Virus record (IMG/VR): IMGVR_UViG_3300025849_000010
Location: 95,619-159,618 of that record
Strand: one strand, 5' to 3'
From: a virus
Length of the DNA: 64,000 bases
Part shown: in pieces, positions 1-64,000 of the stretch
Layout of the letters: every line of letters begins with the position of its first letter
Position numbering within the stretch: the first letter of the stretch is position 1
Program-made: the position numbers and the translations under genes
The notes under the pieces: generated by a model
Databases searched by the model: none
Told to the model about the DNA's origin: nothing
What the model saw: only the letters and a program-made list of their open reading frames with translations

Positions 1-2
1 AT

Positions 3-2648
3 GCTGCTGAAGGTGACATATCAATCAATGCAGCTGACGGAACACAGCAACTAGAAATCACTGGTGGGCCAATTATTTTACGAGGAGAAATCCAACTTGG
101 TACTGATCCGCTATTACAAGGTGATGACTTTCCTCATGTAACTAAATTTAAATCGTTTGTTGAAAGCAACATACAGCCAGCTCCTGAATTTACAGGGATA
201 TGGGACTTAGGACAACCTGACGCAGTCTGGGCAACACTGTATGCAAGTGCAGTGCAAGTAGATGACATACGTTTAGAAGATAATAAAATCTCAGTTAATA
301 ATACTAACTCTGATTTAGAAATTATACCAAGCGGTGCAGGTAGTGTTCTCATTGGAGGTACAACTTATCTTAAAGTACCAGTAGGTAATACACCCGAACG
401 TGGTCCAAATGCACAAGCAGGTGCTATCCGATTCAACACACAAATTCAGCAGTTTGAAGGTTATCAGGGAACAGCATGGAGCTCACTAGGCGGCATTAAA
501 GACATTGACGGTAATACATATATTACTCCAGAAGTATCTCCAGGGTCTAACGATGATAGGTTTGATATATACGCTGGCGGAACATTAATCGGACAGTGGG
601 ATTTTGATGATCTTACAGTAAATTCTACTAGATTTAATAACAACAACTTTACGTTTGAAAATAATGTCATGAAAATGACAGACATTGATACTAACTATCG
701 TTTTGAAATAACTCCAGGTGGAACTGGTGAATTCTTCTTTAACAAAACAGTTCATATTGAAGGCGACATTGTATTGCCAGGCGGCACTATTAGTGCGCCT
801 AATGCAACGCTATCTATTACAAGTTTAGCAGCACAAAATTTTGCAAGTGATATTATTCCTGACGTTAATATGGCGTATGACATTGGTCATACAACTTCGA
901 TGTTTAGTGCAGCGTACATTGCAGAAGTTAACACATCAGATTTTAGATTATTTCAAAATAGAATTAGCACTATAAACACAAATGCTGATTTTGAAATTCA
1001 AGCAGCTGGCAGCGGTCAAGTTAGAATCATCGGCGATTCGGCATTAGTAATACCAGTTGGCGGCAATTCTGTAAGACCTGCAGGAGAACTTGGACAAGTA
1101 CGCTTTAATACTGATACTAATCAGTATGAAGGATACAACGGTATTGCATGGAGTTCATTAGGCGGCGTTCGTGATGTAGACGGCGACACTTACATAATTC
1201 CAGAAACAAGTCCAGGATCTAACGAAGACACATTGTTCTTCTATGGCGGCGGCATTGAGTTACTAAGACTTAACAATCAAGGCTTCCAAGGCGGAATATT
1301 AATTGATGGCAATTTAAGCATTGAAGGCAATGCAATTAAAACACTACAGTCAAACTCCGATATTGACATTATGCCAAACGGCACAGGCGAAGTTAATCTT
1401 GATGCAAATACAAACGTTACTGGTGTTTTAAATGCAAGCAATTGGGTAACTACTCCTAGAGCATTTATTACAGGCGAACTAATAAACAGAATTGCATACA
1501 TTGACTTTCAAAATGAAATACAAACTAGTGACAACTTGCAGTTTGATGACACTGAATTAACAGTAAATGTTCCTACAAATATTAACGGAAACACTACTAT
1601 TGATGGCATACTAAACATCACAGCAAATATTAACACCCCTGAAGTATTTTCGGATTTCTTAACTGTTGCTGAAGATGCATACTTCCTAAAGAATGTTTAC
1701 TTTGACGAAGTTGGAGTGTTTGGTACACGAATAGCTACACTTAATACAAATGCTCCGTTGCAACTTGATGCAGCAGGCAACGGTAGAATTGTTTCAATGA
1801 AAAACATGACCGTTGAAGGTGAGTTGTTTATTGAAGGTGACTTATACGGTAGTTCAACTACTCAGAATGTCTTTAACACAACAGCTACTACTATAAATGC
1901 ATTCGGTCAAGCAACAAACATTAGTTTTGGTAATGCAGCAGGTACAACTAGATTTAATTCTAACACCGGATCGTTAGCATATAATAGCGGCGCTGTTGTT
2001 ATTGGCGGCGGATTGGGAGTCGGAGAAAATATTAATGTACTCGGAGACCTAGCTGTACAAGGCGGTGAAATCCGTACTGCACAAGAAAACTTTGATCTTC
2101 TTAGAGATAACATACAGTTCTTAAGAGCATTTAACAGTGCAATTAGTATTGAATTTGGCGCAACAACTGGACAAACTTCCTTTGAGTCAACAGACTCTAG
2201 CACTAGTGTACTAACAGGTGGTGCAATATTTAAAGGCGGCATCGGTGTTGCTGAGAACGTTTATGTCGGCGGCATTATTAATGCTACCAATACAGTAGAT
2301 TCTACAAGTGCAGCAACTGGTGCAATAGTAACTGAAGGCGGAGTCGGTATTGGCAAAGCACTTTATGTTGCAGGCCTTACAAGACTTGAAGATCCAACTA
2401 GTTCTACATCTAGTACAACAGGAGCGTTATTAGTAACCGGCGGTGTTGGCATTGCTGAGAATATAAACGTTGCTGGCATTATGCAAATCGAATCAACTAC
2501 TGAGTCGGGAAGTACTACTTCCGGAGCATTAGTAGTAGAGGGCGGAGTTGGCGTTGGTAGAGATATCTACGTTGGACAAGATTTAGAAGGCGCTGGAATT
2601 GATTTAAGTTACATTAATAACTTCACAATTGATGGCGGCACATTCTAA
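3..2648 (+). CDS. Virion structural / tail-fibre-like repeat protein, 5'-truncated by the window edge
   Basis: The frame is open from nt 3, so the ORF-track start at 252 is an internal GTG. Two copies of G.(I/V)RFNT...EGY.G.AWSSLGG..D.DG.TYI.PE.SPGSN.D and about five C-terminal S.S..TGA.V..GG.G(I/V) repeats, typical of T4-like fibre proteins. Confidence 0.75.
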   Translation, partial: AAEGDISINAADGTQQLEITGGPIILRGEIQLGTDPLLQGDDFPHVTKFKSFVESNIQPAPEFTGIWDLGQPDAVWATLYASAVQVDDIRLEDNKISVNNTNSDLEIIPSGAGSVLIGGTTYLKVPVGNTPERGPNAQAGAIRFNTQIQQFEGYQGTAWSSLGGIKDIDGNTYITPEVSPGSNDDRFDIYAGGTLIGQWDFDDLTVNSTRFNNNNFTFENNVMKMTDIDTNYRFEITPGGTGEFFFNKTVHIEGDIVLPGGTISAPNATLSITSLAAQNFASDIIPDVNMAYDIGHTTSMFSAAYIAEVNTSDFRLFQNRISTINTNADFEIQAAGSGQVRIIGDSALVIPVGGNSVRPAGELGQVRFNTDTNQYEGYNGIAWSSLGGVRDVDGDTYIIPETSPGSNEDTLFFYGGGIELLRLNNQGFQGGILIDGNLSIEGNAIKTLQSNSDIDIMPNGTGEVNLDANTNVTGVLNASNWVTTPRAFITGELINRIAYIDFQNEIQTSDNLQFDDTELTVNVPTNINGNTTIDGILNITANINTPEVFSDFLTVAEDAYFLKNVYFDEVGVFGTRIATLNTNAPLQLDAAGNGRIVSMKNMTVEGELFIEGDLYGSSTTQNVFNTTATTINAFGQATNISFGNAAGTTRFNSNTGSLAYNSGAVVIGGGLGVGENINVLGDLAVQGGEIRTAQENFDLLRDNIQFLRAFNSAISIEFGATTGQTSFESTDSSTSVLTGGAIFKGGIGVAENVYVGGIINATNTVDSTSAATGAIVTEGGVGIGKALYVAGLTRLEDPTSSTSSTTGALLVTGGVGIAENINVAGIMQIESTTESGSTTSGALVVEGGVGVGRDIYVGQDLEGAGIDLSYINNFTIDGGTF

Positions 2649-2671
2649 AAAATCCGTATCCTTCTCAAAGA

Positions 2672-2679
2672 AATAAATA
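2672..2679 (+). promoter_or_regulatory. Putative T4-type late promoter (AATAAATA) for the giant fibre and possibly the downstream modification arm
   Basis: TAAATA core in the intergenic gap before ATG 2717; the same core recurs before most structural genes. Confidence 0.55.
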
Positions 2680-2716
2680 CATATACAAGAATATCGTAAC
2701 TGGGAAGTAACCAATA

Positions 2717-5700
2717 ATGGCAAATAAAATATTACACAAACGAAATAATGTTAGCGGACAAGAGCCTCTTGCAGAGCAATTAGACCTAGGCGAAATTGCT
2801 ATTAACACTGCTGATGGTAAAATGTTTATTAAACAGTCCGACGGCAGTATTAAAGATGTAACACAACAAATTGAAAAAGGTGACACACGAGTTGTAGTAA
2901 ACGACCAAGGAAATGGCGTTGTTACAATGGAAGTCGACGGCATTGAAAAATTACGTGTAGACGGTACAAAGGTTTATGTATCCGATGATTTAGAAATTGA
3001 TGATCAAGGATCGATTAAATTAAAAGAACTTGGACAATTTGGTAGTAGTTCAGTTAATATTAAAGCACCGCCAGAATTGGAAGAGTCTTATGATATTATA
3101 CTTCCAGATACCGATGCTCGCAAAGGACAAATTTTACAGAATCTAGGCTTTGGCCAAACTAAATGGAGTGACCCAGGCTCCTTAGGTGGTAACAGAGTTT
3201 ACGTAAGTGCAGAGTACGGTGACGATACAAATGACGGACGCACAGGCGCTGTTAAAACAATTAAACGTGCTGCACAAATTGCATCCGACGGTATTTTTAC
3301 ACCAGTTGTTGATCCAGGTGAAAGTGCATATGCAGCTAAAGACTTATTAGAAGTAAACAGAACTTTCTTGCAAACAGAAGTTCTAAACTTTAGTACTAAA
3401 GCATTTAACATTACTTATGATCAAGCTAAGTGTGAACGAGATGTTGGCTTAATTATTGATGCAATTGAAAATGACTTGCGCTTTGGCGGCGATGCAGCTA
3501 CCTCACACGCAGGTGCAGCATATTCATTAGAAAGTTCTGCACTAGTTAAACAAGCTCAAGATGTTGCTACATCATACGGTTTACAACGTGCTAGAGATCT
3601 TGCTAAATCAGTTGTTACTAACACGCCTATTATTGATACAACACAAGTAGCAGTAGCGCAGCAATTTGACGGTACAAAAACTGCAACAGCAAGCGAAGCA
3701 GCAACAGTTGAATCACTAGGACAAAAAGTTGTCGACTTTTACGACAACGGCGTTGGCGAAGCTCCTAACGAAACTCAAACACAAGATGTTGGTCTACTAA
3801 ATGCTGAAACATTAATTGACAACAACAAAACCTTTATTCAAAACGAAGTTATTGCTTTCTTAAATAATAAGTACAGCGGATTTAGTTTTGATGCAGCTAA
3901 ATGTTCTCGAGATACTGGGTATATTGTTGACGCTGCAAATTTTGACTTACTATACAGTGGTAATGCAGAATCTCATTATGCAGGTATAACTTACTTAAAT
4001 GCAACAGCATCTTTAGTACGTTCGGATCAAAAACAAGAAACACTTGCAGGCATTGACTATGCTAGATCTCTAGCAGAAAAAGTTGTATTAGGCCAGCAAG
4101 TTGATTACTTGTATCAAACAACAGTGGCACAAAACACTGAATTAACTCCTGGTACGCAAACTGAAGCAACAACAGTCTTTAATAACATTAGCAAAGTTTA
4201 TTCAATCCTAAACAACGGTATTGGTACTGCTAACGGAGTAGTAACGACTGATGCAGGCAAGTTAAATTCAGAAACACTTATTGATCAAAACCAAGACTTT
4301 ATTAAAGAAGAAGTTATTGGATACTTAACTACAACTTATCCAGGCTTTTCATACGATCAGAACAAGTGTCGTAGAGATGTAGGATATATTTTAGATGCTA
4401 TTAGTTACGACTTAACACATGGCGGTAACAATGAAAGTATTCAAGCAGCACTAGCGTATTACCAGTGGACTGCAAAAGATGCAGTTAACTTGCAATTGGC
4501 AGAAACAAGAGCAGGAATTACATATGCAATTGATCTTGCTAAACTTGTTATTGTTAACCAAGATCCTGCTACTAGTTATCAAGGTATATTTGCACAGTTT
4601 AAAGACGCAGGCAATCCAGGCGATGCAACTTCACAAACTATACTTACTGGATTAGGCAGCTTAATTGACGATATCATCACAGATGGCGATAGTACTACTA
4701 TTGGCCTAGACATTGATCCTAATAACTCTGTACCAAGTGCAGTTCAAGATACAGTAAATGCTAATGCAATTCTTGCAGCAAACAAAGAATTTATTCAAGC
4801 TGAAGTTGTAGCGTTTATTGAAGAAAACTTTGGCAACTTTAATTACGATCCAGTTGCATGTGAAAGAGATGTTGGCTTAATTGTTGATGCAGTTAAGTTT
4901 GATATTGAACACGGTGGCGATGCTGAAAGTATTTTTGCAGGGATAAGTTATTACAACAATGTAACAACTGGCACTGGGGAAATCACAGGCGATGCTATTG
5001 AAGTTCTAAGAAAGCAACTACAGCCTACATTAGACGCTGTAGAATATGCTAGAGATTTGCTTGCAAACGTTGTATTACAAAATGCAGTATCAAATCTTTA
5101 CCAAAGTGGAACAACGCAAACATTCGACGGCACAAATCCAAGCACAACAAGTGTAGCACAAACAGTTTTTAATCGTGCTAATACTATATTAACTATTCTT
5201 AAGAATGGGTTAGGTACAACTAACAGCTTTACAAAAACTACCGGAATTGGTGCGTTAAACACTGAAGCATTGTTGCAAGCAAACACTGCATTTTTGCAAG
5301 AAGAAGTACTTGGGTATATTAATAATCAATATCCTGGACTAACATATGACCAAGCTTCATGTCGCAGAGACGTTGAATTAATTGTTGATGCTATTGCGTA
5401 TGACTTAACACACGGCGGTAATACAAATAGTATTGCAGCAGGTACAGCATACTATAGACAAGCAGCAGCACTTGTAGTCACTGGACAAAGTACAGAAACT
5501 TTAGCAGGCCTAGTGCATCTAAAAGAACTTGCACAAAAAGTTGTTCGTAACGTAACAGTTGACGTTACATATAGTGCAACACCTCAAGTATTTGACGGTG
5601 CAAACCCAGGTGATGTAACAAGTGCAAACACAGTAGGAACACTAGCTGATATTGTTATTGATATTGTTGACGATGGACTAAGTCCTTATATTAACATTAC

Positions 5701-8700
5701 AGCAAACGGCGCATTAACAACTGATCAAGACATACTTGATGCAGGCGCATTGATTGCTTCGAACAAACTATTCATACAAAAAGAAGTAGTTGCTTATGTT
5801 GACGGAAGTTGGATTAACTTCTCAAGTAACTATAATCAAACAACTTGCAGTCGCGATGTTGGTTTAATTCTAGATGCAATTAACTTTGACTTAACATGGG
5901 GCGGAACATCTAATGCTGTTGCTGCTGGTATTGCATACTTTAAACAAAGCAGTCAGCTAACACTACAGCGTCAGTTAGTACAAACTATTGACGGTATCAT
6001 GCATGCTATTAGATTAGCACAGCAGGTAGTTGAAAACTATCCAGTAGTAAGTTTCCAAAATACTGCTGCACAAGTAACTGACAATTTAAATCCAGGTAGC
6101 GCAGAAGCAATTACTAAGATTGCAGAACTTGGCGCACTAATCGAAGACATTGTTATTGACGGAGCAAGTGCAACTGCAGGTGTTACTATCTTTGGAAACG
6201 GAATTGTTCCAAATTCAAACATAGCTGTACAAAACGCAGCAGATTTGATTGCACTAAACAGATCGTTTATTCAAGCTGAAGTAGTAAGTTACATTAATAC
6301 TTACTTTACAAACTTCACTTATGACACTGATTTCTGTTACAGAGATGTTGGCTTGTTTATTGATGCAATACAATATGATTTGATCTTTGGTGGTAACGAA
6401 CGTGCTATTGAAGCAGGTAAATCATACTATATTGGTAATACTATTGTTATTCCGGGACAAGAATTCCAAACAGTTCTTGCTAATAGATACTTCCAGTCAT
6501 TAGTAGACAACATATTACAAAACATTGTTAACAAGAAACTTTATCAAAATGTTACTGGTCAAATTACTGACCCAACTAAGATAGTTGACGGCACAACACT
6601 AGGAATTGTTGAAGCGGAATTTAATACTATTGTTGATATTATTGAAAATGGTCCTACATCGCCTAACATTCCTACAGAAGTTGAAGGCGCATTTAATATC
6701 AGTTACACAACTATTATGGTGTCAACTGGTGAATATAAAGAAGACAACCCAGTTATTATTCCAGACTATGTATCTATTGTTGGCGATAACTTGCGTACAA
6801 CTATTATTCGTCCGCTAAATGCTAACCAAGATATTTTCCGTATTCGTAACGGTGCTTATTTGTTAGGTGTTACATTTAAAGATGGACTAGATGCATTTAA
6901 CGTACCTAGCTTTACAGGTAGATATTGTACTGCGTTTGACGATCCGTTTGACACAGGTGTTGATCGTACTGGTTATATAGGACTAAGAGATCGTCCGCTT
7001 ATTACACAGTCGCCATACATACAAAACGTATCTATTATTTCGTTCTTAGGTCTAAGCGGTTGTTTAGTAGACGGTTCAAAAGTTATTACACCGAACGTAC
7101 CGCGTTTTGCTATCGAAGCTGAAAATCCAGTATTTGGTGAAACACCTGAACAAGGTAAGTCAATGGTTGCTAACGCATATACTATGCTATCATTTGGTGG
7201 TATTGGCTGGCGCTTAACTAACGATGCATACGCACAGATCGTTTCGTGTTTCCAAATTTTCCTTGGAAATGGTTGCTGGTGTCAGTCAGGTGCTTACCTT
7301 TCTGTTACTAACTCTGCTACTAACTTTGGTCTATACGCACTACGTTCGTCAGGTTACTCTGCAAACAGCTTTGTGTTTGACCGTGGTGTTATTGCAGAAG
7401 TCGGCGCCCAAGCATCGCAGCAAAAACTTATCACAGTTGGTACTAAGCGTACTCCAGTTAACCAATTCGTTATTAGATTGTACGACGATGACGAGTACAA
7501 TAACTTAGCAAACGATATTACAAACAGCTTTAAAACTATTCCAAATATTGTTTACTTTAATGCAGGCGAACTTGGAGAATTATATGGCGATGCTGCAAAC
7601 TACGAAGTTGTAGCAGTAGGGTCAACTACATTTACAGTACAAATAGGATCTGGCAAAAACTTAGGATCTTGGGTCGAAGGCGGCACAGTTGACATAAACG
7701 GTGCATTTAATCCAGCAGCAGTATTGTCAGCTTCGTATAATAATACAAACGGTGCTTTAGAAATTGAAGTAACTACTTTACCGAATATTGGTGACATAGT
7801 AACACTTACTACATTGACTTTTGACGGAACTAACTACCCTGTAAACGAAGAAGGTTCACTAAGTCTTGAAGACAATACTATTACTATTCCGGGACACGGC
7901 TTAGTAACAGGAGATGCATTAACATATCGCAGAAACGGTAATATTGAAATTAACGGCTTTGCAGACCAAGGTTTGTATTATGTCGAGGTTCTAACTGATG
8001 ATATTATTAGACTATATCAAGATGACTCAAGAGGATTCGTTGCAGATATTATTGACGTATCAACAGGACAACATTATTTCGAAACACAGACTGAAGAATT
8101 CTTTATCGATGATATCATTCTTGATGCAGATAGCAATAAACTAACACACAACAAGTATCAGGTGTTAACACTTGCACCAGGAACATATAACTTTGAACCA
8201 GGTGACACTATTGAAGCAACAACTGGGGTTTATAGAAACAAGGCGTTTGTTTATACCTACGAAGCTGCAACAAGACAGCTAACTGTATCAGTTGAGAAAG
8301 CAGACAATTCAGGTTCACTAACAAGAATCTTCTTTGATGCAACTTCGATTATTGATAGAGATAGTAGTGCTATTCCGCAAAGTAATATACCTGTAACAGG
8401 ATTTACTTCTAGAACAGACTTATTTACAGCAGAGTTTACAATTGATCCGACTATTGTAGGTGGCGTACTAACTAATACAGGTGCGTTAAAAGGAACATTT
8501 ATTCGCTTGCATAGACCTTCAATTGTTAACAGTTCGTCACACACTTGGGAATATGCAGGTTCAGGTACAGACTATAACGCTCTACCACAGAACGGCGGTA
8601 TTACAAGAGAAGAATTTGAACAGTTTAGTGACTTACCAGGACGAGTTTACTCTTCAGGTACTAACGAACTTGGTGACTTTAAAGTTGGTGACTTCATTGT

Positions 8701-11700
8701 TGCAGAAAACAGAACTGGTAACATTACATTTAAAAACACAGTTACAGTTGGTGAACTTTCAGCACTGAAACTTGCAGTTTCGGATGTTGTTATTGAAGCA
8801 ATTTCAACTGATCCAGGACTAGGCGACAACGAACCAGGTGGTGCTACAGATACACGTTTGATTACGCAGAATGCAGCACGTAGCTTCTTAGCAAACAGAC
8901 TAGGTGACTTCATTGACAAGAACGTATCTACTAACTCAGTTAGTGGTGCTGTTCCGCAGATGAACGCACAAGGCTTGTTAAACTCGGATATTATTCCAGC
9001 AACACGTAACTTTAGTTTGTTCACAACAGATAAGAAGTTTGGTAGATTTAACCTAACTGATGATATTCCTGCGCAGGAACCGCTACAAGGCGATATTGCA
9101 CAAGAACGTTACTCACGTACATTCTTTACATTAAGTGCGCCAATAGCATTGAATGAAGACGATGTTATTATTGAATTAAACACTGGAGCAACTGCTATTG
9201 TTGATGAAGACAACGGCGGCGCGGCTACTGTTTATCTTGCTAACATCGAAGGAACGTTTAGTAATAATATTAGCGGAAACGTACTTAATGTAAGAGGAAG
9301 TAACACTACTACATATATTACTAATACTGGTTCAAGTGAAGTACGAGACATTCAGTACACAATGGTACAAGACTCGTCGAGTCAGTTCCTAAGATACTTA
9401 CCATCAGGCGCAGCTTTTGTTAATGGACAAACCATTACAGCAGCTAATTCAAAGACACAAGGTGTAATTACCGGTCAAGTTGAAGGTGTTGCATTGGCAC
9501 TTGATCTTGGAAATATTAGTACAGGTAATGGATATGTTCCATCAACTGGTTCACAAACATATAAGGGTGTTGTACTTTCAAATGTTAGCGGAACAGGCAC
9601 AGGTGCTATTGCAGACATTAGTGTAACCAACGGCAAAGTTACAAACGTTGACCTTACAAGAGGCGGCAGCGGATATGCTGTTGGTAATGCATTAACTGCA
9701 ACAGTTGACCAACTAGGCGGACAGAACACACAAGACTTCCAGGTTAGCATACTTGGAGTTGATAATAGAGTGTTTGTTGAGTTGCTAGCAGGAAAGTTTG
9801 TTGCTACAACAAGTTCAAATGATTATACTGAAGACGGCAACGCAGTAGTAACTACTGTACCGTTAGGAAATACAACACTTACTGCATTTAATGCTGACAC
9901 TATTGGCAACGGCGGTAATGTTGATTATCCAACTTCACGAATAACAATTAATTCGCATATATTTGATAACGGAGATGTAGTTAACTATGCTAGTTCACCA
10001 AATCCAGCAATTGGCGGATTTATACAAGGTGAAAGTTACTTTGTTAAAGTTGTTGATGCAAACACTATTGAACTTTACAACAGATACGATTTAAATGCTG
10101 CAAATAAAGTAATATTTACTTCCAGTTCTACAGGCACACATGCGTTTATTATTAACTATGTTGACACACGTAAAGATCGCATTTATGCACAGGACCACGG
10201 ATTTACTAACGGACAAGCATTCCGTTTTGTAGGAGCTAATCCTCCAACTGGCATGGCAAGCGGCGGATACTACTATGCTGGTACAGTAAGTCAGAATACA
10301 TTCTCGGTACACGAATTCCAGCAAGACGCAGAAAACAGTGTTAATGGAGTAACTCAAGGTGCTATTAACTTTATTCAAACTGGTAGCGGTAGTGCAGACT
10401 TTATTCACCAAAATATTACAATTTACGGAGAAGTTAACACATCAGGTAATGTAGAAACTAACTGGGCACTAACTGGTAGTGCAAACGTAGACGCATCAAA
10501 CATTGTGTCGGGTGTTATTAGTACATCACGTTTGGCAGCAGTTGGTACAGCGAATAGTGATACTTACTTAAAAGGTGACAGCAGTTGGGATTATGCAACA
10601 CGTACAGTTCGTACAGCACTTAATTCACCGCTTAACATAACTGGTAACTTCTATACAAGCGGCGGTCAAAACTTCTACTTCAAGAACACACAGTTTGATA
10701 TTGACAGAACTGATGGCACTTTAGGTAACCAAAGTTTCACTAACCTTGGTGTTGCAGCATTTAGTAAAGCACAGTTTAACGTAAACTCAGGTGAAGTTGA
10801 ACTAAAAGCAGGAGTACTAGATGCAGGAACACTAGACGGACTAGATAGTCAATACTTCCTAGATCCAGGAAACTTACTAAATCCAGTTCCTGTATCACGT
10901 GGCGGTACACAGATAGATCAATATATTGCCGGGGATATGATTTATGCAACATCTCCAACAACACTAAACAGACTGCCAATTGGTAGTCAAGGTGCTGTTA
11001 TGGTTGTTGATGAATTAGGGAACCCAGCATGGTCAAATGACGTTGCTCCGTTTGTTGAAGATACTAATAACTTCGGTGTTTCAAGACCACTAGAAATACG
11101 ACATGACGTAACAAATACTCCAGCAGTTGGCATTGGTGTTGGTATGCAGTTCCAGGTTGAAACTGCTAACAATAACAGAGAAGTTGGCGGCACTATTGAC
11201 GCTGTTGCATCAGACGTAACATTTGGTTCAGAAGACTTTAGCTTTAAGTTTAACTTAATGGCAGCAGGCTTCTTAGCAGAGCGTATGGTACTAGACTCAT
11301 TAGGTAACTTAGCTATTGACGGTGACTTAAATGTTGACGGTGGTGATATTAAAACTACTAAAACAAGTGCAACTGTATACGATACTACAGTTACATCACT
11401 AAGCATTGGTAGAGCTGCAACTTCAGTTACTATTGGCGCAGATAAAACTGGTGAACTAAGAGTACGAAATGCAACTCTAGTAGTTGGCGGTGACTCAATA
11501 GAAACACAGCCAGTTGATGCAAAAATTAAAGCACCAAATTCACTAGGTACTAACAAGCAAGGTCCAGATTTAACTATTCAAGGCGGCGCAAGTACAGGTA
11601 GTGGCGTAGCAGGATCAGTATTCATTGATACTGGTGCTAGTGGATCAAGCGGCAGTACTTCAAATACACAAGTAAATCGTGTAGAAATTAGCGGATCAGA

Positions 11701-14479
11701 CAATCATACACATAACTTAGACTTTGGTAGAAGTTCACAAGGTACGCAGCAAATTGGTAAGGTTGGTGTTAAAGGTCCTATTACTGGACAGTTTAACGTT
11801 AACGGTTCGGTATTAGAACTAACGCCAGGCGCCGGTACAGGTTCGGGACAAGGTGCTAAAGTTAACATTTACGGTTCAAATAGTATCGGTTCTGGTAGTG
11901 GCATACAAAGTAGTGAACTAATTGCAAGTTTCTCAGGAGACGCTATTAGACTAAACAAAGATGTTATTACACAAGCAACTAGCTTAGGCACAAATCAATC
12001 AACATTTGATCTTGTTAATGATACTGCAACAACACTTAATATTGGTGGCGCTGCAACAGCTATTGACATCGGTGCATCAAGTGGTTACTTGCACGTTAAC
12101 TCCGCTGACCAAGCAGTTAGTACTACAACAGGTGCGCTACGTGTAGACGGAGGCGGTAGTTTTGGTAAGAACTTGTATGTTGGTGGTAACTTAGTTGCTG
12201 CTGAACTTACACTAACTGGTGCTATTGATGGTAACAGTTACAATGTAGGCGGTATTGAAGTAATTGACACTAACAGACGCTTTATTTCAAGCGGTGGCAC
12301 AACTGGTGAACTTTCAAAAGTACACGGCATTAGCTTTGACTGGGACGGCAACTACGGCGCAGTCGGCGGTTATGTAAACCATGGTATTAGTTCACGTAAC
12401 GAAACTTGGGGAGCTAACGATAGTTTAAGTATTAACTCGTACAACAATGTTAACGTAAGACTTGATACTAACTCTAACAATGCTGCTGCAAGTACATTCT
12501 TCCGCATTAACAATGACGTAAGTCAAACTAATGGTAACATTGTACTAAGTGCAAGAGGCGACGGCAAGGTTGGTATTAACAAAGATCCAAGCGGTACTTA
12601 CAACTTAGATGTTGGCGGTAGCTTTAATGCTACAACTGGTTACATTAACGGTGGTGCAATTTGGACTGACGCTAATGACGGTGATGGCTCAGGCTTAAAC
12701 GCAGACTTGCTAGACGGCTTACATGCATCCAGCTTCCTACGTGTTGATACTGGTGCTGCATTTAGTGGTGGTGTATTTAAGATTAGTGCTCCTGCAACAA
12801 CAATTCAAAACACTGGCGAAGTTAACACATTACAGTTATATCAAGGCAACGGTGCTAATAGTTACGATGCATTTATGACATTCCATATTGGCGGTGACTA
12901 TGCTGTACACTTTGGTTTAGATGGAAGTACAAACGATCTAGCATACGGCGGTTGGTCAGCTGGTGCAGTTGCACATAAAGTATGGCACGCTGGTAATGAT
13001 GGTAGTGGCAGTGGACTTGATGCAGACTTGTTAGATGGACAAGATAGTGCATTCTTCCGTAACGCAAGTAATATTAATGCTGGTACTTTCCCAGATAGAT
13101 TTAGTAGTAGCGAACGTTACAACATTGGATTTATTGACGGTTACGGCGGCGATAGCTACGACAAACTGCGTGTATGGAATAGTGGTTCGTACTCAATAGG
13201 TATGCACAGTGGCCAAACAATGGGTTGGCTAAACGACTATGCTATGACATTCACAATGAATAACGATAGTGATCGTGGCTTTAAATGGCGTCATGAAAGT
13301 GATGGTGTTGCTGATGGTGCTATGGCACTTACAACAGATGGTCGTTTAACAGTTAAGCAGTTCATCTCAGTAGGTAATCAAACTACACGTTACCTAAGAG
13401 AACCAACAGGTAACTACGGTTCGATTCAGATTAGCGGTAGTGGATTTGGTAACTGGGAAGGCTTTAGCATTGACGGTCGTGCAGTATTCATGCATGACGG
13501 TGGCACTGCAACTGGTATCTTCAACGATGTAGATAACGAATGGTTGTTCTACGGTGTACACAACGCACAAACTGAAATGATGCATAATGGTAGTTGGAAA
13601 GTTCAAACACGTTCCAATGGTGCAAACATTGCAGGCGAGCTATATGTTGATAACTGGGTACGCATTGAAAGCAATTCAGGTATTTACTGGGAAGGTGGCA
13701 ACTATGCTGGATGGCACATTTATCCACAAGCAACTAACAGAATCCACATGCGTTCAGCTAACAGCGGAAGTTGTGAAGTTTCTCTTGCTAACAGTGCAAA
13801 CACTATCTATGGTAGATTATATGCAGATGATGCATCACAAGGCTTCCTAAACGAAGATGGCAACTGGGCACTACGTAGCTACAACAACGACGGTGTTTCA
13901 CCTGGTTGGAGATTCTACGAAAACGGTAACGAAAGCTGGACAGGCAACCCAGGTAATGACGTTGGTAAGATTGAATATCACGCTAACAGATTCTACATTG
14001 CATCAGGTGCTAACTCCGATCGTGTTGTACAGTTTAGACGTGATGGAACAGATGTTTCATACGTTGATAACAGTGGTGTTTACCAAGGTACTGCTGCAAG
14101 TGCTAACTGGGCTGACTTGGCAGAGAAATACTTAGCTGACGAAGTTTACGCACACGGTACTGTACTTGCTATTGGTGGCGATGCTGAAGTTACATTGTTC
14201 AAACCAGGCATGAAACTAGCAGGCGTTGTTTCAACACAGCCGGGCTTGATGATGAACCAAACAGACGATAACAGAGATGATCCGATGTGGCCGTTCGTTG
14301 CACTTAAAGGTCGTGTACCAGTTATGATTAATGGTTCAGCTAAGAAAGGCCAGTATATCATTGCAGATCAAGACGGTAAAGGTCGTGCTGTAGACGAACT
14401 AAGTACTATAGCAGAATACACTTTATTAATTGGTACTGCATTAGAAGATGGTACAGATGTAGTTGAAGTGAAGGTATAA
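2717..14479 (+). CDS. Giant tail fibre / receptor-binding virion protein (3920 aa)
   Basis: N-terminal fibre-anchor motif ILHKRN...LDLGEIAINTADGKMF; beta-helix-type motifs (YVSAEYGDDTNDG..KTIKRA; TIMVSTGEY..VSIVGDNLR); GSGL(N/D)ADLLDG motifs; C-terminal ADLAEKY...GVVST.PG...VALKGRVPV resembling an intramolecular chaperone/autocleavage domain. Confidence 0.8.
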   Translation: MANKILHKRNNVSGQEPLAEQLDLGEIAINTADGKMFIKQSDGSIKDVTQQIEKGDTRVVVNDQGNGVVTMEVDGIEKLRVDGTKVYVSDDLEIDDQGSIKLKELGQFGSSSVNIKAPPELEESYDIILPDTDARKGQILQNLGFGQTKWSDPGSLGGNRVYVSAEYGDDTNDGRTGAVKTIKRAAQIASDGIFTPVVDPGESAYAAKDLLEVNRTFLQTEVLNFSTKAFNITYDQAKCERDVGLIIDAIENDLRFGGDAATSHAGAAYSLESSALVKQAQDVATSYGLQRARDLAKSVVTNTPIIDTTQVAVAQQFDGTKTATASEAATVESLGQKVVDFYDNGVGEAPNETQTQDVGLLNAETLIDNNKTFIQNEVIAFLNNKYSGFSFDAAKCSRDTGYIVDAANFDLLYSGNAESHYAGITYLNATASLVRSDQKQETLAGIDYARSLAEKVVLGQQVDYLYQTTVAQNTELTPGTQTEATTVFNNISKVYSILNNGIGTANGVVTTDAGKLNSETLIDQNQDFIKEEVIGYLTTTYPGFSYDQNKCRRDVGYILDAISYDLTHGGNNESIQAALAYYQWTAKDAVNLQLAETRAGITYAIDLAKLVIVNQDPATSYQGIFAQFKDAGNPGDATSQTILTGLGSLIDDIITDGDSTTIGLDIDPNNSVPSAVQDTVNANAILAANKEFIQAEVVAFIEENFGNFNYDPVACERDVGLIVDAVKFDIEHGGDAESIFAGISYYNNVTTGTGEITGDAIEVLRKQLQPTLDAVEYARDLLANVVLQNAVSNLYQSGTTQTFDGTNPSTTSVAQTVFNRANTILTILKNGLGTTNSFTKTTGIGALNTEALLQANTAFLQEEVLGYINNQYPGLTYDQASCRRDVELIVDAIAYDLTHGGNTNSIAAGTAYYRQAAALVVTGQSTETLAGLVHLKELAQKVVRNVTVDVTYSATPQVFDGANPGDVTSANTVGTLADIVIDIVDDGLSPYINITANGALTTDQDILDAGALIASNKLFIQKEVVAYVDGSWINFSSNYNQTTCSRDVGLILDAINFDLTWGGTSNAVAAGIAYFKQSSQLTLQRQLVQTIDGIMHAIRLAQQVVENYPVVSFQNTAAQVTDNLNPGSAEAITKIAELGALIEDIVIDGASATAGVTIFGNGIVPNSNIAVQNAADLIALNRSFIQAEVVSYINTYFTNFTYDTDFCYRDVGLFIDAIQYDLIFGGNERAIEAGKSYYIGNTIVIPGQEFQTVLANRYFQSLVDNILQNIVNKKLYQNVTGQITDPTKIVDGTTLGIVEAEFNTIVDIIENGPTSPNIPTEVEGAFNISYTTIMVSTGEYKEDNPVIIPDYVSIVGDNLRTTIIRPLNANQDIFRIRNGAYLLGVTFKDGLDAFNVPSFTGRYCTAFDDPFDTGVDRTGYIGLRDRPLITQSPYIQNVSIISFLGLSGCLVDGSKVITPNVPRFAIEAENPVFGETPEQGKSMVANAYTMLSFGGIGWRLTNDAYAQIVSCFQIFLGNGCWCQSGAYLSVTNSATNFGLYALRSSGYSANSFVFDRGVIAEVGAQASQQKLITVGTKRTPVNQFVIRLYDDDEYNNLANDITNSFKTIPNIVYFNAGELGELYGDAANYEVVAVGSTTFTVQIGSGKNLGSWVEGGTVDINGAFNPAAVLSASYNNTNGALEIEVTTLPNIGDIVTLTTLTFDGTNYPVNEEGSLSLEDNTITIPGHGLVTGDALTYRRNGNIEINGFADQGLYYVEVLTDDIIRLYQDDSRGFVADIIDVSTGQHYFETQTEEFFIDDIILDADSNKLTHNKYQVLTLAPGTYNFEPGDTIEATTGVYRNKAFVYTYEAATRQLTVSVEKADNSGSLTRIFFDATSIIDRDSSAIPQSNIPVTGFTSRTDLFTAEFTIDPTIVGGVLTNTGALKGTFIRLHRPSIVNSSSHTWEYAGSGTDYNALPQNGGITREEFEQFSDLPGRVYSSGTNELGDFKVGDFIVAENRTGNITFKNTVTVGELSALKLAVSDVVIEAISTDPGLGDNEPGGATDTRLITQNAARSFLANRLGDFIDKNVSTNSVSGAVPQMNAQGLLNSDIIPATRNFSLFTTDKKFGRFNLTDDIPAQEPLQGDIAQERYSRTFFTLSAPIALNEDDVIIELNTGATAIVDEDNGGAATVYLANIEGTFSNNISGNVLNVRGSNTTTYITNTGSSEVRDIQYTMVQDSSSQFLRYLPSGAAFVNGQTITAANSKTQGVITGQVEGVALALDLGNISTGNGYVPSTGSQTYKGVVLSNVSGTGTGAIADISVTNGKVTNVDLTRGGSGYAVGNALTATVDQLGGQNTQDFQVSILGVDNRVFVELLAGKFVATTSSNDYTEDGNAVVTTVPLGNTTLTAFNADTIGNGGNVDYPTSRITINSHIFDNGDVVNYASSPNPAIGGFIQGESYFVKVVDANTIELYNRYDLNAANKVIFTSSSTGTHAFIINYVDTRKDRIYAQDHGFTNGQAFRFVGANPPTGMASGGYYYAGTVSQNTFSVHEFQQDAENSVNGVTQGAINFIQTGSGSADFIHQNITIYGEVNTSGNVETNWALTGSANVDASNIVSGVISTSRLAAVGTANSDTYLKGDSSWDYATRTVRTALNSPLNITGNFYTSGGQNFYFKNTQFDIDRTDGTLGNQSFTNLGVAAFSKAQFNVNSGEVELKAGVLDAGTLDGLDSQYFLDPGNLLNPVPVSRGGTQIDQYIAGDMIYATSPTTLNRLPIGSQGAVMVVDELGNPAWSNDVAPFVEDTNNFGVSRPLEIRHDVTNTPAVGIGVGMQFQVETANNNREVGGTIDAVASDVTFGSEDFSFKFNLMAAGFLAERMVLDSLGNLAIDGDLNVDGGDIKTTKTSATVYDTTVTSLSIGRAATSVTIGADKTGELRVRNATLVVGGDSIETQPVDAKIKAPNSLGTNKQGPDLTIQGGASTGSGVAGSVFIDTGASGSSGSTSNTQVNRVEISGSDNHTHNLDFGRSSQGTQQIGKVGVKGPITGQFNVNGSVLELTPGAGTGSGQGAKVNIYGSNSIGSGSGIQSSELIASFSGDAIRLNKDVITQATSLGTNQSTFDLVNDTATTLNIGGAATAIDIGASSGYLHVNSADQAVSTTTGALRVDGGGSFGKNLYVGGNLVAAELTLTGAIDGNSYNVGGIEVIDTNRRFISSGGTTGELSKVHGISFDWDGNYGAVGGYVNHGISSRNETWGANDSLSINSYNNVNVRLDTNSNNAAASTFFRINNDVSQTNGNIVLSARGDGKVGINKDPSGTYNLDVGGSFNATTGYINGGAIWTDANDGDGSGLNADLLDGLHASSFLRVDTGAAFSGGVFKISAPATTIQNTGEVNTLQLYQGNGANSYDAFMTFHIGGDYAVHFGLDGSTNDLAYGGWSAGAVAHKVWHAGNDGSGSGLDADLLDGQDSAFFRNASNINAGTFPDRFSSSERYNIGFIDGYGGDSYDKLRVWNSGSYSIGMHSGQTMGWLNDYAMTFTMNNDSDRGFKWRHESDGVADGAMALTTDGRLTVKQFISVGNQTTRYLREPTGNYGSIQISGSGFGNWEGFSIDGRAVFMHDGGTATGIFNDVDNEWLFYGVHNAQTEMMHNGSWKVQTRSNGANIAGELYVDNWVRIESNSGIYWEGGNYAGWHIYPQATNRIHMRSANSGSCEVSLANSANTIYGRLYADDASQGFLNEDGNWALRSYNNDGVSPGWRFYENGNESWTGNPGNDVGKIEYHANRFYIASGANSDRVVQFRRDGTDVSYVDNSGVYQGTAASANWADLAEKYLADEVYAHGTVLAIGGDAEVTLFKPGMKLAGVVSTQPGLMMNQTDDNRDDPMWPFVALKGRVPVMINGSAKKGQYIIADQDGKGRAVDELSTIAEYTLLIGTALEDGTDVVEVKV
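3411..6440 (+). repeat. Seven ~160-aa protein repeats with a conserved (Y/F)(D/N)xxxCxRD(V/T)xxx(I/V/L)DAxxxD(L/I)xx(G/S)G core
   Basis: Cys codons at 3431, 3902, 4367, 4859, 5360, 5846 and 6335, spaced 155-167 codons apart. Confidence 0.9.
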
Positions 14480-14482
14480 TTT

Positions 14483-14857
14483 ATGGGAAACATGACAAGA
14501 GCCTCGGCAAGAGATTACTTTACCGGAAATGCCGGGGCTCAGTTACGAGGATTTGACAAAACTATTAACTTTGCTGCTACAGTGTATGTTACAGGAAACG
14601 TGGACGGTGGCCGTGCTGGAACTGCATATGGTAATAGACGTTATGAATACGTAAATGCACCTAACAGTGATTACAACGGAAATGTTTATCCAAATACTAC
14701 ACAAGTAGATGCAACCCAATTAATTGATCAAGCACTTGATGCAATACAACGAACTTGCGATTTAATTGAAGGTCGTATTAGCAATAGTTACTTTGATTGG
14801 AGAATATGTCACGCAAGTTGTCATTATAGCTGCCACGGATCAAGAGGGAGAAGATAA
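14483..14857 (+). CDS. Putative radical-SAM substrate/precursor protein A with C-terminal (CHxS)3-RGRR
   Basis: Ends WRICHASCHYSCHGSRGRR; starts 3 nt after the fibre stop; lies upstream of nine rSAM genes. Confidence 0.75.
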   Translation: MGNMTRASARDYFTGNAGAQLRGFDKTINFAATVYVTGNVDGGRAGTAYGNRRYEYVNAPNSDYNGNVYPNTTQVDATQLIDQALDAIQRTCDLIEGRISNSYFDWRICHASCHYSCHGSRGRR

Positions 14858-15029
14858 TGGCAGGATTAAGTCATGCACAATTAGAAGCTCGGTACTATGG
14901 TAATGCATATACAAGAATACGCACATTTGATAAAACTATTAACGTAGCAGCTACAGTATATTATGCGCGATATAATGGTAGTGGCCAAGGAACTGCATAT
15001 GGTAATAGACGTTATGAATACGTAAATGC
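14618..15029 (+). repeat. Exact 41-nt direct repeat between the two precursor genes (14618-14658 and 14989-15029)
   Basis: ggaactgcatatggtaatagacgttatgaatacgtaaatgc is identical in both copies. Confidence 0.9.
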
Positions 15030-15240
15030 CGGGCAAGGTGCCTTTGCTAATACAGATATTCCAAATGGTGTAGGTGACAATTTATTAATAAGAGCAGGTG
15101 ATATACAAACATTTGCTTCAAATGCAATCAGCAGAACAGTAAATGGCATAGAAGGAAGAATTACAAATTCGTATTTCGACTTTAGAATATGCCATTCAAG
15201 TTGCCATTATAGCTGCCACGGCAGCAGAGGGAGAAGATAA
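14857..15240 (+). CDS. Putative radical-SAM substrate/precursor protein B, paralog of A
   Basis: Ends FRICHSSCHYSCHGSRGRR; shares FDKTIN.AATVY, GTAYGNRRYEYVNA and IEGRI.NSYFD with A; TAATG stop/start overlap. Confidence 0.75.
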   Translation: MAGLSHAQLEARYYGNAYTRIRTFDKTINVAATVYYARYNGSGQGTAYGNRRYEYVNAGQGAFANTDIPNGVGDNLLIRAGDIQTFASNAISRTVNGIEGRITNSYFDFRICHSSCHYSCHGSRGRR

Positions 15241-16302
15241 ATGATAGGCGAAAGTTTTTACTATATCAGTAATAAAAAATACTTAGGACGATCTACTGCA
15301 ATGCTTTCGGCATTATCAGAAAGTCCGTGGAGCGGAGTTCAATCAAGACGTATTAGCATAATAATGCCAGATGGACATAGTGCAGTGCAAGAAAGTTATG
15401 CATCGTCGTTAAGTAATGATTATCCATTAGCAAACGCTGAAGATATGATAACATTTGCTAATTATAGCGATATTGATTCTTGGGAATATCTCAATAACAA
15501 TACTAAGGAATTTTTATTATTTGAATCAGCGCATGAGTTTTTGAAGATGTATGCAAAGTATACAGCTTCGCTATTAAAAACAACAACTAACAAAGATGTT
15601 AAACAAGTTGTTAAGGAATTTATTGTATTAGCAACTACTAGAGATGTAACATACTCGACAATGGGCGATTACAATGAAGGCGATATCAATGCAGCAGTAG
15701 AGGAAGTATTTGCAGAAAACGTATTCTATGATATTCCTAATGCAACCAGTAAGCACTGGGGTTACGATATTCTTTTCTTTATTAATGACAAGTACAATGA
15801 AAATGAAACCTATGCAGAAATTAATGTAACAACAACTGCATTTTTAAGAGAAAAGTTTACAGTACATAGTGATAAAATGATTCATGAAGTTATTAGTATG
15901 TTACAATCTAAAATTGGTTATGTAAGTGTTATTAACAATATTATTGATTGGTTTAATAATAACGGAAATACAGAATGGAATAGAGCTGAGTTTGTGAAAG
16001 ATGTATTTCAAAATACGAATCGCATGCAAGCACTATACAGATTACGTGACTTTTGGAACGATGTAGGTTCTAATAAAGAATTAATGACATTAATTGACGG
16101 GCATGACGAATGGGAATACGAAGAAGTATATAAAGAGTTTGCTAGAACTATTCCAATTGTCATACAAATTGCAGAGGGCGGATTTAATTTTGCAAATAAC
16201 GAAGCACTAAGAAGTGCATGGAGCGAGGTAGAGTTTTTCTATAAACGTAAAAGTCGTATTCCTTATTTGCTGTTTAAAATATTACCACTTGTACCGGAGT
16301 AA
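15241..16302 (+). CDS. Hypothetical protein in the rSAM cluster (353 aa)
   Basis: Long ORF abutting precursor B; no recognisable motif and no Cys. Confidence 0.7.
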   Translation: MIGESFYYISNKKYLGRSTAMLSALSESPWSGVQSRRISIIMPDGHSAVQESYASSLSNDYPLANAEDMITFANYSDIDSWEYLNNNTKEFLLFESAHEFLKMYAKYTASLLKTTTNKDVKQVVKEFIVLATTRDVTYSTMGDYNEGDINAAVEEVFAENVFYDIPNATSKHWGYDILFFINDKYNENETYAEINVTTTAFLREKFTVHSDKMIHEVISMLQSKIGYVSVINNIIDWFNNNGNTEWNRAEFVKDVFQNTNRMQALYRLRDFWNDVGSNKELMTLIDGHDEWEYEEVYKEFARTIPIVIQIAEGGFNFANNEALRSAWSEVEFFYKRKSRIPYLLFKILPLVPE

Positions 16303-16304
16303 AA

Positions 16305-17012
16305 ATGACACAAGAAAATTACACACTGCCACTAAGTCCAACAGATTTAGCAGAAATATATAAAATAAAAACAAGCTCGGAAGATTACGTTCTCAAGGTT
16401 GATTATTTTAAAAGTAAGGAAGTACTGTCAGTAAAACATATACTCGTATATATTGCTAACACTAACTTTAAAGTACAGTTTGAAGGCATTGACGATGAAT
16501 TAATAAATGAATATATAATTTCTAATTTTATGGTTGATTGTCCGTTACTTTCTAGATACATTACGTTAATTGCTAAACGTAAACTAGGACAGGAATATAA
16601 TCAAGTTGACCAAGCATTAAATACTATAATGTCTGATGCTGACATTGATTCATATTTAGAAAAGAATGGCGAATTATTTGACGACTTGTTAGATAAACTA
16701 AAACATGTTACACTGTTTTGTTTAGATCAAGCTGGCAAATATGCCGACAAGTACAAAGAATTTATACCAGAAGAGATTGAACGTGCAGATGAAGAAACTC
16801 AAATTGGACTAAATATTGTATATATTGCAACATACTCGTTGGACTTGTTGTATTTGTTAGGTAATAAATTTGGTCCGTGGCCTACTAATAAATTAAATGT
16901 TAGAGTGTTTAATGATGTTAGTAAGTATCAAGGAGCAGACCTATATAATACATTACTAAAATATGGTGTTGCAACTAGTATGTTAGAATTATTTGACGAG
17001 GAATCAGCATAA
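16305..17012 (+). CDS. Hypothetical protein in the rSAM cluster (235 aa)
   Basis: SD-like GGAG upstream; TAATG overlap with the next gene. Confidence 0.7.
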   Translation: MTQENYTLPLSPTDLAEIYKIKTSSEDYVLKVDYFKSKEVLSVKHILVYIANTNFKVQFEGIDDELINEYIISNFMVDCPLLSRYITLIAKRKLGQEYNQVDQALNTIMSDADIDSYLEKNGELFDDLLDKLKHVTLFCLDQAGKYADKYKEFIPEEIERADEETQIGLNIVYIATYSLDLLYLLGNKFGPWPTNKLNVRVFNDVSKYQGADLYNTLLKYGVATSMLELFDEESA

Positions 17013-18193
17013 TGACAATGCAACAATCATATTGTAAACAGATGAAGTATAGTGGGCCAGAAAGTCTACCTCCTTCACACGCCCAGAAGTTTGACGTATT
17101 AATTAACTTTGAAGGCCTTACTGGCTGCGAATATGGTTGTTTAGGATGTTTTGTTAACAAGAATCAAGACGTTACTACAATGAATCAAATGCTAACAACT
17201 GCAAAAGAACTTGCAGATGGTGTAAAGCGTACAGGTTTAAACTTACGTGAGTTTGTTGTAGGTCCGACAGATTTATTCTCTGCGTCAAATACTGATAGCA
17301 TTCTTAATAATACTATTATACAAGATATAATGCGCGAACACACTAATGCACGTATTGCTACACCTAGTAAGATAGACGGCGTGAGCATGGAAAGGTTGCG
17401 AGAAGTATTTGCAATACTTGATGATCCTTCTAAGTATAGAGACGAAATGATCATTGAGTTTATTATGCCAGTTGGCGATGTTGATCGTATACTAAATGAC
17501 GAAGAATACTTTAAAGATATTAAATCAAAATTAGAATTCTTTAAATCCGAAACTCCCAAGAAAATTGACTGGAGTTGGACATTACAAGCAAGTAATGTTA
17601 TGCAAAAACATCTAACTAAAGAAAACTATAATAAACTGCTATATAAGATTCTTGATGAATATGAAACTATTCTAGAAATGAACCCAGCGTTCTCTAGAGC
17701 ACCGAGTGTATTGCACCAGCGTAAGAACTTAGTAGCATGGAATAACTTCCTAAAAGAAGTAGTAGATCAAGACAATTTTAAAGACGTTACAATGAGTATG
17801 GCTAACTTATATTGTAACTCCATGAACTTCATAGGGTTAACTGTTGTTCCTGGATTAGAGACGCCACGTGTATTTTTAAATGTAATGTTACACGAACAAG
17901 CATTCTTTACACAGCATAGGGATTTAGAAGTAACAGGACTAAGTTTTGAAGAAATTCTAGTCAAGAGGGATCACTTAATAGCACAAGGGTTAGCTAAGTC
18001 GTCTAAAGTTAAGGATTGTGCAGATTGCAAATATGCAGTAGCATGTGCAAACAGACTAATATTCCAAGCACAAGATGCAATGAACATGCACGAATGTTTA
18101 ATGCCGCTAGAAGTATTAGAACTGTATAATCCGTTTGTTACTAGTAACGAACAGTGGAACGACGATGCTTTAAAAATCGTCAATGCTCGTTAA
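17012..18193 (+). CDS. Atypical radical SAM protein 1 (GPTD type)
   Basis: GCEYGCLGCFV (CxxxCxxC), VVGPTD, C-terminal CADC-x5-C-x16-C. Confidence 0.8.
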   Translation: MTMQQSYCKQMKYSGPESLPPSHAQKFDVLINFEGLTGCEYGCLGCFVNKNQDVTTMNQMLTTAKELADGVKRTGLNLREFVVGPTDLFSASNTDSILNNTIIQDIMREHTNARIATPSKIDGVSMERLREVFAILDDPSKYRDEMIIEFIMPVGDVDRILNDEEYFKDIKSKLEFFKSETPKKIDWSWTLQASNVMQKHLTKENYNKLLYKILDEYETILEMNPAFSRAPSVLHQRKNLVAWNNFLKEVVDQDNFKDVTMSMANLYCNSMNFIGLTVVPGLETPRVFLNVMLHEQAFFTQHRDLEVTGLSFEEILVKRDHLIAQGLAKSSKVKDCADCKYAVACANRLIFQAQDAMNMHECLMPLEVLELYNPFVTSNEQWNDDALKIVNAR

Positions 18194-19211
18194 CCTAAAC
18201 TCAACTCCTACAGGATTTAACAATTATATAGAAGGCATAAGCCCTAAGGATAATAACTTTCTTAGGACAGAAGTTCATGCTGATATATTACATGGATGCA
18301 GTCAAAAGTGTCCAGGGTGTTTCATTCCTAGAAAAAATCTTACTAATGCTGATCATCTTACAACACTATGCGATATATTGGAATCTAGTGCATATACACC
18401 TGATGATGTTGTAATAGGTCCTACTGATATATTTGATGCTGAAAACTTTTGGGACTTAATGGACCATCCTAGTATGAAACGTTTATACAGTATTGCAGCA
18501 CTAAGTTTTAACTCAACACTACTACAGGACTACGACACTGTACTTGCCAAACACACTAAGATTTGGAGTCTTTACGAAGGATTGGATCGTACGCCTGATA
18601 TAGATTTTAAAATAGTACTTGATATTACTAGATATTTACAAGGCGATATTGAAGACATGTGTCGCAAACTAGAACTTTTTAAACAAGGTAGTGTACAGTT
18701 TAGAGTAAACTATTACCCGGGTATATTTGATCGTGTGAGCTATAATGATTTATGTGATATGATTAAAGAAGACTTCAATGCTCCAGTAGTTATATTGCCA
18801 GGTTTCTTAACAGACAGAAATAGTCGAGGTAAAGTTAGTAAATTACTTCCGATGTTTTTAGACGAGCTACGTAAACAAGATATAAGACCCGAATACAAAC
18901 AGTTATACACGATGTTTGATGCAAACTTTAATAGTCACGGATGTACCAATTATAGTTTTTACAACGGCAGCTTGTATATGAATCCATTTGTGTTTGACGG
19001 AATATTGCAGCGTACACAAGAATTTAAAGTAGACAATCTTAATACTAAAAACTTTTTAGCTGAAAATTTATCATATGCAGCATCTACTAAAGAATGTGAA
19101 AGTTGCGAATACTTAATGAGCTGTGCAGAGCGCAATGTATTGTTCTATATGAAGTCGAGAAATTTAACAGAGTGTGTTACAGTAAAGGAGTATACAAATG
19201 CCGGTCATTAA
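18183..19211 (+). CDS. Atypical radical SAM protein 2 (GPTD type)
   Basis: GCSQKCPGCFI, VIGPTD, CESC-x5-C-x16-C. Confidence 0.8.
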   Translation: MLVNLNSTPTGFNNYIEGISPKDNNFLRTEVHADILHGCSQKCPGCFIPRKNLTNADHLTTLCDILESSAYTPDDVVIGPTDIFDAENFWDLMDHPSMKRLYSIAALSFNSTLLQDYDTVLAKHTKIWSLYEGLDRTPDIDFKIVLDITRYLQGDIEDMCRKLELFKQGSVQFRVNYYPGIFDRVSYNDLCDMIKEDFNAPVVILPGFLTDRNSRGKVSKLLPMFLDELRKQDIRPEYKQLYTMFDANFNSHGCTNYSFYNGSLYMNPFVFDGILQRTQEFKVDNLNTKNFLAENLSYAASTKECESCEYLMSCAERNVLFYMKSRNLTECVTVKEYTNAGH

Positions 19212-20379
19212 AAATAACTTGTATTATGAGCTTACTACAGAAACGCAAACTAAGCCAGTAAGTGCAGTAAAAATACAGCTTGATGTGTTAGACGGGTGTG
19301 TACACGCTTGCCCTGGGTGTTTTGTACATCGTAGAGGAAATGCACCTGAAGTTGATCATTTAAAAGATTGCCGAAACTTTGTAAAACGAATTACAGATGT
19401 AGGTGTTTTAGTTGACGAAATACTCATAGGCCCAACTGACTGTTTATCTAGTGAAAACTTTTATGAAGTAATGAGCAATACTGATTTGTTAGCAATGATA
19501 AATGAAAACTCTCCTATACTTGCTTTTACTACTACATTTTTAGAAAAGGATCTAACACATTTAGATCGTTGGATTACGTTTTTACATGACAATGTGAATA
19601 CTGACACTGAAATAGAAATTGGCATAGCAACTGATCCTATGCGATATAAAGATATACTTTATATACAGCAATTAAAACGCTGTATTGCATATGTCGACCA
19701 GCATTTAAAACATGAATGTACATATACGTTTATTGTTAATATTAGAAACTATGACCTAGACTACGAGCAAATACATGATTTTGTAGTGAAGCAATTTGAT
19801 ACAACAATTGACTTTATTCCAAGTGTAAGTCGCAGTCATAAAGCAAGTATCATACTACCTACACTAAATCAATTCAATGAATTTTTTGAAGCATTACCAG
19901 AAGATACTCATTTAAATAATATTATGGTAGATCACACACATGCTGGGCATAATTATACCGTATTAAATTTTAAAGGAGGACAGTGGTATCTAAGTCCGTT
20001 CCTTTATGAAAATATGGCATTGTATGATAATATGTTTGCAGTAAACAATCTAGACGAAGCATATGATCTTACTGTGTCACAAGTAGATCGAGCTAAAGGA
20101 ACAGTGTGCGAAAACTGTGATTTATTTTTTAGTTGCTACAATAGAAAAATTATTTTATTACGTGACTACTTGGGTACTAAAGAGTGTATAGCGCCTAAGC
20201 AAAATATGTTAAAAAATATACATAACTATAATAAAAGTGCTGCTGAAATGTATGACTGGACAGGATATACTGTTGAGGGTGATAAGCAAGGATATCGTAA
20301 AAAATTCTTAATAACTAAAGACGGCGATGAAAGATTAGATGAAATAAAAAAGGTGTATCATGTCAATCGTAAAGGATAA
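19198..20379 (+). CDS. Atypical radical SAM protein 3 (GPTD type)
   Basis: GCVHACPGCFV, LIGPTD, CENC-x5-C-x16-C; SD AAGGAG. Confidence 0.8.
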   Translation: MPVIKNNLYYELTTETQTKPVSAVKIQLDVLDGCVHACPGCFVHRRGNAPEVDHLKDCRNFVKRITDVGVLVDEILIGPTDCLSSENFYEVMSNTDLLAMINENSPILAFTTTFLEKDLTHLDRWITFLHDNVNTDTEIEIGIATDPMRYKDILYIQQLKRCIAYVDQHLKHECTYTFIVNIRNYDLDYEQIHDFVVKQFDTTIDFIPSVSRSHKASIILPTLNQFNEFFEALPEDTHLNNIMVDHTHAGHNYTVLNFKGGQWYLSPFLYENMALYDNMFAVNNLDEAYDLTVSQVDRAKGTVCENCDLFFSCYNRKIILLRDYLGTKECIAPKQNMLKNIHNYNKSAAEMYDWTGYTVEGDKQGYRKKFLITKDGDERLDEIKKVYHVNRKG

Positions 20380-21454
20380 TTATTGGGAAGCAACAATGGG
20401 TCATAAAGACTATAATATCAGTGTAGGTGATGCACATGATATAAAAGTAAACATGACAGTTGACGTCCTTGACGGGTGCATACATGCTTGTGAAGGATGC
20501 TTTGTTAATCGCAGAAGACAGCAAGCATCTAATGATCAGTTTTCCAAAGTACTAGCTGCACAAAAAATGTTTAATCAAAATAACATTCGATTTAGCAGCA
20601 TAATACTTGGTCCTACTGATGTCTTTGGTAATTTAAATATACAGGACGTTTTAAAATTTGATAGTTTTAAAGAAGTAGTAAGTAACTGCACCACTGTCGG
20701 AATGATTAGTACACTGCTTAACGATGATACTCATATCAATCCTATAATAGATGGCTTCAACGCTATACCTAAATGTGAAGGTTTCTTATATGACTTTCAA
20801 GTAGTTATTGATGTTAAACGAGCACTTGATCCAGAATATAGAAAGAATCACTTAGCACGTATACATGATGTTTTAAATAGATTTACTGATCCCTTAAACT
20901 TTACTATAATTTTTAATATGGATCAAGACTTTGCTGAGTTTGGAAATCTAGCAGAAATATGTCGTGTAATAAAAGAAGAGTACGACACTATTGTAGAGCC
21001 TATTCCTAGTTATCAGCGTTATGGTAAAGGAAAAATACACAACGATATTATTAGGGCGTGGGTTGATATAATAGAAGACACGTTCACTAAAGAAAATCAA
21101 GAATACCTAGCCATGACAATAGCTGACAAAAATCAAGGTGGCGCACTTGAATTAAATTATACATATAGTGCAGGAGAATTTTATTCAACTCCGTTTGTTT
21201 ATGAAGTTGCACTTATACGTGACGAAAAGTTTAGAGTAAAAGATCCAACAGATATTAAAAGTTGGACTAGCTTAAAAACAGACTTGTATATAGATCAGCT
21301 TGCGTATTCCCCTAAAACGCTGCATTGTGAAACATGCAATCGTCGTGAAATATGTTTGAAAAAACACGTATTAAGTTATATGGAGCATTTTGACTTTACG
21401 GAGTGTGTGTATCCTAGAGAAGTATTAAATGAATATAGGCCGTTAACATGTTAA
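20360..21454 (+). CDS. Atypical radical SAM protein 4 (GPTD type)
   Basis: GCIHACEGCFV, ILGPTD, CETC-x5-C-x16-C. Confidence 0.8.
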   Translation: MSIVKDNYWEATMGHKDYNISVGDAHDIKVNMTVDVLDGCIHACEGCFVNRRRQQASNDQFSKVLAAQKMFNQNNIRFSSIILGPTDVFGNLNIQDVLKFDSFKEVVSNCTTVGMISTLLNDDTHINPIIDGFNAIPKCEGFLYDFQVVIDVKRALDPEYRKNHLARIHDVLNRFTDPLNFTIIFNMDQDFAEFGNLAEICRVIKEEYDTIVEPIPSYQRYGKGKIHNDIIRAWVDIIEDTFTKENQEYLAMTIADKNQGGALELNYTYSAGEFYSTPFVYEVALIRDEKFRVKDPTDIKSWTSLKTDLYIDQLAYSPKTLHCETCNRREICLKKHVLSYMEHFDFTECVYPREVLNEYRPLTC

Positions 21455-22575
21455 AAAATGATTGGCAAACTTATCTGCAAAATAATAAACAATCTCTTTC
21501 ACCAGAGGGGTTTATAGATCCTGCTGATCAAAACAAGATAAAAATTCAGTTAATGCTTGAAATATTAGAAGGTTGTGCTTACAACTGTTCGGGCTGTTTT
21601 GTTAAAAGACGAAAAAACTTTGGACAGGGATTAGGGCTAGACTATGCTGCACAACTTGTTGACGAGTTAACTGATCAATATGTATTAGATGATATTATTG
21701 TAGGACCTACTGATTTCTTCTCCAGCGGAAATATAATACAAGTCTTAGAAGATCCTAGATTTAAAAAGATAGTAAACGCATTACCCGAAGACGGCGGACT
21801 ACAGCATAACTGTTCAATAGACTTTTTTATAGGAAATGATCGAGTAAAAGAAATTATTACTTATATTGAAAATAGCTATCTAAAGGATCGTCCGTTTGAT
21901 GTACAAATTGCAGTAGACTTGCATATGTTAGATAATCCACATGTACACGATTTAATAAGTGAACGCCTAGAAGCTATGGAAAATAGTTCTGTAGAATATG
22001 AAGTAAGCCTGCTGTGTAATATAACTCAAGACATTGACGACGATGTATTAGACAAAATTGAAACTGTTAGAAACAAGTGGAATACTGTTGTTGAATGGGG
22101 GCCTAGTTTAGTACGTGCCATGACAAATAGGCCTGATAAAATGTTAGGTATGATACAAGGATGGAATGAAAGTATAGGAAAGGTTGCTAGCATAGATGAA
22201 AAGCGTTTTACACAAAACTTTATATGGCAACAGAGCGATACTAGTCATAAAAACTTTAATGAAGTAATTGTTACAGTTAATAATGACCAGTTATATATAG
22301 TTCCGTTTTTATATGAAAATTCTCCTATATATCATCCTAGTTTCGAAGTACCGATAGGCGAAAATATATTAAACAGTATTTTTGATAAAAGGCACGAATT
22401 GCAATTAACACAATATGCTAACATTCCTAACTTAGTATGCAACGGATGTAAGTATGTAGAAAATTGTAGCTCTAGATTAATACCAACGCTAATCACAGAT
22501 GTAGTTAAGCATAACCAGTGTCTAATAAATAAAAACATAATGGCATTATACGACAATATAGGATATAATAAATGA
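21448..22575 (+). CDS. Atypical radical SAM protein 5 (GPTD type)
   Basis: GCAYNCSGCFV, IVGPTD, CNGC-x5-C-x17-C. Confidence 0.8.
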   Translation: MLKNDWQTYLQNNKQSLSPEGFIDPADQNKIKIQLMLEILEGCAYNCSGCFVKRRKNFGQGLGLDYAAQLVDELTDQYVLDDIIVGPTDFFSSGNIIQVLEDPRFKKIVNALPEDGGLQHNCSIDFFIGNDRVKEIITYIENSYLKDRPFDVQIAVDLHMLDNPHVHDLISERLEAMENSSVEYEVSLLCNITQDIDDDVLDKIETVRNKWNTVVEWGPSLVRAMTNRPDKMLGMIQGWNESIGKVASIDEKRFTQNFIWQQSDTSHKNFNEVIVTVNNDQLYIVPFLYENSPIYHPSFEVPIGENILNSIFDKRHELQLTQYANIPNLVCNGCKYVENCSSRLIPTLITDVVKHNQCLINKNIMALYDNIGYNK

Positions 22576-23780
22576 GCTGCGGAACAGAAATACTAAAAGC
22601 ATTAATGCCGGATAACATTACTGATGATCACTTGTTGGACACAAAGGCACAGCAAGAAGCAAATGCAGTAACACACGCAATATTAGAGCGTAAGCGTCCT
22701 CTTATTGGCGAAATTGAAATAACACTTTTTGAAAACTGTCCTATTAATTGCGACTTTTGCTTCCATGATAAAGAAAGCGAAGTAGGCATGACATATGAAG
22801 AAATGCTAATGAAACTTCCTCTGGTAGAAGCACACTGTAAAAAGATGCAGGGCAAAGTACATGCTATGCAGTTTAATATGGTAGGTGGAGAGCTGTTTCA
22901 AGACCGTGCAAAAGATACACTGTATCCTATGTTTTTTGATTTAATGGTAGAAATTAAAAAAATAACAGATAGGTACGGACACGTTATACAAGTAGTTTGG
23001 GTTAGTAACTTTTTGTTTAAGTATCACGAAGATGTACGCAAACTGCTAGACGATCTAAATGCAGTAGACATACCAAGTAAACTGATTGCTAGTTATGATC
23101 TAAGTGGACGTCCTACAGGCGGACAATACACTAAAAATATCGAACGTTTTAAAGATTATATTTCTACTATCAATTTAGTAGCAACAACAGACAGTATCAA
23201 TGCATTGTTTGCAGGAGATGATTATTTCAATTATCTATATGAAAACTTTGATTTGTTCTTTGATGATTTTATTCCAGATCCGGGATACGACCATTTAGTA
23301 CCAGCTGATTCGCTTTACTTAAAGTTTATGAAATACATTGCTGATAATTATCCAGAAGTAAATCCGTATAAAGAACTTATAGAAAATGATGTTAATCAAA
23401 TGCATTGTATGAGCTTAAACAAGTTAACTATTTTTCCGGATAACACAACTGCAAATTGCCGTTGGCATCGTTATACACGCAATGATTTTCAACACGCATA
23501 TATTAGAAAAGACAACACTAACCTCATGCAAGCATACATGGACGAAGTTGGTTGTTTAAGTTGTCAATATTTTGATCGTTGCGGCTTCCGTTGTTATACG
23601 CAATGGGACTGGAAGAATCGTGCTAGGGATTTACCACCTGGCATTTGTCCTATAAAAGAGTTCTTTAATTATGTAGGGGATACTGATCAAACATCATCTC
23701 TTCCTCATAATAAGACCTTACGTCGGGCACCATTCCCGTCTGAGATGAAGGATCAGGAAGGCTTATATGGTCGAGAATAG
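22572..23780 (+). CDS. Radical SAM/SPASM-domain protein 6
   Basis: CPINCDFC, VGGELF, SPASM-like HC...IFPD...NC...CLSCQYFDRCGFRC...CP. Confidence 0.85.
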   Translation: MSCGTEILKALMPDNITDDHLLDTKAQQEANAVTHAILERKRPLIGEIEITLFENCPINCDFCFHDKESEVGMTYEEMLMKLPLVEAHCKKMQGKVHAMQFNMVGGELFQDRAKDTLYPMFFDLMVEIKKITDRYGHVIQVVWVSNFLFKYHEDVRKLLDDLNAVDIPSKLIASYDLSGRPTGGQYTKNIERFKDYISTINLVATTDSINALFAGDDYFNYLYENFDLFFDDFIPDPGYDHLVPADSLYLKFMKYIADNYPEVNPYKELIENDVNQMHCMSLNKLTIFPDNTTANCRWHRYTRNDFQHAYIRKDNTNLMQAYMDEVGCLSCQYFDRCGFRCYTQWDWKNRARDLPPGICPIKEFFNYVGDTDQTSSLPHNKTLRRAPFPSEMKDQEGLYGRE

Positions 23781-24084
23781 CATTGTAAGTTTCTTTATCT
23801 TCGCTATAGGGTTTAAAGTACGGATCATTGCCGGCTAATAAATCTTTATCATCTAGTAGCTCGTAGAAATCGTATTTAAAATCTAAACTTATCCAATAAG
23901 CATAACAGATTGCTACGAAATAACTTTTAGCAGGATACACCCATTCGTCTACACGTTCGTAGAAATGTTTCACTGCCCAAATAACACTGTCTTCTTCTGT
24001 ACGAATGTCGACTTTGTTTAAGTCGTCAGTAAATTCTGTTGCAGTACTATTAAATAGTTGTAATCTAGTCTTCCAGTTCAGCAT
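23665..24084 (-). CDS. Hypothetical protein in the rSAM cluster (139 aa)
   Basis: Start overlaps the end of rSAM 7; last gene of the minus arm; aromatic/acidic composition. Confidence 0.65.
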   Translation of the reverse strand: MLNWKTRLQLFNSTATEFTDDLNKVDIRTEEDSVIWAVKHFYERVDEWVYPAKSYFVAICYAYWISLDFKYDFYELLDDKDLLAGNDPYFKPYSEDKETYNAILDHISLPDPSSQTGMVPDVRSYYEEEMMFDQYPLHN

Positions 24085-24982
24085 ACCAGTCTATTAGTCC
24101 CTTATATCCATTACAGCCGTTGTTTAAGTCTTTAACATATCGATAATGTTCAGTTAAGCATTTACCGTAGTATTTACAATTATGACATATTTCACTGACG
24201 TTTTCTGTAGACTCTTTTGAAGCCCACAACAAGTATTCGTCAAACGTATTATATTCTTCAAAAAACTCATTATCGTTCTTGTCAAATTCAAGCACACCGA
24301 ATTTAGCATCAGGCGTAATGTATACATGATCGTTACTAAATGCATTACGATTGCCTTCTAATACATCTTCTAAATCATCTACGTTAACAAAATCAAACTG
24401 CTTTAATACAGGAGATTCTATCCATTGCTGCACATGTTGTTCAAAATCTCTATGTGTAACAGGGTGTGCATTTGCTTGATTAGTTGAGTAAGGTTTTATT
24501 TCTACACACTTAACATTTTGCATCATATTAAATGTATTAATCATTAAGTCTACATTAGTAGCTAATACCTTAGGACTTGCTAAAACTAGTACACTAATAT
24601 CCTTAGGAAAAAGCATCATATTCTGTAATACTTTATCACTTTGTTCTCGAGCTTCGAAGTCATAGCTTACACTAATATGCACATCATCATCTAAAAAGAA
24701 ATCAGGCCTTGCACTTAAATTAGTATTGATGTTAATTCTACCACTAAAATATTTTCTAATAACAGTTTTCAAACTATAAAAATATTCTTTATCTAGCATA
24801 CCTATTTCGCCACCGTATAAATCTACGTGTGTAATCGGTACAGACACTTCACTAAGACGCTTGTCTAGATCTTCCGGAGTAATACGCTTTTTATTACCTA
24901 GTTGGGCTGTAGTAAGATAACAAAAGTCGCAGCGAAAGTTACAAAAATATGTAGGATTGATACTAACAGTAAATTCAGTCAT
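24065..24982 (-). CDS. Radical SAM protein 7 with a C-terminal Cys cluster
   Basis: NPTYFCNFRCDFCY, LYGGEI, CHNCKYYGKC...C. Confidence 0.85.
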   Translation of the reverse strand: MTEFTVSINPTYFCNFRCDFCYLTTAQLGNKKRITPEDLDKRLSEVSVPITHVDLYGGEIGMLDKEYFYSLKTVIRKYFSGRININTNLSARPDFFLDDDVHISVSYDFEAREQSDKVLQNMMLFPKDISVLVLASPKVLATNVDLMINTFNMMQNVKCVEIKPYSTNQANAHPVTHRDFEQHVQQWIESPVLKQFDFVNVDDLEDVLEGNRNAFSNDHVYITPDAKFGVLEFDKNDNEFFEEYNTFDEYLLWASKESTENVSEICHNCKYYGKCLTEHYRYVKDLNNGCNGYKGLIDWYAELED

Positions 24983-26009
24983 ATTCCCTCACATAAGGAG
25001 TAACGCTATCAGGGTCTTGATTATTCAACTTTAAAATAGTTGGAGCAAGTTGTTTCATTTCAAAACAATGTTCTTCTACTTGACCTTCACGCTTGTGATC
25101 TCTAACAGTTTTACGACAGCCGTTACATATTCTAAACATAGGACACGTTAGGCATGCCTGCTTCATTGAAATTAGTTCTGGCGCATCTTGCAACGGTGTA
25201 CTAAATCCTCCTGACATTTCATATTCAAAGTCGATAGGATAATCTTTGTCGTCACCTAAACTACCGCAACTATAATAGTCGCCGCCTGGATTGAACGCAC
25301 GTATGCCTTCGTCACAATGTCTGTTTTGAGGACAAGTAGTTGTATCACTTTGTAGCCTACGAACCATTTGTTGTGTATTGTATTCCCAGTCCATTAGTCC
25401 AGCGTTGTAAATATCAATGTATGCTTTATATATTTTACTAAGACGATATGTATAGCCCTGCTCGCCGCTTGCCATTGCATAGTTTACTTTGCAAACTACA
25501 TTCATCTTTTTAGCAAGCTCTACTGTTTTAATAATAGTATGCTCGTTCATGTCGTCAATAACAGCAATAAACTCAGGACGATAACCACAAAGTTCTAACA
25601 TTTTATCTGATACTTTCCAGAAGTCTTCTTCTGTAAATATTGAAAAGTCACCTTTAAGTCTACCAGCACCGTATTGAAAACTAGTCGAGATTCCCATACG
25701 TGGGTGATTGAATAAATCTATCCACTTTTCGGGTTTAACGTAAAACGGCCATAAGTTGCTAGTAAAGCTAATAGTTGCCGGCATATCGTGTGTATCGAGA
25801 TATTCTATTATTTTCCAATAATATTCTGGAGACATCATGAGTGGATCACCACCGTTAACAATAATTGTATTAGTGTCGGGATATCTATCTAAAAATCTAA
25901 AGATATAATCGTGATCTAATTGTCCTGCATTATTAGGATCGATCTTAGTCGAAGAACAAAATGTACATTTGAAGTTACATGCTTCAGTGGGTTTAATAAT
26001 AAGATCCAT
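24975..26009 (-). CDS. Radical SAM/SPASM protein 8
   Basis: KPTEACNFKCTFC, NGGDPL, C..C..YYSCG..CLTCPMFRICNGC..C. Confidence 0.88.
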   Translation of the reverse strand: MDLIIKPTEACNFKCTFCSSTKIDPNNAGQLDHDYIFRFLDRYPDTNTIIVNGGDPLMMSPEYYWKIIEYLDTHDMPATISFTSNLWPFYVKPEKWIDLFNHPRMGISTSFQYGAGRLKGDFSIFTEEDFWKVSDKMLELCGYRPEFIAVIDDMNEHTIIKTVELAKKMNVVCKVNYAMASGEQGYTYRLSKIYKAYIDIYNAGLMDWEYNTQQMVRRLQSDTTTCPQNRHCDEGIRAFNPGGDYYSCGSLGDDKDYPIDFEYEMSGGFSTPLQDAPELISMKQACLTCPMFRICNGCRKTVRDHKREGQVEEHCFEMKQLAPTILKLNNQDPDSVTPYVREYD

Positions 26010-27037
26010 TACGGCGCTAACTCCAACATTAGTGTTTTAGGAGCAGGACATATATCGCCTTCCCATGCAAGTTTGTAACAATCGCCACCGCAGTAAAACT
26101 GCACAGGACATTCATAACATTTAGAATTTCTATTCATTTCAGTTGCAATATTACACATTCGACTTGGATGAAATAATACATGATCTATGTCATCAGAAAT
26201 GTGTGCATAGTGTGCAGTTGGCGCACTATTGGGACAACCTGCAATGCGACCGTCTGCATTTATAGTAAACAGTTTTTGTTCACAGTCTCTACAGAATGTA
26301 CTTGCACGAGTAATGCCATCCTCAAACTTCATATATACACTTTCAATTGTAGAGTTGTATATTTTATCTCTAAGATTTCTTGCTTGTGTTTCCTTGTGCA
26401 ACTGTAAGTACCAATCTTGTATTTCTATATTAGTAGGAAATATCTTAGGATTGCGCACAGCATTGCCGTCTGAAGTTAATCTTTCAAAGTCAACTTCTTG
26501 TATACCTAAGTCGATCAAATATTCGATAACATCTGCAGGATTTTCTTGTATCATATCTTTACTTAAACTAACAAAACACTTGATGTCTACTCCATCTGCT
26601 GTTAGTTGACGCACATTATCTTCCCATAGTTTTTGCTGTTTAGCATTAGCCCAACGTATAAACGGATCGTAACTTGTACCTAAACGTTTGTGTAGTATTC
26701 CGTATATTAGATCAAGTTTCTCGTCTGTAAGTTTATATGTTAAGTTAGTGGTCATGCCGTAGTAAGCTCTGTCACCCCAAACATCATAAGTCAGTTTGTG
26801 AAACAGTTTCATATCTTCTACGGGTGCAAGCATAGGTTCACCGCCGTGGAACTCGAAAGCTATTCCGCTATTGGGCATTTTAGCATACAGTCTATTAAAA
26901 AAATCTGCTGTAGCACGGGGATCAAAATAAATCTTACGTCCGTTGATGCCATTAGTAAAACAATGAGAACAGTTTAAATTACAAGTCTCAGTTGTTTTAA
27001 TATAAGACATATACTGTGTGGCGTTATGTACGGTCAT
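26009..27037 (-). CDS. Radical SAM/SPASM protein 9 (anSME/peptide-maturase-like)
   Basis: KTTETCNLNCSHCF, FHGGEPML, CRDC..TINADGRIAGCP..CYECPVQFYCGGDC..CP. Confidence 0.9.
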   Translation of the reverse strand: MTVHNATQYMSYIKTTETCNLNCSHCFTNGINGRKIYFDPRATADFFNRLYAKMPNSGIAFEFHGGEPMLAPVEDMKLFHKLTYDVWGDRAYYGMTTNLTYKLTDEKLDLIYGILHKRLGTSYDPFIRWANAKQQKLWEDNVRQLTADGVDIKCFVSLSKDMIQENPADVIEYLIDLGIQEVDFERLTSDGNAVRNPKIFPTNIEIQDWYLQLHKETQARNLRDKIYNSTIESVYMKFEDGITRASTFCRDCEQKLFTINADGRIAGCPNSAPTAHYAHISDDIDHVLFHPSRMCNIATEMNRNSKCYECPVQFYCGGDCYKLAWEGDICPAPKTLMLELAP

Positions 27038-27500
27038 CTAATCCCCAAGATAGCATAATGCTATTGTCTTTATTTAAAGCACGGTGCGGTGTTTCTGCAG
27101 GCACAAACAAGCAATGTCCACTGTGTGCTGTTATCTCTGTACCGTTTATTTCTAATGTTTTACTTCCATGAGTAACTTGCAATACTAAGTCTACAGGATC
27201 GGTGTGAATACCGAATGATGGAGAATTAGGCTTTGCGTAGAACACATGACAAGTACCATTATTAAAATTACAAATCTGTTCATACTTTTCTAATTTAATT
27301 GTTATATCATCACGCAGCAAAAGATTATCTACTACTCCGAGATATGAAATATAATCATTTTCGGTTATATAATGTTGTAAGCCTTCACTGTCAATGTAGC
27401 TAGTCATTACTCTATTATATGCTAAGTCACTGCGGAGTATATCATAAAACTCTAACATTGACATTTTAACTTTAGGAATCATATCAACACCACACGTCAA
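27024..27500 (-). CDS. JmjC/cupin-4-like Fe(II)/2OG oxygenase
   Basis: SFGIHTDPVD (HxD), QVTHGSK and distal VPAETPHRA His, resembling YcfD/NO66-type protein hydroxylases. Confidence 0.65.
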   Translation of the reverse strand: MTCGVDMIPKVKMSMLEFYDILRSDLAYNRVMTSYIDSEGLQHYITENDYISYLGVVDNLLLRDDITIKLEKYEQICNFNNGTCHVFYAKPNSPSFGIHTDPVDLVLQVTHGSKTLEINGTEITAHSGHCLFVPAETPHRALNKDNSIMLSWGLDDRT

Positions 27501-28014
27501 ACGGCATGCAAATTCGCATGTCTTTTACAGTCTCGACATTGTGCCAAACAAAGCTAGGAAATATAAACAAATCACCAGCCTGAGGCTTTAATACAACAGG
27601 TTCAAATATATGATTTAAGTTACTGTTGTAACCTCTATTAGCATTACCTCTAGGATCGTGTAATACTAGTTCTCCGCCTACAGGAGGAGTTGCAAGATAA
27701 AGTATTCCAGTAAACTGACTTCCTAAGTGGTTGTGTATATGATGTGTTGCACCTTGTCTATAAACATGTACCCACCAGCTAAAAGAAAATGATTTCTGTT
27801 TTGGAAAGTCTGATTCTAAATAAGATTTAATAGAATTGTCAATAAACTCGTGTGCTAATTTTAATTCTGAATACTCGTCAATATCAGGACGCTCGTGATC
27901 ACTTATACCATCAGGAAACTTCATGATAATATCGTTAACTACATTGCCTAACGCAATTTGATCATCCCACGTAAACTGTGCAAGTGTAGTAGGCCAAAGT
28001 TCATTAAGTATCAT
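27484..28014 (-). CDS. Putative 2OG-Fe(II) oxygenase (phage TIGR02466-like)
   Basis: HIHNH..TGILYL..LVLHDPR..PQAGDLFIFPSFVWHNV..RICMPF. Confidence 0.8.
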   Translation of the reverse strand: MILNELWPTTLAQFTWDDQIALGNVVNDIIMKFPDGISDHERPDIDEYSELKLAHEFIDNSIKSYLESDFPKQKSFSFSWWVHVYRQGATHHIHNHLGSQFTGILYLATPPVGGELVLHDPRGNANRGYNSNLNHIFEPVVLKPQAGDLFIFPSFVWHNVETVKDMRICMPFDVWC

Positions 28015-28456
28015 TGTGATCCTCTATGTATTGCAAAACGTCAACTGCCGTCATGACTTTAGTCTTTATTGTAGCATTGTTTAATGTATTTCGCAACCCC
28101 TGATGTAAGGGTTTTGGCCAATTTCCAAATGTAACCCAACAGTAACCTGAGTGTTCGTCATTTAACAACGGAATAAATTCGTCATTTACAAAACATAGAT
28201 ATGTATGAAAATTAAACTTTTCATCATTTGATACAAATAGCTCTAATGGGATAACTTTAGCAAAAGAAGGAAGTTTGCCTAATTCTTCGGTTATCTCTCG
28301 TTGTAGACCTTCCCAAGGAGTTTCGCCATATTCATTTTTGCCGCCTACTAGTCCCCAGTGCTCAGGCTGTTTAACATGAGTTCGTTGTAATAGTAATACA
28401 CGTTTAGTTTTAAGGGAACAAATCAGAGCTCCACTACAAATTATTTTCTCGGACAT
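28004..28456 (-). CDS. NUDIX hydrolase
   Basis: Nudix box GGKNEYGETPWEGLQREITEELG. Confidence 0.9.
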   Translation of the reverse strand: MSEKIICSGALICSLKTKRVLLLQRTHVKQPEHWGLVGGKNEYGETPWEGLQREITEELGKLPSFAKVIPLELFVSNDEKFNFHTYLCFVNDEFIPLLNDEHSGYCWVTFGNWPKPLHQGLRNTLNNATIKTKVMTAVDVLQYIEDHNDT

Positions 28457-28472
28457 ATAATATATAGTAGTT

Positions 28473-29903
28473 TTAGAGGATGACTTGCCAGTGTCCTGGC
28501 TTATATAAACCTTCCCACGCCTTAATCCATTGCTCGCCGTCCCATTTAAATTGTAGGCCGCTGTTTGGATTAATGTTTGTTACATATACCGGGTCACCCG
28601 TGTACTCACTTGCGTCGAATATAATAGTCCAAGAAGTTCCGTCCCATTCGATAATGTCGTTTGCTCCAGCAACAAAGTCGACACCATTTGTGTTCTTCCA
28701 AAAGTCCGGCCCGTCAACGTTGCTTTCGCTTCCGATATCAGCTGTAAGTAAGAATCTAACACCTGGAACGATTGCCGGAGGATTTCTCACAGGATCAACT
28801 ACTGCATTAATATTTCCATCTGATCTTAATGGTCCTACTAAAGTACTATTTGTTGGCTGAGTGTCAATATCCCAATTAACAGTAAGTTGTGTCTCGTCTA
28901 GTGGATTCAAAGTTAAGTAACCAACAATTGGAGTTTTTGAATCGTCTCTACGTAAAAATACCTTAGATAGTCCTGCTCTATATGTTCCTGGCAATGCATC
29001 TAATACACCTTGCCAGTTACCTTGAGCACCACTAGGGGTTGATTTCTCAAGTTCAGAAGCATTACTAAGACCCATCGGTTTAACAAGTTTGATTGTGTTA
29101 CCAAACACAAGCGAATGCCAACTTGCTGCTGCGGTATCTAGATTAGCACTAAATGCATCAGGTACAGTTTGATCCCAACCTGGGAAGAGAATTGAATCAC
29201 CCGGTATGTTAATACCAGTTTCAATTGTGCCTCTGTCTTCGTCGCCAATGCTCATTGCAATAGCTGTAATAACACCTAGTTGTTTTACTTTTACTGGAGG
29301 ACTAATATAAATCGGAGTACTAAACGATAATGTTGACACATCAATTTCTGTTTCAGTACCTTGTGGTATTGAACGAGAGCTCCATGTAATTCCTTCTAAG
29401 TTTACAACACTTAAACTAGTCCAATCAATAAAGTTATCTGTAGTTTGTATTTCTAAACTTGGATTGAATAGCGTTAAAATTTGTTCTATAATTTGTAATT
29501 TTTGATCAGTGTTCGTTGACCAAATATCAGCACTTACTGTTAGAGTGTACGGACTTGGCATTAAGCGTTCAACTGTATACGAGTTGCCTTGCTGTGTAGT
29601 GTAACGCTGGTTTACTTCGTCAAAAGCACGTTCTCTAATGTTTACTTTACTAACTAGTGTTGCATCAGACGTTCTAGTCCTGTCTTGCTCCATTGCTGTA
29701 ACATACATACCTATGCGAGGTGCGCTTGGTATTTTATTTTCTGAATTATCACGAATAATACTTGACACCTGACGTGTGATATCGCCATACATTACGGGCA
29801 CAGGAGTAATTTTTCCTGATCCGTCTTTGTATGTAAAGTTGCTTAGTAAACGCAACATTTGATTTAAATATCGTCTTACTTGGCCGTCATAAAAGTGCTG
29901 CAT
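28473..29903 (-). CDS. gp15: Tail terminator / sheath stabiliser, T4 gp15-like with a C-terminal extension
   Basis: HFYDGQVRRY..VPVMYG..PRIG..PSPYTL..QIIEQILTLFNP pattern; adjacent to the gp14-like gene. Confidence 0.7.
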   Translation of the reverse strand: MQHFYDGQVRRYLNQMLRLLSNFTYKDGSGKITPVPVMYGDITRQVSSIIRDNSENKIPSAPRIGMYVTAMEQDRTRTSDATLVSKVNIRERAFDEVNQRYTTQQGNSYTVERLMPSPYTLTVSADIWSTNTDQKLQIIEQILTLFNPSLEIQTTDNFIDWTSLSVVNLEGITWSSRSIPQGTETEIDVSTLSFSTPIYISPPVKVKQLGVITAIAMSIGDEDRGTIETGINIPGDSILFPGWDQTVPDAFSANLDTAAASWHSLVFGNTIKLVKPMGLSNASELEKSTPSGAQGNWQGVLDALPGTYRAGLSKVFLRRDDSKTPIVGYLTLNPLDETQLTVNWDIDTQPTNSTLVGPLRSDGNINAVVDPVRNPPAIVPGVRFLLTADIGSESNVDGPDFWKNTNGVDFVAGANDIIEWDGTSWTIIFDASEYTGDPVYVTNINPNSGLQFKWDGEQWIKAWEGLYKPGHWQVIL

Positions 29904-31270
29904 TAATTATCGCTCCTTGCTCTCAAAGCTTCTGATAAACTTTGACGCTGTTTGACTCTGTCATTATAGAAGATAACTTCCCATAAGCCTGCATCAATAA
30001 TTTCAATAGGCAAGTTAAGTTTTACTAGATTCGGAATATTGTTTCTAGTATGAGTATCGTACATATTAGGATGTTCGTTAGAATCAAATTCTACCTTGTA
30101 TCCATTTATTTTAAGCATAATAAATCTAGGATTAGCAACTTGTGATTCTACATCAGTTAGTACTACAGTGTCGCCTTTAGCAAGTGATACTAAGTCGGTT
30201 GCTATTTGGTCAATATATGTATATTCGTTATTGTTAATAAACGATGTTTTTTGTGTTTGTCTTGCATCGTCGCTTGTTAAGTTCATTCTCATATTATCAC
30301 GCATCTTAACCCAACGTTCGCCGTCATATCTAAAAAGTCTATTTGGCATAAAGTCTACACGTAAGAAATAATCGCCTTCGGCTACTTCTAGTGGAAATGT
30401 AATACCACTACCAAACGGTGCACCATCAGGTGCTTCTGTAGAGCCCAGTAAGTAACCACTGTATCCGTCTTTTCTAGGAGTGTTTCTTAATGCATCTACT
30501 GTAGCTAAACTTCCTGCATTTAATGAACTATCATCAACTGTGGCTAAATCAACAGTTCCGTTTTCAGTTGACAACGTATAAAAGTTAGTAATGTCATATC
30601 CTGATTTAGGAGCATCTTTTTCAGCTTCTAATAAGTTAGCATTATTAATTTGCATTTCTGCATCATATGTTGATAACAAGTCACGCAATGATCCTTGATC
30701 AGGTGCATCTTCATTCATTGGAAGATCAAGTATTTCTTTAAATTCTTGACTATCGACAATTTGTTTTAGTTTAACACGGTACAAGTGCGGATACCACGTG
30801 GGCGAAAATCCTTCAGCTGCACGGTTAACATCTTCTACAACATAAAAGCGTTTAAGTGCTACTTCATAGTCGTTAGCAGCATATTCATCTTTTAAATGTG
30901 GCAATTCAATTACGTCTCCAGGCATAATTTTTCTGCCTAAAGAATCAACGCTACTGTTAATATGAATAGTCATAAACACTGTATCGTTTTGTAAAAACAA
31001 TCCAAACTGACTTAGATCAAAGTCGATATCTTGGACATTATATATTCCTCTTAAGGAGTAAATATCCTGGTCGTACTTTCTATCTCTATTTTCTAAAAAC
31101 AACAGATCTTGAATTTGTCGCTCGTCTTTCACAGTGGTGCCGTCGTCTGTACCAATGTATTTGTGTACTAGAACATCTGTCCCACCAATTTGGAACATTT
31201 CGTATATCTGTCGATCTAAAAATTTATAGTCTCGACCTTTTTCTGGTTTATATAAACTGAGTCTGGGCAT
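29903..31270 (-). CDS. gp14: Neck protein, T4 gp14-like
   Basis: DLLFLENRDRKY..LSQFGLFLQND..MPGDVIELPH pattern; likely start MPRLSLYKP at 31270 after a TAAATA motif. Confidence 0.65.
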   Translation of the reverse strand: MPRLSLYKPEKGRDYKFLDRQIYEMFQIGGTDVLVHKYIGTDDGTTVKDERQIQDLLFLENRDRKYDQDIYSLRGIYNVQDIDFDLSQFGLFLQNDTVFMTIHINSSVDSLGRKIMPGDVIELPHLKDEYAANDYEVALKRFYVVEDVNRAAEGFSPTWYPHLYRVKLKQIVDSQEFKEILDLPMNEDAPDQGSLRDLLSTYDAEMQINNANLLEAEKDAPKSGYDITNFYTLSTENGTVDLATVDDSSLNAGSLATVDALRNTPRKDGYSGYLLGSTEAPDGAPFGSGITFPLEVAEGDYFLRVDFMPNRLFRYDGERWVKMRDNMRMNLTSDDARQTQKTSFINNNEYTYIDQIATDLVSLAKGDTVVLTDVESQVANPRFIMLKINGYKVEFDSNEHPNMYDTHTRNNIPNLVKLNLPIEIIDAGLWEVIFYNDRVKQRQSLSEALRARSDN

Positions 31271-31278
31271 AGTACAAG

Positions 31279-31310
31279 TATTTATTAGATTCCTGCTCAT
31301 AAGATAAATA
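31279..31310. promoter_or_regulatory. Divergent pair of late-promoter motifs (minus AATAAATA 31279-31286; plus GATAAATA 31303-31310)
   Basis: TAAATA cores on opposite strands pointing to gp14 and to the 1557-aa virion gene. Confidence 0.6.
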
Positions 31311-31344
31311 CTTTAACAAATGCAATGCTAGGAAATAGGATACT

Positions 31345-34300
31345 ATGACTCAAGAAATTATTAACGTTGGCAGCAGCCCGGACGCAGGTGATGGCGATAC
31401 ATTACGTTCTGCGCTAACAAAAACAAATTTAAATTTTACAGAATTATACGGTAAGGTAGGCGGATTTCCGCAATGGCAAGACGGCCTACAAGGTCAAGTT
31501 CTTATTGTAGGTATTGACGGATCCATTCAATGGGGCAGTGCAACATCATCAAGTACTGACGCTGCTACATTAGGCGGCCAACCTCCTAGCTTTTATTTAG
31601 ATTATGACAATTTTGCAAACGTTCCGGCATTAGTTACTTCGCTTTCAGCATTAACTGATACAAGTGTAGGTTCTGCAACAACAGGCCAAGTACTATCATA
31701 CGACGGCGCTGTGTGGACAGCAACTACTCCAGCAGCAGTAGCACAAGCATTAGGTGATTTAACAAACGTAAGTGTAGCCAATCCTAGCAGTGGGCAAGCA
31801 CTTGTGTGGAATGGCGCTGCTTGGGTACCTGGAAGTGTTGCAGCGGATATTGGGTCAACTAGCATTAACGCATTAAGTGATGTAGATACAACTACAACTG
31901 CTCCTAACAATGGTGAAGCACTTGTGTGGGACGGATCTAACTTTGTACCGGGAACAGTATCGTCTACAGACATTTCAACAGCAAGCATTAACGACTTATC
32001 AGATGTAGATACAGCTGGTGCAGTATCAGGTAGTGTATTAAAGTATAGCGGAACTGCTTGGATAGTAGGAACTGACGATAGTGCAGGCGGTATTGCATTA
32101 ACTGACTTATCAGCTAATACTGTTGCTGCCAGCGGCACTGGTACACTAACATATAATAATACACTAGGACTGTTTACTTTAACACCTCCTGATTTATCAA
32201 CATATGCAACAACAGCAAGTTTAGCAACTGTAGCAACAAGTGGAGCATATGCAGACTTAACAGGTACACCAACATTAGCAACTGTAGCAACAAGTGGCGC
32301 ATATGCAGACTTAACAGGTGCTCCTACCATTCCTACAAACGTAGGTGACTTAGCAGATGTAAGTGCTGTTGCGCCTACAACAGGTCAAGTATTAAAATGG
32401 GACGGAGCTGTATGGGCACCAGCAGCTGACTTAACATCAGACGGCGGCGTAGGCATTGCACTAACAGATATTAGCGGCACTGGAGATATTGACTTTAATC
32501 AGGTTACTGGTGTTATTAGCTTTACTAATAGTACCGGTTATATTACAGGTATAGGCTCTTTTAGTGTAGGCGCACTTAGTGATGTAGATATCACAACAGC
32601 AGCACCTACTAATGGCCAAGCACTTGTATGGGATGGAAACGATTTTGTTCCGGGCAGTGTTGCAGCTGATATTAGTGCTACAAGTATTGATGCATTAGCA
32701 GACGTAGATACAACTACAGCAGCACCTACTAACGGACAAGCACTTGTATGGGACGGATCTAACTTTGTACCTGGAAGTGTTGCTAGTGATTTAAGCACAT
32801 CAAGTATTGATGCATTAGCAGACGTAGATACAACTACAGCAGCACCTACTAACGGACAAGCACTGGTATGGGATGGTTCAAACTTTATACCAGGAGATGT
32901 AGCAAGTGTAGACGGAGTTATTAACTTTGCAGTAACAGCTGATGGAACAAATAACTACGTATTCAATGGTGGCGGCACAACAGCAGCATTAGATCCAGAA
33001 ATATATCTATCAAGAGGACAAACATACACATTCTCAATGGATGCAACTGGTAGTCCATTGTTCATTAAAACTGTAAATTCTACGGGGACTGCAAATGCAT
33101 ATAATGATGGCGTTACTGGCAACGGATCAGAAACAGGTACTATTACATTTACAGTACCAATGAATGCACCTGATACACTGTACTATAATTCACAGTACTA
33201 TCCGGGAATGTCGGGTACAATTAATGTACTTGATGTGTTTACACAAGCAGACTGGAATGTAATGTTTAGTACTAAGTCAACTGATGATATATCAGAAGGC
33301 TCACTTAATCAATGGTACACAGATGAGCGTGTTGATGACCGCGTAGCTGCATTATTACAAGCTGGTGACGGAATTGCATTAACATATGACGATGTTTCCA
33401 ATACACTATCAATTGCAACTACTGGCGGCGGCACAGGCGGCTCAAGTACATTCTTAGGATTAACAGATACTCCAAGTAGCTTCTTAGGCTTTAATAACAA
33501 AGTTCTTGCTGTAAATGCAGATGCAACAGCAGTTGAGTTTACAGATATTTCTTCAGCAATATGGGGCAGTGATGTCAAAGGTAGTGTGTTTGGTGATGAC
33601 TCAACAGTACTTGTTGATGCAGTATCTAATTTAATCACAGGCGATGTAGTCAACGATAGTGTACGTACAGACAACCTAGGCGGATCAACTGGCACAACAA
33701 TTAATATTGCTAATAGTTCAATCCTTAGCTTTGGCACAGGCGGGTACATTTTAGGTCGCCCATTAGCAACACTAGGTGCTTCGCGCATTGAACAGGGCGG
33801 ATTAACATTCTATAGTACATTGCCTATGACAGTTAAAGTAGATCCGACAAGTCCAAGCCAAAACTTGAGCTTTGAAGGCTTCTTTACTGGTAGTTTAAAC
33901 GGTAGCGTTAATGGTACACTAAGTGGAGATGTTACAAGTACAAACACATCAACGTTTAATAATTTAACAGTTAATGGAACATTTACTTCAACAGGAACAT
34001 TAGAGTCTGACTTGCAAGGTACTATTATCCTTGGTGGCTTAAATAGTGCAATAATTAAAACTGAATTTGATGATGTTATTATTAACGAGTTCGGCGAAGT
34101 ACAAAACCTAAACGGTCAGCTCCCTAGCTACTTCCTTGATTGGGACAACTTTGTAAACAAACCTGCTATTCCTACAATTACTGATCAAATATCAGAATCG
34201 GGCGCTGGTGCAACTAACAAGTACTTTACAGATGCAAGAGCAAGAGCAGCACTAAGTGGCGGCACAGGCGTAACATATAATAATACAACTGGTGTTATTG

Positions 34301-36018
34301 CACTGGGTCAAGATATTGCAACTAATGCAAGTCCGACATTCCTTAACTTAACACTTACTGGCAATTTAACAGTACAAGGCACAACAACAACTATTGACAC
34401 AACACAATTACTAGTTGAAGACAACATTGTAACTCTTAACTCAAATGTTACAACTGGTGCTCCTACAATAAATGCAGGTATCGAAGTAAGGCGCGGCGAT
34501 GAAGGTGTTAAACAACTTGTTTGGGACGAAGCCGTTGATAAATGGTCAGTCGGTGCAGACACGTTTGTAGCAGCAACGTTTGAAGGTAACTTAAACGGAA
34601 GTATTACAAGCCCAAGTGCAACTATTGAGTTGACTAGTGCAACTAACAAAATTAGAAGTTACTATGCAACACTAGTTGACTTACCAGATGCAACCACATA
34701 TGCAGGTATGATTGCAACAGTACAAGCAACTGGCGAAGTTTATAGTGCTGTTAGCGGAACATGGAATCAACTTGTTAGAGTAGGCGGCGGACTAAACACT
34801 GATGGAGTTCCAGAAGGTGATAATAATCTATACTTTACTGAAGCAAGAGGTGATGCTAACTTTACTGAAAACTTGTTAGCAATATCAACTGACAGTTTAG
34901 CAGAAGGTAGTTCAAATAGATATTACCAAACTAGTTACTTCAATCAAGATTTTGATTATCGTTTAACTAACTTACTATCGAGTGATATTGAAGAAGGCAC
35001 AACTAACTTATACTGGACTGAGCAACGATTTGACGATAGCTTTAGTTTAAAAACTTCAGATGATTTAGCAGAAGGCATTTCAAACTACTACTTTACAGCA
35101 GCACGTTTTGACACCGAGTTTGGAAATAAAACTATTGACGATCTAAGCGGTGTACAATTAGGAGCACCAGCAACTGGCGATGTACTACAATGGGACGGTA
35201 CACAATGGACTAACGGGAATACATTTGCTACACTAGCAGGTGACTTGAAAGGTTCTGTATTTGCAGACGATTCGAGTGTAATGGTAGACGGTCTAACTGG
35301 TGAAATCAAAGGTACTATTAACAACGACGATATTAGTATATTAAAACAAGGTTCAGATGTATACATTACTCCAGCTACAGTAACAGATGGAATTAGACTT
35401 ACTATTGGTGCTAGCAGCTTATTTTATGTCGACGGCAACACTGATTTAGCAGGCAGTGTAACTATTCGTGATTCTGTGCAGACAATGACTGGAGTTAATA
35501 TTCTACCAGAATTTGACTTAGACGGAGATATCGGTAGTGCAGATTTTAGATACGGAAATATATATGCAGGTACTATTGTTTCTAATGACATTAGAGGCGA
35601 CATTACAGGTAGTGTATTTGCACTAGACAGTACACAAATTATTAACGATATTGATGGCACTGTAGTAGGTGATGTAAATAACGCTAATGTAACAACTGGC
35701 GTATTAAAAACAGGAAAACTATCTAGAGGTTGGACTGAACTAATAACTAATGTAACTGCTGAAGCAGGCAGTCATTATATTGTAGATACTAGTGTAACAG
35801 GCGGAGTAACTATTACGCTTCCTACTGTTGCAGAACTAGGTGACGAAATAAGAGTAATAGACGGATTTGGCACAGCTAGCCAGTTTAACATTACTATTGC
35901 AAGAAATGGACATAATATCCAGGGTAGAGCAGACGATTTAATTATCCAAACTGATCGTTCTGCGTTTGGATTAGTTTATTACAATGCAGAGCAAGGTTGG
36001 ATACTAACGGAGAACTAA
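31345..36018 (+). CDS. Baseplate-attached fibre / virion structural protein (1557 aa)
   Basis: N-terminus INVGSSPDAGDGDTLRSALTKTNLNFTELY resembles T4 gp9/gp10 N-termini; multiple L.DVD..AP.NGQALVWDG.NFVPG repeats; C-terminal YIVDTS..TITLP..GDEIRVID..GW domain. Confidence 0.75.
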   Translation: MTQEIINVGSSPDAGDGDTLRSALTKTNLNFTELYGKVGGFPQWQDGLQGQVLIVGIDGSIQWGSATSSSTDAATLGGQPPSFYLDYDNFANVPALVTSLSALTDTSVGSATTGQVLSYDGAVWTATTPAAVAQALGDLTNVSVANPSSGQALVWNGAAWVPGSVAADIGSTSINALSDVDTTTTAPNNGEALVWDGSNFVPGTVSSTDISTASINDLSDVDTAGAVSGSVLKYSGTAWIVGTDDSAGGIALTDLSANTVAASGTGTLTYNNTLGLFTLTPPDLSTYATTASLATVATSGAYADLTGTPTLATVATSGAYADLTGAPTIPTNVGDLADVSAVAPTTGQVLKWDGAVWAPAADLTSDGGVGIALTDISGTGDIDFNQVTGVISFTNSTGYITGIGSFSVGALSDVDITTAAPTNGQALVWDGNDFVPGSVAADISATSIDALADVDTTTAAPTNGQALVWDGSNFVPGSVASDLSTSSIDALADVDTTTAAPTNGQALVWDGSNFIPGDVASVDGVINFAVTADGTNNYVFNGGGTTAALDPEIYLSRGQTYTFSMDATGSPLFIKTVNSTGTANAYNDGVTGNGSETGTITFTVPMNAPDTLYYNSQYYPGMSGTINVLDVFTQADWNVMFSTKSTDDISEGSLNQWYTDERVDDRVAALLQAGDGIALTYDDVSNTLSIATTGGGTGGSSTFLGLTDTPSSFLGFNNKVLAVNADATAVEFTDISSAIWGSDVKGSVFGDDSTVLVDAVSNLITGDVVNDSVRTDNLGGSTGTTINIANSSILSFGTGGYILGRPLATLGASRIEQGGLTFYSTLPMTVKVDPTSPSQNLSFEGFFTGSLNGSVNGTLSGDVTSTNTSTFNNLTVNGTFTSTGTLESDLQGTIILGGLNSAIIKTEFDDVIINEFGEVQNLNGQLPSYFLDWDNFVNKPAIPTITDQISESGAGATNKYFTDARARAALSGGTGVTYNNTTGVIALGQDIATNASPTFLNLTLTGNLTVQGTTTTIDTTQLLVEDNIVTLNSNVTTGAPTINAGIEVRRGDEGVKQLVWDEAVDKWSVGADTFVAATFEGNLNGSITSPSATIELTSATNKIRSYYATLVDLPDATTYAGMIATVQATGEVYSAVSGTWNQLVRVGGGLNTDGVPEGDNNLYFTEARGDANFTENLLAISTDSLAEGSSNRYYQTSYFNQDFDYRLTNLLSSDIEEGTTNLYWTEQRFDDSFSLKTSDDLAEGISNYYFTAARFDTEFGNKTIDDLSGVQLGAPATGDVLQWDGTQWTNGNTFATLAGDLKGSVFADDSSVMVDGLTGEIKGTINNDDISILKQGSDVYITPATVTDGIRLTIGASSLFYVDGNTDLAGSVTIRDSVQTMTGVNILPEFDLDGDIGSADFRYGNIYAGTIVSNDIRGDITGSVFALDSTQIINDIDGTVVGDVNNANVTTGVLKTGKLSRGWTELITNVTAEAGSHYIVDTSVTGGVTITLPTVAELGDEIRVIDGFGTASQFNITIARNGHNIQGRADDLIIQTDRSAFGLVYYNAEQGWILTEN
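32221..32864 (+). repeat. Near-identical intragenic tandem repeats (54-nt and 120-nt periods)
   Basis: 32221-32265 and 32275-32319 differ at 1 nt; 32681-32744 and 32801-32864 are identical over 64 nt. Confidence 0.9.
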
Positions 36019-36019
36019 T

Positions 36020-37537
36020 ATGTTTTTAGCAGAAATAAGAAACGAAGCGGCCAAACCAAAAGTAGTTGAAGAAGGCTACAACGCTGGGGCAGGCGACACA
36101 GTCATTGTAGAGGCTCTAAGTAGAGTTGCTTCGGATGGGTTAGCAGATTACAGACCAGGATTTGCAATCAACTTTCCGACTACTCCAGCAGATGGCGATG
36201 TAATAAGAGTTATTGTAAAGGGATATGGACACACTCAAAATGCTGTAAGCATTAGAGCACAGCATCCTATAGATTTTAGAACTACAGCACAAATACCTGA
36301 TGCAACATATGTTAATCAGTTTCTTGGAGATCCTAAAACACTACTACTTTCAGATGATAATCTAGAAACAGTATTTGTGTATAACGGCATATCAAGTAAA
36401 TGGGATAGTAGCACAAGTGCTGCATCTTTAGATTTTAGAAGACTACGTCCGACAGAAGCAGAACTAGCAACTAAAAACGTGCAGCTAGTAACGTGCGACT
36501 TTCAACCAGCAATGTGGGACAATCCTTTCAATTATGATCCATTAATTGCACAAGAGTCTGTGTACGGATGGAGTGCTCCAACTGCCGCAGCAAACCATTT
36601 AGGCTTTATTGAAAACAGATACGGCTTCCAAACTAACTTCGGTGATGGAGCAGATTTCCCTAGTAGTGGAATATATGTACAAGGCGATCCGCAATGGCAT
36701 GATCATCAATACGACGGAAACAGACCTGCTAACACTGTAACACGAGCAACCCAAGCAGCGGGTGCTGTTACTGACTTTGGATGGTACTTCGGAACTAATG
36801 CAACTGGGGCAGCAGATGCTGATCCATTTGCAGGCGGAATAACTGTAGGAACAACTATTAATAACTTCTTGTTTGGTTATCGCGCATTTAATTCACAAAT
36901 CGGCCAAGGTGCCCTAAACGCTACTGCAACCTCAGTTAGTTACAACACACAGGACACTTTTCCAGATCCACTAGCTAACGAAGGTTACGCTGCAACGCTG
37001 AACGAAAACTTTGATGTTAACTTTCAAATTGTTCGTGACGACATTGCTAATAACCGTCCATTCTTTGTATGTTGGAAACACTGGAACATTACTGAAAAAA
37101 CAACTCCTGCTAACAAACTGCCCCCTGAAACAGTCGGTGGCACAAGTATGTGTAAGAGTTTACCAGTTAAGTTTTACGACTGGGGAGCAGTTCAAACAAC
37201 AGGACCGTTTAACGAACAATATTACGTAGGCGGCGTCGACGACTTTGAATCGTCAGTAGGGCACTGGACCTTATGTGTTGGTTATATAGAAGTCGGCGCA
37301 GGTTATGCTGCTACTCCTGAAAATGCAACACATCCGCATATTTCGCCTTCGAGTAAATACTTAATAGTAGTAGACGACAATGCAATGACAGATGCTAATG
37401 GTGCAAGTGCGCTAAACGGAATGGAACAGCGTGTTCTAAAAGCGATACCTGTAATTGAAAATGGTGTTACTACTGGCAGAACAAACTTAATGGCAACAAT
37501 CCACGTAGATATTACACAAGCAACTTACGCGGTATAA
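36020..37537 (+). CDS. Virion-associated protein with a C39/papain-like peptidase fold, Ser at the nucleophile position
   Basis: GWSAPTAAANHLG, DIANNRPFFV, GHWTLCVGY and YLIVVDD motifs in C39-like order. Confidence 0.5.
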   Translation: MFLAEIRNEAAKPKVVEEGYNAGAGDTVIVEALSRVASDGLADYRPGFAINFPTTPADGDVIRVIVKGYGHTQNAVSIRAQHPIDFRTTAQIPDATYVNQFLGDPKTLLLSDDNLETVFVYNGISSKWDSSTSAASLDFRRLRPTEAELATKNVQLVTCDFQPAMWDNPFNYDPLIAQESVYGWSAPTAAANHLGFIENRYGFQTNFGDGADFPSSGIYVQGDPQWHDHQYDGNRPANTVTRATQAAGAVTDFGWYFGTNATGAADADPFAGGITVGTTINNFLFGYRAFNSQIGQGALNATATSVSYNTQDTFPDPLANEGYAATLNENFDVNFQIVRDDIANNRPFFVCWKHWNITEKTTPANKLPPETVGGTSMCKSLPVKFYDWGAVQTTGPFNEQYYVGGVDDFESSVGHWTLCVGYIEVGAGYAATPENATHPHISPSSKYLIVVDDNAMTDANGASALNGMEQRVLKAIPVIENGVTTGRTNLMATIHVDITQATYAV

Positions 37538-37547
37538 GGACTAATTA

Positions 37548-38312
37548 ATGGCTAATAATTTAACAGAAGAAAAAAGTAAAATATTTGATTATGTAGACGC
37601 TATGTTAGGCGGCGGCATGGTCGATGTCGAACTTGATCCAAGACATTATGAAATTGCACTTAGTAAAGCTCTTACTAGGTTTAGACAACGATCAGATCAC
37701 TCTGTTGAAGAAAGCTATAGTTTTTTAACATTGATAGAAGATCAAAATACTTATACTCTACCTAACGAAGTTATTGAAGTACGTAAAATATACAGACGTA
37801 GTATTGGATCTAGATCAAGTGGCAGCAATGGCGGAAGTTCTTTCGATCCGTTTAACTTGGCATACACTAATACATACTTAATGAGTTCTAGTTCAATCGG
37901 CGGCCTATTAACATACGAATTGTTTTCAGGATATCAAGAACTTGTAGGCAGAATGTTTGGTAGTTTTATTGAGTTTAAATTTAACAGTAGTTCAAAGCAG
38001 CTAACAATACTACAACGTCCAAGATCGGATATAGAAGAAGTCCTATTATACACCTATAACTACAAGCCTGATATTGTAATAATGACTGATACGTATTCGG
38101 GACAATGGATTAAAGACTATACTGTAGCAGCATGTAAAATGATGTTAGGCGAAGCACGTAGTAAATTTGCTACTATCGCAGGACCACAAGGTGGATCAAC
38201 ACTTAATGGCGATGCACTAAAGAATGAAGCTCAAGCAGAGATGGAAAAACTTGAAGAAGAAGTTAAAATGAACATCGCAGGCGGCACTGGCTACGGATTT
38301 ATTATAGGATAA
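37548..38312 (+). CDS. gp13: Neck protein / head-tail adaptor, T4 gp13-like
   Basis: LGGGMVDVELD..WIKDY..A.CKMMLGEARSKF..GPQGGSTLNGDALK.EA..E.EKLE. Confidence 0.8.
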   Translation: MANNLTEEKSKIFDYVDAMLGGGMVDVELDPRHYEIALSKALTRFRQRSDHSVEESYSFLTLIEDQNTYTLPNEVIEVRKIYRRSIGSRSSGSNGGSSFDPFNLAYTNTYLMSSSSIGGLLTYELFSGYQELVGRMFGSFIEFKFNSSSKQLTILQRPRSDIEEVLLYTYNYKPDIVIMTDTYSGQWIKDYTVAACKMMLGEARSKFATIAGPQGGSTLNGDALKNEAQAEMEKLEEEVKMNIAGGTGYGFIIG

Positions 38313-38503
38313 TGAGTAAGCCCATTCATAAAGACGCTTATAGGCTTTTTTGGATGGTAAAGGGGCATCTTAACATAACCGAAGAAACAGTGTATGCTTG
38401 TTACGATGGTTATTTTAAAAGACTTTGGGGCAACCACGAAGCATCATTCCACGAAGAAGGTTTTGAAGAAGCCTATCAAAAAGTTCTTGACAAGCAACTA
38501 TAA
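38312..38503 (+). CDS. Small hypothetical protein (63 aa)
   Basis: TAATG overlap with gp13; fills the gap. Confidence 0.55.
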   Translation: MSKPIHKDAYRLFWMVKGHLNITEETVYACYDGYFKRLWGNHEASFHEEGFEEAYQKVLDKQL

Positions 38504-38514
38504 GATGCTATAAT
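38487..38514 (+). promoter_or_regulatory. Sigma70-type promoter TTGACA-16-TATAAT with extended -10 TG
   Basis: ttgaca 38487-38492 and tgc-tataat 38506-38514, upstream of SD AAGGAG and the kinase gene. Confidence 0.75.
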
Positions 38515-38543
38515 ATACATATTCGTTAAGGAGATGATATTAT

Positions 38544-39113
38544 ATGTTACCTAAGTTACTAGTTGTAGGACACGGTCGCCACGGCAAAGATACTGTATGT
38601 GAAATGCTACAAGCATATGGTTACAATTTTGAATCAAGTTCAAAGTTTTGTAGTGAGCTGTTTATTTTTAACGAACTAAAAGACAAGTACGGATATGCAG
38701 ACGAAGAAGCATGTTATGCAGACCGACACAATCATCGTACCGAATGGTACAACATGATTCATGATTACTGCAAAGATGATCTAGCGCGACTAGGCCGTAA
38801 CCTATTTAAAGAACATAATATCTATTGCGGATTGCGTAATCGTCGCGAATTCTTTGCAATGCAAAATGAACAAATTTTTGATTATGCTATTTGGGTAGAT
38901 CGCTGTGATCACTTGCCTAAAGAAGATCCTAGTAGTATGAGTATTGAACAATGGATGTGCAACTATACTATTGACAATAATGGATCTCTAGAAAGATTAG
39001 AAAAGAACGTAGGAATACTAGTGCGTACTATATTTAAAAATCAGGGACTAGATCGCCTTGCTTCCATTGGACCCCTTCTTTCTGAAGAATCCTCTGACAG
39101 TTTGCACATATAG
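38544..39113 (+). CDS. Deoxynucleoside monophosphate kinase-like P-loop protein (T4 gp1-like)
   Basis: N-terminal VVGHGRHGKDTV P-loop; IDNNGSLE C-terminal motif. Confidence 0.7.
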   Translation: MLPKLLVVGHGRHGKDTVCEMLQAYGYNFESSSKFCSELFIFNELKDKYGYADEEACYADRHNHRTEWYNMIHDYCKDDLARLGRNLFKEHNIYCGLRNRREFFAMQNEQIFDYAIWVDRCDHLPKEDPSSMSIEQWMCNYTIDNNGSLERLEKNVGILVRTIFKNQGLDRLASIGPLLSEESSDSLHI

Positions 39114-39372
39114 TTTTTAAGTTAGTAGGTCGACAATTATCAAGTCGACCGTCTATGTGATATACATCGAATTGTTCTTGATGTTTACTTTTATATCCGC
39201 ATTTTTCACACTGCTCTTTTTTCTGATAACCTGATCTTTCCCATAATGGTACACCCTGAGGCACTCCGTATCTAGCACAACTTTCGCACTTAGATCTAAA
39301 ATATACTCTTCCAGCCTTGCGATAGTTAATTGCAGCTGGTTTTTTATTGCAAATTTTACAAATCGGTCTCAT
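39034..39372 (-). CDS. Zn-finger HNH-endonuclease-like protein
   Basis: CKIC..CESC..CEKCG..DVYHIDG..N..NLKTICANC. Confidence 0.7.
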   Translation of the reverse strand: MRPICKICNKKPAAINYRKAGRVYFRSKCESCARYGVPQGVPLWERSGYQKKEQCEKCGYKSKHQEQFDVYHIDGRLDNCRPTNLKTICANCQRILQKEGVQWKQGDLVPDF

Positions 39373-39376
39373 ATTG

Positions 39377-39447
39377 TATTTAGCTGCCCTTTTCGGTCCC
39401 TTTTTTAGGTGGTTTACTAGGGTAATTTACAATCATTATGCTAAATA
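39377..39447. promoter_or_regulatory. Divergent late-promoter motifs GCTAAATA (minus 39377-39384; plus 39440-39447)
   Basis: The same octamer on both strands, ahead of the HNH and tail sheath genes. Confidence 0.6.
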
Positions 39448-39482
39448 ATATAAAGTAATAAACGCTCACAGGAGAATATAAA

Positions 39483-42400
39483 ATGGCTTTAGAATCACCA
39501 GGAGTACAGGTCAGTGTAATAGACGAAAGTTTTTACACACCAGCTGAACCAGGTACTACCCCACTTATTATTGTTGCGTCTGGACAAGACAAAACAAACA
39601 GTTCCAGTACAGGAATTGCAGCAGGAACATTGAAAGCAAACGCAGGCGAAGTATATACTATTACTAGTCAAAGAGAACTTGCAGAAACTTTTGGTGACCC
39701 TACATTTTACACAGATGCAAGCGGCGCAGCAGTACACGGCGGCGAGCAAAACGAATATGGTCTACAAGCAGCATACAGCTTTTTAGGTGTAGCTAACAGA
39801 GCATACGTAGTACGTGCAGATGTTAACCTAACAGAGTTAACTGCTACGTCAGAAGAGCCAGCAGCTGATCCAGAAGATGGAACATATTGGTTTGATACGT
39901 CAGCAACTAGTTTTGGTGTGTTTGAATGGAATAACGCATCAGCAGTAGCAGGCGGACAAAAGTTCAAAACTGTATCTCCAATTGTTATTACAAATGAATC
40001 ACAGCTAGACGGAACTGCTCCAGTACAGAGTGTAGGTAAAGTTGGCGACTATGCAGTAACAGCAGCTACTACAGCACCAATCAAACGCTTATGGTACAAA
40101 GCAAAAACAAACAACGGTACTTGGGTTGAAGTAGGTTCAAATGCATGGGCTATGGCATGGCCAACTATAGCAGGCACAAAATCAACTCCAACAATTCAAG
40201 GTGGCGACACTTTAACAATTAATGCTACTAACTTGTCTATTACAGCAACAGTTGGCGGCACAGGAGCACAGGATCTTACTTCCTTAGTGTCATCTATTAA
40301 TTCCGAACTTACTACAGCAGGCAAATCGAGCGTTATGTCAGCTGCTATTGTAAACGGTAAATTAGAAATTTATGCAAGCAATTCAATTGACGGCGCAGGC
40401 ACTGAAGCAGACAACTCAAATGCAATCACACTAGGTGGTACACTTGTAGCTGCACAAGCATCCGATAGTCCAATTGGTGTTGCAACAGGTACTTATTACC
40501 CACCAAGACTACAACTTTCTGCACACACAACTGTTCCAGAATTTAAAACAATTGATACGTTTAATCGTCCAAGTGGTAGTGTTTGGGTTAAAACAACTGA
40601 TCCAAACGGTGGTGCTAAATGGCGTGTTAAAGCATGGAACGGCGAAACAAAACTTTGGGATGACCAAGGCGCACCAGTTTATGCAAATAACCAAGAAGCA
40701 ATTTACAACCTAGATAGAGCAGCAGGCGGAGCAAACATTGGTGTAGGTACACTATATGTTCAGTCTAACGCAGGCGAAACATTTGGCGCAGATACAACTC
40801 CTTCACTAGCAACATTTAAAATCTTCCGTAGAGAAGTTTTAGGTGCAGTAAGCATTGCATCGGCTCCTATTGCAGGAACAACATTTACAAATGGTACAGC
40901 GTATGATTTTGTAATTAGTGAAACTATGCCAAACAGCAAAATGTTATCTACAAAGAACGGTAGCTTTGTTGGCTCAACTGACGCAACTACTAACGCTGAG
41001 CGCTTTGCAGCAGCAATCAATGGTATTGGCTTAGTTTATGTAACTGCAACTATTGATAGTCAAAACAGAGTAGTTATTACACACGCAGCAGGCGGTGACT
41101 TCCGTATTGGCGATGGTGCTAATCTACCATTTGCAGCAGCAGGCTTTAGTGCATATGTAAGTTCAGGAATCGGAACTGCAAACTTATACGGCGCACCAGG
41201 TGGCGACACAGTACATAACTTTGTAGCAAGTGGATGGAAATTCCTAGCACCAAAATCAAGTGCTGATAATCCAACTAGCTTAACAGCAGATGGCGCACTA
41301 TGGTATAATAGCATTGTTGATGAAATTGATGTTATGGTACACGACGGCACAAACTGGGTTGGCTATAAAAATCAATTTACTGACTTCTCAGGAGTTATTG
41401 TTAGTGCTACGCAACCGTACAGAAGACAAGACGGAACGTCTGCACTAAAATACGGCGACCTATGGGTTAGTACAGCAGATTTAGAAAATTATCCGCTAAT
41501 GTATCGCTATAACTTAGCAGGTACTTGGGAGTTGCTTGACGGTACTGATCAAACAAGTGAAGATGGTATCTTGTTTGCAGATGCACGTTGGGGAACAACA
41601 GGTGGAACACCAGATGGTCTTGCATCAGCAACTATTGATGAATTACTAACTAGCAACTACTTAGATCACGATGCTCCGGATCCAGCACTTTACCCACGTG
41701 GTATGTTGCTATGGAATACACGTAGAAGTGGTTTTAACGTTAAGAAATTTATTCGTAACTATGTTCCGTTGATTGAAGAAAACCAACGTGGTTCAGATGC
41801 TGACGCATCAATGAGCAACTACTATCCACATCGTTGGGTAACAGTTTCTACAAACAACGAAGATGGTACAGGCGCATTTGGTCGCAAAGCGCAGCGCAAG
41901 GTTGTTGTACGTGAGCTACAGGCTCTAGTTAACAGTAACGAGCGTATACGTGACGAAGAAGGTCTAAACTTTAACTTAATGGCTTGCCCAGGTTATCCGG
42001 AACTAATCGGCGAAATGGTAACACTAAACGTTGATCGCGGATTGACAGCATTTGTGTTAGGTGATACACCGTTTAGATTAAACTCAAGCGGCACAGAACT
42101 TAACAACTGGGGCTTGAATGTTGCAGGTGCATTTGAAGACAATGACGAAGGTCTAGTTACTTCAGATGAATACTTAGGCATTTATTACCCATGTGGCTTT
42201 ACAAGTGATAATGCAGGAAACAACATTGTTGTTCCAGCGTCACACATGATGATGCGCACTATTGCACTAAGTGACCAAGTTAGCTTCCCCTGGTTTGCAC
42301 CAGCAGGAACAAGACGAGGCGGAGTATCTAATGCAAGTGCAGTTGGATATGTAAGTGCAGAAGGCGAATTTAAAACAGTTGCATTAAATGAAGGTCAACG

Positions 42401-42824
42401 TAACGTTCTATATAACGTAAATGTTAACCCAATTACATTTATTACAGGCAGTGGTGTTATTGCAATGGGTCAAAAAACTCGTGCAAGAGGTGCTAGTGCA
42501 TTGGATAGAATTAACGTATCAAGACTAGTTGTGTACTTACGTAGACAATTAAATGCTCTTGCTAAACCTTATATCTTTGAACCGAACGATAAGATTACAC
42601 GCGATGAAATCAAACAACAAGTTGAGAGCTTAATGCTTGAGCTAGTTGGACAACGTGCGCTATATGACTTCTTAGTTGTATGTGACGAGTCTAATAACAC
42701 TCCAAGCAGAATTGACCGTAATCAACTTTATGTAGACATTGCTATTGAACCAGTCAAAGCAGTTGAATTTATCTACATTCCACTACGTTTGAAAAACACC
42801 GGTGAGATTGCAAGTCTTGGATAA
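39483..42824 (+). CDS. gp18: Tail sheath protein with a large internal insertion
   Basis: MALESPGVQVSVIDES N-terminus; C-terminal PWFAPAGTRRG, GQKT, ALDRINVSRL, FEPND, IEPVKAVEFIYI. Confidence 0.95.
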   Translation: MALESPGVQVSVIDESFYTPAEPGTTPLIIVASGQDKTNSSSTGIAAGTLKANAGEVYTITSQRELAETFGDPTFYTDASGAAVHGGEQNEYGLQAAYSFLGVANRAYVVRADVNLTELTATSEEPAADPEDGTYWFDTSATSFGVFEWNNASAVAGGQKFKTVSPIVITNESQLDGTAPVQSVGKVGDYAVTAATTAPIKRLWYKAKTNNGTWVEVGSNAWAMAWPTIAGTKSTPTIQGGDTLTINATNLSITATVGGTGAQDLTSLVSSINSELTTAGKSSVMSAAIVNGKLEIYASNSIDGAGTEADNSNAITLGGTLVAAQASDSPIGVATGTYYPPRLQLSAHTTVPEFKTIDTFNRPSGSVWVKTTDPNGGAKWRVKAWNGETKLWDDQGAPVYANNQEAIYNLDRAAGGANIGVGTLYVQSNAGETFGADTTPSLATFKIFRREVLGAVSIASAPIAGTTFTNGTAYDFVISETMPNSKMLSTKNGSFVGSTDATTNAERFAAAINGIGLVYVTATIDSQNRVVITHAAGGDFRIGDGANLPFAAAGFSAYVSSGIGTANLYGAPGGDTVHNFVASGWKFLAPKSSADNPTSLTADGALWYNSIVDEIDVMVHDGTNWVGYKNQFTDFSGVIVSATQPYRRQDGTSALKYGDLWVSTADLENYPLMYRYNLAGTWELLDGTDQTSEDGILFADARWGTTGGTPDGLASATIDELLTSNYLDHDAPDPALYPRGMLLWNTRRSGFNVKKFIRNYVPLIEENQRGSDADASMSNYYPHRWVTVSTNNEDGTGAFGRKAQRKVVVRELQALVNSNERIRDEEGLNFNLMACPGYPELIGEMVTLNVDRGLTAFVLGDTPFRLNSSGTELNNWGLNVAGAFEDNDEGLVTSDEYLGIYYPCGFTSDNAGNNIVVPASHMMMRTIALSDQVSFPWFAPAGTRRGGVSNASAVGYVSAEGEFKTVALNEGQRNVLYNVNVNPITFITGSGVIAMGQKTRARGASALDRINVSRLVVYLRRQLNALAKPYIFEPNDKITRDEIKQQVESLMLELVGQRALYDFLVVCDESNNTPSRIDRNQLYVDIAIEPVKAVEFIYIPLRLKNTGEIASLG

Positions 42825-42832
42825 GATAAATA
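42825..42832 (+). promoter_or_regulatory. Late-promoter motif GATAAATA before the tail tube gene
   Basis: The same octamer also occurs at 31303, 43563, 45705, 46213 and 49067, each just upstream of a gene start. Confidence 0.65.
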
Positions 42833-42857
42833 CTAATAAGATAAACAGGAGCAAATA

Positions 42858-43484
42858 ATGGCTATATCAACTCTTTCTAAATTTACAGTTCCTCTTGCTA
42901 GCAGTGACTCTGCTAGCAACCAGGGATTGCTAATGCCAAAACTACAGTATCGCTTCCGCCTTACTTTAGAAAACTTTGGAGTTAGCACACCTACAACAGA
43001 ACTTACAAAACAGGTAGTGGACGTAACACGACCTACTGTAGGCTTTGAACAAATGACACTAGATGTTTACAACTCACGTGTTTACCTAGCAGGTAAGCAT
43101 AGTTGGGAACCTATCACTATTAACTTACGTGAAGATGTAAACAATAATGTACAAAAACTCGTTGGTGAACAATTACAGAAACAATTCGACTTTTACGAAC
43201 AATCAAGTGCAGCATCAGGTATCGATTACAAATTTACAACACGTATTGAGATCCTTGATGGCGGCAATGGCGCTAATACTCCAACAGTGTTAGAAACCTT
43301 TGAACTATACGGGTGCTATGTAGAAAATGCAAACTACAATCAGTTATCTTATAGTGCAAACGAACCAGTATCTATTACACTAGCAGTTAGATACGACAAC
43401 GCAATTCAGTCACCGCAAGGTACTGGCATTGGTACAAACGTTGGTCGTTCAACAGGCTCGTTAGTAACTGGCGGCGGTTCCTAA
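42858..43484 (+). CDS. gp19: Tail tube protein
   Basis: Follows the sheath gene; PKLQYRFR..VTRP..YLAGKHSWEPITI.LR..L.Y..ITLAVRYDNA. Confidence 0.85.
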   Translation: MAISTLSKFTVPLASSDSASNQGLLMPKLQYRFRLTLENFGVSTPTTELTKQVVDVTRPTVGFEQMTLDVYNSRVYLAGKHSWEPITINLREDVNNNVQKLVGEQLQKQFDFYEQSSAASGIDYKFTTRIEILDGGNGANTPTVLETFELYGCYVENANYNQLSYSANEPVSITLAVRYDNAIQSPQGTGIGTNVGRSTGSLVTGGGS

Positions 43485-43510
43485 GCTAAAAAAAGAGTTG
43501 AGGTAATGTT

Positions 43511-43540
43511 AAGAGGGATCATGTGGTCCCTCTTTTCTAT
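43511..43540 (+). terminator. Intrinsic terminator after the tail tube gene
   Basis: aagagggatc-atgt-ggtccctctt stem-loop ending in a T-rich tract. Confidence 0.7.
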
Positions 43541-43575
43541 TATATGCACATATAATTTAAAGGATAAATATTTAT

Positions 43576-44904
43576 ATGGCAAATAAACTAAACGGATTTT
43601 TAGATAACTTAACAAACGGCGTCTTAAACCCTAAGGGTAATTTAGGCGACTTTCAGCATGCTGCAAGATTATTTACTGATGATAATTTTCGCCTAGCACC
43701 GAAAAACAAGTTTGTCTATCATGTTGTCTTTAATATTAACCCAGCTGTACCTAATGTTAGGTTTGATAAATTAGAACTTAACATGTTAGTTAAGAGTGCA
43801 GAAATGCCAAGATTTGGTCTTGATACTAGCACAGTTAATCAGTATAATCGAAAAAGAATTGTTACTACAAAGATTAATTATGAACCTGTAAGTATTGTGT
43901 TTCATGATGATAATAACAACACTACTACTGATATGTGGAAAGCATATTACAAGTACATGATTGCAGACGGCAATTATACAGGCGTTGGCTTTAGTGAAGA
44001 CTCCGCAGGTAATCCACAAGGAAACAACAGTGCCTTTGGGTTAAATCCATATGTAAGTAATAACAATGCATATGGTTTAGATTACAATACTGCTGGCAGT
44101 AAAAAACGATTCTTTACAAGCATACAAATAAGCCAACTGTCTAGACACAGGCACTTTACATATACCTTAGTAAATCCAGTAATAAACAGTTGGACACACG
44201 ACACAGTGTCAGCAGGCGAAAGCGGCACAGCTGAAAGCTCTATGAGCATTGCATACGAAACAGTGTTGTACCATAATCCAGGACAAGTAAAACCAGATAC
44301 TCCTGCAGGATTTGCTGACAGACATTACGACAAAATGCCAAGCCCAATTACACCTGCCGGAGGCGGTAGTGCTACACTATTTGGCCCAGGTGGCGTTATA
44401 GACGGAGTTGCAAACATTTTTGATTTAGTCGGCAGTGGACAAATTAGTACAGTAGGCGGAGTTGTAGAAGCAATTACTACAGGTATTAATACTGCTAACA
44501 ACTTTAAGCAGCTTAATAGTTCCGGTGTTGTGGGCGAAGGATTAAACATATTAACTTCTGGCTTGCAATCCAATGTTAGTGTTTCTGGTCTAACTGATAC
44601 TTCATTCCCAACACCTAAAGTATCATCTGCAACAGTTGCTAGTTTAAATACTAATATCAATGCAAACTCTAGTGCTACTGTTGGAAATAACATATCAGAG
44701 TCTACTAGACAAATAACAGCAAGTGTTAAAAAGTTAGACGACTTCACATTGTCAACCGTGTACAAATCCGAATATATCACCAATAACGGCGACAGTGACA
44801 TAAACACTATTAAGTCATCGTACGATGCATTAAGCGAAACTAGAAAGCAAGAGTACAGAACACTTGCAGTAGAAAACATTGAAAATGAGTTGAGAGCAAG
44901 ATGA
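43576..44904 (+). CDS. Tail-tube-like baseplate/tube initiator protein (gp48/gp54-like)
   Basis: gp19-like N-terminal half (VKSAEMPRF..QYNRKR..YEPVSIVFHDD..W..Y..MSIAYE) and tail-module position. Confidence 0.55.
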   Translation: MANKLNGFLDNLTNGVLNPKGNLGDFQHAARLFTDDNFRLAPKNKFVYHVVFNINPAVPNVRFDKLELNMLVKSAEMPRFGLDTSTVNQYNRKRIVTTKINYEPVSIVFHDDNNNTTTDMWKAYYKYMIADGNYTGVGFSEDSAGNPQGNNSAFGLNPYVSNNNAYGLDYNTAGSKKRFFTSIQISQLSRHRHFTYTLVNPVINSWTHDTVSAGESGTAESSMSIAYETVLYHNPGQVKPDTPAGFADRHYDKMPSPITPAGGGSATLFGPGGVIDGVANIFDLVGSGQISTVGGVVEAITTGINTANNFKQLNSSGVVGEGLNILTSGLQSNVSVSGLTDTSFPTPKVSSATVASLNTNINANSSATVGNNISESTRQITASVKKLDDFTLSTVYKSEYITNNGDSDINTIKSSYDALSETRKQEYRTLAVENIENELRAR

Positions 44905-45272
44905 GTGAAAAAATAACTACAAATTTAGAACCGTCGACTACTAATAGAGAAACGAAAACATTCTTTAACAAATACTATACAACAGAAATATCTTATCCTG
45001 CTAACGAAATAGATGCAGTTGTGTCGTTTTTTACTAAAAGAGGATTTGATACTACTGCTGCTATTAGTGTCGCTACTGCTATTTTACAACAATCAAAGAA
45101 CGAAAATGTTCCTGTATTCGAAGTATTGGATACATTAACAGGTTTAGATTCTGTGCAGATTAGTGGAGTAGTAGCTCAGGTAGTAAACCTTAATAGACCA
45201 ATAACAAGTGTAGTTGGATCTAAAAGTAAAAATCAAATTAAAAGTTTAGATACCAGAAATATATTACTCTAA
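44901..45272 (+). CDS. Hypothetical protein (123 aa), tail module
   Basis: ATGA and TAATG overlaps with both neighbours. Confidence 0.65.
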   Translation: MSEKITTNLEPSTTNRETKTFFNKYYTTEISYPANEIDAVVSFFTKRGFDTTAAISVATAILQQSKNENVPVFEVLDTLTGLDSVQISGVVAQVVNLNRPITSVVGSKSKNQIKSLDTRNILL

Positions 45273-45709
45273 TGCCTAGATTTGCCCAAGGAAAGTTCGA
45301 GCTCAAAAATCCTGAAAAATACGCAGGTAACAGAACTCCAACTTATCGCAGTAGTTGGGAATGGGCAATGATGAAGTTTTGTGATGAAAACACTAACGTA
45401 TCGCAATGGGCAAGTGAAGCAATAAAAATACCCTATCGCAATCCTCTAACAGGCAAGTATACAGTATATGTGCCTGATTTTTTTATTGTGTATACAGATA
45501 AGACTGGCAAGAATAGAGTTGAACTAATTGAAGTTAAACCTGAAAACCAAGCTGACAGAAGTAAGCTAGGAAAATCAAAAGCAAATCAAGCACACTACAT
45601 TGTTAATATGGCAAAGTGGGAAGCTGCTAGAGCTTGGTGCAAACAAAAAAGCATTTACTTTCGTGTAATAACAGAGAATGATATTTTCCATAACGGCAAA
45701 AGAAGATAA
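45272..45709 (+). CDS. gp4: Head completion protein, TnsA-like nuclease fold
   Basis: NPEKY..YRSSWE..FCD..WASE..IPY..YVPDF..IEVKP..N.AKWEAA..FRVITE. Confidence 0.85.
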   Translation: MPRFAQGKFELKNPEKYAGNRTPTYRSSWEWAMMKFCDENTNVSQWASEAIKIPYRNPLTGKYTVYVPDFFIVYTDKTGKNRVELIEVKPENQADRSKLGKSKANQAHYIVNMAKWEAARAWCKQKSIYFRVITENDIFHNGKRR

Positions 45710-45738
45710 ATAATAGTAGCATATAATGGTAAAAGGTC

Positions 45739-46221
45739 ATGACAAAAAAATTAGAAGAATTATTAAATTTACCTGAGAATAAAGATATTACTACCGAAGT
45801 TCCTTCAACTCCAGTAGTTAAATCTGACGTCGAAGAAACATTTGATGCAATGGCAGAGTTTGATAAAATTGCTGCTGCATTGCCTAAGGTATCAGGCCTT
45901 GGAACTAAAGCAGATACAGAATTAGATACGATTGCCGATAAAGCAATGCAAACATACGAAGACTTAATGAACTTAGGTATGAATGTTGAAAGCAGATACA
46001 GTGGCAGAATATTTGAAGTGGCAGGCGGCTTGCTTAAAACTAGCTTAGATGCTAAGACTGCTAAGTTAGATAAAAAACTTAAAATGATAGAACTACAGCT
46101 TAAAAAACAAAAAATGGATCAGGATAACAATTCCGATGATGATGATACATTTGTTGGTGAAGGTAAAGTAATTACAGATCGAAATAGTTTACTTGATAAA
46201 CTACGCAACATTGATAAATAG
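45739..46221 (+). CDS. Putative terminase small subunit (gp16-like)
   Basis: Helical protein with RIFEVAGGLLK and DRNSLL motifs reminiscent of T4-like gp16; upstream of the large terminase. Confidence 0.5.
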   Translation: MTKKLEELLNLPENKDITTEVPSTPVVKSDVEETFDAMAEFDKIAAALPKVSGLGTKADTELDTIADKAMQTYEDLMNLGMNVESRYSGRIFEVAGGLLKTSLDAKTAKLDKKLKMIELQLKKQKMDQDNNSDDDDTFVGEGKVITDRNSLLDKLRNIDK

Positions 46222-46245
46222 TATTATAGTTTGGGAACGAATACA

Positions 46246-46764
46246 ATGAAAAAATTTACAGATTTTCTTACAGAGTCAAAAAAGACTTATGAATTTAGAA
46301 TTAGAGTAGCAGGAGATCTTCCAGAAGCATGTGAAGATCGTTTAGAAACTGCATTAAAGAAATTTAATGTACTAAACATGTCCAGTGGCAAAACAACACC
46401 TATTGTTGAGCGTCCATTAGACTTTCCGCAATTAAAAAACTGTGAAGTACACAGTTGGAACGTTGAATTAGAATACCCGACTACATCACATCAACTTCAA
46501 GAATATCTTAGAGACACTTGTAAAATTCCTTACTCTCACCTTATTGTACGTAACCCAAACGAGCCACAAGAAGATTATCAGGAAACTAAAGAAGATAAAG
46601 AGTACGAATCAGTACTTAATACTGACTATGCAGTTGAAACAGAAAATCAAAAAATGGCACCTAATAACCAAGTAATGGATCTACTTAAAGAACTTGAAGT
46701 AGCACGTAAAGAAAACAAGCACGATCCGATTGACAGTGTGCAAAAAGCACCGGAGGCAGAATAA
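46246..46764 (+). CDS. Hypothetical protein, possible internal head protein
   Basis: ATG 46246 gives MKKFTDFLTE, similar to T4 capsid-targeting sequences. Confidence 0.55.
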   Translation: MKKFTDFLTESKKTYEFRIRVAGDLPEACEDRLETALKKFNVLNMSSGKTTPIVERPLDFPQLKNCEVHSWNVELEYPTTSHQLQEYLRDTCKIPYSHLIVRNPNEPQEDYQETKEDKEYESVLNTDYAVETENQKMAPNNQVMDLLKELEVARKENKHDPIDSVQKAPEAE

Positions 46765-47417
46765 TGACTACTATTAAAGACATGATTCAACATATGGATC
46801 GAATTGAAGGAAATACAAAAAGTACTTCCATTATCACAGAAGCAAGTTTAAGCATTAATGCTAATGCAGAAACAGCAGCAGAAATTGGCGAACTAATGCG
46901 TGTAATGCAATTAGGCGGCATAGTGCATAATGATGGTACTACTAGTGAGCTTCCACACATGGAGCCAGACGGCGATGAAATGCCTACTCCATGCGGCGGT
47001 GAGCCAGAAGTACTAGCACTACCTGCACCAGAGCACGATGATCGTGAAATGATGAAACGCAGAATGATGTCACTTGACAGTATTGAGTCAGGCGATGTTG
47101 AAGAAGACTATGCTAATGAGCCTGAAGAAGAATATCACAGTACAGACGACTTACTAGCATCGGGTGATGATCTGCATAAAACTAAGAAGTCCTATGCACC
47201 TACAAATGGCGCAGATAATCCAATGGCAGAAGAAATTAAATCTATTGCAGAGCAGCTAATGGCAGCACTTGCTGAAAAGAAAGGCGACAAGCCAGACTTT
47301 GCAGACATTGATGGCGACGGCGACAAAGAAGAGCCAATGGCTAAAGCAGCTAAAGATAAAGAAGAAGGTAGCAAGCCTGAAAAAGGTAAAGTACCTCCAC
47401 AGTTCCAAAAGAAATAA
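46764..47417 (+). CDS. Acidic hypothetical protein, possible prohead core/internal protein
   Basis: Very D/E-rich; DxDxDG motif (DIDGDGDKEE). Confidence 0.55.
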   Translation: MTTIKDMIQHMDRIEGNTKSTSIITEASLSINANAETAAEIGELMRVMQLGGIVHNDGTTSELPHMEPDGDEMPTPCGGEPEVLALPAPEHDDREMMKRRMMSLDSIESGDVEEDYANEPEEEYHSTDDLLASGDDLHKTKKSYAPTNGADNPMAEEIKSIAEQLMAALAEKKGDKPDFADIDGDGDKEEPMAKAAKDKEEGSKPEKGKVPPQFQKK

Positions 47418-47445
47418 GAACGTTCTACCGATAGAGCGAACGGCC

Positions 47446-47473
47446 AAATAGCACCTTCGGGTGCTATTTTTTT
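47446..47473 (+). terminator. Intrinsic terminator with a cUUCGg tetraloop
   Basis: aaatagcacc-ttcg-ggtgctattt followed by further Ts. Confidence 0.9.
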
Positions 47474-47487
47474 GAGTAAATAACATT

Positions 47488-49071
47488 ATGGCAGCATCAT
47501 TAGACGGCGTCTTAATTAAGAAGGCGAATAGAAAAGAAACATATACAGAAGAACAAGTTGCAGACTTACTTGCCTGTATGGACCCCGACACGGGCTATCT
47601 ATACTTTGCACGTAAGTTTGCATTTATTCAGCATCCTACAAAGGGCAAACTATTATTTGATCCGTATGAATATCAGTTACGATTAATGCACAGCTATCAC
47701 AGCTATCGCTTTAATATTAACATGATGCCTAGGCAAACAGGAAAAACAACGTGTGCAGCAATTTACCTAGCTTGGTACGCAATGTTTACTCCGGATCAAA
47801 CGTGCCTTATTGCTGCACACAAATACACAGGTGCGCAAGAAATTATGTCACGCATACGTTATGTATACGAAACTTGTCCAGACCATATTAGAGCAGGTGT
47901 TACATCGTATAACAAGGGCAGCATTGAATTTGAAAACGGATCACGTATTGTGTCGCAAACAACAACAGGCAACACAGGACGTGGTATGTCAATCTCGCTA
48001 CTATACTGTGACGAGTTTGCATTTGTGCAACCAAACATTGCTGAAGAGTTCTGGACTTCAATATCTCCTACACTAGCAACTGGTGGTAGAGCTATTATTA
48101 CAAGCACACCGAACTCAGATGAAGATACCTTTGCAACTATTTGGAAACAAGCAGAGAACAAATTTGATGAACATGGTAATGAACAAGAGCTAGGCACTAA
48201 CGGATTTCATAGCTTTATTGCACACTGGAACGAACACCCAGATCGTGATGAAAAATGGAAGCAAGATGAAATTGGTCGTATCGGCGAAGAGAAGTTCCGT
48301 CGTGAATACGGTTGCGAATTCCTAGTATTTGATGAAACACTTATTAACAGTCTTACACTTGCTGGATTAGAAGGCGCAGCTCCTATACTTAATATGGGGC
48401 AAACACGTTGGTATAAAAAGCCTACAAGTCAATACACATATGCAGTAGCACTTGATCCTAGTATGGGTACAGGTGGAGACAACGCAGCTATACAAGTGTT
48501 TGAATTGCCTACTTATATACAAGTAGCAGAGTGGCAACACAACCAAACTGCAATACCAGGGCAAATACGTGTACTTGCAGATATTTGTAAGTACATTGCA
48601 CAAGAAACTGGTAATGCTAATAACATATATTGGAGTGTTGAAAACAACGGTATCGGAGAAGCATGTTTGATTGTCATCAACGACTTCGGCGAAGAAAATA
48701 TTCCAGGGCTGTTTGTAAGTGAGCCAATGCGCAAAGGACATGTAAGAAAGTTCCGCAAAGGATTTAACACTACACACGGCACTAAGATTACAGCGTGTAG
48801 CAGATTAAAAACAATGGTAGAAGGGGGCAAGATGACAATCAAGTCTAAACCTCTACTGTCAGAACTAAAAGGATACATTGCCACAGGCAGTAGTTTCCAA
48901 GCAAAGTCAGGAATGACAGACGACTTGATAAGTGCTACACTATTAGCACTAAGAATGATGGCAGTATTAAAAGACTGGGATCCTAGAATATATAATACTT
49001 TCACACAAGCAGAGCAAGACGATGATTACGAAGCACCAATGCCGATCTTCATCAGTAGCAGTTTTGGATAA
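47488..49071 (+). CDS. gp17: Terminase large subunit
   Basis: Walker A PRQTGKTT, Walker B LLYCDEFAFV, ITSTPN, nuclease ALDPSMG and DDLISA. Confidence 0.95.
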   Translation: MAASLDGVLIKKANRKETYTEEQVADLLACMDPDTGYLYFARKFAFIQHPTKGKLLFDPYEYQLRLMHSYHSYRFNINMMPRQTGKTTCAAIYLAWYAMFTPDQTCLIAAHKYTGAQEIMSRIRYVYETCPDHIRAGVTSYNKGSIEFENGSRIVSQTTTGNTGRGMSISLLYCDEFAFVQPNIAEEFWTSISPTLATGGRAIITSTPNSDEDTFATIWKQAENKFDEHGNEQELGTNGFHSFIAHWNEHPDRDEKWKQDEIGRIGEEKFRREYGCEFLVFDETLINSLTLAGLEGAAPILNMGQTRWYKKPTSQYTYAVALDPSMGTGGDNAAIQVFELPTYIQVAEWQHNQTAIPGQIRVLADICKYIAQETGNANNIYWSVENNGIGEACLIVINDFGEENIPGLFVSEPMRKGHVRKFRKGFNTTHGTKITACSRLKTMVEGGKMTIKSKPLLSELKGYIATGSSFQAKSGMTDDLISATLLALRMMAVLKDWDPRIYNTFTQAEQDDDYEAPMPIFISSSFG

Positions 49072-49081
49072 ATACTTTACT

Positions 49082-50950
49082 ATGATAAACTTAAACTTAA
49101 TAGCAGAAGACCTATTTAATAAAATACGTAGCCGTTACCAAAGTGTAACTATGGGCGACGAAAATGGAAAAGTGACTAGTGATCCTCAGTTGGCACGTTT
49201 TATTGATTTTGAATATAAATCACAAACAGAAGCCCTAGGACAAGTTAGCATAAGTTTAACTGAAACTGGACTTGTAGTTTATTATAGCACAGAATTTGTA
49301 AGTGAAGAATCCGATGAAGTAAAACGAGATTGGTACAGCTTCCTTAAAGAACTTAGAACATTTAGTAAGAAACGTAGACTTAATTTTGAACCGAGAGATA
49401 TCACAAAGTCTAATTTAGATAAAAGAGATTATCAGTTTCTAGCACAAAACTCCGGAGAGACCCAAATGAGTGAATCAAAATTATACGGCTCTGCCCGTAA
49501 AAGCTATCAAGATTTAGGTGGCGCAAAGTTAATGGTTACACATAGTAAACCTATTAATACAGAAATCGCAGGCGGACGTTCAATGCATATTGAAAGCATC
49601 TTTATTGAAAGTTCAGAAGGCGAACGCTTTAAATATCCTGTTAAGCATTTGAATGGTGCAAGAGCATTAGGTCGTCATATTGCAAATGGCGGTAAGCCAC
49701 ATGATTCATTTGGTACACATGTAATTGAAATGAGCCAAGAGCTAGGCAAGCTACGTAAGTTTAAAACTTATATGGGACGTTCGGGTGTTATGGCAGAAGC
49801 AATGGGTCCTGTTTCTGATCGTGTTAACGAGCGTATAGAAAAAATTAAAAAAGAAGTAATGCAATTGCAGCGCGAATCATATTACAAAGATGTAGTAGAG
49901 AATTTTGAAACTCGCGAACTATCAGAAGTTCCAGAAGAAGTAAAAGCAAGCTGGGTTGAAGCACTTACTATCAAATCATTCCAAGAAGAATTACAAGATG
50001 TATTTCCTTATATCTACAATCTTGTTAGTGAAACACAAGATATTAATCCAGAAGATTTTCAAACTGAAGGCGAACAGCCGGCAGAGTCATACGTAGTACG
50101 TAGAGGCGATACTATCTTTTCAATTGCAAAGAGATTCGCTGATTCTAACTACGACGGTGATGTCAAAGCTGGTGTTGAAGACATTATGGAATTAAATGGT
50201 ATTAGTGATCCAACATCACTACAGCCTGGCCAAAAATTAGAAATTGGTTACTTTATGGGCAGTATGAAAAGTGGCGGAACACGAGGACTACCGCCAGGCG
50301 GATTTAAAGCATATGAAGCAGAACTAGAATCATCAATTGGTGCAGTAACAAAGAAGTACGATGTTATTGAAAGTAATTCGGTGTTTAGTAGTGACGAAGG
50401 CGAGCAAGCTCAAGCAATTAAAAAATTACAATCACTAGTAGGAGATCATTTTCCAGCAGGCATAGATGGCATGAATGCAATCGAAAGTCTAAGCGGACTT
50501 ATTGACGATCCGATGCTAACTGATATGTTTAAAAAAGTTGGAGCGAAAGATTCAGATATGTGTGTACGTCCATTAGTACACAAATATATCAAAGCTAAAA
50601 ACCCACAGTTGCTAGCCAAGTTAGATTTTGGCGACATGACAAGTTCTTCAGAACCAAAAGAAACTGAAGTTACTGTAGGCAAAGACGGATCAATGTCACT
50701 AGACAAAGAAGAAGCAAAAGAGCAAAAGACTCCATTAGGTGAGTTCATCCTAAGCTACTTTGATCGCGAAACAGGTGAGTTTCCAAAAGGTGAAACAGCA
50801 GTACTAACTAGCGTTGAAAAGGACTACGGTGACAAGTATGTAGGCCCTGCAAAACAGTTTATTGAGCGTGTACGTCAAACATGCGAAGAATATGTTGCAG
50901 ACGACAGTACTGAAGAGTTTGATAGAATTAGAGCACTAGCCGGTTTGTAA
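49082..50950 (+). CDS. Hypothetical protein with an internal LysM domain
   Basis: YVVRRGDTIFSIAKRF..IMELNGISDPTSLQPGQKLEI at about 50089-50245; ATG 49082 follows GATAAATA. Confidence 0.7.
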   Translation: MINLNLIAEDLFNKIRSRYQSVTMGDENGKVTSDPQLARFIDFEYKSQTEALGQVSISLTETGLVVYYSTEFVSEESDEVKRDWYSFLKELRTFSKKRRLNFEPRDITKSNLDKRDYQFLAQNSGETQMSESKLYGSARKSYQDLGGAKLMVTHSKPINTEIAGGRSMHIESIFIESSEGERFKYPVKHLNGARALGRHIANGGKPHDSFGTHVIEMSQELGKLRKFKTYMGRSGVMAEAMGPVSDRVNERIEKIKKEVMQLQRESYYKDVVENFETRELSEVPEEVKASWVEALTIKSFQEELQDVFPYIYNLVSETQDINPEDFQTEGEQPAESYVVRRGDTIFSIAKRFADSNYDGDVKAGVEDIMELNGISDPTSLQPGQKLEIGYFMGSMKSGGTRGLPPGGFKAYEAELESSIGAVTKKYDVIESNSVFSSDEGEQAQAIKKLQSLVGDHFPAGIDGMNAIESLSGLIDDPMLTDMFKKVGAKDSDMCVRPLVHKYIKAKNPQLLAKLDFGDMTSSSEPKETEVTVGKDGSMSLDKEEAKEQKTPLGEFILSYFDRETGEFPKGETAVLTSVEKDYGDKYVGPAKQFIERVRQTCEEYVADDSTEEFDRIRALAGL

Positions 50951-50996
50951 TTGGCTAGCGTACTATAAGTTTTATTTCTTTTTCTTTAAAAAAGAC

Positions 50997-51025
50997 TTGA
51001 CAATCGTTGTAGACCAGTATATAAT
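50997..51025 (+). promoter_or_regulatory. Consensus sigma70 promoter TTGACA-17-TATAAT for gp32
   Basis: Exact consensus with an AT-rich upstream tract. Confidence 0.85.
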
Positions 51026-51105
51026 AATAACTGTGCTACAAACAAATAGGCACTTAGTAGCAATGTAGCTACGCAGCACATAGGCATTTATAGGAGGCAT
51101 TAACT

Positions 51106-52137
51106 ATGGCATCATTAGCAGAAATCCGAGCAAAGCTCAAAGAACAAGAAGCTGGCTCAAACGGCAATCGTACATCAGGCGGTGGCGATAACGCAATTTA
51201 CCCATTTTGGAATATCAAAGAAGGCGAGAGTGCAATTCTACGTTTCCTTCCAGATGGTAACACATCCAATGACTTTTTCTGGGCAGAACGATTGATGATT
51301 AAACTACCTTTCGCAGGTGTTAAAGGTCAAACTGATTCACGTCCAGTACAAGTACAAGTTCCTTGTATGGAGATGTACGGAGAGTCATGTCCAATTCTTG
51401 CAGAAGTACGCGGTTGGTTCAAAGACCCTTCACTAGAAGATATGGGTCGTAAGTACTGGAAAAAGCGTTCGTATATCATGCAAGGGTTTGTAACTGACAA
51501 CCCGTTGTCAGAAGATACAACACCAGAAAACCCAATTCGTAGATTTATTATTGGTCCACAAATCTTCCAGATTATTAAGCAGTCTTTGCTTGACCCAGAT
51601 ATGGAAGAATTGCCAACAGATTATACTGCTGGTGTAGACTTCCGTCTTAACAAAACATCTAAAGGCGGATATGCAGACTATGGTACATCGAACTGGGCAC
51701 GTCGTGAACGTCCACTTAGTGATGCAGAAATGAATGCAATCAATACACACGGATTGTTTAATATGTCAGACTTCCTTCCTAAGAAGCCTACTGAAGTTGA
51801 AGTTAAAGTGTTGCACGAGATGTTTGAAGCATCAGTAGATGGTGAAGCATACGATCCAGATCGTTGGTCACAGTACTTCCGACCAGCAGGTATGCAAGCA
51901 CGTACAGGTGACCCGACTAAGGCAGCAAGCCCACAGGCAACTGCTACAAGTCAAAGTGCTCCTGCTCCACAAGCAGCACCAGTAGCAGCAACACCTGCTC
52001 CACAAGCAGCACCAGCAGCACCGGCAGTTGAAGAGTCAGTACCATTTGATACTACTCCGCAAGAAGCAGCACCAGCAGCAGGTGGCGGCGGCGCAAGTGA
52101 CATTCTTGCAATGATTCGCGCACGTCAGCAAGGTTAA
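51106..52137 (+). CDS. gp32: Single-stranded DNA-binding protein
   Basis: AILRFLPD..CPI..YWKKRSY..G.DFRL.K..GGYADY..S.W; SD GGAGG; precedes uvsX. Confidence 0.85.
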   Translation: MASLAEIRAKLKEQEAGSNGNRTSGGGDNAIYPFWNIKEGESAILRFLPDGNTSNDFFWAERLMIKLPFAGVKGQTDSRPVQVQVPCMEMYGESCPILAEVRGWFKDPSLEDMGRKYWKKRSYIMQGFVTDNPLSEDTTPENPIRRFIIGPQIFQIIKQSLLDPDMEELPTDYTAGVDFRLNKTSKGGYADYGTSNWARRERPLSDAEMNAINTHGLFNMSDFLPKKPTEVEVKVLHEMFEASVDGEAYDPDRWSQYFRPAGMQARTGDPTKAASPQATATSQSAPAPQAAPVAATPAPQAAPAAPAVEESVPFDTTPQEAAPAAGGGGASDILAMIRARQQG

Positions 52138-52146
52138 TACAGCAAG

Positions 52147-52184
52147 CTAAAAGGGTTGCATCTTTAAAAAGCAACCCTTTTTAG
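52147..52184 (+). terminator. Intrinsic, possibly bidirectional, terminator after gp32
   Basis: aaaagggttgc ... gcaaccctttt inverted repeat. Confidence 0.75.
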
Positions 52185-52217
52185 TTGCTCTACTTTTCAG
52201 CTTATTAGGAGAAACAA

Positions 52218-53303
52218 ATGGCTAAATCATTCGATGTTAGTAAGTTCCGTAAGGACTTGACTAAAAGTATCTCAGGCATGAGTGCTGGATTTAACGATCC
52301 TACTGATTGGATTTCAACAGGATCATATGCGCTAAACTATCTTATCTCAGGAGACTTTCACAAGGGTGTTCCGCTGGGTAAGGTAACTGTGTTTGCAGGT
52401 GAATCAGGAGCAGGTAAGAGTTATTTCTGTTCAGGTAACATTGTAAAACACGCACAGGATCAAGGAATCTTTGTAGTACTAATTGACTCGGAGAACGCAC
52501 TTGATGAGAGCTGGCTACAGGCTCTAGAAGTTGACACAAGTGAAGAAAAACTTCTTAAACTTAATATGTCAATGATTGACGATGTAGCAAAAACTATCTC
52601 AACTTTTATTACAGACTACAAATCAATGGCGGAAGAAGACCGTCCTAAAGTGTTGTTTGTAATTGACTCATTGGGTATGTTGCTAACACCTACTGATGTT
52701 GATCAGTTTAACAAGGGTGATATGAAAGGTGATATGGGTCGTAAGCCTAAGGCGTTGACTTCACTTGTTCGTAACACAGTTAATATGATTGGCTCATTGA
52801 ATGTTGGACTAGTATGTACTAACCACACATACGCATCGCAAGATATGTTTGACCCAGATGACAAAATCAGTGGTGGCTCGGGCTTTATCTATGCATCAAG
52901 TATTGTTGTTGCAATGAAGAAGATGAAGTTGAAAGAAGACGAAGACGGCAACAAGATCTCAGAAGTTATGGGTATCCGTGCTGGTTGTAAAGTAATGAAG
53001 ACTCGCTATGCAAAACCGTTTGAAGGTGTGCAGGTTAAGATTCCTTACGAGACTGGTATGAATCCTTACTCAGGTCTAGTTGAATTGTTTGAGAAGAAAG
53101 GCTTGTTGACAAAGCAAGGCAATCGACTCAAGTATGTAAACTTAGCAGGCGAAGAAGTTCTTGAATATCGCAAGGCTTGGATGCAAGAAGGTAAACTCGA
53201 TTTGATTATGTCGGAATACAACGAAAAAATTGCACCTGTGGTAAATACCGACGATGCAGAAGTAGTTGATGCAGACTTAATTGAAGAAACATACGAGGAG
53301 TAA
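52218..53303 (+). CDS. uvsX: RecA-like recombinase
   Basis: Walker A GESGAGKS, IDSENA, VIDSLGML, TNHTY, SGGSG. Confidence 0.9.
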   Translation: MAKSFDVSKFRKDLTKSISGMSAGFNDPTDWISTGSYALNYLISGDFHKGVPLGKVTVFAGESGAGKSYFCSGNIVKHAQDQGIFVVLIDSENALDESWLQALEVDTSEEKLLKLNMSMIDDVAKTISTFITDYKSMAEEDRPKVLFVIDSLGMLLTPTDVDQFNKGDMKGDMGRKPKALTSLVRNTVNMIGSLNVGLVCTNHTYASQDMFDPDDKISGGSGFIYASSIVVAMKKMKLKEDEDGNKISEVMGIRAGCKVMKTRYAKPFEGVQVKIPYETGMNPYSGLVELFEKKGLLTKQGNRLKYVNLAGEEVLEYRKAWMQEGKLDLIMSEYNEKIAPVVNTDDAEVVDADLIEETYEE

Positions 53304-53306
53304 CCT

Positions 53307-53546
53307 ATGAACAACGAAGAGCAGATCGTAGAGATATGGAATCTGTTTAAACCATATCTTGACAAGAAACAGATTGACATTATCGCAGAAAAGTTTATTG
53401 ATCATCTTGTTGACTCTGGTACACATGACGAAGTATTAACAGCATGCTTAGGTAACAGTCAGAGTTTAGATAATGCAATTCATTATTATCTAGATATGGA
53501 AGACGAACTTAAAGATGATGCTGATATAGACGAATGGGATGATTAA
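53307..53546 (+). CDS. Hypothetical acidic protein (79 aa)
   Basis: SD GAGGAG; lies between uvsX and uvsY. Confidence 0.65.
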   Translation: MNNEEQIVEIWNLFKPYLDKKQIDIIAEKFIDHLVDSGTHDEVLTACLGNSQSLDNAIHYYLDMEDELKDDADIDEWDD

Positions 53547-53548
53547 AC

Positions 53549-54004
53549 ATGGGTTGGTATTCAGAAGTATCGCGTGATATATCTAAGATTCCTGCGGCTG
53601 TACAGTTCTTTGAAGATGAGCTAATTAGTGCTCGTGTTGAAGTAAAGCTAAAGGGCAATGTGGAACGTGCTGCTGCTGAAATGCCGGGCATTGTTGAACA
53701 TCGTTTCAATCAGCTTCAAGAGATTGAAGCAATCCTAAACTACTTGAACATCGAGCTACGTAGGTTGCGTAGCTCGTACTTTAAGAAATATCTCGAAAAC
53801 TATCAACGAGCTCTGTCAAGCCGTGACGTTGAAAAATACGTTGACGGTGAGGCAGACGTTGTTGACTATGAAAAGATTATCAACGAGTTTGCTCTTATGC
53901 GCAACAAATGGTTAGGTGTTCTTAAAGCACTTGATCAAAAGCAATGGCAAATTACAAACGTTGTTAAGCTAAGAGTAGCAGGTATGGAAGACGCTTCGAT
54001 ATGA
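53549..54004 (+). CDS. uvsY: Recombination mediator, UvsY-like
   Basis: Coiled-coil protein with DVEKYVDGEADVV..KALDQKQWQITNVVKLR; near uvsX. Confidence 0.7.
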   Translation: MGWYSEVSRDISKIPAAVQFFEDELISARVEVKLKGNVERAAAEMPGIVEHRFNQLQEIEAILNYLNIELRRLRSSYFKKYLENYQRALSSRDVEKYVDGEADVVDYEKIINEFALMRNKWLGVLKALDQKQWQITNVVKLRVAGMEDASI

Positions 54005-54216
54005 ATTGTGTAAAGTGTGGTACATCACTCAACAAAGGTTATTTAAGATGCAGAGCCTGCGGACACGATAATCCGCCGCCAGAGCCTCTTGACATTGTTG
54101 GGTATATGTTAGCAGGTGCTATACCTCTTATATGGTACCTTACTGGTTCGCTCATAAGTGCTGTATTAACTGTGGTAGGACTAACTGGCATATACTATCT
54201 AATGCTTCGCAAATAA
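54001..54216 (+). CDS. Small Zn-ribbon membrane protein
   Basis: CVKCG..CRACG followed by two hydrophobic segments. Confidence 0.6.
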   Translation: MNCVKCGTSLNKGYLRCRACGHDNPPPEPLDIVGYMLAGAIPLIWYLTGSLISAVLTVVGLTGIYYLMLRK

Positions 54217-54263
54217 TTATCAGTTCTAACATACTGGGCTAATCTTATTGTGTAAATATCTAC

Positions 54264-55043
54264 ATGAGCAGAGTAGTATTAGTAACAGGCGGCTTTGATC
54301 CGCTACACAGTGGGCATATTGCTTACTTTAAAGCAGCAAAAGAACTAGGCGATCACTTAGTTGTTGGACTAAATTCAGATGATTGGCTTACCCGTAAGAA
54401 AGGTAGGCCTTTCATGCCCTTAGAAGAACGTGCAGCAATTATTAAAGAACTTGCATGCGTTGATGAAGTAATAGCTTTTAACGACAATGATGATAGTGCA
54501 TGTAACGCTATTATGCAAGTACTACAAACAAAAGGCAGTAGCTGGACTGTTGTATTTGCTAATGGTGGCGACAGGATAAACACTAACACTCCTGAATACA
54601 AAGTATATGGTGAACACCCTTCTGTTGAATTTAAATGGAAGGTCGGCGGCAGTAATAAGGCCAATAGTTCGAGTTGGATACTAGACGAGTGGAAAACACA
54701 AAAGACCGAACGTGACTGGGGTTACTGGCGTGTGTTAGATCACAAGCCTGAGCAAGGTTACAAAGTAAAGGAACTTGTAATATATCCTGGCAAAAGTTTA
54801 AGTGACCAACGACACCTTAAACGTTCGGAGCAATGGACAGTTTTAGAAGGCACTGTTAAAATGGAAACAGAGTGGAACAACTTAAAAAATGCTGTTCATT
54901 TACAAGCACACGAACGCCCTTATGATATAGGTGTTAAAGTTTGGCACAAAGCATCAAACCCAGGAACAGAGAATGCACACATACTTGAAATACAACGAGG
55001 TAGTGAATGTATTGAAGAAGATATTGAAAGAAGAGATAAATGA
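54264..55043 (+). CDS. Cytidylyltransferase-like (HxGH) domain fused to a mannose-6-P-isomerase-type cupin
   Basis: TGGFDPLHSGH, FANGGDR, NSSS; ERDWGYWRVL..SLSDQRH..RSEQW..WH..EIQRG..EEDIER. Confidence 0.85.
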   Translation: MSRVVLVTGGFDPLHSGHIAYFKAAKELGDHLVVGLNSDDWLTRKKGRPFMPLEERAAIIKELACVDEVIAFNDNDDSACNAIMQVLQTKGSSWTVVFANGGDRINTNTPEYKVYGEHPSVEFKWKVGGSNKANSSSWILDEWKTQKTERDWGYWRVLDHKPEQGYKVKELVIYPGKSLSDQRHLKRSEQWTVLEGTVKMETEWNNLKNAVHLQAHERPYDIGVKVWHKASNPGTENAHILEIQRGSECIEEDIERRDK

Positions 55044-55720
55044 AAGTATTTGTAGGTTACGACCCTAGAGAAGACATTGCATATCAAGTGTGCAAACACA
55101 GCATTGAACGGCACAGCCCTCTGGCAAATGTCATTCCGCTTAAACAATCAGAGCTCAGAAGTGCAGGGTGGTATAATCGCCCTGTAGATAAACTAGCCAG
55201 CACTGAGTTTACGTTTACTCGATTTTTAGTTCCGGAACTTGCTAACTTTAATGGTTGGGCAGTGTTTATGGACTGCGATATGTTGCTTAGAACAGACATT
55301 GCAGAGTTATTTGCACAAGCAGATGATACAAAGGCAGTAATGTGTGTACAACATGACTATTCACCTAAAGAAGGTATTAAGATGGATGGACAAAAACAAA
55401 CAGTTTATCCACGTAAAAATTGGTCTAGTGTGATGCTTATTAACTGTGGACATCCTGCTAACAAAAGACTTAACATAGACTTAGTAAATGAAAAAGAACT
55501 TAACGGAGCATACTTTCATAGATTTAGTTGGTTAGAAAGTGACGAGTTGATTGGCGAGATATCACACGAATGGAATTGGTTAGTAGGACACTATAAAGAG
55601 CCAGAGGACGGCACTCCAAAATTATTACATTACACAGAAGGCGGCCCGTGGTTTGAAAACTATCGCGAGTGCGAATATAATCAAGATTGGAAAACTGAAC
55701 TTTTTGAGATGATGAAATGA
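55040..55720 (+). CDS. Glycosyltransferase (GT-A, GT8-like)
   Basis: VFVGYD, STEFTFTRFLVP, FMDCDM (DxD), YPRKNWSS, WNWLVG, LLHYTEGGPWF. Confidence 0.85.
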   Translation: MKVFVGYDPREDIAYQVCKHSIERHSPLANVIPLKQSELRSAGWYNRPVDKLASTEFTFTRFLVPELANFNGWAVFMDCDMLLRTDIAELFAQADDTKAVMCVQHDYSPKEGIKMDGQKQTVYPRKNWSSVMLINCGHPANKRLNIDLVNEKELNGAYFHRFSWLESDELIGEISHEWNWLVGHYKEPEDGTPKLLHYTEGGPWFENYRECEYNQDWKTELFEMMK

Positions 55721-56514
55721 TAATCTTTGACCATACAGATTCTATACTAGAACTGTGGAGGACCGGTACTAACGGTACATACGGACACTTAGAGCAGTTA
55801 CACCTTATTGATAAGTCTATTCCCGTTGCAATACGAGGAATGACTAAACGAAAAATAATGGCCCGCTGTAACGAAGAAGGTCGTGATTATTATTATATAG
55901 ACACTGGATACTTAGGAAATTTAGGCAAGCGTAAAGATTTTCACAGAGTTGTTAAAAATAATGTACAACACTTAACTCCAATAGAAGTTCCTGATGACAG
56001 ATACAAAGCACTAGTACAGCATACTAACGAATGGCCGATATATTTTCCAGGTTGGCGTAAAGGAGGACATGCTATACTAATTGTTACTCCTAGTGAAAAA
56101 CCCTGCAAGTATTACGGCATTACTAGAGACGAATGGCTTAATGATACTATTGTTAAAATAAAACAGCACTCCGATAGGCCAATTATTATTAGAGATAAGC
56201 CGCCTCGCAGAGAGCGTGTAGGCGATAGCAGCATCTTTAATCAAATGATACAAGATAAGATATTTGCAGTAGTTACATACAATAGTATTGCTGCAACTGA
56301 AGCAGTTTCCTTTGGCGTACCTGCATTTGCTAATGCTCCAAACGCTGCACATTCTGTATGTTCGAACGACTTTACACAAATTGAAAATCCATATTACCCT
56401 CCACGTGAGCAGGTTGCTAAATGGATACACTGGTTAGCTTACTGTCAGTATAATACTTCTGAATTAAACAGTGGCCGTGCATACAAGATACAGGAGAAGT
56501 ATAATCTATGTTAG
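55717..56514 (+). CDS. Capsule-synthesis (KpsS/KpsC-like) glycosyltransferase paralog 1
   Basis: IDTGY, RPIIIRDKP, VVTYNSIAATEA..GVPAF, W..WLAYCQY..E..G. Confidence 0.55.
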   Translation: MIIFDHTDSILELWRTGTNGTYGHLEQLHLIDKSIPVAIRGMTKRKIMARCNEEGRDYYYIDTGYLGNLGKRKDFHRVVKNNVQHLTPIEVPDDRYKALVQHTNEWPIYFPGWRKGGHAILIVTPSEKPCKYYGITRDEWLNDTIVKIKQHSDRPIIIRDKPPRRERVGDSSIFNQMIQDKIFAVVTYNSIAATEAVSFGVPAFANAPNAAHSVCSNDFTQIENPYYPPREQVAKWIHWLAYCQYNTSELNSGRAYKIQEKYNLC

Positions 56515-57437
56515 TAGCAAGTTATATGAGAGGTATCCCTGCAAACAACAGAAATCCAGAGAAGCCCGAAATTATTAACAACTTTGTAAAAGGCGTTAAC
56601 ATTCACGAAGGAGACCGCGGAGTAGTATGCTGGGACAATAATCCAATAGAGTGCGATGTAGCAGTTATACAAGGCTATGTACACGAACGATCTGAAGGTA
56701 GCCCTCACCTAAGACTTCGCCGAGCAGTTTTAGACCATCAAGAAAAAAGAAACAAGCGTACGATTGTAGTTGATAGTAATTTGTTTTTATATAAAGATTC
56801 AGGCAATACTAATCGATACTTGCGCTATAGTTATGACGGAGTTTTTCCTACTACTGGCGAATACTGCAATGATAGTTATGATCCAATGCGCTGGGAAAAA
56901 CTCAGCAAAGATATTGGATTTTCTTTGCAGCCTTATCGAGGCAACAAAGGTAAGTTCATAGTTATATGTGCGCAACGTGATGGCGGGTGGAGCATGGGAG
57001 GCAAGAGTGTTGTAGACTGGGTATTAGAAATATTGCCAGAAATTAAAAAATATTCTGACAGACCTGTAATGCTACGTTTTCATCCTGGCGACGGCAATTG
57101 GAGAATGCACTACAAACGATTAATTAAATCTGGCATCATTTTAAGTAGAAGTAAGACACTAATGGACGATCTAGGACAAGCAGCAGCAGTTATCACATAT
57201 AACAGTAGCCCTGGTGTTGCAGCAGCTATTGAAGGTATTCCTGTGTTTGTTACAGACCCGTTGCCTGAACAGAGCCAAGCATTTGCAGTAGCACATACTA
57301 GTTTAAGTAGGTTAACAAATCCAGAAGAATTTGACAGAGAAGAATGGATTAAGAAACTAGCAATGTGTCACTGGAATCAAGAAGACTTAAAAAACGGTGA
57401 GTGTTGGAAATGGATGCGGCGCTGGGCTACCAAGTAA
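56508..57437 (+). CDS. Capsule-synthesis-like glycosyltransferase paralog 2
   Basis: RPVMLRFHP, VITYNSSPGVAAAIEGIPVF, REEW..LAMCHW..G. Confidence 0.55.
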   Translation: MLVASYMRGIPANNRNPEKPEIINNFVKGVNIHEGDRGVVCWDNNPIECDVAVIQGYVHERSEGSPHLRLRRAVLDHQEKRNKRTIVVDSNLFLYKDSGNTNRYLRYSYDGVFPTTGEYCNDSYDPMRWEKLSKDIGFSLQPYRGNKGKFIVICAQRDGGWSMGGKSVVDWVLEILPEIKKYSDRPVMLRFHPGDGNWRMHYKRLIKSGIILSRSKTLMDDLGQAAAVITYNSSPGVAAAIEGIPVFVTDPLPEQSQAFAVAHTSLSRLTNPEEFDREEWIKKLAMCHWNQEDLKNGECWKWMRRWATK

Positions 57438-58071
57438 GTATCCAATCTTTGTTAAAGTTAATGACACGCTTCATGCCCCAACTTTCTAATAGTTGTACAG
57501 CAGGAAGCGTTTCTCTATCTTCCTGATATTCGTGATTTTGTTGTTCAACAATCATCATAGGACGATTACGTAGTATAGTTTCTTTTGCTCCATTAAGGAT
57601 CGGAACTTCATATCCTTCGCAATCAACTTTAATTAAATCAACTTCGTTAAATACAAAACTATCAAGAGTACGCATAGGAGTTTTGCCCTTACCGAAACTG
57701 TTAGGATTAACGTGACTATGTCCAGTATTATCAGGAGTAATAATCATATCAATTTCACTTTCAACTTCGCCTAGTGCAACAGGGTGTAGTGTATAATTGT
57801 CATGCTTCGTATTTTTAAACAAGCAATCTTGAAAGTCATTTACAGGTTCAAACGAATGTACATGATCAAAATCTTTTACAAGATCCATAGTCCATAAACC
57901 TACATTAGCACCTATGTCTAGAGCAAGTCGTTTAGATTCTAATAAGCTAATTGCGTGGTCTCTTACACGATGTTGATAGCGTACACAGTTATCTTTTTTA
58001 AGACTTTTGTCTAGCATACGTTGAAAATGAGTTTCTACATCAGGGAGAAATATTCCTAAGTGTTCTATCAT
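57427..58071 (-). CDS. FkbM-family SAM-dependent methyltransferase
   Basis: ALDIGANVG, SFEP, LDSF..VDLIKVDCEGYE..GAKETI. Confidence 0.9.
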   Translation of the reverse strand: MIEHLGIFLPDVETHFQRMLDKSLKKDNCVRYQHRVRDHAISLLESKRLALDIGANVGLWTMDLVKDFDHVHSFEPVNDFQDCLFKNTKHDNYTLHPVALGEVESEIDMIITPDNTGHSHVNPNSFGKGKTPMRTLDSFVFNEVDLIKVDCEGYEVPILNGAKETILRNRPMMIVEQQNHEYQEDRETLPAVQLLESWGMKRVINFNKDWILTW

Positions 58072-58904
58072 TTCCAGTAATCCTCTGTTCTAGTAACCAT
58101 AATATCTTTCTTATCAGACTTGCCTTTGTCTTTACGTCCGCCTTTCATATGGTCAATCCATTTTCCTAACGGTCCGTTAATCAAAGGATGTCCGCCACCG
58201 CCCGACTTTGCTTCTCTAAGATACATGTCTGCACTATAGTCATGTGATGGAAATTCTTTATACTTCTTTAGTAGCTCGCCAAACACATAACTGTCGTGCC
58301 ATTCGTCGAGTGTAAAGATACCGTTCTCTGCATCTTCGTACATACGTTCAAAGTCTTCTAAGAAGCTGTGGCACACAGGATGATTTAAGTTCATACCATA
58401 GAAGCCGCACTCAGGCCAAGTCTGTGATCCTTTGCCTCTGCCTACATATGTAATGTAAGCATTGTCAGGTAACAGCTCACTAAACTGTTCGTAACTCCAA
58501 TCACTGTGTACAAACGTATCTGCATCCATCCATACACACCAACCCTTAGAGCGTGTACAAGCGTCATATACTGCGTATGTTTTATTAGCAAATCTAACAG
58601 CATCCCACTTGAATTCTTTCATCCAATCGCGACGTGTGTGACGCTGTGGTTCATTACTAACATCGCCATTAGCTTTAGGAACATTGCCCCACTTTTCTTT
58701 AAATGCATTTAGTTTAGGTAACGCTTGTTTTGCGTCAATGATTTCAATGCGATCTGGATCAGGGTTATTAGGTTTACAATCTTCTGCATATACCAACAAC
58801 TTAATACGCTTGTCTACCCTTGCTGCAAAACTGTCTAAAAATCTTTGTCCGTATTTTGTTAATCCTGCTGGGTGAAAAGTTGTAACCACAGTTATTGCTG
58901 GCAT
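58068..58904 (-). CDS. Nucleotide-diphospho-sugar transferase (GT-A)
   Basis: VVTTF, RFANKTYA, VWMDADT (DxD), ECGF, EWHDSYVF, DHMKG; start MPAIT at 58904 with SD AAGGA. Confidence 0.75.
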   Translation of the reverse strand: MPAITVVTTFHPAGLTKYGQRFLDSFAARVDKRIKLLVYAEDCKPNNPDPDRIEIIDAKQALPKLNAFKEKWGNVPKANGDVSNEPQRHTRRDWMKEFKWDAVRFANKTYAVYDACTRSKGWCVWMDADTFVHSDWSYEQFSELLPDNAYITYVGRGKGSQTWPECGFYGMNLNHPVCHSFLEDFERMYEDAENGIFTLDEWHDSYVFGELLKKYKEFPSHDYSADMYLREAKSGGGGHPLINGPLGKWIDHMKGGRKDKGKSDKKDIMVTRTEDYWK

Positions 58905-58913
58905 GTTAAATCC

Positions 58914-58944
58914 TTTGTTAAATATAGTATAGGTATTTAACAAA
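58914..58944. promoter_or_regulatory. 11-bp perfect inverted repeat containing face-to-face GTTAAATA motifs between divergent GT genes
   Basis: tttgttaaata (58914-58924), 9-nt spacer, tatttaacaaa (58934-58944). Confidence 0.55.
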
Positions 58945-59783
58945 TGAAATTTAGTTTATGGACAAATTATGGCGCACTTAATAGCAGACCGGTGTTTGAT
59001 GCTTTTGCAAATAGTATTATGGATGCTGGGCATACTGTTAGTTACAATGATAACACTGCCGACATTGATGTTATTTGGAGTGTGCTTTTCCACGGCCGCA
59101 TGGCTAGAAACAAAACTATCTGGTGCAACAAAAAGCCTACTATAGTTCTCGAAGTAGGCGGCATACAACGTGGCACAACTTGGAAGGTAGGACTCAATGG
59201 AATTAATAGAGATGCTTATTTTGGTCCCGTGGGGAATAGCAGTAACCGTGCTAATCTTCTTGGACTTGTTTTAAAACCTTGGCAAACAGACAGTGAATAT
59301 ATTCTTATATGTGGACAACACGATAAGAGTTTACAGTGGCAAGGCATGCCAAGTATGAGCGATTGGTTTATGCAAACTTACAGAGAAATCCGCAAGCATA
59401 CTGATCGTCCGATAATATTTAGACCGCATCCGCGATGTCAGCTACCACATATTATAGAACTAGGACTAAAAAATGTTTACAGACAAAATCCTATAAAGAT
59501 AGACGGCTCGTACGATGACTTTGACATGCAGTTTGACCGTGTACACGCTACTGTAAGCTGGAGTAGCAATCCAGGTATACACAGTGTACTCAACGGCGTT
59601 CCAGCGTTTGTAGGGCCCAGCTCGTTGGCGTATGACGTATCTATAAAGACACTTGCCAACATAGACAATCCTCCAGTAGTAGACAGACAGCAATGGCTTA
59701 ATGACTACGCACACACTGAATGGACTGTTGAAGAAATTTCTCAAGGAATACCTTTAAAACGCTTGACATCTAAACTGTTTTAG
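58944..59783 (+). CDS. Capsule-synthesis-like glycosyltransferase paralog 3
   Basis: LEVG, ILICGQ..D.S, RPIIFRPHP, SWSSNPGIHSVLNGVPAF, RQQWLNDYAHTEW..EI..G. Confidence 0.55.
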   Translation: MKFSLWTNYGALNSRPVFDAFANSIMDAGHTVSYNDNTADIDVIWSVLFHGRMARNKTIWCNKKPTIVLEVGGIQRGTTWKVGLNGINRDAYFGPVGNSSNRANLLGLVLKPWQTDSEYILICGQHDKSLQWQGMPSMSDWFMQTYREIRKHTDRPIIFRPHPRCQLPHIIELGLKNVYRQNPIKIDGSYDDFDMQFDRVHATVSWSSNPGIHSVLNGVPAFVGPSSLAYDVSIKTLANIDNPPVVDRQQWLNDYAHTEWTVEEISQGIPLKRLTSKLF

Positions 59784-59791
59784 TATATAAT
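59763..59791 (+). promoter_or_regulatory. Consensus sigma70 promoter TTGACA-17-TATAAT
   Basis: ttgaca 59763-59768 and tataat 59786-59791, upstream of SD AAGGAG. Confidence 0.8.
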
Positions 59792-59818
59792 AGTAATATT
59801 ACTAAAGGAGCATTATGG

Positions 59819-61003
59819 ATGTTAAACGTTACTGTAGAAGATTGTTTAGAACTTCTAACTGGTTTAAATAAAATAGAAAACTATAAATTTGAACTAGAAA
59901 GCTCTGACTACAATATTCTAACCAGTGTTGCTAGGCAAGTATTCAAAGGTGTTGCGCTGACTGATAGACAGTATGACATGTTAGCACAAAAGTTAGAGAA
60001 ATATACTACACAGTTCGAAGCTCAAGGTATTGATTTGACAAACGTATTAGAACGTAAAATTTTAAGAAATCCTTTTAGAGAAGTTGACCGAACACAGCGC
60101 ATTTATATAGATAACAAACTTATTGTTGCACAATTTCCCTTTAACAAGAAACTTATTTCTAAAATACAAAAACTTCGTGACGATGCTGACGGCCAAATTA
60201 CCAATAATGAAAATAAATGGAAGTTTGAACTATCAGAAGGAAACGTGTTGCTTATAGGAAAAACTTTAGACAAGTTTGAATTTTCAAATGAGTTTCAAGA
60301 GTTATTTGACCAAGTTAGTAGTTTTGTATACGAAGAACACGTTCCTGGAATATACAAAGAAGACAATCAGTATGTATTAAAGAATGTGCATCCAGACGCA
60401 ATAAAAAATGTTACAACTGATTGCGGTCCTATTGATTCAAATGTTTTAAAGTATGTTGATCGCAGAAATCAATATGGCATTGTACACTGTGATGTAGAAT
60501 CTACTCTTGACACTTTAGAAGAAAAAATAGCATATAGAAAGACGTCATCAGTTTATATTCCAGATGACTATAGTATAGACGAACTTGTTGACTCTATCGA
60601 AACGCTAGGCAGATATCCTGTATTAGTTGTAGCAGACGAGACTAATTTAATTCACTTGTATGAATATTACAATAGCTTTTCAAGATATGTACCTAACAAT
60701 AAACAGTCGGTGATGTTTCGTCTTTCTAACGAAACGCAAACAGAACGAAACTTTAACCAGTGGGTTAAAGATAACAAATTAAACAATTGGGTTGACAACA
60801 CTACTAAAATAGTGTATATTAATGCTAGTAAAGTTCCTAAACCGGTACTAAAGAATTATGACCCTCAGTGTTTACTTAATTTGTCTACTAGTATTAGGAC
60901 ATATGGAATTAAACAATTATGGTTAGAACACATTAGCGATTTAAGAATATTTTATGCAACCAAGCCTTTGGCTATGAGAAATATGGACACTATTACTAAA
61001 TGA
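59819..61003 (+). CDS. Hypothetical protein (394 aa) upstream of the helicase
   Basis: Long ORF with an SD; ATGA overlap with uvsW. Confidence 0.7.
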   Translation: MLNVTVEDCLELLTGLNKIENYKFELESSDYNILTSVARQVFKGVALTDRQYDMLAQKLEKYTTQFEAQGIDLTNVLERKILRNPFREVDRTQRIYIDNKLIVAQFPFNKKLISKIQKLRDDADGQITNNENKWKFELSEGNVLLIGKTLDKFEFSNEFQELFDQVSSFVYEEHVPGIYKEDNQYVLKNVHPDAIKNVTTDCGPIDSNVLKYVDRRNQYGIVHCDVESTLDTLEEKIAYRKTSSVYIPDDYSIDELVDSIETLGRYPVLVVADETNLIHLYEYYNSFSRYVPNNKQSVMFRLSNETQTERNFNQWVKDNKLNNWVDNTTKIVYINASKVPKPVLKNYDPQCLLNLSTSIRTYGIKQLWLEHISDLRIFYATKPLAMRNMDTITK

Positions 61004-62463
61004 GTACCTGCAAACTAATTATTGAAGATGAAGTAAACATTAAGATTGAAGGTCTAGAAGTAGATGTTCGTCGACAACTTGCTAATGCTCTTAAGTTTGA
61101 AGTGCCGTATGCAAAGCATATGCCGCAGTATAAACTAGGACGCTGGGATGGTAAAGTTGCTTTCTTTGGTATTGGCGGCAGCGGATATGTTAATCACCTT
61201 GATGTAGTACAGCAAGTACTTGCAAAGAATCGAGTACAAATTGTTGACATTGAAGACAGACGCCATCCAATACAATTTAACTTTACTCCAGTTACAGAAC
61301 GTTACTGGGCAGACCAAGGTGTTTGTTGGCCAGACGGTCATCCTGTAGCAGGTACAGAAATCATTCTACGTGACTATCAAGTAGAAGCAATTAATAACTT
61401 TCTACAAAACCCACAGAGCTTGCAACAGATTGCTACTGGTGCAGGTAAGACAATTACAACAGCAACGCTGTCACACATAACTGAACCCTACGGTCGTAGT
61501 CTTGTTATTGTTCCTAACAAATCACTTGTTGAACAAACAGAAGAAGACTATATTAACTGTGGGCTCGATGTAGGGGTGTACTTCGGCGACAGAAAGAACT
61601 TAGGTAAGACTCACACAATATGCACTTGGCAGAGTTTAAACATTCTAGACAAGAAGCACAAGGACGGTTCAGCAGTGTTATCACTTGCAGAGTTCCTAGA
61701 AGGTGTAAGCACTATTATTGTTGACGAAGTACACCAAGCCAAAGCAGAAGTTCTTAAGAACCTGCTCACTCGCAACCTACGTAATGCACCCATTCGTTGG
61801 GGACTAACTGGCACAGTGCCCAAAGAGAAGTTTGAATTTGAAAGTATTCATGCTAGCTTGGGTCCTGTTATTGGACAGATTAGTGCTAAGGAATTACAAG
61901 ACAAAGGTGTGCTATCACAGTGTCATGTTAATATTGTACAATTAATTGATACTGTATCACACGCCGGCTATCAAGAAGAATTAAAATATCTTGTAACTAA
62001 TACTGACAGGATTGAATACTTAGGCAAACTATTAAACAACGTAAAAGAATCAGGCAACACACTTATACTCGTAGATAGAATCAGCGCAGGACAAATGCTT
62101 GCTGAACTAATACCTAACAGCACGTTTATTAGCGGTGCTGTCAAAGTTAAAGACAGGAAGGAAACATATGATACAATTCGCGAAGGAACTAATGAAGTCA
62201 TTATCGCAACCTACGGGGTCGCTGCGGTGGGACTTAATATACCTCGTATTTTTAACTTGGTGCTTTTGGAGCCTGGCAAATCATTTGTAAGGGTAATTCA
62301 AAGTATTGGACGCGGCGTAAGAATAGCAAAAGACAAAGACTTCGTGCAAATATGGGATCTTACATCAACGTGTAAGTTTGCGAAGCGACATCTAACTCAG
62401 CGTAAGAAATTTTACAAAGAAGCAGAATATCCCTTTACAATTGAAAAGGTAGATTGGAACTAA
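61000..62463 (+). CDS. uvsW: SF2 DNA helicase, UvsW-like
   Basis: LRDYQ, ATGAGKT, DEVH, GLTGT, QSIGRGVR. Confidence 0.88.
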   Translation: MSTCKLIIEDEVNIKIEGLEVDVRRQLANALKFEVPYAKHMPQYKLGRWDGKVAFFGIGGSGYVNHLDVVQQVLAKNRVQIVDIEDRRHPIQFNFTPVTERYWADQGVCWPDGHPVAGTEIILRDYQVEAINNFLQNPQSLQQIATGAGKTITTATLSHITEPYGRSLVIVPNKSLVEQTEEDYINCGLDVGVYFGDRKNLGKTHTICTWQSLNILDKKHKDGSAVLSLAEFLEGVSTIIVDEVHQAKAEVLKNLLTRNLRNAPIRWGLTGTVPKEKFEFESIHASLGPVIGQISAKELQDKGVLSQCHVNIVQLIDTVSHAGYQEELKYLVTNTDRIEYLGKLLNNVKESGNTLILVDRISAGQMLAELIPNSTFISGAVKVKDRKETYDTIREGTNEVIIATYGVAAVGLNIPRIFNLVLLEPGKSFVRVIQSIGRGVRIAKDKDFVQIWDLTSTCKFAKRHLTQRKKFYKEAEYPFTIEKVDWN

Positions 62464-62970
62464 ATGCAAATATTAACATTAGAAAACACAACATACAATT
62501 TAAACAATCTTCCAGATAAAATTAACGATGACATACGGTTTGCTGTTTTAGATAACAATGTACCTGCAGAATCAGACTTTTACTGGATACCATTAATATT
62601 TTTGGAATCGTTTAATAGCCCGGCCATTGTGCTAAACATAGGCGGTACAGAAATAACAATGCCAATTGATTGGAACATAGTTGTTGGTTGTCAAGAAAGT
62701 GGCACCGACTTAGAAGTTATTCCACTAACAAGTGTAGCAGACAGAGGCTTTGATGTATTCCTCTTTAATCCACATACATCATTCGTAGCTCAGTGGGGAA
62801 GCCTTGAAGTAACAAACTTTTACAATGATGTGAAATGGTTCTTTCCTAAAATGAAAAATAATCAAATGCTAGCTGTTCCGCTAGAAGAAGGCAGTAATCC
62901 AATGTGTGCATTCTTCTGCAAAGACGTTAGTAGATCCAGCGAGCTAATAGATTTTGGAAACTTACTATGA
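62464..62970 (+). CDS. Hypothetical protein (168 aa), beta-rich
   Basis: Abuts the uvsW stop; ATGA overlap with the next gene. Confidence 0.65.
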   Translation: MQILTLENTTYNLNNLPDKINDDIRFAVLDNNVPAESDFYWIPLIFLESFNSPAIVLNIGGTEITMPIDWNIVVGCQESGTDLEVIPLTSVADRGFDVFLFNPHTSFVAQWGSLEVTNFYNDVKWFFPKMKNNQMLAVPLEEGSNPMCAFFCKDVSRSSELIDFGNLL

Positions 62971-63542
62971 CATTATACAGTAAAGACTATACAAATCAAC
63001 TTAAACAGTTGCACGAAAAGAAACAATCATTTGGCAGCCGAACCGGACTAGGCGACATTCAACAATGGATTGAAAAGTATAATCCGGAGACCTTTTTAGA
63101 CTACGGATGCGGCAAAGGCGGACTAGTTAACACACTCAACGACATGATTCCAAATAGTTGTGTTGGTTATGATCCGGGCAATGCCGAGTACGCTGCTGAG
63201 CCGCCAGGTCCTGCAGAGATGCTTATTAGTACTGATGTACTAGAACATATCGAGCCCGAGTATATCGATGCTGTGTTACAACACATAGATAAACACTTTA
63301 CTCGAGTAGCGTACTTGCTGATTGCAACTTGTCCTGCAAAGAAAAGTTTACCTGATGGCCGCAACGCACACTTAATTCAAGAAGAGCCAGACTGGTGGCG
63401 CCCCCTACTACTAAAAAATATTAATGCAAAGATTGTAGACGAAAAGTATAAACTAGGTACTTGGACTAATAAGAAGACTGGACAAGACCATCCAAACAAC
63501 AAGTTTATCGTAGTATTAGAAAAGAGTAGCAATGGGAATTAA
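62967..63542 (+). CDS. Class I SAM-dependent methyltransferase
   Basis: FLDYGCGKG, GYDP, STDVLEHI, NAHLI. Confidence 0.85.
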   Translation: MTLYSKDYTNQLKQLHEKKQSFGSRTGLGDIQQWIEKYNPETFLDYGCGKGGLVNTLNDMIPNSCVGYDPGNAEYAAEPPGPAEMLISTDVLEHIEPEYIDAVLQHIDKHFTRVAYLLIATCPAKKSLPDGRNAHLIQEEPDWWRPLLLKNINAKIVDEKYKLGTWTNKKTGQDHPNNKFIVVLEKSSNGN

Positions 63543-63897
63543 GGCAGGAAAAATTTGGGGTTCAACGGAACTGATCCACGCTAACGGTGTACTAGAGTTT
63601 CATCGTATTGAATATAAAGCAGGATATAAATGTTCAGAACACGAACACGAATTTAAATGGAATGGATTTTTTGTTGAATCGGGCAAGATGATTGTTCGAG
63701 TTTGGCAAGATGATCAAGGACTAGTTGACGAGACTATTCTTGAAGCAGGCGACTTTACACAAGTAAAGCCCGGCAAGATCCATCAGTTTGAAGGTTTAGA
63801 AGACGGTGTCGCTTTTGAACTATACTGGGCGGAATTTAATCACGATGACATTGTTCGTCGTACAAGCGGCACAGAAGTAGAAAGTAAAAAGAAATGA
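63532..63897 (+). CDS. Cupin protein (sugar isomerase-like)
   Basis: KIWG, CSEHEH..K.NGFFVESG, VKPGKIHQF. Confidence 0.75.
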   Translation: MGIKAGKIWGSTELIHANGVLEFHRIEYKAGYKCSEHEHEFKWNGFFVESGKMIVRVWQDDQGLVDETILEAGDFTQVKPGKIHQFEGLEDGVAFELYWAEFNHDDIVRRTSGTEVESKKK

Positions 63898-64000
63898 AAG
63901 AATATTTTAATTTTAACGGCGTAGCAAAGCGTCAAGAGTTTTGGGCAGTGCATATTGTCTCAATTCTAGTACTGATTGTTGCTATGGCAATGCTAGAAGG
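63894..64000 (+). CDS. DUF805-like membrane protein, 3'-truncated
   Basis: MKEYFNFNGVAKRQEFW followed by a hydrophobic stretch; not in the ORF track. Confidence 0.55.
   Translation, partial: MKEYFNFNGVAKRQEFWAVHIVSILVLIVAMAMLE

Follow-up and report, generated by a model that had tools for sequence, protein, structure and literature searches.

A phage cassette of radical-SAM enzymes and oxygenases that probably modifies a Cys-His-tailed protein of the virus particle

The window, a 64,000-nucleotide stretch of a large marine phage (positions 95,619 to 159,618 of IMG/VR record IMGVR_UViG_3300025849_000010), contains two small proteins with Cys-His tails, nine radical-SAM ORFs, two oxygenases, and three further ORFs packed into a single cassette (Table 1). 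Cassette junctions abut or overlap by 1–20 nt, and the convergent ends of R6 and u139 overlap by 116 nt. Genes for a baseplate/virion protein and the giant fibre lie upstream, and genes for a gp15-like sheath stabiliser, the tail sheath, the tail tube, and TerL lie downstream. This arrangement confirms the tight packing and the location inside the virion module that were proposed in the original prediction, and, as it also stated, no transporter was detected in the cassette. The record also encodes a second radical-SAM array at another site, with sugar- and nucleotide-type genes around it.

Table 1. Features of the cassette and its immediate neighbours, with positions numbered from the first nucleotide of the window.
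Feature	Position	Strand	Basis or remarks
Giant fibre protein, 3920 aa	2717..14479	+	Last ~170 aa (13967-14479) form auto-chaperone (IMC) domain
S*-A, tailed protein A, 124 aa	14483..14857	+	ORF listing; tail CHASCHYSCHGSRGRR encoded 14807-14854
S*-B, tailed protein B, 127 aa	14857..15240	+	ORF listing; tail CHSSCHYSCHGSRGRR encoded 15190-15237
u353 (353 aa)	15241..16302	+	Found in window-type cassettes
u235 (235 aa), universal cassette component	16305..17012	+	hhalign
R1, atypical radical-SAM paralog	17012..18193	+	CxxxCxxC at residue 39; GPT(D) for GGE; 4-Cys C-terminal motif; phrog_31457
R2, R1 subfamily	18183..19211	+	Family matches, motifs
R3, R1 subfamily	19198..20379	+	Family matches, motifs
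R4, R1 subfamily	20360..21454	+	Family matches, motifs
R5, R1 subfamily	21448..22575	+	Family matches, motifs
R6, core radical-SAM/SPASM	22572..23780	+	GGE motif; Cx2Cx5Cx3C at residue 328; phrog_1802 2.7e-24
u139 (139 aa)	23665..24084	-	Always follows R7
R7, core radical-SAM	24065..24982	-	4-Cys C-terminal motif; Radical_SAM 32.6 bits
R8, core radical-SAM with SPASM-like domain	24975..26009	-	Radical_SAM 34.1 bits
R9, core radical-SAM/SPASM	26009..27037	-	TIGR04085 SPASM 28.7 bits (cut-off 27)
Cupin/JmjC-like Fe(II) oxygenase	27024..27500	-	Cupin_2 26.8 bits; JmjC_2 23.3 bits (cut-off 22)
2OG-Fe(II) oxygenase (PF13759)	27484..28014	-	2OG-FeII_Oxy_5 65 bits; member of TIGR02466
NUDIX hydrolase	28004..28456	-	NUDIX 60.9 bits; overlaps cassette end

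The two tailed paralogs (S*-A and S*-B) were present as predicted, share 55% identity, are the sole copies in the 159.6-kb record, and have C-termini that read CHxSCHYSCHGSRGRR in their ORFs. An AF2 model of S*-B (pLDDT 74) consists of a helix, a long beta hairpin, a second helix, and a disordered tail, and no fold match to this model was found in the PDB. In a 120-member family alignment, all invariant columns fell in the tail (C, H, S, C, H, S, C, H, R, G, R, R). A pattern-independent profile search (E<=1e-3) recovered 844 cluster representatives, and in 137 of the best 150 of these (C-H-x-x)x3-R-x-R-R was the exact C-terminal end; a separate pattern search found the exact tail in at least 118 viral contigs. 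The tail serine was often replaced by N, A, or D among the profile matches, which weakens the earlier reading of the tail as a His-Xaa-Ser repeat. Bodies of tailed proteins from different cassette types share only 18–26% identity and, as modelled, appear to be folded and diverse. The window locus belongs to a large family that has not been described before; the label "RiPP-like" proved too loose for it, as the substrates are folded proteins of 120–300 residues with no leader/core split, protease, or exporter.

Near-identical loci in independent samples, together with the occurrence of the tail pattern in so many contigs, indicate that the window locus is not a chance arrangement; hundreds of phages, along with a small number of predatory bacteria, carry the cassette. 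The original prediction would have been undermined by tailed proteins lacking radical-SAM neighbours, and none was found: homologs of the cassette radical-SAM enzymes were encoded in 60/60 loci with at least 3 kb of sequence downstream of the tailed gene (mean 3.8 per locus) and in 45/45 loci with at least 5 kb. A portable core comprises the cupin, R9, the tailed protein, u235, R6, R8, R7, and u139. Different phage lineages, among them RSF1, DT01, and Atu_ph07, share the gene order cupin-R9-S*-u235, which is also seen in bacterial chromosomes. In RSF1, the cassette is interrupted by DHFR genes; RefSeq annotates RSF1 ORF071 as "hypothetical protein" and the neighbouring ORF067 as a virion structural protein.

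Motif inspection confirmed a CxxxCxxC sequence near the N-terminus of nine ORFs, six on the plus strand (17012-23780) and three on the minus strand (24065-27037). The predicted count of nine enzymes was therefore right, but the portable core has only four radical-SAM genes, and R1–R5 are a lineage expansion. Most of the nine ORFs score under the Pfam Radical_SAM gathering cut-offs. R1–R5 are among these and have GPT(D) in place of the GGE motif, making their activity uncertain. SPASM assignments likewise held only in part, with the full Cx2Cx5Cx3C motif present in R6 and R9, a variant in R8, and only a 4-Cys C-terminal motif in R7 and R1–R5. R6 homologs are present in RSF1, RSL2, Atu_ph07, and DT01. 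R9 was found in 74 loci and has invariant cysteines in its alignment; in most loci its gene immediately precedes that of the tailed protein. R7 and R8 matched core-type loci with E-values of ~1e-127 and ~1e-167, respectively, and R7, R8, and R9 as a group (E 1e-98 to 1e-167) are much better conserved than the bodies of the tailed proteins, as might be expected for enzymes that recognise one invariant element, the tail. The best named relatives of R9 are all peptide or protein maturases (PapB, anSME, DarE, DynA, HxsB, and the CXXX-repeat maturase), and R8 is nearest to DynA and anSME, at scores far under their cut-offs. The best-conserved cassette enzymes resemble only radical-SAM/SPASM maturases that modify peptides or proteins.

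Pfam scores bore out both predicted oxygenases (Table 1). At least 90% of 51 cupin homologs keep the HxD...H triad, and the cupin is paired with R9 in most loci, in a recurring cupin-R9-S* order; the 2OG oxygenase conserves HxH...H...R and is present in 26 loci. The u235 protein matched the ~238-aa product of the gene after S* (hhalign probability 100%), which in core-type loci directly follows the tailed gene, and its AF2 model (pLDDT 92.8) had no match in a structure search of the PDB (best Z 4.6). No family match was found for u353 in profile searches; it occurs in 24 related loci and aligned with the ~364-aa gene product of core-type cassettes at an hhalign probability of just 8.7%. The u139 protein is conserved between cassette types (E 1e-31 to 1e-39) and gave no family or atlas lead. 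A homolog of the abutting NUDIX hydrolase was absent from all ~120 related loci searched, and this gene probably lies outside the cassette proper.

Two lines of evidence favour the original proposal of a virion or fibre component rather than a secreted peptide. First, the cassette is syntenic with auto-chaperone fibre genes. Residues ~3780–3920 of the fibre have counterparts in the gene that lies upstream of the cassette at about 70 loci, and a profile of this C-terminal domain matched the auto-chaperone of phi29 gp12 (3GQH, E 9e-5) and the chaperone domain of Dpo31, with a score of 20.5 bits, under cut-off, for Pfam Peptidase_G2. An ORF that ends in the auto-chaperone domain is present on the same strand no more than 2.5 kb upstream in 54/70 phage loci; where enough upstream sequence was available, ~20% of phage loci had no detectable gene of this kind. 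The cassette stands beside Peptidase_S74 fibre genes in two Bdellovibrionota genomes, and one of these cassettes adjoins the chromosomal housekeeping genes carB, carA, pyrB, lepA, and metK. Second, gp170 of Atu_ph07, a 296-residue S* homolog ending in CHSSCHASCHNSRSRR, was detected in particle proteomics (8 unique peptides, 35% coverage), whereas the radical-SAM and cupin proteins encoded beside it were not detected in that preparation (PMC6102473, Table S5). Because the preparation was purified by PEG only and also included clearly non-structural proteins (RecA-like, ssDNA-binding, terminase, and RNR proteins, among others), incorporation of gp170 into particles is likely but not proven. In the gel, gp170 ran far above its size and was most abundant in band 1, whereas other 29–32 kDa proteins peaked in bands 7–8 (PMC6102473); aggregation could account for this peak.

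Among known systems, the closest analogue is the bacterial HXS antiphage system, in which the HxS-repeat protein HxsA is matured by the radical-SAM enzymes HxsB and HxsC with HxsD (Li et al. 2026, PMC13128918). Both systems have a folded protein with tandem His-containing repeats of three or four residues, rich in basic residues, and several dedicated radical-SAM maturases encoded beside it, and R9 and R8 weakly match HxsB and HxsC, respectively. Membership in the Hxs families was rejected, as all cassette members missed the cut-offs (33.5 bits versus 370; 22.8 versus 267.9); S* proteins did not match the HxsA model, and no HxsD-like protein was found in the cassette. Moreover, the phage repeat is C-H-x-x, in which Cys is invariant and the fourth residue varies; its three units lie at the extreme C-terminus and end in RxRR, cupin and 2OG oxygenases are added, and the setting is one of phage fibre genes and a particle proteome instead of a periplasmic defence effector. 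The SPASM enzymes anSME and QhpD, which act on sulfatases and QhpC, respectively, also target Cys or Ser of a protein that still functions as a protein. Although anSME is among the best named matches of R8 and R9, the scores are ~8–10 times under the cut-off (42 and 36 bits versus 349), no sulfatase motif is present, and the phage cassette has four to nine enzymes per substrate rather than one. The ranthipeptide maturase PapB is the top named match of R9 (42.9 bits versus a cut-off of 340), and substrates of PapB and the CXXX-repeat maturase TIGR04115 (29.9 bits for R9 versus a cut-off of 350) share Cys at every fourth residue; unlike these systems, the phage cassette has a folded protein as its substrate and lacks both a protease and an exporter. 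To our knowledge, neither the invariant His nor the RxRR end is a feature of those families. On the fibre side, phi29 gp12, the K1F endosialidase (S74), and the Bdellovibrio MAT fibres have a self-cleaving C-terminal chaperone like that of the gene upstream of the cassette, and the MAT fibre paper does not mention radical SAM (PMC10769870). The neighbours of the Bdellovibrionota cassettes are likewise Peptidase_S74 proteins. We know of no Cys-His-tailed partner or radical-SAM enzyme in any of these three fibre systems.

Could the tail function unmodified? Its invariant Cys and His residues are classic metal ligands, such tails can bind metals with no modification, and metal ions occupy the trimer axis of the T4 gp37 and gp12 fibre tips. 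By this precedent, three Cys-His pairs per chain might line a trimer axis and lock the trimer, while the enzymes act on the fibre protein or a small molecule instead. A period of four would place Cys and His on one helix face, the tail is disordered in the monomer model, and the peak in gel band 1 would be consistent with an SDS-stable gp170 trimer (3 x 32 kDa). We regard this explanation, including the axial geometry, as unlikely, because it accounts neither for the presence of the radical-SAM cassette at every scored S* locus, bacterial chromosomes included, nor for the invariant RxRR end, nor for enzymes more conserved than the S* body. It is quite unlikely that S* is instead a scaffold whose C-terminal residues give rise to a cofactor, metallocluster, or small molecule, to be used or released during infection, as PQQ, mycofactocin, and 3-thiaglutamate are built on scaffolds. 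The C-terminal site and the combination of several radical-SAM enzymes with oxygenases recall the PQQ pathway, and u235, u353, and u139 could be hydrolases, but family searches detected no protease or PqqD/RRE-like carrier domain in the cassette, the S* bodies are folded and diverse, the homolog in the particle preparation is abundant, and the cassette is linked to fibre rather than metabolic genes.

If the locus were a classical RiPP system, the tail would be cut from the protein and set free as a bioactive peptide, perhaps one that targets rival phages or bacteria; a Cys-rich repeat core and enzymes whose nearest named relatives are RiPP maturases would suit this reading. We consider this very unlikely given that no leader protease or exporter was found at the locus, that a folded domain of 105–290 residues would have to serve as the "leader", that the locus lies within late structural operons, and that the homolog was detected in a particle preparation. 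Finally, the abutting NUDIX gene, the DHFR genes in RSF1, and the gene context of the second radical-SAM array might suggest enzymes that modify DNA, nucleotides, or sugars, with the tailed proteins as unrelated neighbours. This idea is highly improbable: the NUDIX gene is conserved in no related locus, the core is dominated by SPASM enzymes nearest to peptide maturases, and S*-radical-SAM linkage is strict.

On balance, we lean towards a reading in which these enzymes mature a fibre-module virion protein at its tail; modification of the tail, the residues involved, the chemistry, and the location of the protein in the particle are all inferred. In this model, the S* proteins would be late structural-module proteins with the invariant (Cys-His-x-x)x3-Arg-x-Arg-Arg tail as substrate, and the core enzymes R9, R6, R8, and R7, with R1–R5 added in the window lineage, would work on this tail before or during particle assembly. 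The most plausible chemistry would be cross-linking of Cys or His through carbon-sulfur or carbon-carbon/nitrogen bonds, and the cupin and 2OG Fe(II) oxygenases may introduce oxidative changes, such as His or Arg hydroxylation. Once matured, the protein would work with a trimeric fibre or spike that folds via a self-cleaving C-terminal chaperone, possibly by forming a highly stable oligomer that caps it or associates with it. The cassette probably completes a protein of the virus particle by chemistry that nobody has described.

Two tandem paralogs of a Cys-His-tailed small protein (S*) open the cassette, one of 124 residues ending in CHASCHYSCHGSRGRR (S*-A) and one of 127 residues ending in CHSSCHYSCHGSRGRR (S*-B). 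The cassette also encodes nine ORFs with a radical-SAM CxxxCxxC motif near the N-terminus (R1–R6 on the plus strand and R7–R9 on the minus strand), a cupin with JmjC-like matches, a PF13759 2OG-Fe(II) oxygenase (2OG), and three ORFs that match no family (u353, u235, and u139, named by length in residues). Neighboring genes abut or overlap at their junctions, and structural genes occupy both flanks, with a baseplate/virion protein and then the giant fibre upstream, and a gp15-like sheath stabilizer, a virion protein, a 1557-residue fibre-like protein, tail sheath, tail tube, and large terminase downstream. The original prediction, made on these features, was confirmed as a whole in what it had observed; its interpretation, a RiPP-like pathway of nine enzymes, was supported in part, in that co-occurrence and enzyme class held up and the RiPP-cluster features did not. 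The window forms the final 64 kb of a 159.6-kb record (44% complete by CheckV), and independent metagenomes hold near-identical loci.

Positions of the cassette and of other features discussed in the text
Feature	Location	Positions	Strand
Giant fibre protein (3920 residues)	window	2717-14479	+
Cassette	window	14483-28014	
S*-A	window	14483-14857	+
S*-B	window	14857-15240	+
Exact 41-nt identity, S*-A copy	window	14618-14658	
Exact 41-nt identity, S*-B copy	window	14989-15029	
NUDIX hydrolase gene	window	28004-28456	
Second radical-SAM array (L152)	same record, outside window	C1:19800-35000	
B12-binding-domain radical-SAM protein (575 residues)	bacterial locus L149	4153-5880	
Small Peptidase_S74 fibre protein	bacterial locus L149	14597-15643	
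gp164	Atu_ph07 locus L146	17585-18298	

Several features of the record stand apart from the cassette itself. The NUDIX hydrolase gene, which overlaps the last cassette gene by 11 nt, was rejected as a member because it has no homolog in any related locus. The two S* genes share an exact 41-nt stretch encoding GTAYGNRRYEYVNA and are 55% identical elsewhere, which suggests gene conversion; their final 93 nt are 76% identical. The T4 late-promoter motif TATAAATA occurred once in the window against 7.6 matches expected and so says nothing about the timing of the cassette; judging from this depletion, the late transcription signals of the phage must differ from those of T4, despite its T4-like tail and head genes. 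A second, different array of ~10 radical-SAM genes in the same record neighbors genes for a PP-loop ATPase-like protein, a UDP-sugar dehydrogenase-like protein, and methyltransferase-like proteins, and contains no Cys-His-tailed protein. Counting both arrays, the 160-kb record has ~19 radical-SAM-like genes.

The Cys-His tail defines a large family. Searches with R6 and R4 reached the Ralstonia/Burkholderia jumbo phages RSF1, RSL2, FLC6, and SURPRISE13, Pseudomonas phage pPa_SNUABM_DT01, Agrobacterium phage Atu_ph07, and Sinorhizobium jumbo phages. In RSF1, DT01, and Atu_ph07, genes for a cupin and an R9-like protein precede the gene of a tailed protein of 178–296 residues, ending in CHSSCHSSCHGSRGRR, CHTSCHTSCHSARGRR, and CHSSCHASCHNSRSRR, respectively. 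A degenerate nucleotide pattern covering the tail and its stop codon matched at least 118 IMG/VR contigs and only 23 contigs in 185,579 species genomes, and a search with a profile of 120 S* members gave 844 cluster representatives at E≤1e-3 (578 at E≤1e-10). Exactly three C-H-x-x units followed by a terminal R-x-R-R were present in 137 of the best 150 profile matches. The window proteins do carry three HxS units, as a His-Xaa-Ser repeat reading had it, but across the family the fourth residue of each unit varies (Ser being commoner than Asn, Ala, or Asp) and Cys and His are fixed, so the invariant core is a Cys-His pair that recurs every four residues, together with a basic end, rather than His-Xaa-Ser. 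Two rare variants (P0141 and P0146) have four CHxS units, and a Gly-rich GDGPG..GGGV end replaces RxRR. Megablast with the locus and tblastn with S*-B against isolated phages gave no matches, probably because the low-complexity filter masks the tail. S*-B was modeled (pLDDT 74) as two helices on either side of a long beta hairpin, with a disordered tail at the end; Foldseek found no PDB match at E≤0.001, and the best VIA-wide hits (Z up to 6.0) were unrelated helical proteins, again with no PDB match. The idea that S* is a duplicated auto-chaperone domain was rejected (hhalign probability 0.1%).

Genes were called in all fetched loci and assigned to window proteins. Every one of the 60 loci in which S* is followed by 3 kb or more of sequence has cassette radical-SAM homologs (mean 3.8), and so does every one of the 45 in which 5 kb or more follows (mean 4.4); in the five loci that have no such homolog, little sequence follows S* (61–1649 bases). 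Two architectures recurred. The common core order runs cupin, R9, S*, a u235-like protein, a ~364-residue unknown, R6, a ~200-residue unknown, R8, a 2OG-like protein, 2OG, R7, and u139. In the window type, two S* genes, R1, u353, u235, R2, and R3, with R5 and R4 added in longer loci, lie on one strand and converge on R6, u139, R7, R8, R9, and cupin (L099, L113, and L120, for example); in the window itself, unlike that layout, R6 shares the plus strand with R1–R5. The u235 protein is of the same family as the core-type gene that follows S* (hhalign 100%), and homology of u353 to the ~364-residue core protein was unsupported at a probability of 8.7%. The model of u235 is confident (pLDDT 92.8) and had no Foldseek match; its best VIA-wide hit had Z 4.6, and a few radical-SAM structures among the hits, at Z 3.0–3.5, are too weak for use. 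An atlas look-up of u139 gave no lead. Because the core across loci has four radical-SAM enzymes, and Atu_ph07 has R9, R6, R8, and R7 only, the nine counted correctly in the window are a lineage expansion. As annotated, Atu_ph07 gp164 aligns to no more of R7 than residues 71–300 and has a 200-nt unannotated gap upstream; a wrongly annotated start is one possible reason, and loss of the radical-SAM cluster region is another. Between cassette types, R7, R8, and R9 match at E values of 1e-98 to 1e-167, far better kept than the S* bodies (18–26% identity), a pattern that fits with enzymes that would read the invariant tail.

Family tests separated the enzymes. Against PF04055 (gathering cut-off 29.5 bits), R7 (32.6) and R8 (34.1) scored above the cut-off, R9 (22.7), R3 (17.1), and R5 (15.7) scored below it, and R1, R2, R4, and R6 had no match. 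R1–R5 are tandem paralogs of a single phage family (phrog_31457), in which GPT(D) replaces the GGE SAM-binding motif. SPASM domains were sought as a C-terminal Cx2Cx5Cx3C with flanking cysteines and with the TIGR04085 model (cut-off 27 bits): R9 has the signature at residue 307 and scores 28.7 bits, R6 has the full signature at residue 328, R8 has a near-variant and scores 18.9 bits, under the cut-off, and R7 and R1–R5 have a C-terminal motif of four cysteines only. The cupin passed for JmjC_2 (23.3 bits, cut-off 22), fell just short for Cupin_2 (26.8 bits, cut-off 27.2), and has an HxD...H metal triad shared by at least 90% of 51 homologs; HxH...H...R is retained in the 2OG enzyme. A complex predicted for R9 and S* together with SAM and three 4Fe-4S clusters scored 0.02 and carries no weight either way.

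The cassette travels with putative self-chaperoned fibres. The C-terminal ~140 residues of the giant fibre match the end of the cassette-upstream gene in ~70 loci, and by home-made HMMs a same-strand ORF with this domain, a candidate auto-chaperone, lay within 2.5 kb upstream in 54 of the 70 phage loci for which 2.5 kb or more of upstream sequence was available; the roughly one-fifth without a detected domain belong mostly to one sub-architecture. A profile of the domain matches the auto-chaperone of phi29 gp12 (3GQH, E 9e-5) and the Dpo31 tailspike chaperone domain, and Pfam Peptidase_G2 scores 20.5–24.5 bits on phage copies, just under its cut-off of 25. Fibre genes with a clear Peptidase_S74 match (40–54 bits, cut-off 22) neighbor cassettes in Bdellovibrionota as well, and this extends the association beyond phage late operons. 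A Pseudobdellovibrio MAG (locus L149) has, on a 299-kb contig, R7, R6, a B12-binding radical-SAM protein, S* (202 residues), R8, cupin, u139, and R9, adjoining two Peptidase_S74 proteins and then directly carB, carA, pyrB, lepA, and metK, genes that exclude a mis-binned phage contig for at least this genome. A second MAG, of Bdellovibrio, has three S74 proteins immediately ahead of R9 and S*. Of 201 genomes sampled from the phylum, 7 have an R9 ortholog, and the window tail sheath had no match in five cassette-bearing MAG genomes. The B12-binding-domain protein is an extra of the bacterial cassette, lacking from phage cassettes, and a small S74 fibre protein at locus L149 has an N-terminal prokaryotic N-methylation (type IV pilin-like) motif. 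Bdellovibrio prey-recognition adhesins are S74-ended MAT fibres, described without mention of radical SAM (PMC10769870).

Published proteomics of Atu_ph07 bear on the S* product. The tailed protein gp170 (31.89 kDa) was identified by 8 unique peptides at 35% coverage (Attai et al. 2018, Table S5, PMC6102473), and the gene numbers of that table agree with RefSeq (gp180, 13,350 nt; gp143, 771 nt). It appeared in gel bands 1–9 with a peak in band 1, where other proteins of 29–32 kDa peak in bands 7–8; the radical-SAM and cupin proteins gp164, 165, 168, 171, and 172 are not in Table S5 (PMC6102473). Purification of the particles was by PEG alone, and clearly non-structural proteins are also listed (PMC6102473), but recovery of gp170 in this preparation with its peak in band 1 suggests association of S* with the particle and a high-mass form that resists heat and SDS. 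The fibre-like gp176 encoded upstream (66 kDa) has its peak in band 4, together with proteins of 50–57 kDa (PMC6102473), a position that fits with loss of its chaperone domain.

On balance, we favor a reading in which S* is a fibre-module virion protein and the cassette is a portable maturation unit, whose radical-SAM/SPASM enzymes and Fe(II) oxygenases would modify the invariant tail, (CHxx)3-RxRR. That the enzymes instead perform nucleotide chemistry is very improbable. The named relatives of R8 and R9 (PapB, anSME, DarE, DynA, DarW, HxsB, HxsC, cyclophane synthases, and a CXXX-repeat maturase) are without exception peptide or protein maturases, and every score is ~ten-fold under the family cut-off, so R8 and R9 belong to this class yet to no described family. 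R9 scored far below the cut-off for a CXXX-repeat maturase (TIGR04115, 29.9 bits, cut-off 350), and R9 (42.1 bits) and R8 (35.7 bits) likewise for an anaerobic sulfatase maturase (TIGR03942, cut-off 349). Features general to RiPP clusters (a short precursor divided into leader and core, a protease for the leader and/or an exporter, and an RRE domain) are missing, and we regard a released RiPP cut from S* as quite unlikely. S* substrates are proteins of 120–300 residues with a folded body, no cassette protein matched a protease, transporter, or PqqD-like domain, and R7–R9 begin at the cluster motif, leaving no room for an N-terminal RRE.

The nearest analogue, without membership, is the bacterial HXS defence system, in which HxsA, with five HxS repeats, is matured by the radical-SAM enzymes HxsB and HxsC with HxsD; HxsA, modified by +8 Da on SHRSS, is a DNA-binding protein that stops phage DNA entry (PMC13128918). 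The HxsA effector model TIGR03979 matched neither S* at E≤0.1, and R9 against HxsB (33.5 bits, cut-off 370) and R8 against HxsC (22.8 bits, cut-off 267.9) both failed. With Cys and His fixed in its tail, S* might instead bear an unmodified metal-binding trimer motif, which we hold to be improbable alongside the regular presence of cassette enzymes at these loci; a role for S* as a scaffold for building a cofactor, set beside the recovery of a homolog in the particle preparation, is somewhat less probable again. Within the favored reading of tail modification, it is conceivable, though we are doubtful, that radical-SAM enzymes put covalent cross-links into the Cys-His tail and so make S* a cap or partner of the host-recognition fibres, oligomeric and stable to SDS and heat.

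To our knowledge, the known covalent maturation of phage particles consists of proteolysis or self-catalyzed cross-linking. If the cross-link reading is true, the cassette would represent enzymatic, radical-based virion maturation and a portable module common to large phages and to predatory bacteria that grip prey with phage-like fibres. Our literature searches turned up nothing about the tailed protein or about radical-SAM maturation in phages, and the FLC6, SURPRISE13, and RP12/RP31 papers treat cupin, radical-SAM, and 2OG genes as accessory, with no function given. A T4-like environmental genome with 12 radical-SAM genes was noted, and left unexplained, by Nishimura et al. 2017 (PMC5332604), and the cassette would account for this puzzle of marine phages with at least 12 such genes. 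The 844 cluster representatives span marine T4-like phages, soil plant-pathogen jumbo phages, and Bdellovibrionota, with cultured, tractable members in Atu_ph07, RSF1/RSL2, FLC6, SURPRISE13, and pPa_SNUABM_DT01. The enzymes lie beyond every named maturase family and may bring new Cys/His chemistry, and radical enzymes dedicated to finishing a virion or fibre protein would, if the reading is true, open a new chapter in phage assembly.

What the first reader, a model, noticed from the sequence alone, without database searches (positions are those of the whole stretch)
14783..15240. The core motif RIC-HxS-C-HYS-C-HGS-RGRR combines Cxxx-repeat and His-Xaa-Ser patterns
Seen: both paralogs end in three period-4 C-H-x-S units plus a basic RGRR terminus, while their central regions diverge. 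Apart from one Cys in A, all Cys residues lie in this tail. Inference: the Cys could form thioether crosslinks, each HxS could form a three-residue cyclophane, and RGRR could be a recognition or hydroxylation site. A crosslinked Cys/His array is also a plausible metal site. Speculatively, a metal-loaded fibre tip could mimic a metallophore and dock on a host metal-uptake receptor, by analogy to the His-coordinated iron in the T4 gp37 tip.
Basis: partly seen in the sequence, partly recalled or inferred. Interest (0 to 1): 0.8.

Follow-up and report, generated by a model that had tools for sequence, protein, structure and literature searches.

The report
Enzyme-matured Cys-His tail on phage fibre proteins
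Two small proteins encoded just behind a giant phage tail-fibre gene end in a near-invariant 16-residue Cys-His-x-Ser tail; it always travels with radical-SAM enzymes, a relative is present in purified phage particles, and it is probably an undescribed enzymatic finishing step for a fibre-associated virion protein.

Summary
A (14483-14857) and B (14857-15240) are 52% identical paralogs. Both end in C-H-x-S three times, followed by R-G-R-R and a stop codon.

- **Conservation.** The tail is the C-terminal signature of a large family: more than 118 viral contigs, 18 MAG contigs and 468 protein clusters at 50% identity. It is always at the exact C-terminus, on bodies of 58-533 aa.
- **Gene context.** The tail gene sits in a conserved cassette: fibre gene, tail protein, a 235-aa partner, one to nine radical-SAM enzymes (some true SPASM), a cupin/JmjC protein and 2OG oxygenases. 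The cassette occurs in T4-like and phiKZ-like jumbo phages and in chromosomes of Bdellovibrio-like bacteria.
- **Virion evidence.** The Agrobacterium phage Atu_ph07 homolog gp170 was detected in purified virions. It peaked in the top gel band, although its mass is 32 kDa.
- **Best reading (about 0.6).** The tail is the substrate of the co-encoded radical-SAM enzymes, on a fibre-module virion protein.
- **Not tested.** The chemistry (thioether, His-Ser cyclophane or formylglycine), metal binding and the metallophore-mimic idea.
- **Not a member** of the HXS or CXXX-repeat systems.

I found no paper describing this family. This scan has already found the same family on many other genomes.

The parts
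2717..14479 (+). Giant fibre gene (3920 aa). Its C-terminal ~800 aa belong to the 'FIB' family found upstream of the tail gene in 79 of 139 loci.
   Evidence: The Atu_ph07 member gp176 is a virion protein.
14483..14857 (+). Tail protein A (124 aa). It starts 3 nt after the fibre stop codon.
14807..14854 (+). Tail of A: CHAS-CHYS-CHGS-RGRR, followed by TAA
14857..15240 (+). Tail protein B (127 aa). Its ATG overlaps the stop codon of A by 1 nt.
   Evidence: AF2 model: pLDDT 76, helix / beta-hairpin / helix body and a low-confidence tail.
15190..15237 (+). Tail of B: CHSS-CHYS-CHGS-RGRR, followed by TAA
15241..16302 (+). P353, unknown 353-aa protein. It is constant in this 'type II' gene arrangement (28 loci).
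16305..17012 (+). P235, the most constant partner of the tail gene (113 of 139 loci, one copy per locus). Confident model with no known fold. The Atu_ph07 homolog is absent from the virion list.
17012..22575 (+). Five tandem atypical radical-SAM paralogs (rSAMb): GCxxxCxGC, GPTD in place of GGE, and one C-terminal CxxCx5C...C motif. Genes: 17012-18193, 18183-19211, 19198-20379, 20360-21454, 21448-22575.
22572..23780 (+). Radical-SAM protein of the rSAMa group (phrog_1802)
23665..24084 (-). 139-aa protein (phrog_20737). A homolog also lies at the end of the RSL2 cassette (ORF081).
24065..27037 (-). Three radical-SAM/SPASM enzymes (rSAMa): 24065-24982, 24975-26009, 26009-27037. They carry the seven-Cys SPASM pattern. 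26009-27037 passes the SPASM domain cut-off.
27024..27500 (-). Cupin / JmjC-like protein (CUPIN family, 68 loci)
27484..28014 (-). 2OG-Fe(II) oxygenase (PF13759)

Best explanation
A and B are two copies of a widespread, undescribed family of proteins that belong to the phage fibre module. Each has a folded, variable body and an invariant C-terminal tail, (Cys-His-x-Ser)x3-Arg-Gly/Ser-Arg-Arg-COOH. I propose that this tail is the substrate of the co-encoded radical-SAM/SPASM enzymes. The cupin/JmjC and 2OG oxygenases would act as further tailoring enzymes, and P235 as a non-virion helper that may present the tail to them. The modified protein is then built into the particle, probably on or near a fibre.

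Shown: the conservation and exact C-terminal position of the tail; the conserved cassette and its link to fibre genes; the SPASM nature of the rSAMa enzymes; and the presence of a homolog, but not of the enzymes or P235, in purified virions.

Inferred: that the tail is modified at all; the chemistry (H-atom abstraction at Cys, Ser or His side chains giving thioether or C-C cross-links, or Cys/Ser oxidation to formylglycine); and the final role (stapling or stabilising the protein on the fibre, or forming a ligand or metal site).
For: - **Tail conservation.** The tail is invariant in 21 and 51 aligned homologs while the bodies diverge. After the tail is removed, 146 tail proteins fall into 6 unrelated body clusters. 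A tail-only profile finds 468 clusters, and all 150 listed matches end at the protein's last residue. Codon usage shows selection on the protein.
- **Link to radical-SAM genes.** 77 of 80 loci of at least 8 kb hold one or more CX3CX2C ORFs, and 50 hold three or more.
- **Conserved gene order.** The common arrangements are FIB-[CUPIN-rSAMa]-TAIL-P235-F4_368/P353-rSAM(n)-2OG. The same cassette occurs in phiKZ-like RSL2, Atu_ph07, Phosso and pPa_SNUABM_DT01.
- **Test from the P235 side.** All 15 GenBank phage records with a P235 homolog belong to phages in which I found a tail protein. I read it directly beside the P235 homolog in four of them: RSL2, Atu_ph07, Phosso and pPa_SNUABM_DT01.
- **Enzyme type.** The rSAMa profile matches anSME over its full length (E 8e-19), then CteB, YydG, ChlB and SuiB. 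The SPASM domain model is passed (28.7 and 30.2 bits against a cut-off of 27). The nearest NCBIfam models are all peptide or protein maturases: PapB, DynA, YhhB, AmcB, anSME, QhpD.
- **Virion data.** Atu_ph07 gp170 has a computed mass of 31.894 kDa, matching the 31,89 kDa in the table. It gave 8 peptides and 35% coverage, in bands 1-9 with its peak in band 1. gp164-169, 171 and 172 are absent from the virion table.
- **Bacterial copies.** In Bdellovibrio-like chromosomes the cassette lies next to a protein with a Peptidase_S74 fibre-chaperone domain.
- **Operon structure.** The fibre gene, A, B and P353 are translationally coupled.
Against: - No mass or chemical datum shows that the tail is modified.
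- The number of radical-SAM genes (1-9) does not follow the constant tail, so some of the enzymes may act on other substrates, such as the fibre.
- No RRE or leader-like recognition element was found.
- The rSAMb proteins and P235 have no characterised relative.
- Peaking in the top gel band also occurs for ordinary SDS-resistant fibre oligomers. The annotated Atu_ph07 tail-fibre proteins also run above their monomer size.
- A Cys3-His3 array could simply bind metal.
- An earlier check of the same claim on other DNA reported that 'part of it fell'; which part is unknown to me.
Confidence: 0.6

Rival explanations
1. The tail is an unmodified metal or iron-sulfur binding site (three Cys plus three His, possibly pooled between chains of a trimer) on a fibre-associated protein. 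The neighbouring radical-SAM enzymes and oxygenases modify something else, for example the fibre itself.
For: - Cys and His are invariant with period 4, and the x positions are small residues.
- The number of radical-SAM genes varies from 1 to 9 while the tail stays constant.
- The fibre gene is a constant neighbour.
- From my own knowledge, phage fibres and spikes often hold axial metal ions (T4 gp37, gp12, gp5).
Against: - Ser and the four terminal residues are conserved as strictly as Cys and His. A plain metal site would not require that.
- In the commonest arrangement (type I) the tail gene is embedded between rSAMa and P235, not next to the fibre gene.
- A Cys-rich or HxS-rich C-terminal repeat beside SPASM enzymes is the classic signature of a substrate (PMC13128918).
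Confidence: 0.2
2. The tail is cut off and released as a small modified peptide or cofactor, a true RiPP in the manner of PQQ or mycofactocin. The body would act only as a large leader.
For: - The core is invariant and sits at the extreme C-terminus, as in cofactor-type RiPPs (my own knowledge).
- The enzyme set is large: SPASM radical-SAM enzymes, in some loci a B12 radical-SAM methyltransferase-like protein, and oxygenases.
Against: - No protease or exporter is conserved in the cassette.
- The bodies are folded proteins of up to 533 aa. Some carry a glycine-rich fibre-type domain or a weak PA14 match.
- The body of the Atu_ph07 homolog is in virions.
Confidence: 0.08
3. One reading: the cross-linked, metal-loaded tail at the fibre tip mimics a metallophore and docks on a host metal-uptake receptor.
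For: Only indirect evidence: the fibre-module position, the virion presence of a homolog, and the Cys/His content.
Against: - The tail is identical in phages of very different hosts (marine bacteria, Ralstonia, Burkholderia, Agrobacterium, Pseudomonas) and in predatory bacteria. That fits a structural or assembly role better than recognition of a host-specific receptor.
- The variable bodies, not the tail, look like the specificity determinant.
- No HxH motif of the gp37 type is present.
Confidence: 0.03

Closest known systems
HXS antiphage system (HxsA matured by the radical-SAM enzymes HxsB and HxsC with HxsD; Li et al., Nat Commun 2026, PMC13128918; TIGR03976-03979)
   Same: A folded protein, not a short peptide, carries His-x-Ser repeats rich in basic residues and is matured by co-encoded radical-SAM enzymes. 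In HxsA the modification (+8 Da) maps to the last repeat, SHRSS.
   Different: - Here each HxS is preceded by an invariant Cys, and the array lies at the exact C-terminus and ends RGRR.
- The maturases reach at most 33.5 bits against HxsB/HxsC cut-offs of 370 and 268.
- No HxsD, signal peptide or peptidoglycan-binding domain was found.
- The owner is a phage or a predatory bacterium and the product is a virion protein, not a periplasmic defence effector.
Anaerobic sulfatase-maturating enzyme (anSME, PDB 4K36-4K39, TIGR03942)
   Same: It is the best solved-structure match of the rSAMa profile (E 8e-19, full length). It is a minimal radical-SAM + SPASM enzyme without an RRE domain, and it acts on a whole protein at a Cys or Ser. 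The last tail unit, C-H-(G/S/T/A)-S-R, and S-R-G-R-R both resemble the C/S-x-P/A-x-R target motif (my own reading).
   Different: The proteins score 35-42 bits against a cut-off of 349. There is no Pro at +2 and no sulfatase. Formylglycine formation is not shown.
Ranthipeptide and SCIFF maturases (PapB, CteB) and CXXX-repeat systems
   Same: The substrates carry period-4 Cys repeats. PapB is the best NCBIfam match of the rSAMa next to the tail gene (52.6 bits, full length). CteB is the second-best PDB match.
   Different: The scores are far below the cut-offs (340; 350 for TIGR04115). No acidic acceptor residue is present. The substrate is a 100-500 aa structural protein.
Triceptide (three-residue cyclophane) synthases: YhhB, AmcB, FxsB, GrrM, HaaB/HtkB (PMC11499958)
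   Same: H-x-S fits the aromatic-X-X three-residue motif, and His-based cyclophanes are known. YhhB, AmcB and FxsB are among the top weak matches.
   Different: All scores are below one eighth of the cut-offs. No precursor of that class has interleaved invariant Cys.
QhpD/QhpC of quinohemoprotein amine dehydrogenase
   Same: From my own knowledge, a SPASM enzyme installs several Cys thioethers in a small protein subunit that stays part of the final assembly. The QhpD model gives a weak full-length match (33 bits).
   Different: The cut-off of 453 bits is not approached. There is no Asp/Glu acceptor, no dehydrogenase context, and the setting is a phage.
T-even gp38 adhesin and gp37 tip (His-coordinated iron)
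   Same: A small gene directly downstream of the long-fibre gene, duplicated here, with a divergent middle part.
   Different: No sequence or fold similarity was found. There are no HxH motifs, and gp38/gp37 have no radical-SAM partners.

Membership tests
His-Xaa-Ser (HXS) system | HxsA-type protein with tandem His-x-Ser repeats | tested here: inconclusive
   Three H-x-S triplets are present, but each is preceded by Cys. A and B give no NCBIfam match at E<=0.1 other than a chance-level esterase hit for A, and none to any Hxs model.
His-Xaa-Ser (HXS) system | Paired radical-SAM maturases HxsB (TIGR03978) and HxsC (TIGR03977) | tested here: not met
   The best scores are 33.5 bits (cut-off 370) and 22.8 bits (cut-off 267.9), and they cover only the N-terminal core. 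The rSAMb proteins give no hit.
His-Xaa-Ser (HXS) system | HxsD partner, and a signal peptide and peptidoglycan-binding domain on HxsA | tested here: not met
   No HxsD or peptidoglycan-binding match in A, B, P353 or P235. The features themselves were taken from PMC13128918.
CXXX-repeat peptide system (TIGR04115 maturase) | Maturase above the family cut-off | tested here: not met
   29.9 and 23.0 bits against a cut-off of 350.
Radical SAM / SPASM domain proteins | CX3CX2C cluster motif plus a SPASM domain (TIGR04085) with the seven-Cys pattern | tested here: met
   For rSAMa, TIGR04085 scores 28.7 bits (window 26009-27037) and 30.2 bits (L025) against a cut-off of 27. The family consensus shows C..G....C followed by CxxCx5CxxxC...C. 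The rSAMb proteins have only one four-Cys motif.
Anaerobic sulfatase maturase (TIGR03942) | Score above the cut-off, and a C/S-x-P/A-x-R target in a sulfatase | tested here: not met
   35-42 bits against a cut-off of 349. There is no sulfatase. The profile similarity to PDB 4K36/4K37 (E 8e-19) shows a related architecture only.
PapB-type ranthipeptide maturase (NF047865) | Score above the cut-off, and Cys-X3-Asp/Glu repeats in the substrate | tested here: not met
   42.9-52.6 bits against a cut-off of 340. The tail has no Asp or Glu.
Triceptide (3-CyFE) maturases (YhhB, AmcB, FxsB, GrrM) | Score above the cut-off | tested here: not met
   At most 45 bits against cut-offs of 310-445.
RiPP (in the strict sense) | A short precursor with leader and core, and release of the modified core | tested here: inconclusive
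   The precursors are 58-533 aa. The body of B is predicted to fold. The body of a homolog is in virions. No protease is conserved in the cassette. Release of the tail was not tested.
Virion structural protein | Detection in purified particles | not testable with these tools
   This is shown only for the homolog Atu_ph07 gp170 (Table S5 of PMC6102473). There are no data for this uncultured phage.

The most novel reading that the evidence does not exclude
Radical-SAM enzymes install covalent cross-links (thioether, C-C or aldehyde-derived) in the invariant tail. These cross-links staple the small variable protein to itself or to the fibre, giving an enzymatically cross-linked, SDS-resistant adhesin module. 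Jumbo phages would use it for host recognition and Bdellovibrio-like predators for prey recognition. It would be the first radical-SAM-dependent maturation step of a virus particle.
Probability: 0.22. Interest if true: 0.88.

Novelty: new variant of a known kind. Interest (0 to 1): 0.72.

Why it matters
If the tail is modified, phages and predatory bacteria use radical-SAM chemistry to finish a structural, probably host- or prey-contacting, protein. This kind of virion maturation appears in no paper I could find.

- It would add a new substrate class and probably new chemistry to the SPASM enzymes. The atypical rSAMb family and the P235 fold have no known relative.
- It would explain why some marine T4-like phages carry up to a dozen radical-SAM genes (noted without explanation in PMC5332604).
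- The question is directly testable, because cultured phages with the cassette exist: RSL2 and RSF1, Atu_ph07, Phosso and pPa_SNUABM_DT01.

Tried and rejected
- **Family scans of A and B.** Pfam and NCBIfam gave nothing. The only hit was phrog_35144 (unknown function), and it matched the tail region.
- **Nucleotide search.** Megablast of the locus against GenBank phages found no match.
- **Fold searches.** Neither the B model nor the P235 model has a convincing relative. Foldseek gave E>0.09. The best VIA-align scores were Z 5.7 and 4.3, both generic. The weak P235 rows for anSME and ChlB (Z 3.5-3.7) are not significant.
- **ESM Atlas for P235.** No usable hit.
- **The search for related loci with the P235 alignment.** It failed because the alignment is too divergent.
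- **Glycyl-radical reading of S-R-G-R-R.** Rejected, because Gly is replaced by Ser or Ile in natural variants.
- **RSL2 ORF065 against this window's fibre C-terminus.** No similarity. In that lineage the upstream fibre-like gene belongs to a different family.
- **P353 against F4_368.** About 10% identity, so homology is not established.
- **rSAMb profile against the PDB.** Nothing found.
- **Literature.** Searches for the tail strings and for phage + SPASM + virion or RiPP found no paper on this family.
- **RSL2 virion proteomics paper (PubMed 27081857).** Not held in the library.
- **Reference error.** One reference I passed (L013:666-1049:-) used wrong-strand coordinates. That row should be ignored.

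Full report
**Observation.** The window is part of a 159.6-kb viral record that CheckV rates as 44% complete. It is a T4-like phage: it encodes a gp15-type tail sheath stabiliser and other T4-type structural proteins. A 3920-aa fibre gene (2717-14479) is followed after 3 nt by ORF A (14483-14857, 124 aa). ORF B (14857-15240, 127 aa) starts with an ATG that overlaps the stop codon of A. The next gene starts directly after the stop codon of B.

A ends RICHASCHYSCHGSRGRR and B ends RICHSSCHYSCHGSRGRR. A and B are 52% identical, with conserved ends and a diverged middle. The statement about the distribution of Cys is correct.

**How conserved is the tail?** All 18 metagenomic homologs, and a 186-aa protein of Ralstonia jumbo phage RSL2 (ORF068) that is otherwise unrelated, end in the same 16 residues.

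An R-S/T-R-R variant hit 15 more contigs.
- The 146 proteins found this way are 99-309 aa long. Once the tail is removed they fall into six unrelated body clusters.
- A 36-column profile of the C-termini, run against 1.84 billion representatives, found 468 clusters at E<=0.001. In all 150 listed hits the match ends at the last residue of a protein of 58-533 aa.
- Natural variation is small. The x positions hold small residues. The third or second Ser is sometimes Asn, Ala or Asp. RGRR is sometimes RSRR or RIRR. One protein has an expanded array.
- Codon usage shows selection on the protein. Ser is 143/143 at all three Ser positions although the pattern allowed Thr, Arg, Cys and Trp, and both Ser codon families and both Arg codon families are used.

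**Context.** I clustered all ORFs of 139 loci. The tail gene sits in a conserved cassette with two main layouts:

- Type I: F10-FIB-CUPIN-rSAMa-TAIL-P235-F4_368-rSAMa..., followed by 2OG oxygenases.
- Type II, the layout of this window: FIB-TAIL-TAIL-(rSAMb)-P353-P235-rSAMb(n)-rSAMa(n)-CUPIN-2OG.

The most constant partner is P235 (window 16305-17012), present in 113 of 139 loci with one copy each. rSAMa is in 106 loci, the fibre C-terminal family FIB in 79 and the cupin in 68. Of 80 loci of at least 8 kb, 77 hold at least one CX3CX2C ORF and 50 hold three or more. At least two of the three exceptions look like artefacts. L104 holds two rSAMa-family ORFs that the motif scan missed, and in L049 the tail genes lie at the very end of the fetched locus.

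In this window the cassette comprises two tail proteins, P353, P235, five rSAMb, four rSAMa, a 139-aa protein, a cupin/JmjC protein and a 2OG oxygenase.

The same cassette is present in phiKZ-like RSL2 as ORF065-081, and in Atu_ph07, Phosso and pPa_SNUABM_DT01. Starting from P235 instead of the tail, all 15 GenBank phage records with a P235 homolog belong to phages in which I found a tail protein. I read it directly beside the P235 homolog in four of them.

**The enzymes.** The rSAMa family shows CNLxCxFC, GGE, and the SPASM pattern C..G....C followed by CxxCx5CxxxC...C.

- It passes the SPASM domain model, with 28.7 and 30.2 bits against a cut-off of 27.
- Its profile matches anSME over the full length (E 8e-19), then CteB, YydG, ChlB and SuiB.
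- The nearest NCBIfam models are PapB, DynA, YhhB, AmcB, anSME, DarE, FxsB and QhpD. All are peptide or protein maturases, and all score far below their cut-offs.
- The HxsB, HxsC and CXXX-repeat models are hit only weakly.
- The rSAMb family (GCxxxCxGC, GPTD, one four-Cys motif) has no solved or curated relative.
- Some loci add a B12-dependent radical-SAM methyltransferase-like protein.

The enzymes therefore belong to the protein- and peptide-modifying SPASM clade, but to no described family. The chemistry cannot be read from homology.

**The tail proteins.** The AlphaFold model of B (51-sequence alignment, pLDDT 76) shows a helix / beta-hairpin / helix body and a low-confidence tail. No fold relative was found. 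Larger family members carry a glycine-rich fibre-type domain (PF21722) or a weak PA14 match. P235 gives a very confident model (pLDDT 93, pTM 0.90) with no convincing structural relative.

**Virion evidence.** Agrobacterium phage Atu_ph07 gp170 ends FCHSSCHASCHNSRSRR and sits in the order cupin (gp172), rSAMa (gp171), TAIL (gp170), P235 (gp169), rSAMa (gp168), downstream of the FIB-family protein gp176.

The published virion ESI-MS/MS table (PMC6102473, Table S5) lists gp170 at 31,89 kDa with 8 unique peptides and 35% coverage. It was found in bands 1-9 and was most abundant in band 1. My computed mass is 31.894 kDa. gp176 and gp177 are also listed. gp164-169, 171 and 172 are not.

Band 1 is the top of the gel: proteins of 127-139 kDa peak there, while proteins of about 30 kDa peak in bands 7-8. 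gp170 is the only protein under 40 kDa with three or more peptides that peaks in band 1. This fits a covalent or very stable high-mass assembly. It is not proof, because the annotated tail-fibre proteins also run above their monomer size.

**Beyond phages.** Half of the 18 MAG hits are binned as Bdellovibrionota. For two of them the cassette lies on contigs of 299 and 382 kb between housekeeping genes: thiolase, acyl-CoA dehydrogenase, carbamoyl-phosphate synthase and a secretin. No phage tail-sheath gene was found in these genomes. The cassette lies directly beside a 345-aa protein with a Peptidase_S74 intramolecular-chaperone domain, a hallmark of trimeric fibres. The link to fibres therefore holds in three phage lineages, with different fibre families, and in predatory bacteria.

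**Interpretation.** The most economical reading is that the tail is the substrate of the radical-SAM/SPASM enzymes on a fibre-module virion protein. P235 would be a non-virion helper and the cupin and 2OG enzymes would add further tailoring.

The closest characterised precedent is the HXS defence system. There a folded protein with basic HxS repeats is matured by two radical-SAM enzymes and carries a +8 Da change on SHRSS (PMC13128918). The defining HXS components are not present here.

The candidate chemistries are listed below. None has been tested.

- Cys thioethers, as made by PapB, CteB or QhpD.
- His-to-Ser three-residue cyclophanes, as in triceptides.
- Cys/Ser oxidation as by anSME. 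The last unit, C-H-x-S-R, and S-R-G-R-R both resemble C/S-x-P/A-x-R.

The main rival is an unmodified Cys3-His3 metal site. It is weakened by the equally strict conservation of Ser and of the basic end, and by the position of the tail gene between rSAMa and P235.

The metallophore-mimic idea has no support. It fits poorly with a tail that is identical across phages of very different hosts, whereas the bodies vary.

**Prior knowledge.** I found no paper on this family. The many radical-SAM genes of a marine T4-like genome have been noted without explanation (PMC5332604), and cultured-phage papers list the enzymes only as accessory genes.

This scan has reported the same family on many other genomes, with the same general reading. 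Those notes gave me the HXS paper, which I then read. One note says that a check of the same claim on other DNA found that 'part of it fell', without saying which part. For that reason I keep the modification itself marked as inferred.

Noticed in passing
window 14618-14658 and 14989-15029: An exact 41-nt identity between A and B, encoding GTAYGNRRYEYVNA. The tail-encoding DNA of the two genes is only 76% identical over 93 nt. This suggests recent gene conversion or a constraint at the nucleotide level on this block.
   Followed up: partly
L157-L159 (G002:C4:177000-216999; G001:C7:236400-256399): In Bdellovibrio-like MAGs the cassette is chromosomal. It lies between thiolase, acyl-CoA dehydrogenase, carbamoyl-phosphate synthase and secretin genes, next to a conserved pair of genes: a 345-aa protein with a Peptidase_S74 fibre-chaperone domain and a ~205-aa protein.
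   Followed up: partly
P0094 (227 aa): A family member with an expanded tail: about a dozen CHxS/CHxN units broken by short NV(P)V linkers before the final ARGRR. The repeat number can therefore grow.
   Followed up: no
window 17012-22575: Five tandem radical-SAM paralogs with GCxxxCxGC, GPTD instead of GGE, and a single CxxCx5C-x16-C motif. They have no match in the PDB sequences and only chance-level matches in NCBIfam. This is an uncharacterised radical-SAM subfamily.
   Followed up: partly
L092:5105-6772 and 17 other loci (family F12_556): A B12-binding radical-SAM methyltransferase-like protein (KedN5-like, 83 bits, below the cut-off) is an optional member of the cassette. It is not present in this window.
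   Followed up: no
window 28004-28456 and 28473-29903: A NUDIX hydrolase and a T4 gp15-type tail sheath stabiliser directly flank the minus-strand enzyme run. The cassette is therefore embedded in the late structural region.
   Followed up: no
window 3-2648: An 881-aa open-ended ORF upstream of the fibre gene matches phage structural and baseplate-wedge PHROGs, with repeated short domains.
   Followed up: no
L141 (Atu_ph07) gp180: The 4449-aa 'virion structural protein' upstream of the cassette is absent from the published virion MS table, although gp176, gp177 and gp170 are listed.
   Followed up: no

Follow-up and report, generated by a model that had tools for sequence, protein, structure and literature searches.

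The window is a stretch of 64,000 nucleotides of a virus record (IMG/VR IMGVR_UViG_3300025849_000010), and five genes of an atypical radical-SAM family lie in tandem on its plus strand. These are paralog 1 at 17012..18193 (orthogroup 1, OG1; 393 aa, scoring 258 bits with the family HMM), paralog 2 at 18183..19211 (orthogroup 2; 342 aa, 237 bits), paralog 3 at 19198..20379 (orthogroup 3, OG3; 393 aa, 277 bits), paralog 4 at 20360..21454 (orthogroup 4, OG4; 364 aa), which is the copy used for the AlphaFold2 model, and paralog 5 at 21448..22575 (orthogroup 5, OG5; 375 aa, 264 bits). Neighbouring ORFs among the five overlap by 7-20 nt, and the genes probably form one translationally coupled unit behind a giant fibre gene. 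On the whole, the proteins are 342-393 aa long and 19-27% identical; paralogs 2-5 share 19-22% identity with paralog 1 in a MAFFT alignment of the five, and paralog 4 shares 23-27% with the others in the phage record at E values of 1e-17 to 1e-26, which shows that the copies are true paralogs and not a chance likeness.

The five genes are part of a larger cassette. Upstream on the plus strand are two small proteins of 124 and 127 aa (14483..15240) that end in C-H-x-S three times, then R-G-R-R, followed by two conserved ORFs of 353 and 235 aa (15241..17012), which accompany the family in marine loci according to BLAST co-occurrence; the 235-aa ORF is modelled with pLDDT 92.2 and has no PDB match by Foldseek. 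Directly downstream, still on the plus strand, is a canonical SPASM radical-SAM enzyme (22572..23780; phrog_1802, E 2.7e-24) with C-x3-C-x-F-C, GGE and a full C-x2-C-x5-C-x3-C. The minus strand then carries a 139-aa conserved cassette protein (phrog_20737; 23665..24084), the enzyme rsam7 (phrog_1802; 24065..24982) with canonical SAM motifs and a single four-Cys C-terminal motif of x14 spacing, the SPASM radical-SAM enzymes rsam8 and rsam9 (24975..27037; PF04055, phrog_1802 at E 1e-53 to 1e-56), and a cupin/JmjC-like protein with a 2OG-Fe(II) oxygenase (27024..28014; Pfam Cupin_2 and JmjC_2, and 2OG-FeII_Oxy_5 at E 9e-18).

The set of Cys-His-tailed proteins, four canonical radical-SAM enzymes, cupin and 2OG oxygenase is conserved as a whole. 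Among its members, rsam8 has homologs with 53-69% identity in phages of Ralstonia, Burkholderia, Pseudomonas and Agrobacterium and in contigs from genome collections, Bdellovibrionota MAGs among them, rsam7 is 44-64% identical across distant phages and present in every examined cassette with enough flank, and the 139-aa protein also occurs in RSF1, pPa_SNUABM_DT01, Atu_ph07 and Bdellovibrionota loci. The Cys-His-tailed proteins are found upstream of the family in the phage loci with long enough flank, RSF1 and pPa_SNUABM_DT01 included, and in several Bdellovibrionota MAG loci as well. Over 35 aligned homologs their last 16 residues are invariant save the x positions, as far as the Cys, the His and the RGRR are concerned, while the fourth position of each unit holds Ser, with Asn/Gln instead in three lineages. 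They are likely the substrates of the cassette, which probably modifies a Cys-His-tailed virus-particle protein.

The five paralogs have in common the motifs G-C-x3-C-x-G-C-F, G-P-T-D and C-x2-C-x5-C-x16/17-C, with x16 in paralogs 1-4 and x17 only in paralog 5. In paralog-1 numbering, the invariant columns of the five are L36, G38, C39, C43, G45, C46 and F47 in the N-terminal part, G84, P85, T86, D87, N93, D156 and P225 in the middle, and P285, F298, C336, C339, C345 and C362 in the C-terminal part. The original prediction had noted the Gly before the third Cys, the GPTD and the four-Cys spacing in the five genes, and these features prove to be family-wide, as 139 of 149 family profile matches have Gly directly before the third Cys and 147 of 149 have the x16 spacing. 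In the 139-sequence family alignment the N-terminal C40, C44 and C47 are invariant; conservation reaches 90% or more at G46, P85, T86, D87, N93, R220 and the four C-terminal Cys, and no further conserved Cys column is found in that alignment. In addition, 18 positions, with all the motifs among them, are kept in every orthogroup (about 30 sequences each).

The family therefore has the C-x3-C-x2-C triad of PF04055 and lacks both the GGE and the hydrophobic or aromatic residue before the third Cys. In canonical radical-SAM enzymes it is GGE that sets the orientation of the SAM amino group, and the residue before the third Cys is hydrophobic or aromatic (PMC6231123). The prediction that this residue is aromatic in canonical enzymes is right as a usual feature and too strict as a rule: in the same phage record, Met takes this place in three radical-SAM genes that exceed the Pfam cut-off, and His in one cassette enzyme. 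Likewise, the proposal that GPTD replaces GGE stands as to the place, at the C-terminal end of strand beta2 (modelled strand 77-87), and not as to the exact register, which is ambiguous, since one profile alignment puts GGE on P-T-D and another three residues later. Asp87, Asn93, Arg220 and the Asp at the end of beta4 would sit where SAM-contacting residues usually lie.

Known models hardly recognise these proteins. The gathering cut-off of Pfam Radical_SAM (PF04055) is 29.5 bits, which 11 other genes of the same phage exceed and none of the five paralogs reaches; the model detects only paralog 3 (17.1 bits in the protein scan, 19.4 in the genome scan) and paralog 5 (15.7 and 17.0 bits). Across the family, 29 of 139 members match Radical_SAM at E below 0.01 and none matches PF13186 or TIGR04085. 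The HxsB and HxsC NCBIfam models are unmatched by the five paralogs (E up to 1) and by the 139 members (E up to 0.001), and the anSME/AtsB NCBIfam model finds neither set. A profile search of PDB sequences gives only a weak N-terminal match, to GDGT-MAS. All five paralogs give weak partial matches (E 1e-6 to 2e-11) to phrog_31457, a group of phage proteins without annotated function that does not capture the family as defined here. A profile search among 1.84 billion proteins yields 219 representatives, so that the family is small and discrete, and its members are found in large phages and Bdellovibrionota MAG contigs. It falls under none of the Pfam or NCBIfam models, and no publication describing it was found in the literature. 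The expectation of a distinct, uncharacterised subfamily defined by these motifs is thus borne out, and judging from the sequences the family is a previously undescribed radical-SAM branch.

The fold was examined in the AlphaFold2 model of paralog 4 (pLDDT 94.8, pTM 0.92), which has six beta/alpha units, then a beta-hairpin, then a helical tail bearing Cys. The six strand-helix units make up a modelled partial (beta/alpha)6 TIM barrel, with the Cys triad in the loop that follows beta1, between strand 29-35 and helix 58-73, in agreement with the radical-SAM barrel predicted originally. At the C-terminus, strands 264-270 and 273-276 are followed by helices 299-358 with the four Cys, and this hairpin and helical Cys region pack on the barrel of the model as in SPASM proteins. 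The best structural match is anSME 4k38_B (VIA; Z 15.8 over 301 residues, rmsd 4.3), in an alignment that takes in nearly all of the protein and reaches its C-terminus, and anSME comes out at Z 15.1 when 48,161 chains are searched independently. Overall, the model matches more than 15 solved radical-SAM enzymes at Z 8-16, including ChlB (14.1), CteB (13.3), SkfB (12.5), TigE (12.5), SuiB (11.8-13.2) and PqqE (11.8). The top matches are all SPASM/twitch enzymes modifying proteins or peptides, and each of the seven best in the independent search has a protein or peptide as its substrate; the small-molecule SPASM/twitch enzymes MoaA, BlsE and viperin reach Z 10-12. As the anSME/AtsB model finds no match and the PDB profile search only the weak one to GDGT-MAS, the likeness to anSME is structural only. 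A recognisable peptide-recognition (RRE) domain is absent from the five paralogs.

The auxiliary site is reduced. The family does not have the seven-Cys SPASM motif (C-x9-15-G-x4-C, gap, C-x2-C-x5-C-x3-C, gap, C), because the fourth Cys position of C-x3-C is variable and the upstream Cys columns are unconserved, and no conserved Aux I ligand is found in the 139-sequence alignment. In the cassette's canonical enzymes the invariant C-x2-C-x5-C...C aligns with anSME C317, C320, C326 and C348. The four C-terminal Cys of the atypical family appear to match these Aux II ligands, and the family would then have a single auxiliary site with, by motif, the Aux II ligand set. The C-terminus of rsam7 has the same four Cys only. 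In hhalign, the family matches the rsam7 orthologs with a probability of 95% (E 3.6e-8) over the N-terminal part; the family HMM also aligns its own Cys motif onto rsam7, and the C-terminal hairpin with C-x2-C-x5-C onto the rsam7 orthologs. Moreover, Bdellovibrionota MAG contigs encode an intermediate type, in which Asn precedes the third Cys and the spacing is x15.

The loss of GGE and of the hydrophobic cluster-motif residue, together with the faint detection by Pfam and NCBIfam radical-SAM models, would fit inactive or SAM-independent Fe-S scaffolds or chaperones that hold the substrate ready for the canonical enzymes or hand electrons to them. We consider this improbable, as none of the 139 sequences departs from the Cys triad, Asp87, Asn93 and Arg220 are at least 90% conserved, D156 of paralog 1 at the beta4 end is invariant in the five, the full barrel is modelled with high confidence, and selection on all five is strong.

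This selection is seen in the orthogroups. Five well-supported orthogroups are resolved, and the five copies of this phage represent one each; identity among orthologs is 35-89%, whereas paralogs share 17-36% (mostly 20-28%). The 1:1 orthologs of paralog 1 in other phage loci are 56-89% identical, those of paralog 2 47-82%, of paralog 3 53-85% and of paralog 5 35-77%. With dN/dS of about 0.06-0.16, all five orthogroups are under strong purifying selection, and the duplications are old and retained, as had been supposed. The copy number ranges from 0 to 6 per locus or genome: RSF1 has one copy and pPa_SNUABM_DT01 two, reduced two-copy loci retain only OG1 and OG3, and other lineages have three, four or six. 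In most related loci OG5 precedes OG4, which is the reverse of the order in this phage.

These variations bear on the earlier suggestion of a hetero-oligomeric complex with the five proteins as its Fe-S subunits, taken here as an obligate one. The overlapping, probably translationally coupled genes and the gene set and order largely kept in the marine clade speak for it, but lineages manage with one, two, three, four or six copies, the OG4/OG5 order is swapped between loci, and the tail Cys, His and RGRR stay invariant throughout. Hetero-pentamers are not known among the related SPASM enzymes of the PDB. An obligate complex is a poor fit and, in our judgement, unlikely.

Although Atu_ph07 has the tail protein, all four of the canonical enzymes, the cupin and the 139-aa protein, its complete genome contains no family member, and none is present within 10 kb in several other cassette loci. 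The family is therefore not needed for the core system and is an optional accessory to the cassette. This also weighs on the idea that every paralog serves a particular residue in the invariant (Cys-His-x-Ser)x3 repeat. Nine radical-SAM enzymes do equal the nine Cys, His and Ser residues of the repeat, and the five orthogroups are old and non-redundant; however, the Cys, His and RGRR of the tail are fixed while family copies range from 0 to 6, as Atu_ph07 makes plain, and the four canonical enzymes are never missing and much more strongly conserved (see rsam8 across distant hosts), which makes them the better candidates for the core repeat chemistry. We think it very doubtful that the paralogs divide the repeat among them.

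A 90%-complete phage record of 292 kb has a lone family member, and neither an rsam8 homolog nor the Cys-His repeat pattern was found in it, so that the link between family and tail is not absolute. This record, the cassettes without the family, and the presence of MoaA, BlsE and viperin among SPASM/twitch folds leave some room for another substrate, such as the giant fibre or another virion protein, a small molecule or a nucleotide, with the position in the cassette reflecting shared regulation only. The linkage to tail-protein genes is nevertheless near-universal across phages and Bdellovibrionota MAG contigs, and the best structural matches act on proteins or peptides; another substrate seems to us rather improbable.

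We give about even chances to the reading that the five are catalytically competent tailoring maturases of a new family derived from the rsam7-type enzyme of the cassette. Each paralog would keep the N-terminal [4Fe-4S] site and one auxiliary [4Fe-4S] site (Aux II), with Aux I lost, and its SAM-contacting elements would have been rebuilt, with Gly in place of the hydrophobic residue that precedes the third Cys and with G-P-T-D-x5-N in place of GGE at the end of beta2. The family would have descended from the single-auxiliary-cluster enzyme of a cassette that, in large phages and Bdellovibrionota MAG contigs, would act on proteins ending in (Cys-His-x-Ser)x3-RGRR, and an old expansion in a marine T4-like jumbo phage lineage may have produced the five non-redundant orthogroups. 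The paralogs would cleave SAM and take the Cys-His-tailed protein as substrate, with one distinct task per orthogroup, each adding its own hydrogen-abstraction-initiated modification on top of a core chemistry presumably done by the four canonical enzymes. A bolder version, to which we give a small chance, is that the rebuilt pocket and the Aux II-only domain mark a radical-SAM lineage with a mode of SAM binding or use of its own, and that the five orthogroups work one after another, as on an assembly line, turning the surroundings of the Cys-His tail of a virion protein into a new cross-linked or cofactor-like structure that the particle needs to function.

Radical-SAM enzymology rests on few conserved SAM-contacting motifs, and a well-conserved family in nature in which two of these are altered at once, with just the second SPASM cluster left, provides a test case for the roles of motifs and clusters. 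The family is also a variable element of an unstudied cassette, which occurs in jumbo phages of Ralstonia, Burkholderia, Pseudomonas and Agrobacterium, in many marine phages and in Bdellovibrionota MAG contigs and appears to tailor a virus-particle protein after translation. Since cultured phages with 0, 1 and 2 copies exist, the contribution of the family is measurable by mass spectrometry of virion proteins.

Among known systems, the founding SPASM member anSME (PDB 4K36-4K39) is structurally the closest, over about 300 residues at Z 15.1-15.8 and rmsd 4.3-4.4. Both have barrel, beta-hairpin and Cys-bearing helical domain in the same order, and the substrate of anSME is a protein, which it modifies at Cys or Ser. 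However, sequence identity is only 9-10%, anSME has C-x3-C-x-Y-C, GGE and an Aux I cluster, as against Gly, GPTD and a lack of conserved Aux I ligands in the family, and the target of anSME/AtsB is the C/S-x-P/A-x-R motif of sulfatases. By profile the nearest relative is rsam7, which shares the gene cluster, the four-Cys motif and the hairpin. Unlike the family, it keeps C-N-F-x-C-x-F-C, GGE and x14, and it occurs in every sufficiently flanked cassette, while the family is optional and variable in copies. The cassette also resembles the HXS antiphage system in having several radical-SAM enzymes and one protein with short His-x-Ser repeats. In HXS, HxsA with its His-x-Ser repeats is matured by HxsB and HxsC, both radical-SAM enzymes, together with HxsD; a +8 Da shift on an S-H-R-S-S motif is reported, and the chemistry of the modification is still undefined (PMC13128918). 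The cassette substrate differs from HxsA by a Cys before each His and the RGRR end, and the cassette lies among phage virion genes whereas HXS lies in a bacterial defence locus. Finally, the twitch enzymes SkfB, BtrN and MoaA resemble our family in that their SPASM-like domain is shortened and bears just one auxiliary cluster. In twitch domains it is the Aux I site that is retained (PMC6231123), while the family appears to keep the Aux II set, which would represent the opposite truncation.

The five paralogs lie on the + strand at 17012-18193 (paralog 1), 18183-19211 (paralog 2), 19198-20379 (paralog 3), 20360-21454 (paralog 4) and 21448-22575 (paralog 5), with successive genes overlapping by 7-20 nt. 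In a multiple alignment, paralogs 2-5 have 19-22% identity to paralog 1. Direct matches of paralog 4 to the others are at 23-27% identity, with E-values from 1e-17 to 1e-26. Twenty columns are invariant among the five, including an Asp at the end of strand beta4. The shared motifs are G-C-x3-C-x-G-C-F, G-P-T-D, an Asn six residues further on, and C-x2-C-x5-C-x16-C, the spacing before the last Cys being x17 in paralog 5. The five-sequence alignment bears out every checkable detail of the motifs by which the original prediction had set these genes apart as an atypical radical-SAM subfamily. Asp87, Asn93 and Arg220 are conserved family-wide.

On the whole, the family formed by these paralogs and their profile relatives is small and distinct. 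Searching 1.84 billion representative proteins with a profile of the five paralogs (E up to 0.001) gives only 219 matches, which do not extend into the superfamily at large. Of 149 profile matches, 139 have Gly immediately before the third Cys and 147 have the x16 spacing. Pfam Radical_SAM touches only 29 of 139 members (E below 0.01) and Pfam SPASM none of the 139, while NCBIfam models show no match beyond weak N-terminal NrdG-like ones and searching PDB sequences by profile yields no convincing match. In the same phage record, Pfam Radical_SAM is above its cut-off in 11 other genes and detects two of the five paralogs, both below the cut-off. The neighbours in the ESM Atlas are clusters of viral "hypothetical protein". 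P0100 and P0105, family members that reach about 520 aa, are extended at the N-terminus by some 200 aa; this extension has no Pfam match and, by BLAST and hhalign, no detected relation to the 353-, 235- and 139-aa cassette proteins.

Paralog 4 was modelled with the 139-sequence alignment (pLDDT 94.8, pTM 0.92). The model consists of six strand-helix units followed by a beta-hairpin (264-276) and a C-terminal helical part bearing the four Cys. The best match to this model is anSME (Foldseek with VIA re-alignment; Z 15.8 over 301 residues, rmsd 4.3). A separate VIA search, run on 48,161 chains, again puts anSME first (Z 15.1), ahead of ChlB (14.1), CteB (13.3), SkfB and TigE (12.5), and SuiB and PqqE (11.8). 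Since these seven top matches are all SPASM/twitch enzymes acting on proteins or peptides, the model argues for a radical-SAM barrel, against the alternative that the paralogs have some other fold.

In the model, strand beta2 (77-87) has G-P-T-D at its C-terminal end, the place of GGE in canonical enzymes. Profile comparison against the four canonical enzyme types of the cassette, the set of putative modification genes found with the paralogs, lays P-T-D on G-G-E with a probability of 71%. Comparison against the orthologs of rsam7 alone (a canonical cassette enzyme at 24065-24982, - strand) is more confident overall (95%, E 3.6e-8), but there GGE falls three residues further downstream, on the x-A-x preceding the conserved Asn. 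GGE is absent from the family in both registers. In the canonical cassette enzymes an invariant C-x2-C-x5-C...C aligns to C317, C320, C326 and C348 of anSME, which are its Aux II ligands, and the family HMM puts its own hairpin and Cys motif onto the rsam7 orthologs. Because the C-terminal part of rsam7 has these four Cys only, and no Cys column of the atypical family is conserved beyond the N-terminal triad and the same four, the family looks, from its sequences, like an "Aux II-only" derivative. We infer the cluster geometry and the SAM pocket only from motifs and secondary structure. It may be speculated that, where the adenine and methionine of SAM would sit, the loss of a hydrophobic residue to Gly is offset by P-T, which is bulkier than the G-G it replaces. 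The Gly had also been read as a possible sign of altered SAM binding or chemistry; alone it is weak evidence for new chemistry, because Met or His stands before the third Cys in other radical-SAM genes of the same phage. At Bdellovibrionota loci there is a second type with weaker scores of 86-110 bits (for example L101 4339-5394 and L099 4382-5431), having C-x3-C-x-N-C, no GPTD and x15 spacing, features that seem to place it between rsam7 (Phe, GGE, x14) and the atypical family (Gly, GPTD, x16).

The source virus is a T4-like jumbo phage, and the window is the final 64 kb of its 159.6-kb IMG/VR record (completeness 44% by CheckV). A gp15-type tail sheath stabiliser is present, whose nearest cultured relatives are in phages Phosso, Atu_ph07 and PA5oct (31-35% identity), and megablast of the region against cultured phages gives no matches. 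Almost without gaps, the + strand carries a 3920-aa fibre-like protein (2717-14479), two small proteins of 124 and 127 aa ending in three C-H-x-S units and R-G-R-R, unknown ORFs of 353 and 235 aa, the five paralogs, and a sixth radical-SAM gene; on the - strand are three more radical-SAM genes, a cupin, a 2OG oxygenase and a NUDIX gene. The fibre-like protein has seven repeats of about 160 aa, each with a single conserved Cys in a motif of the Y-D-x3-C-x-R-D-V-G-L-I type, and in Atu_ph07 a giant structural gene is also directly upstream of the cassette. The 235-aa ORF (16305-17012, +) shares its last base with the start codon of paralog 1, and in most other loci it stands just before the ortholog of paralog 2; its confident AlphaFold model (pLDDT 92.2) has no PDB counterpart by Foldseek. 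The sixth radical-SAM gene (+) and the oppositely directed 139-aa cassette gene (-) meet at their 3' ends, sharing 116 nt (23665-23780). Scans for sigma-70 promoters and for terminators are both at chance level, and the T4 late-promoter motif shows no enrichment. Elsewhere in the record, at genome coordinates of about 19,700-35,000, a second radical-SAM cluster adds around ten genes; eight to nine score above the Pfam cut-off, and several have a long N-terminal extension as well as Met ahead of the third Cys. Counting those in the window, the half-complete record has at least 19 radical-SAM-like genes.

The same gene set recurs in 59 related viral loci, and the cassette is also found in Ralstonia phages RSF1 and RSL2, Burkholderia FLC6, Pseudomonas pPa_SNUABM_DT01, Agrobacterium Atu_ph07, and large contigs of Bdellovibrionota MAGs. 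Wherever the flank allows, the family has a gene for a protein with the Cys-His-x-Ser tail upstream of it. Three lineages have Asn or Gln for the tail Ser (L055 5143-6246, L059 5948-6475 and L045 5737-6123), leaving Cys, His and the final RGRR as the only strictly kept parts of the tail. No cassette with enough flank lacks the canonical enzymes, which are much more conserved than the atypical family; one of them, rsam8, has 53-69% identity across cassette hosts. The atypical family itself is accessory to the cassette: searches of complete genomes find no copy in Atu_ph07, one in RSF1 and two in pPa_SNUABM_DT01, while copies number 2 to 6 at marine loci and 1 to 2 at Bdellovibrionota loci, and several loci lack any member within 10 kb. 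An exception to cassette linkage is L066 (an IMG/VR contig of 291,658 bp, 90% complete), in which a lone family gene at 9896-10948 is seen and both an rsam8 homolog and the Cys-His x3 repeat pattern are absent.

A maximum-likelihood tree of 84 members, taken from the quick search only, resolves five clades with 99-100% support each. In agreement, every paralog of the window is matched by a single ortholog in each related locus, 35-89% identical to it, with identity to the other copies at 17-36% (mostly 20-28%). The order of OG4 and OG5, the orthogroups of paralogs 4 and 5, is swapped in most other loci, and reduced loci keep OG1 and OG3. Against close relatives, dN/dS is 0.06-0.16 for all five, values that are approximate because dS is saturated. 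With about 30 distinct sequences per orthogroup, 18 positions have the same residue conserved in every orthogroup, all motif residues included. These results show that the duplications are old and that each copy is kept for function, as had been proposed from divergence.

Taken together, the barrel, both cluster sites, the conserved Asp87, Asn93 and Arg220, the invariant beta4 Asp, the tight cassette linkage and the purifying selection suggest that the five paralogs are active radical-SAM maturases, which would add to the chemistry that the cassette performs on its substrates. A complex predicted from paralog 4, the 127-aa tail protein, SAM and two 4Fe-4S clusters (score 0.01, mark 0.32) speaks neither for nor against binding. 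Two more specific proposals, that each paralog acts on its own residue of the tail repeat or that the five are subunits of an obligate five-part complex, are both unlikely, because copy number varies among loci while Cys, His and RGRR of the tail do not.

In the literature we found no paper describing the atypical family. The published Ralstonia and Burkholderia phage genome papers give the neighbouring genes as gene lists only, and 11-12 radical-SAM genes of Campylobacter phages are recorded without explanation. What appears new is an Aux II-only, GGE-less branch probably derived from rsam7; its accessory nature and its five orthogroups are likewise new. Twitch domains, defined together with SPASM (PMC6231123), keep Aux I, whereas the atypical family would be the opposite case. 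By sequence the family belongs neither to anSME and the RiPP SPASM maturases nor to the HXS system; its likeness to the former is one of structure, and to the latter one of logic, as radical-SAM enzymes there mature a His-x-Ser repeat protein (PMC13128918).
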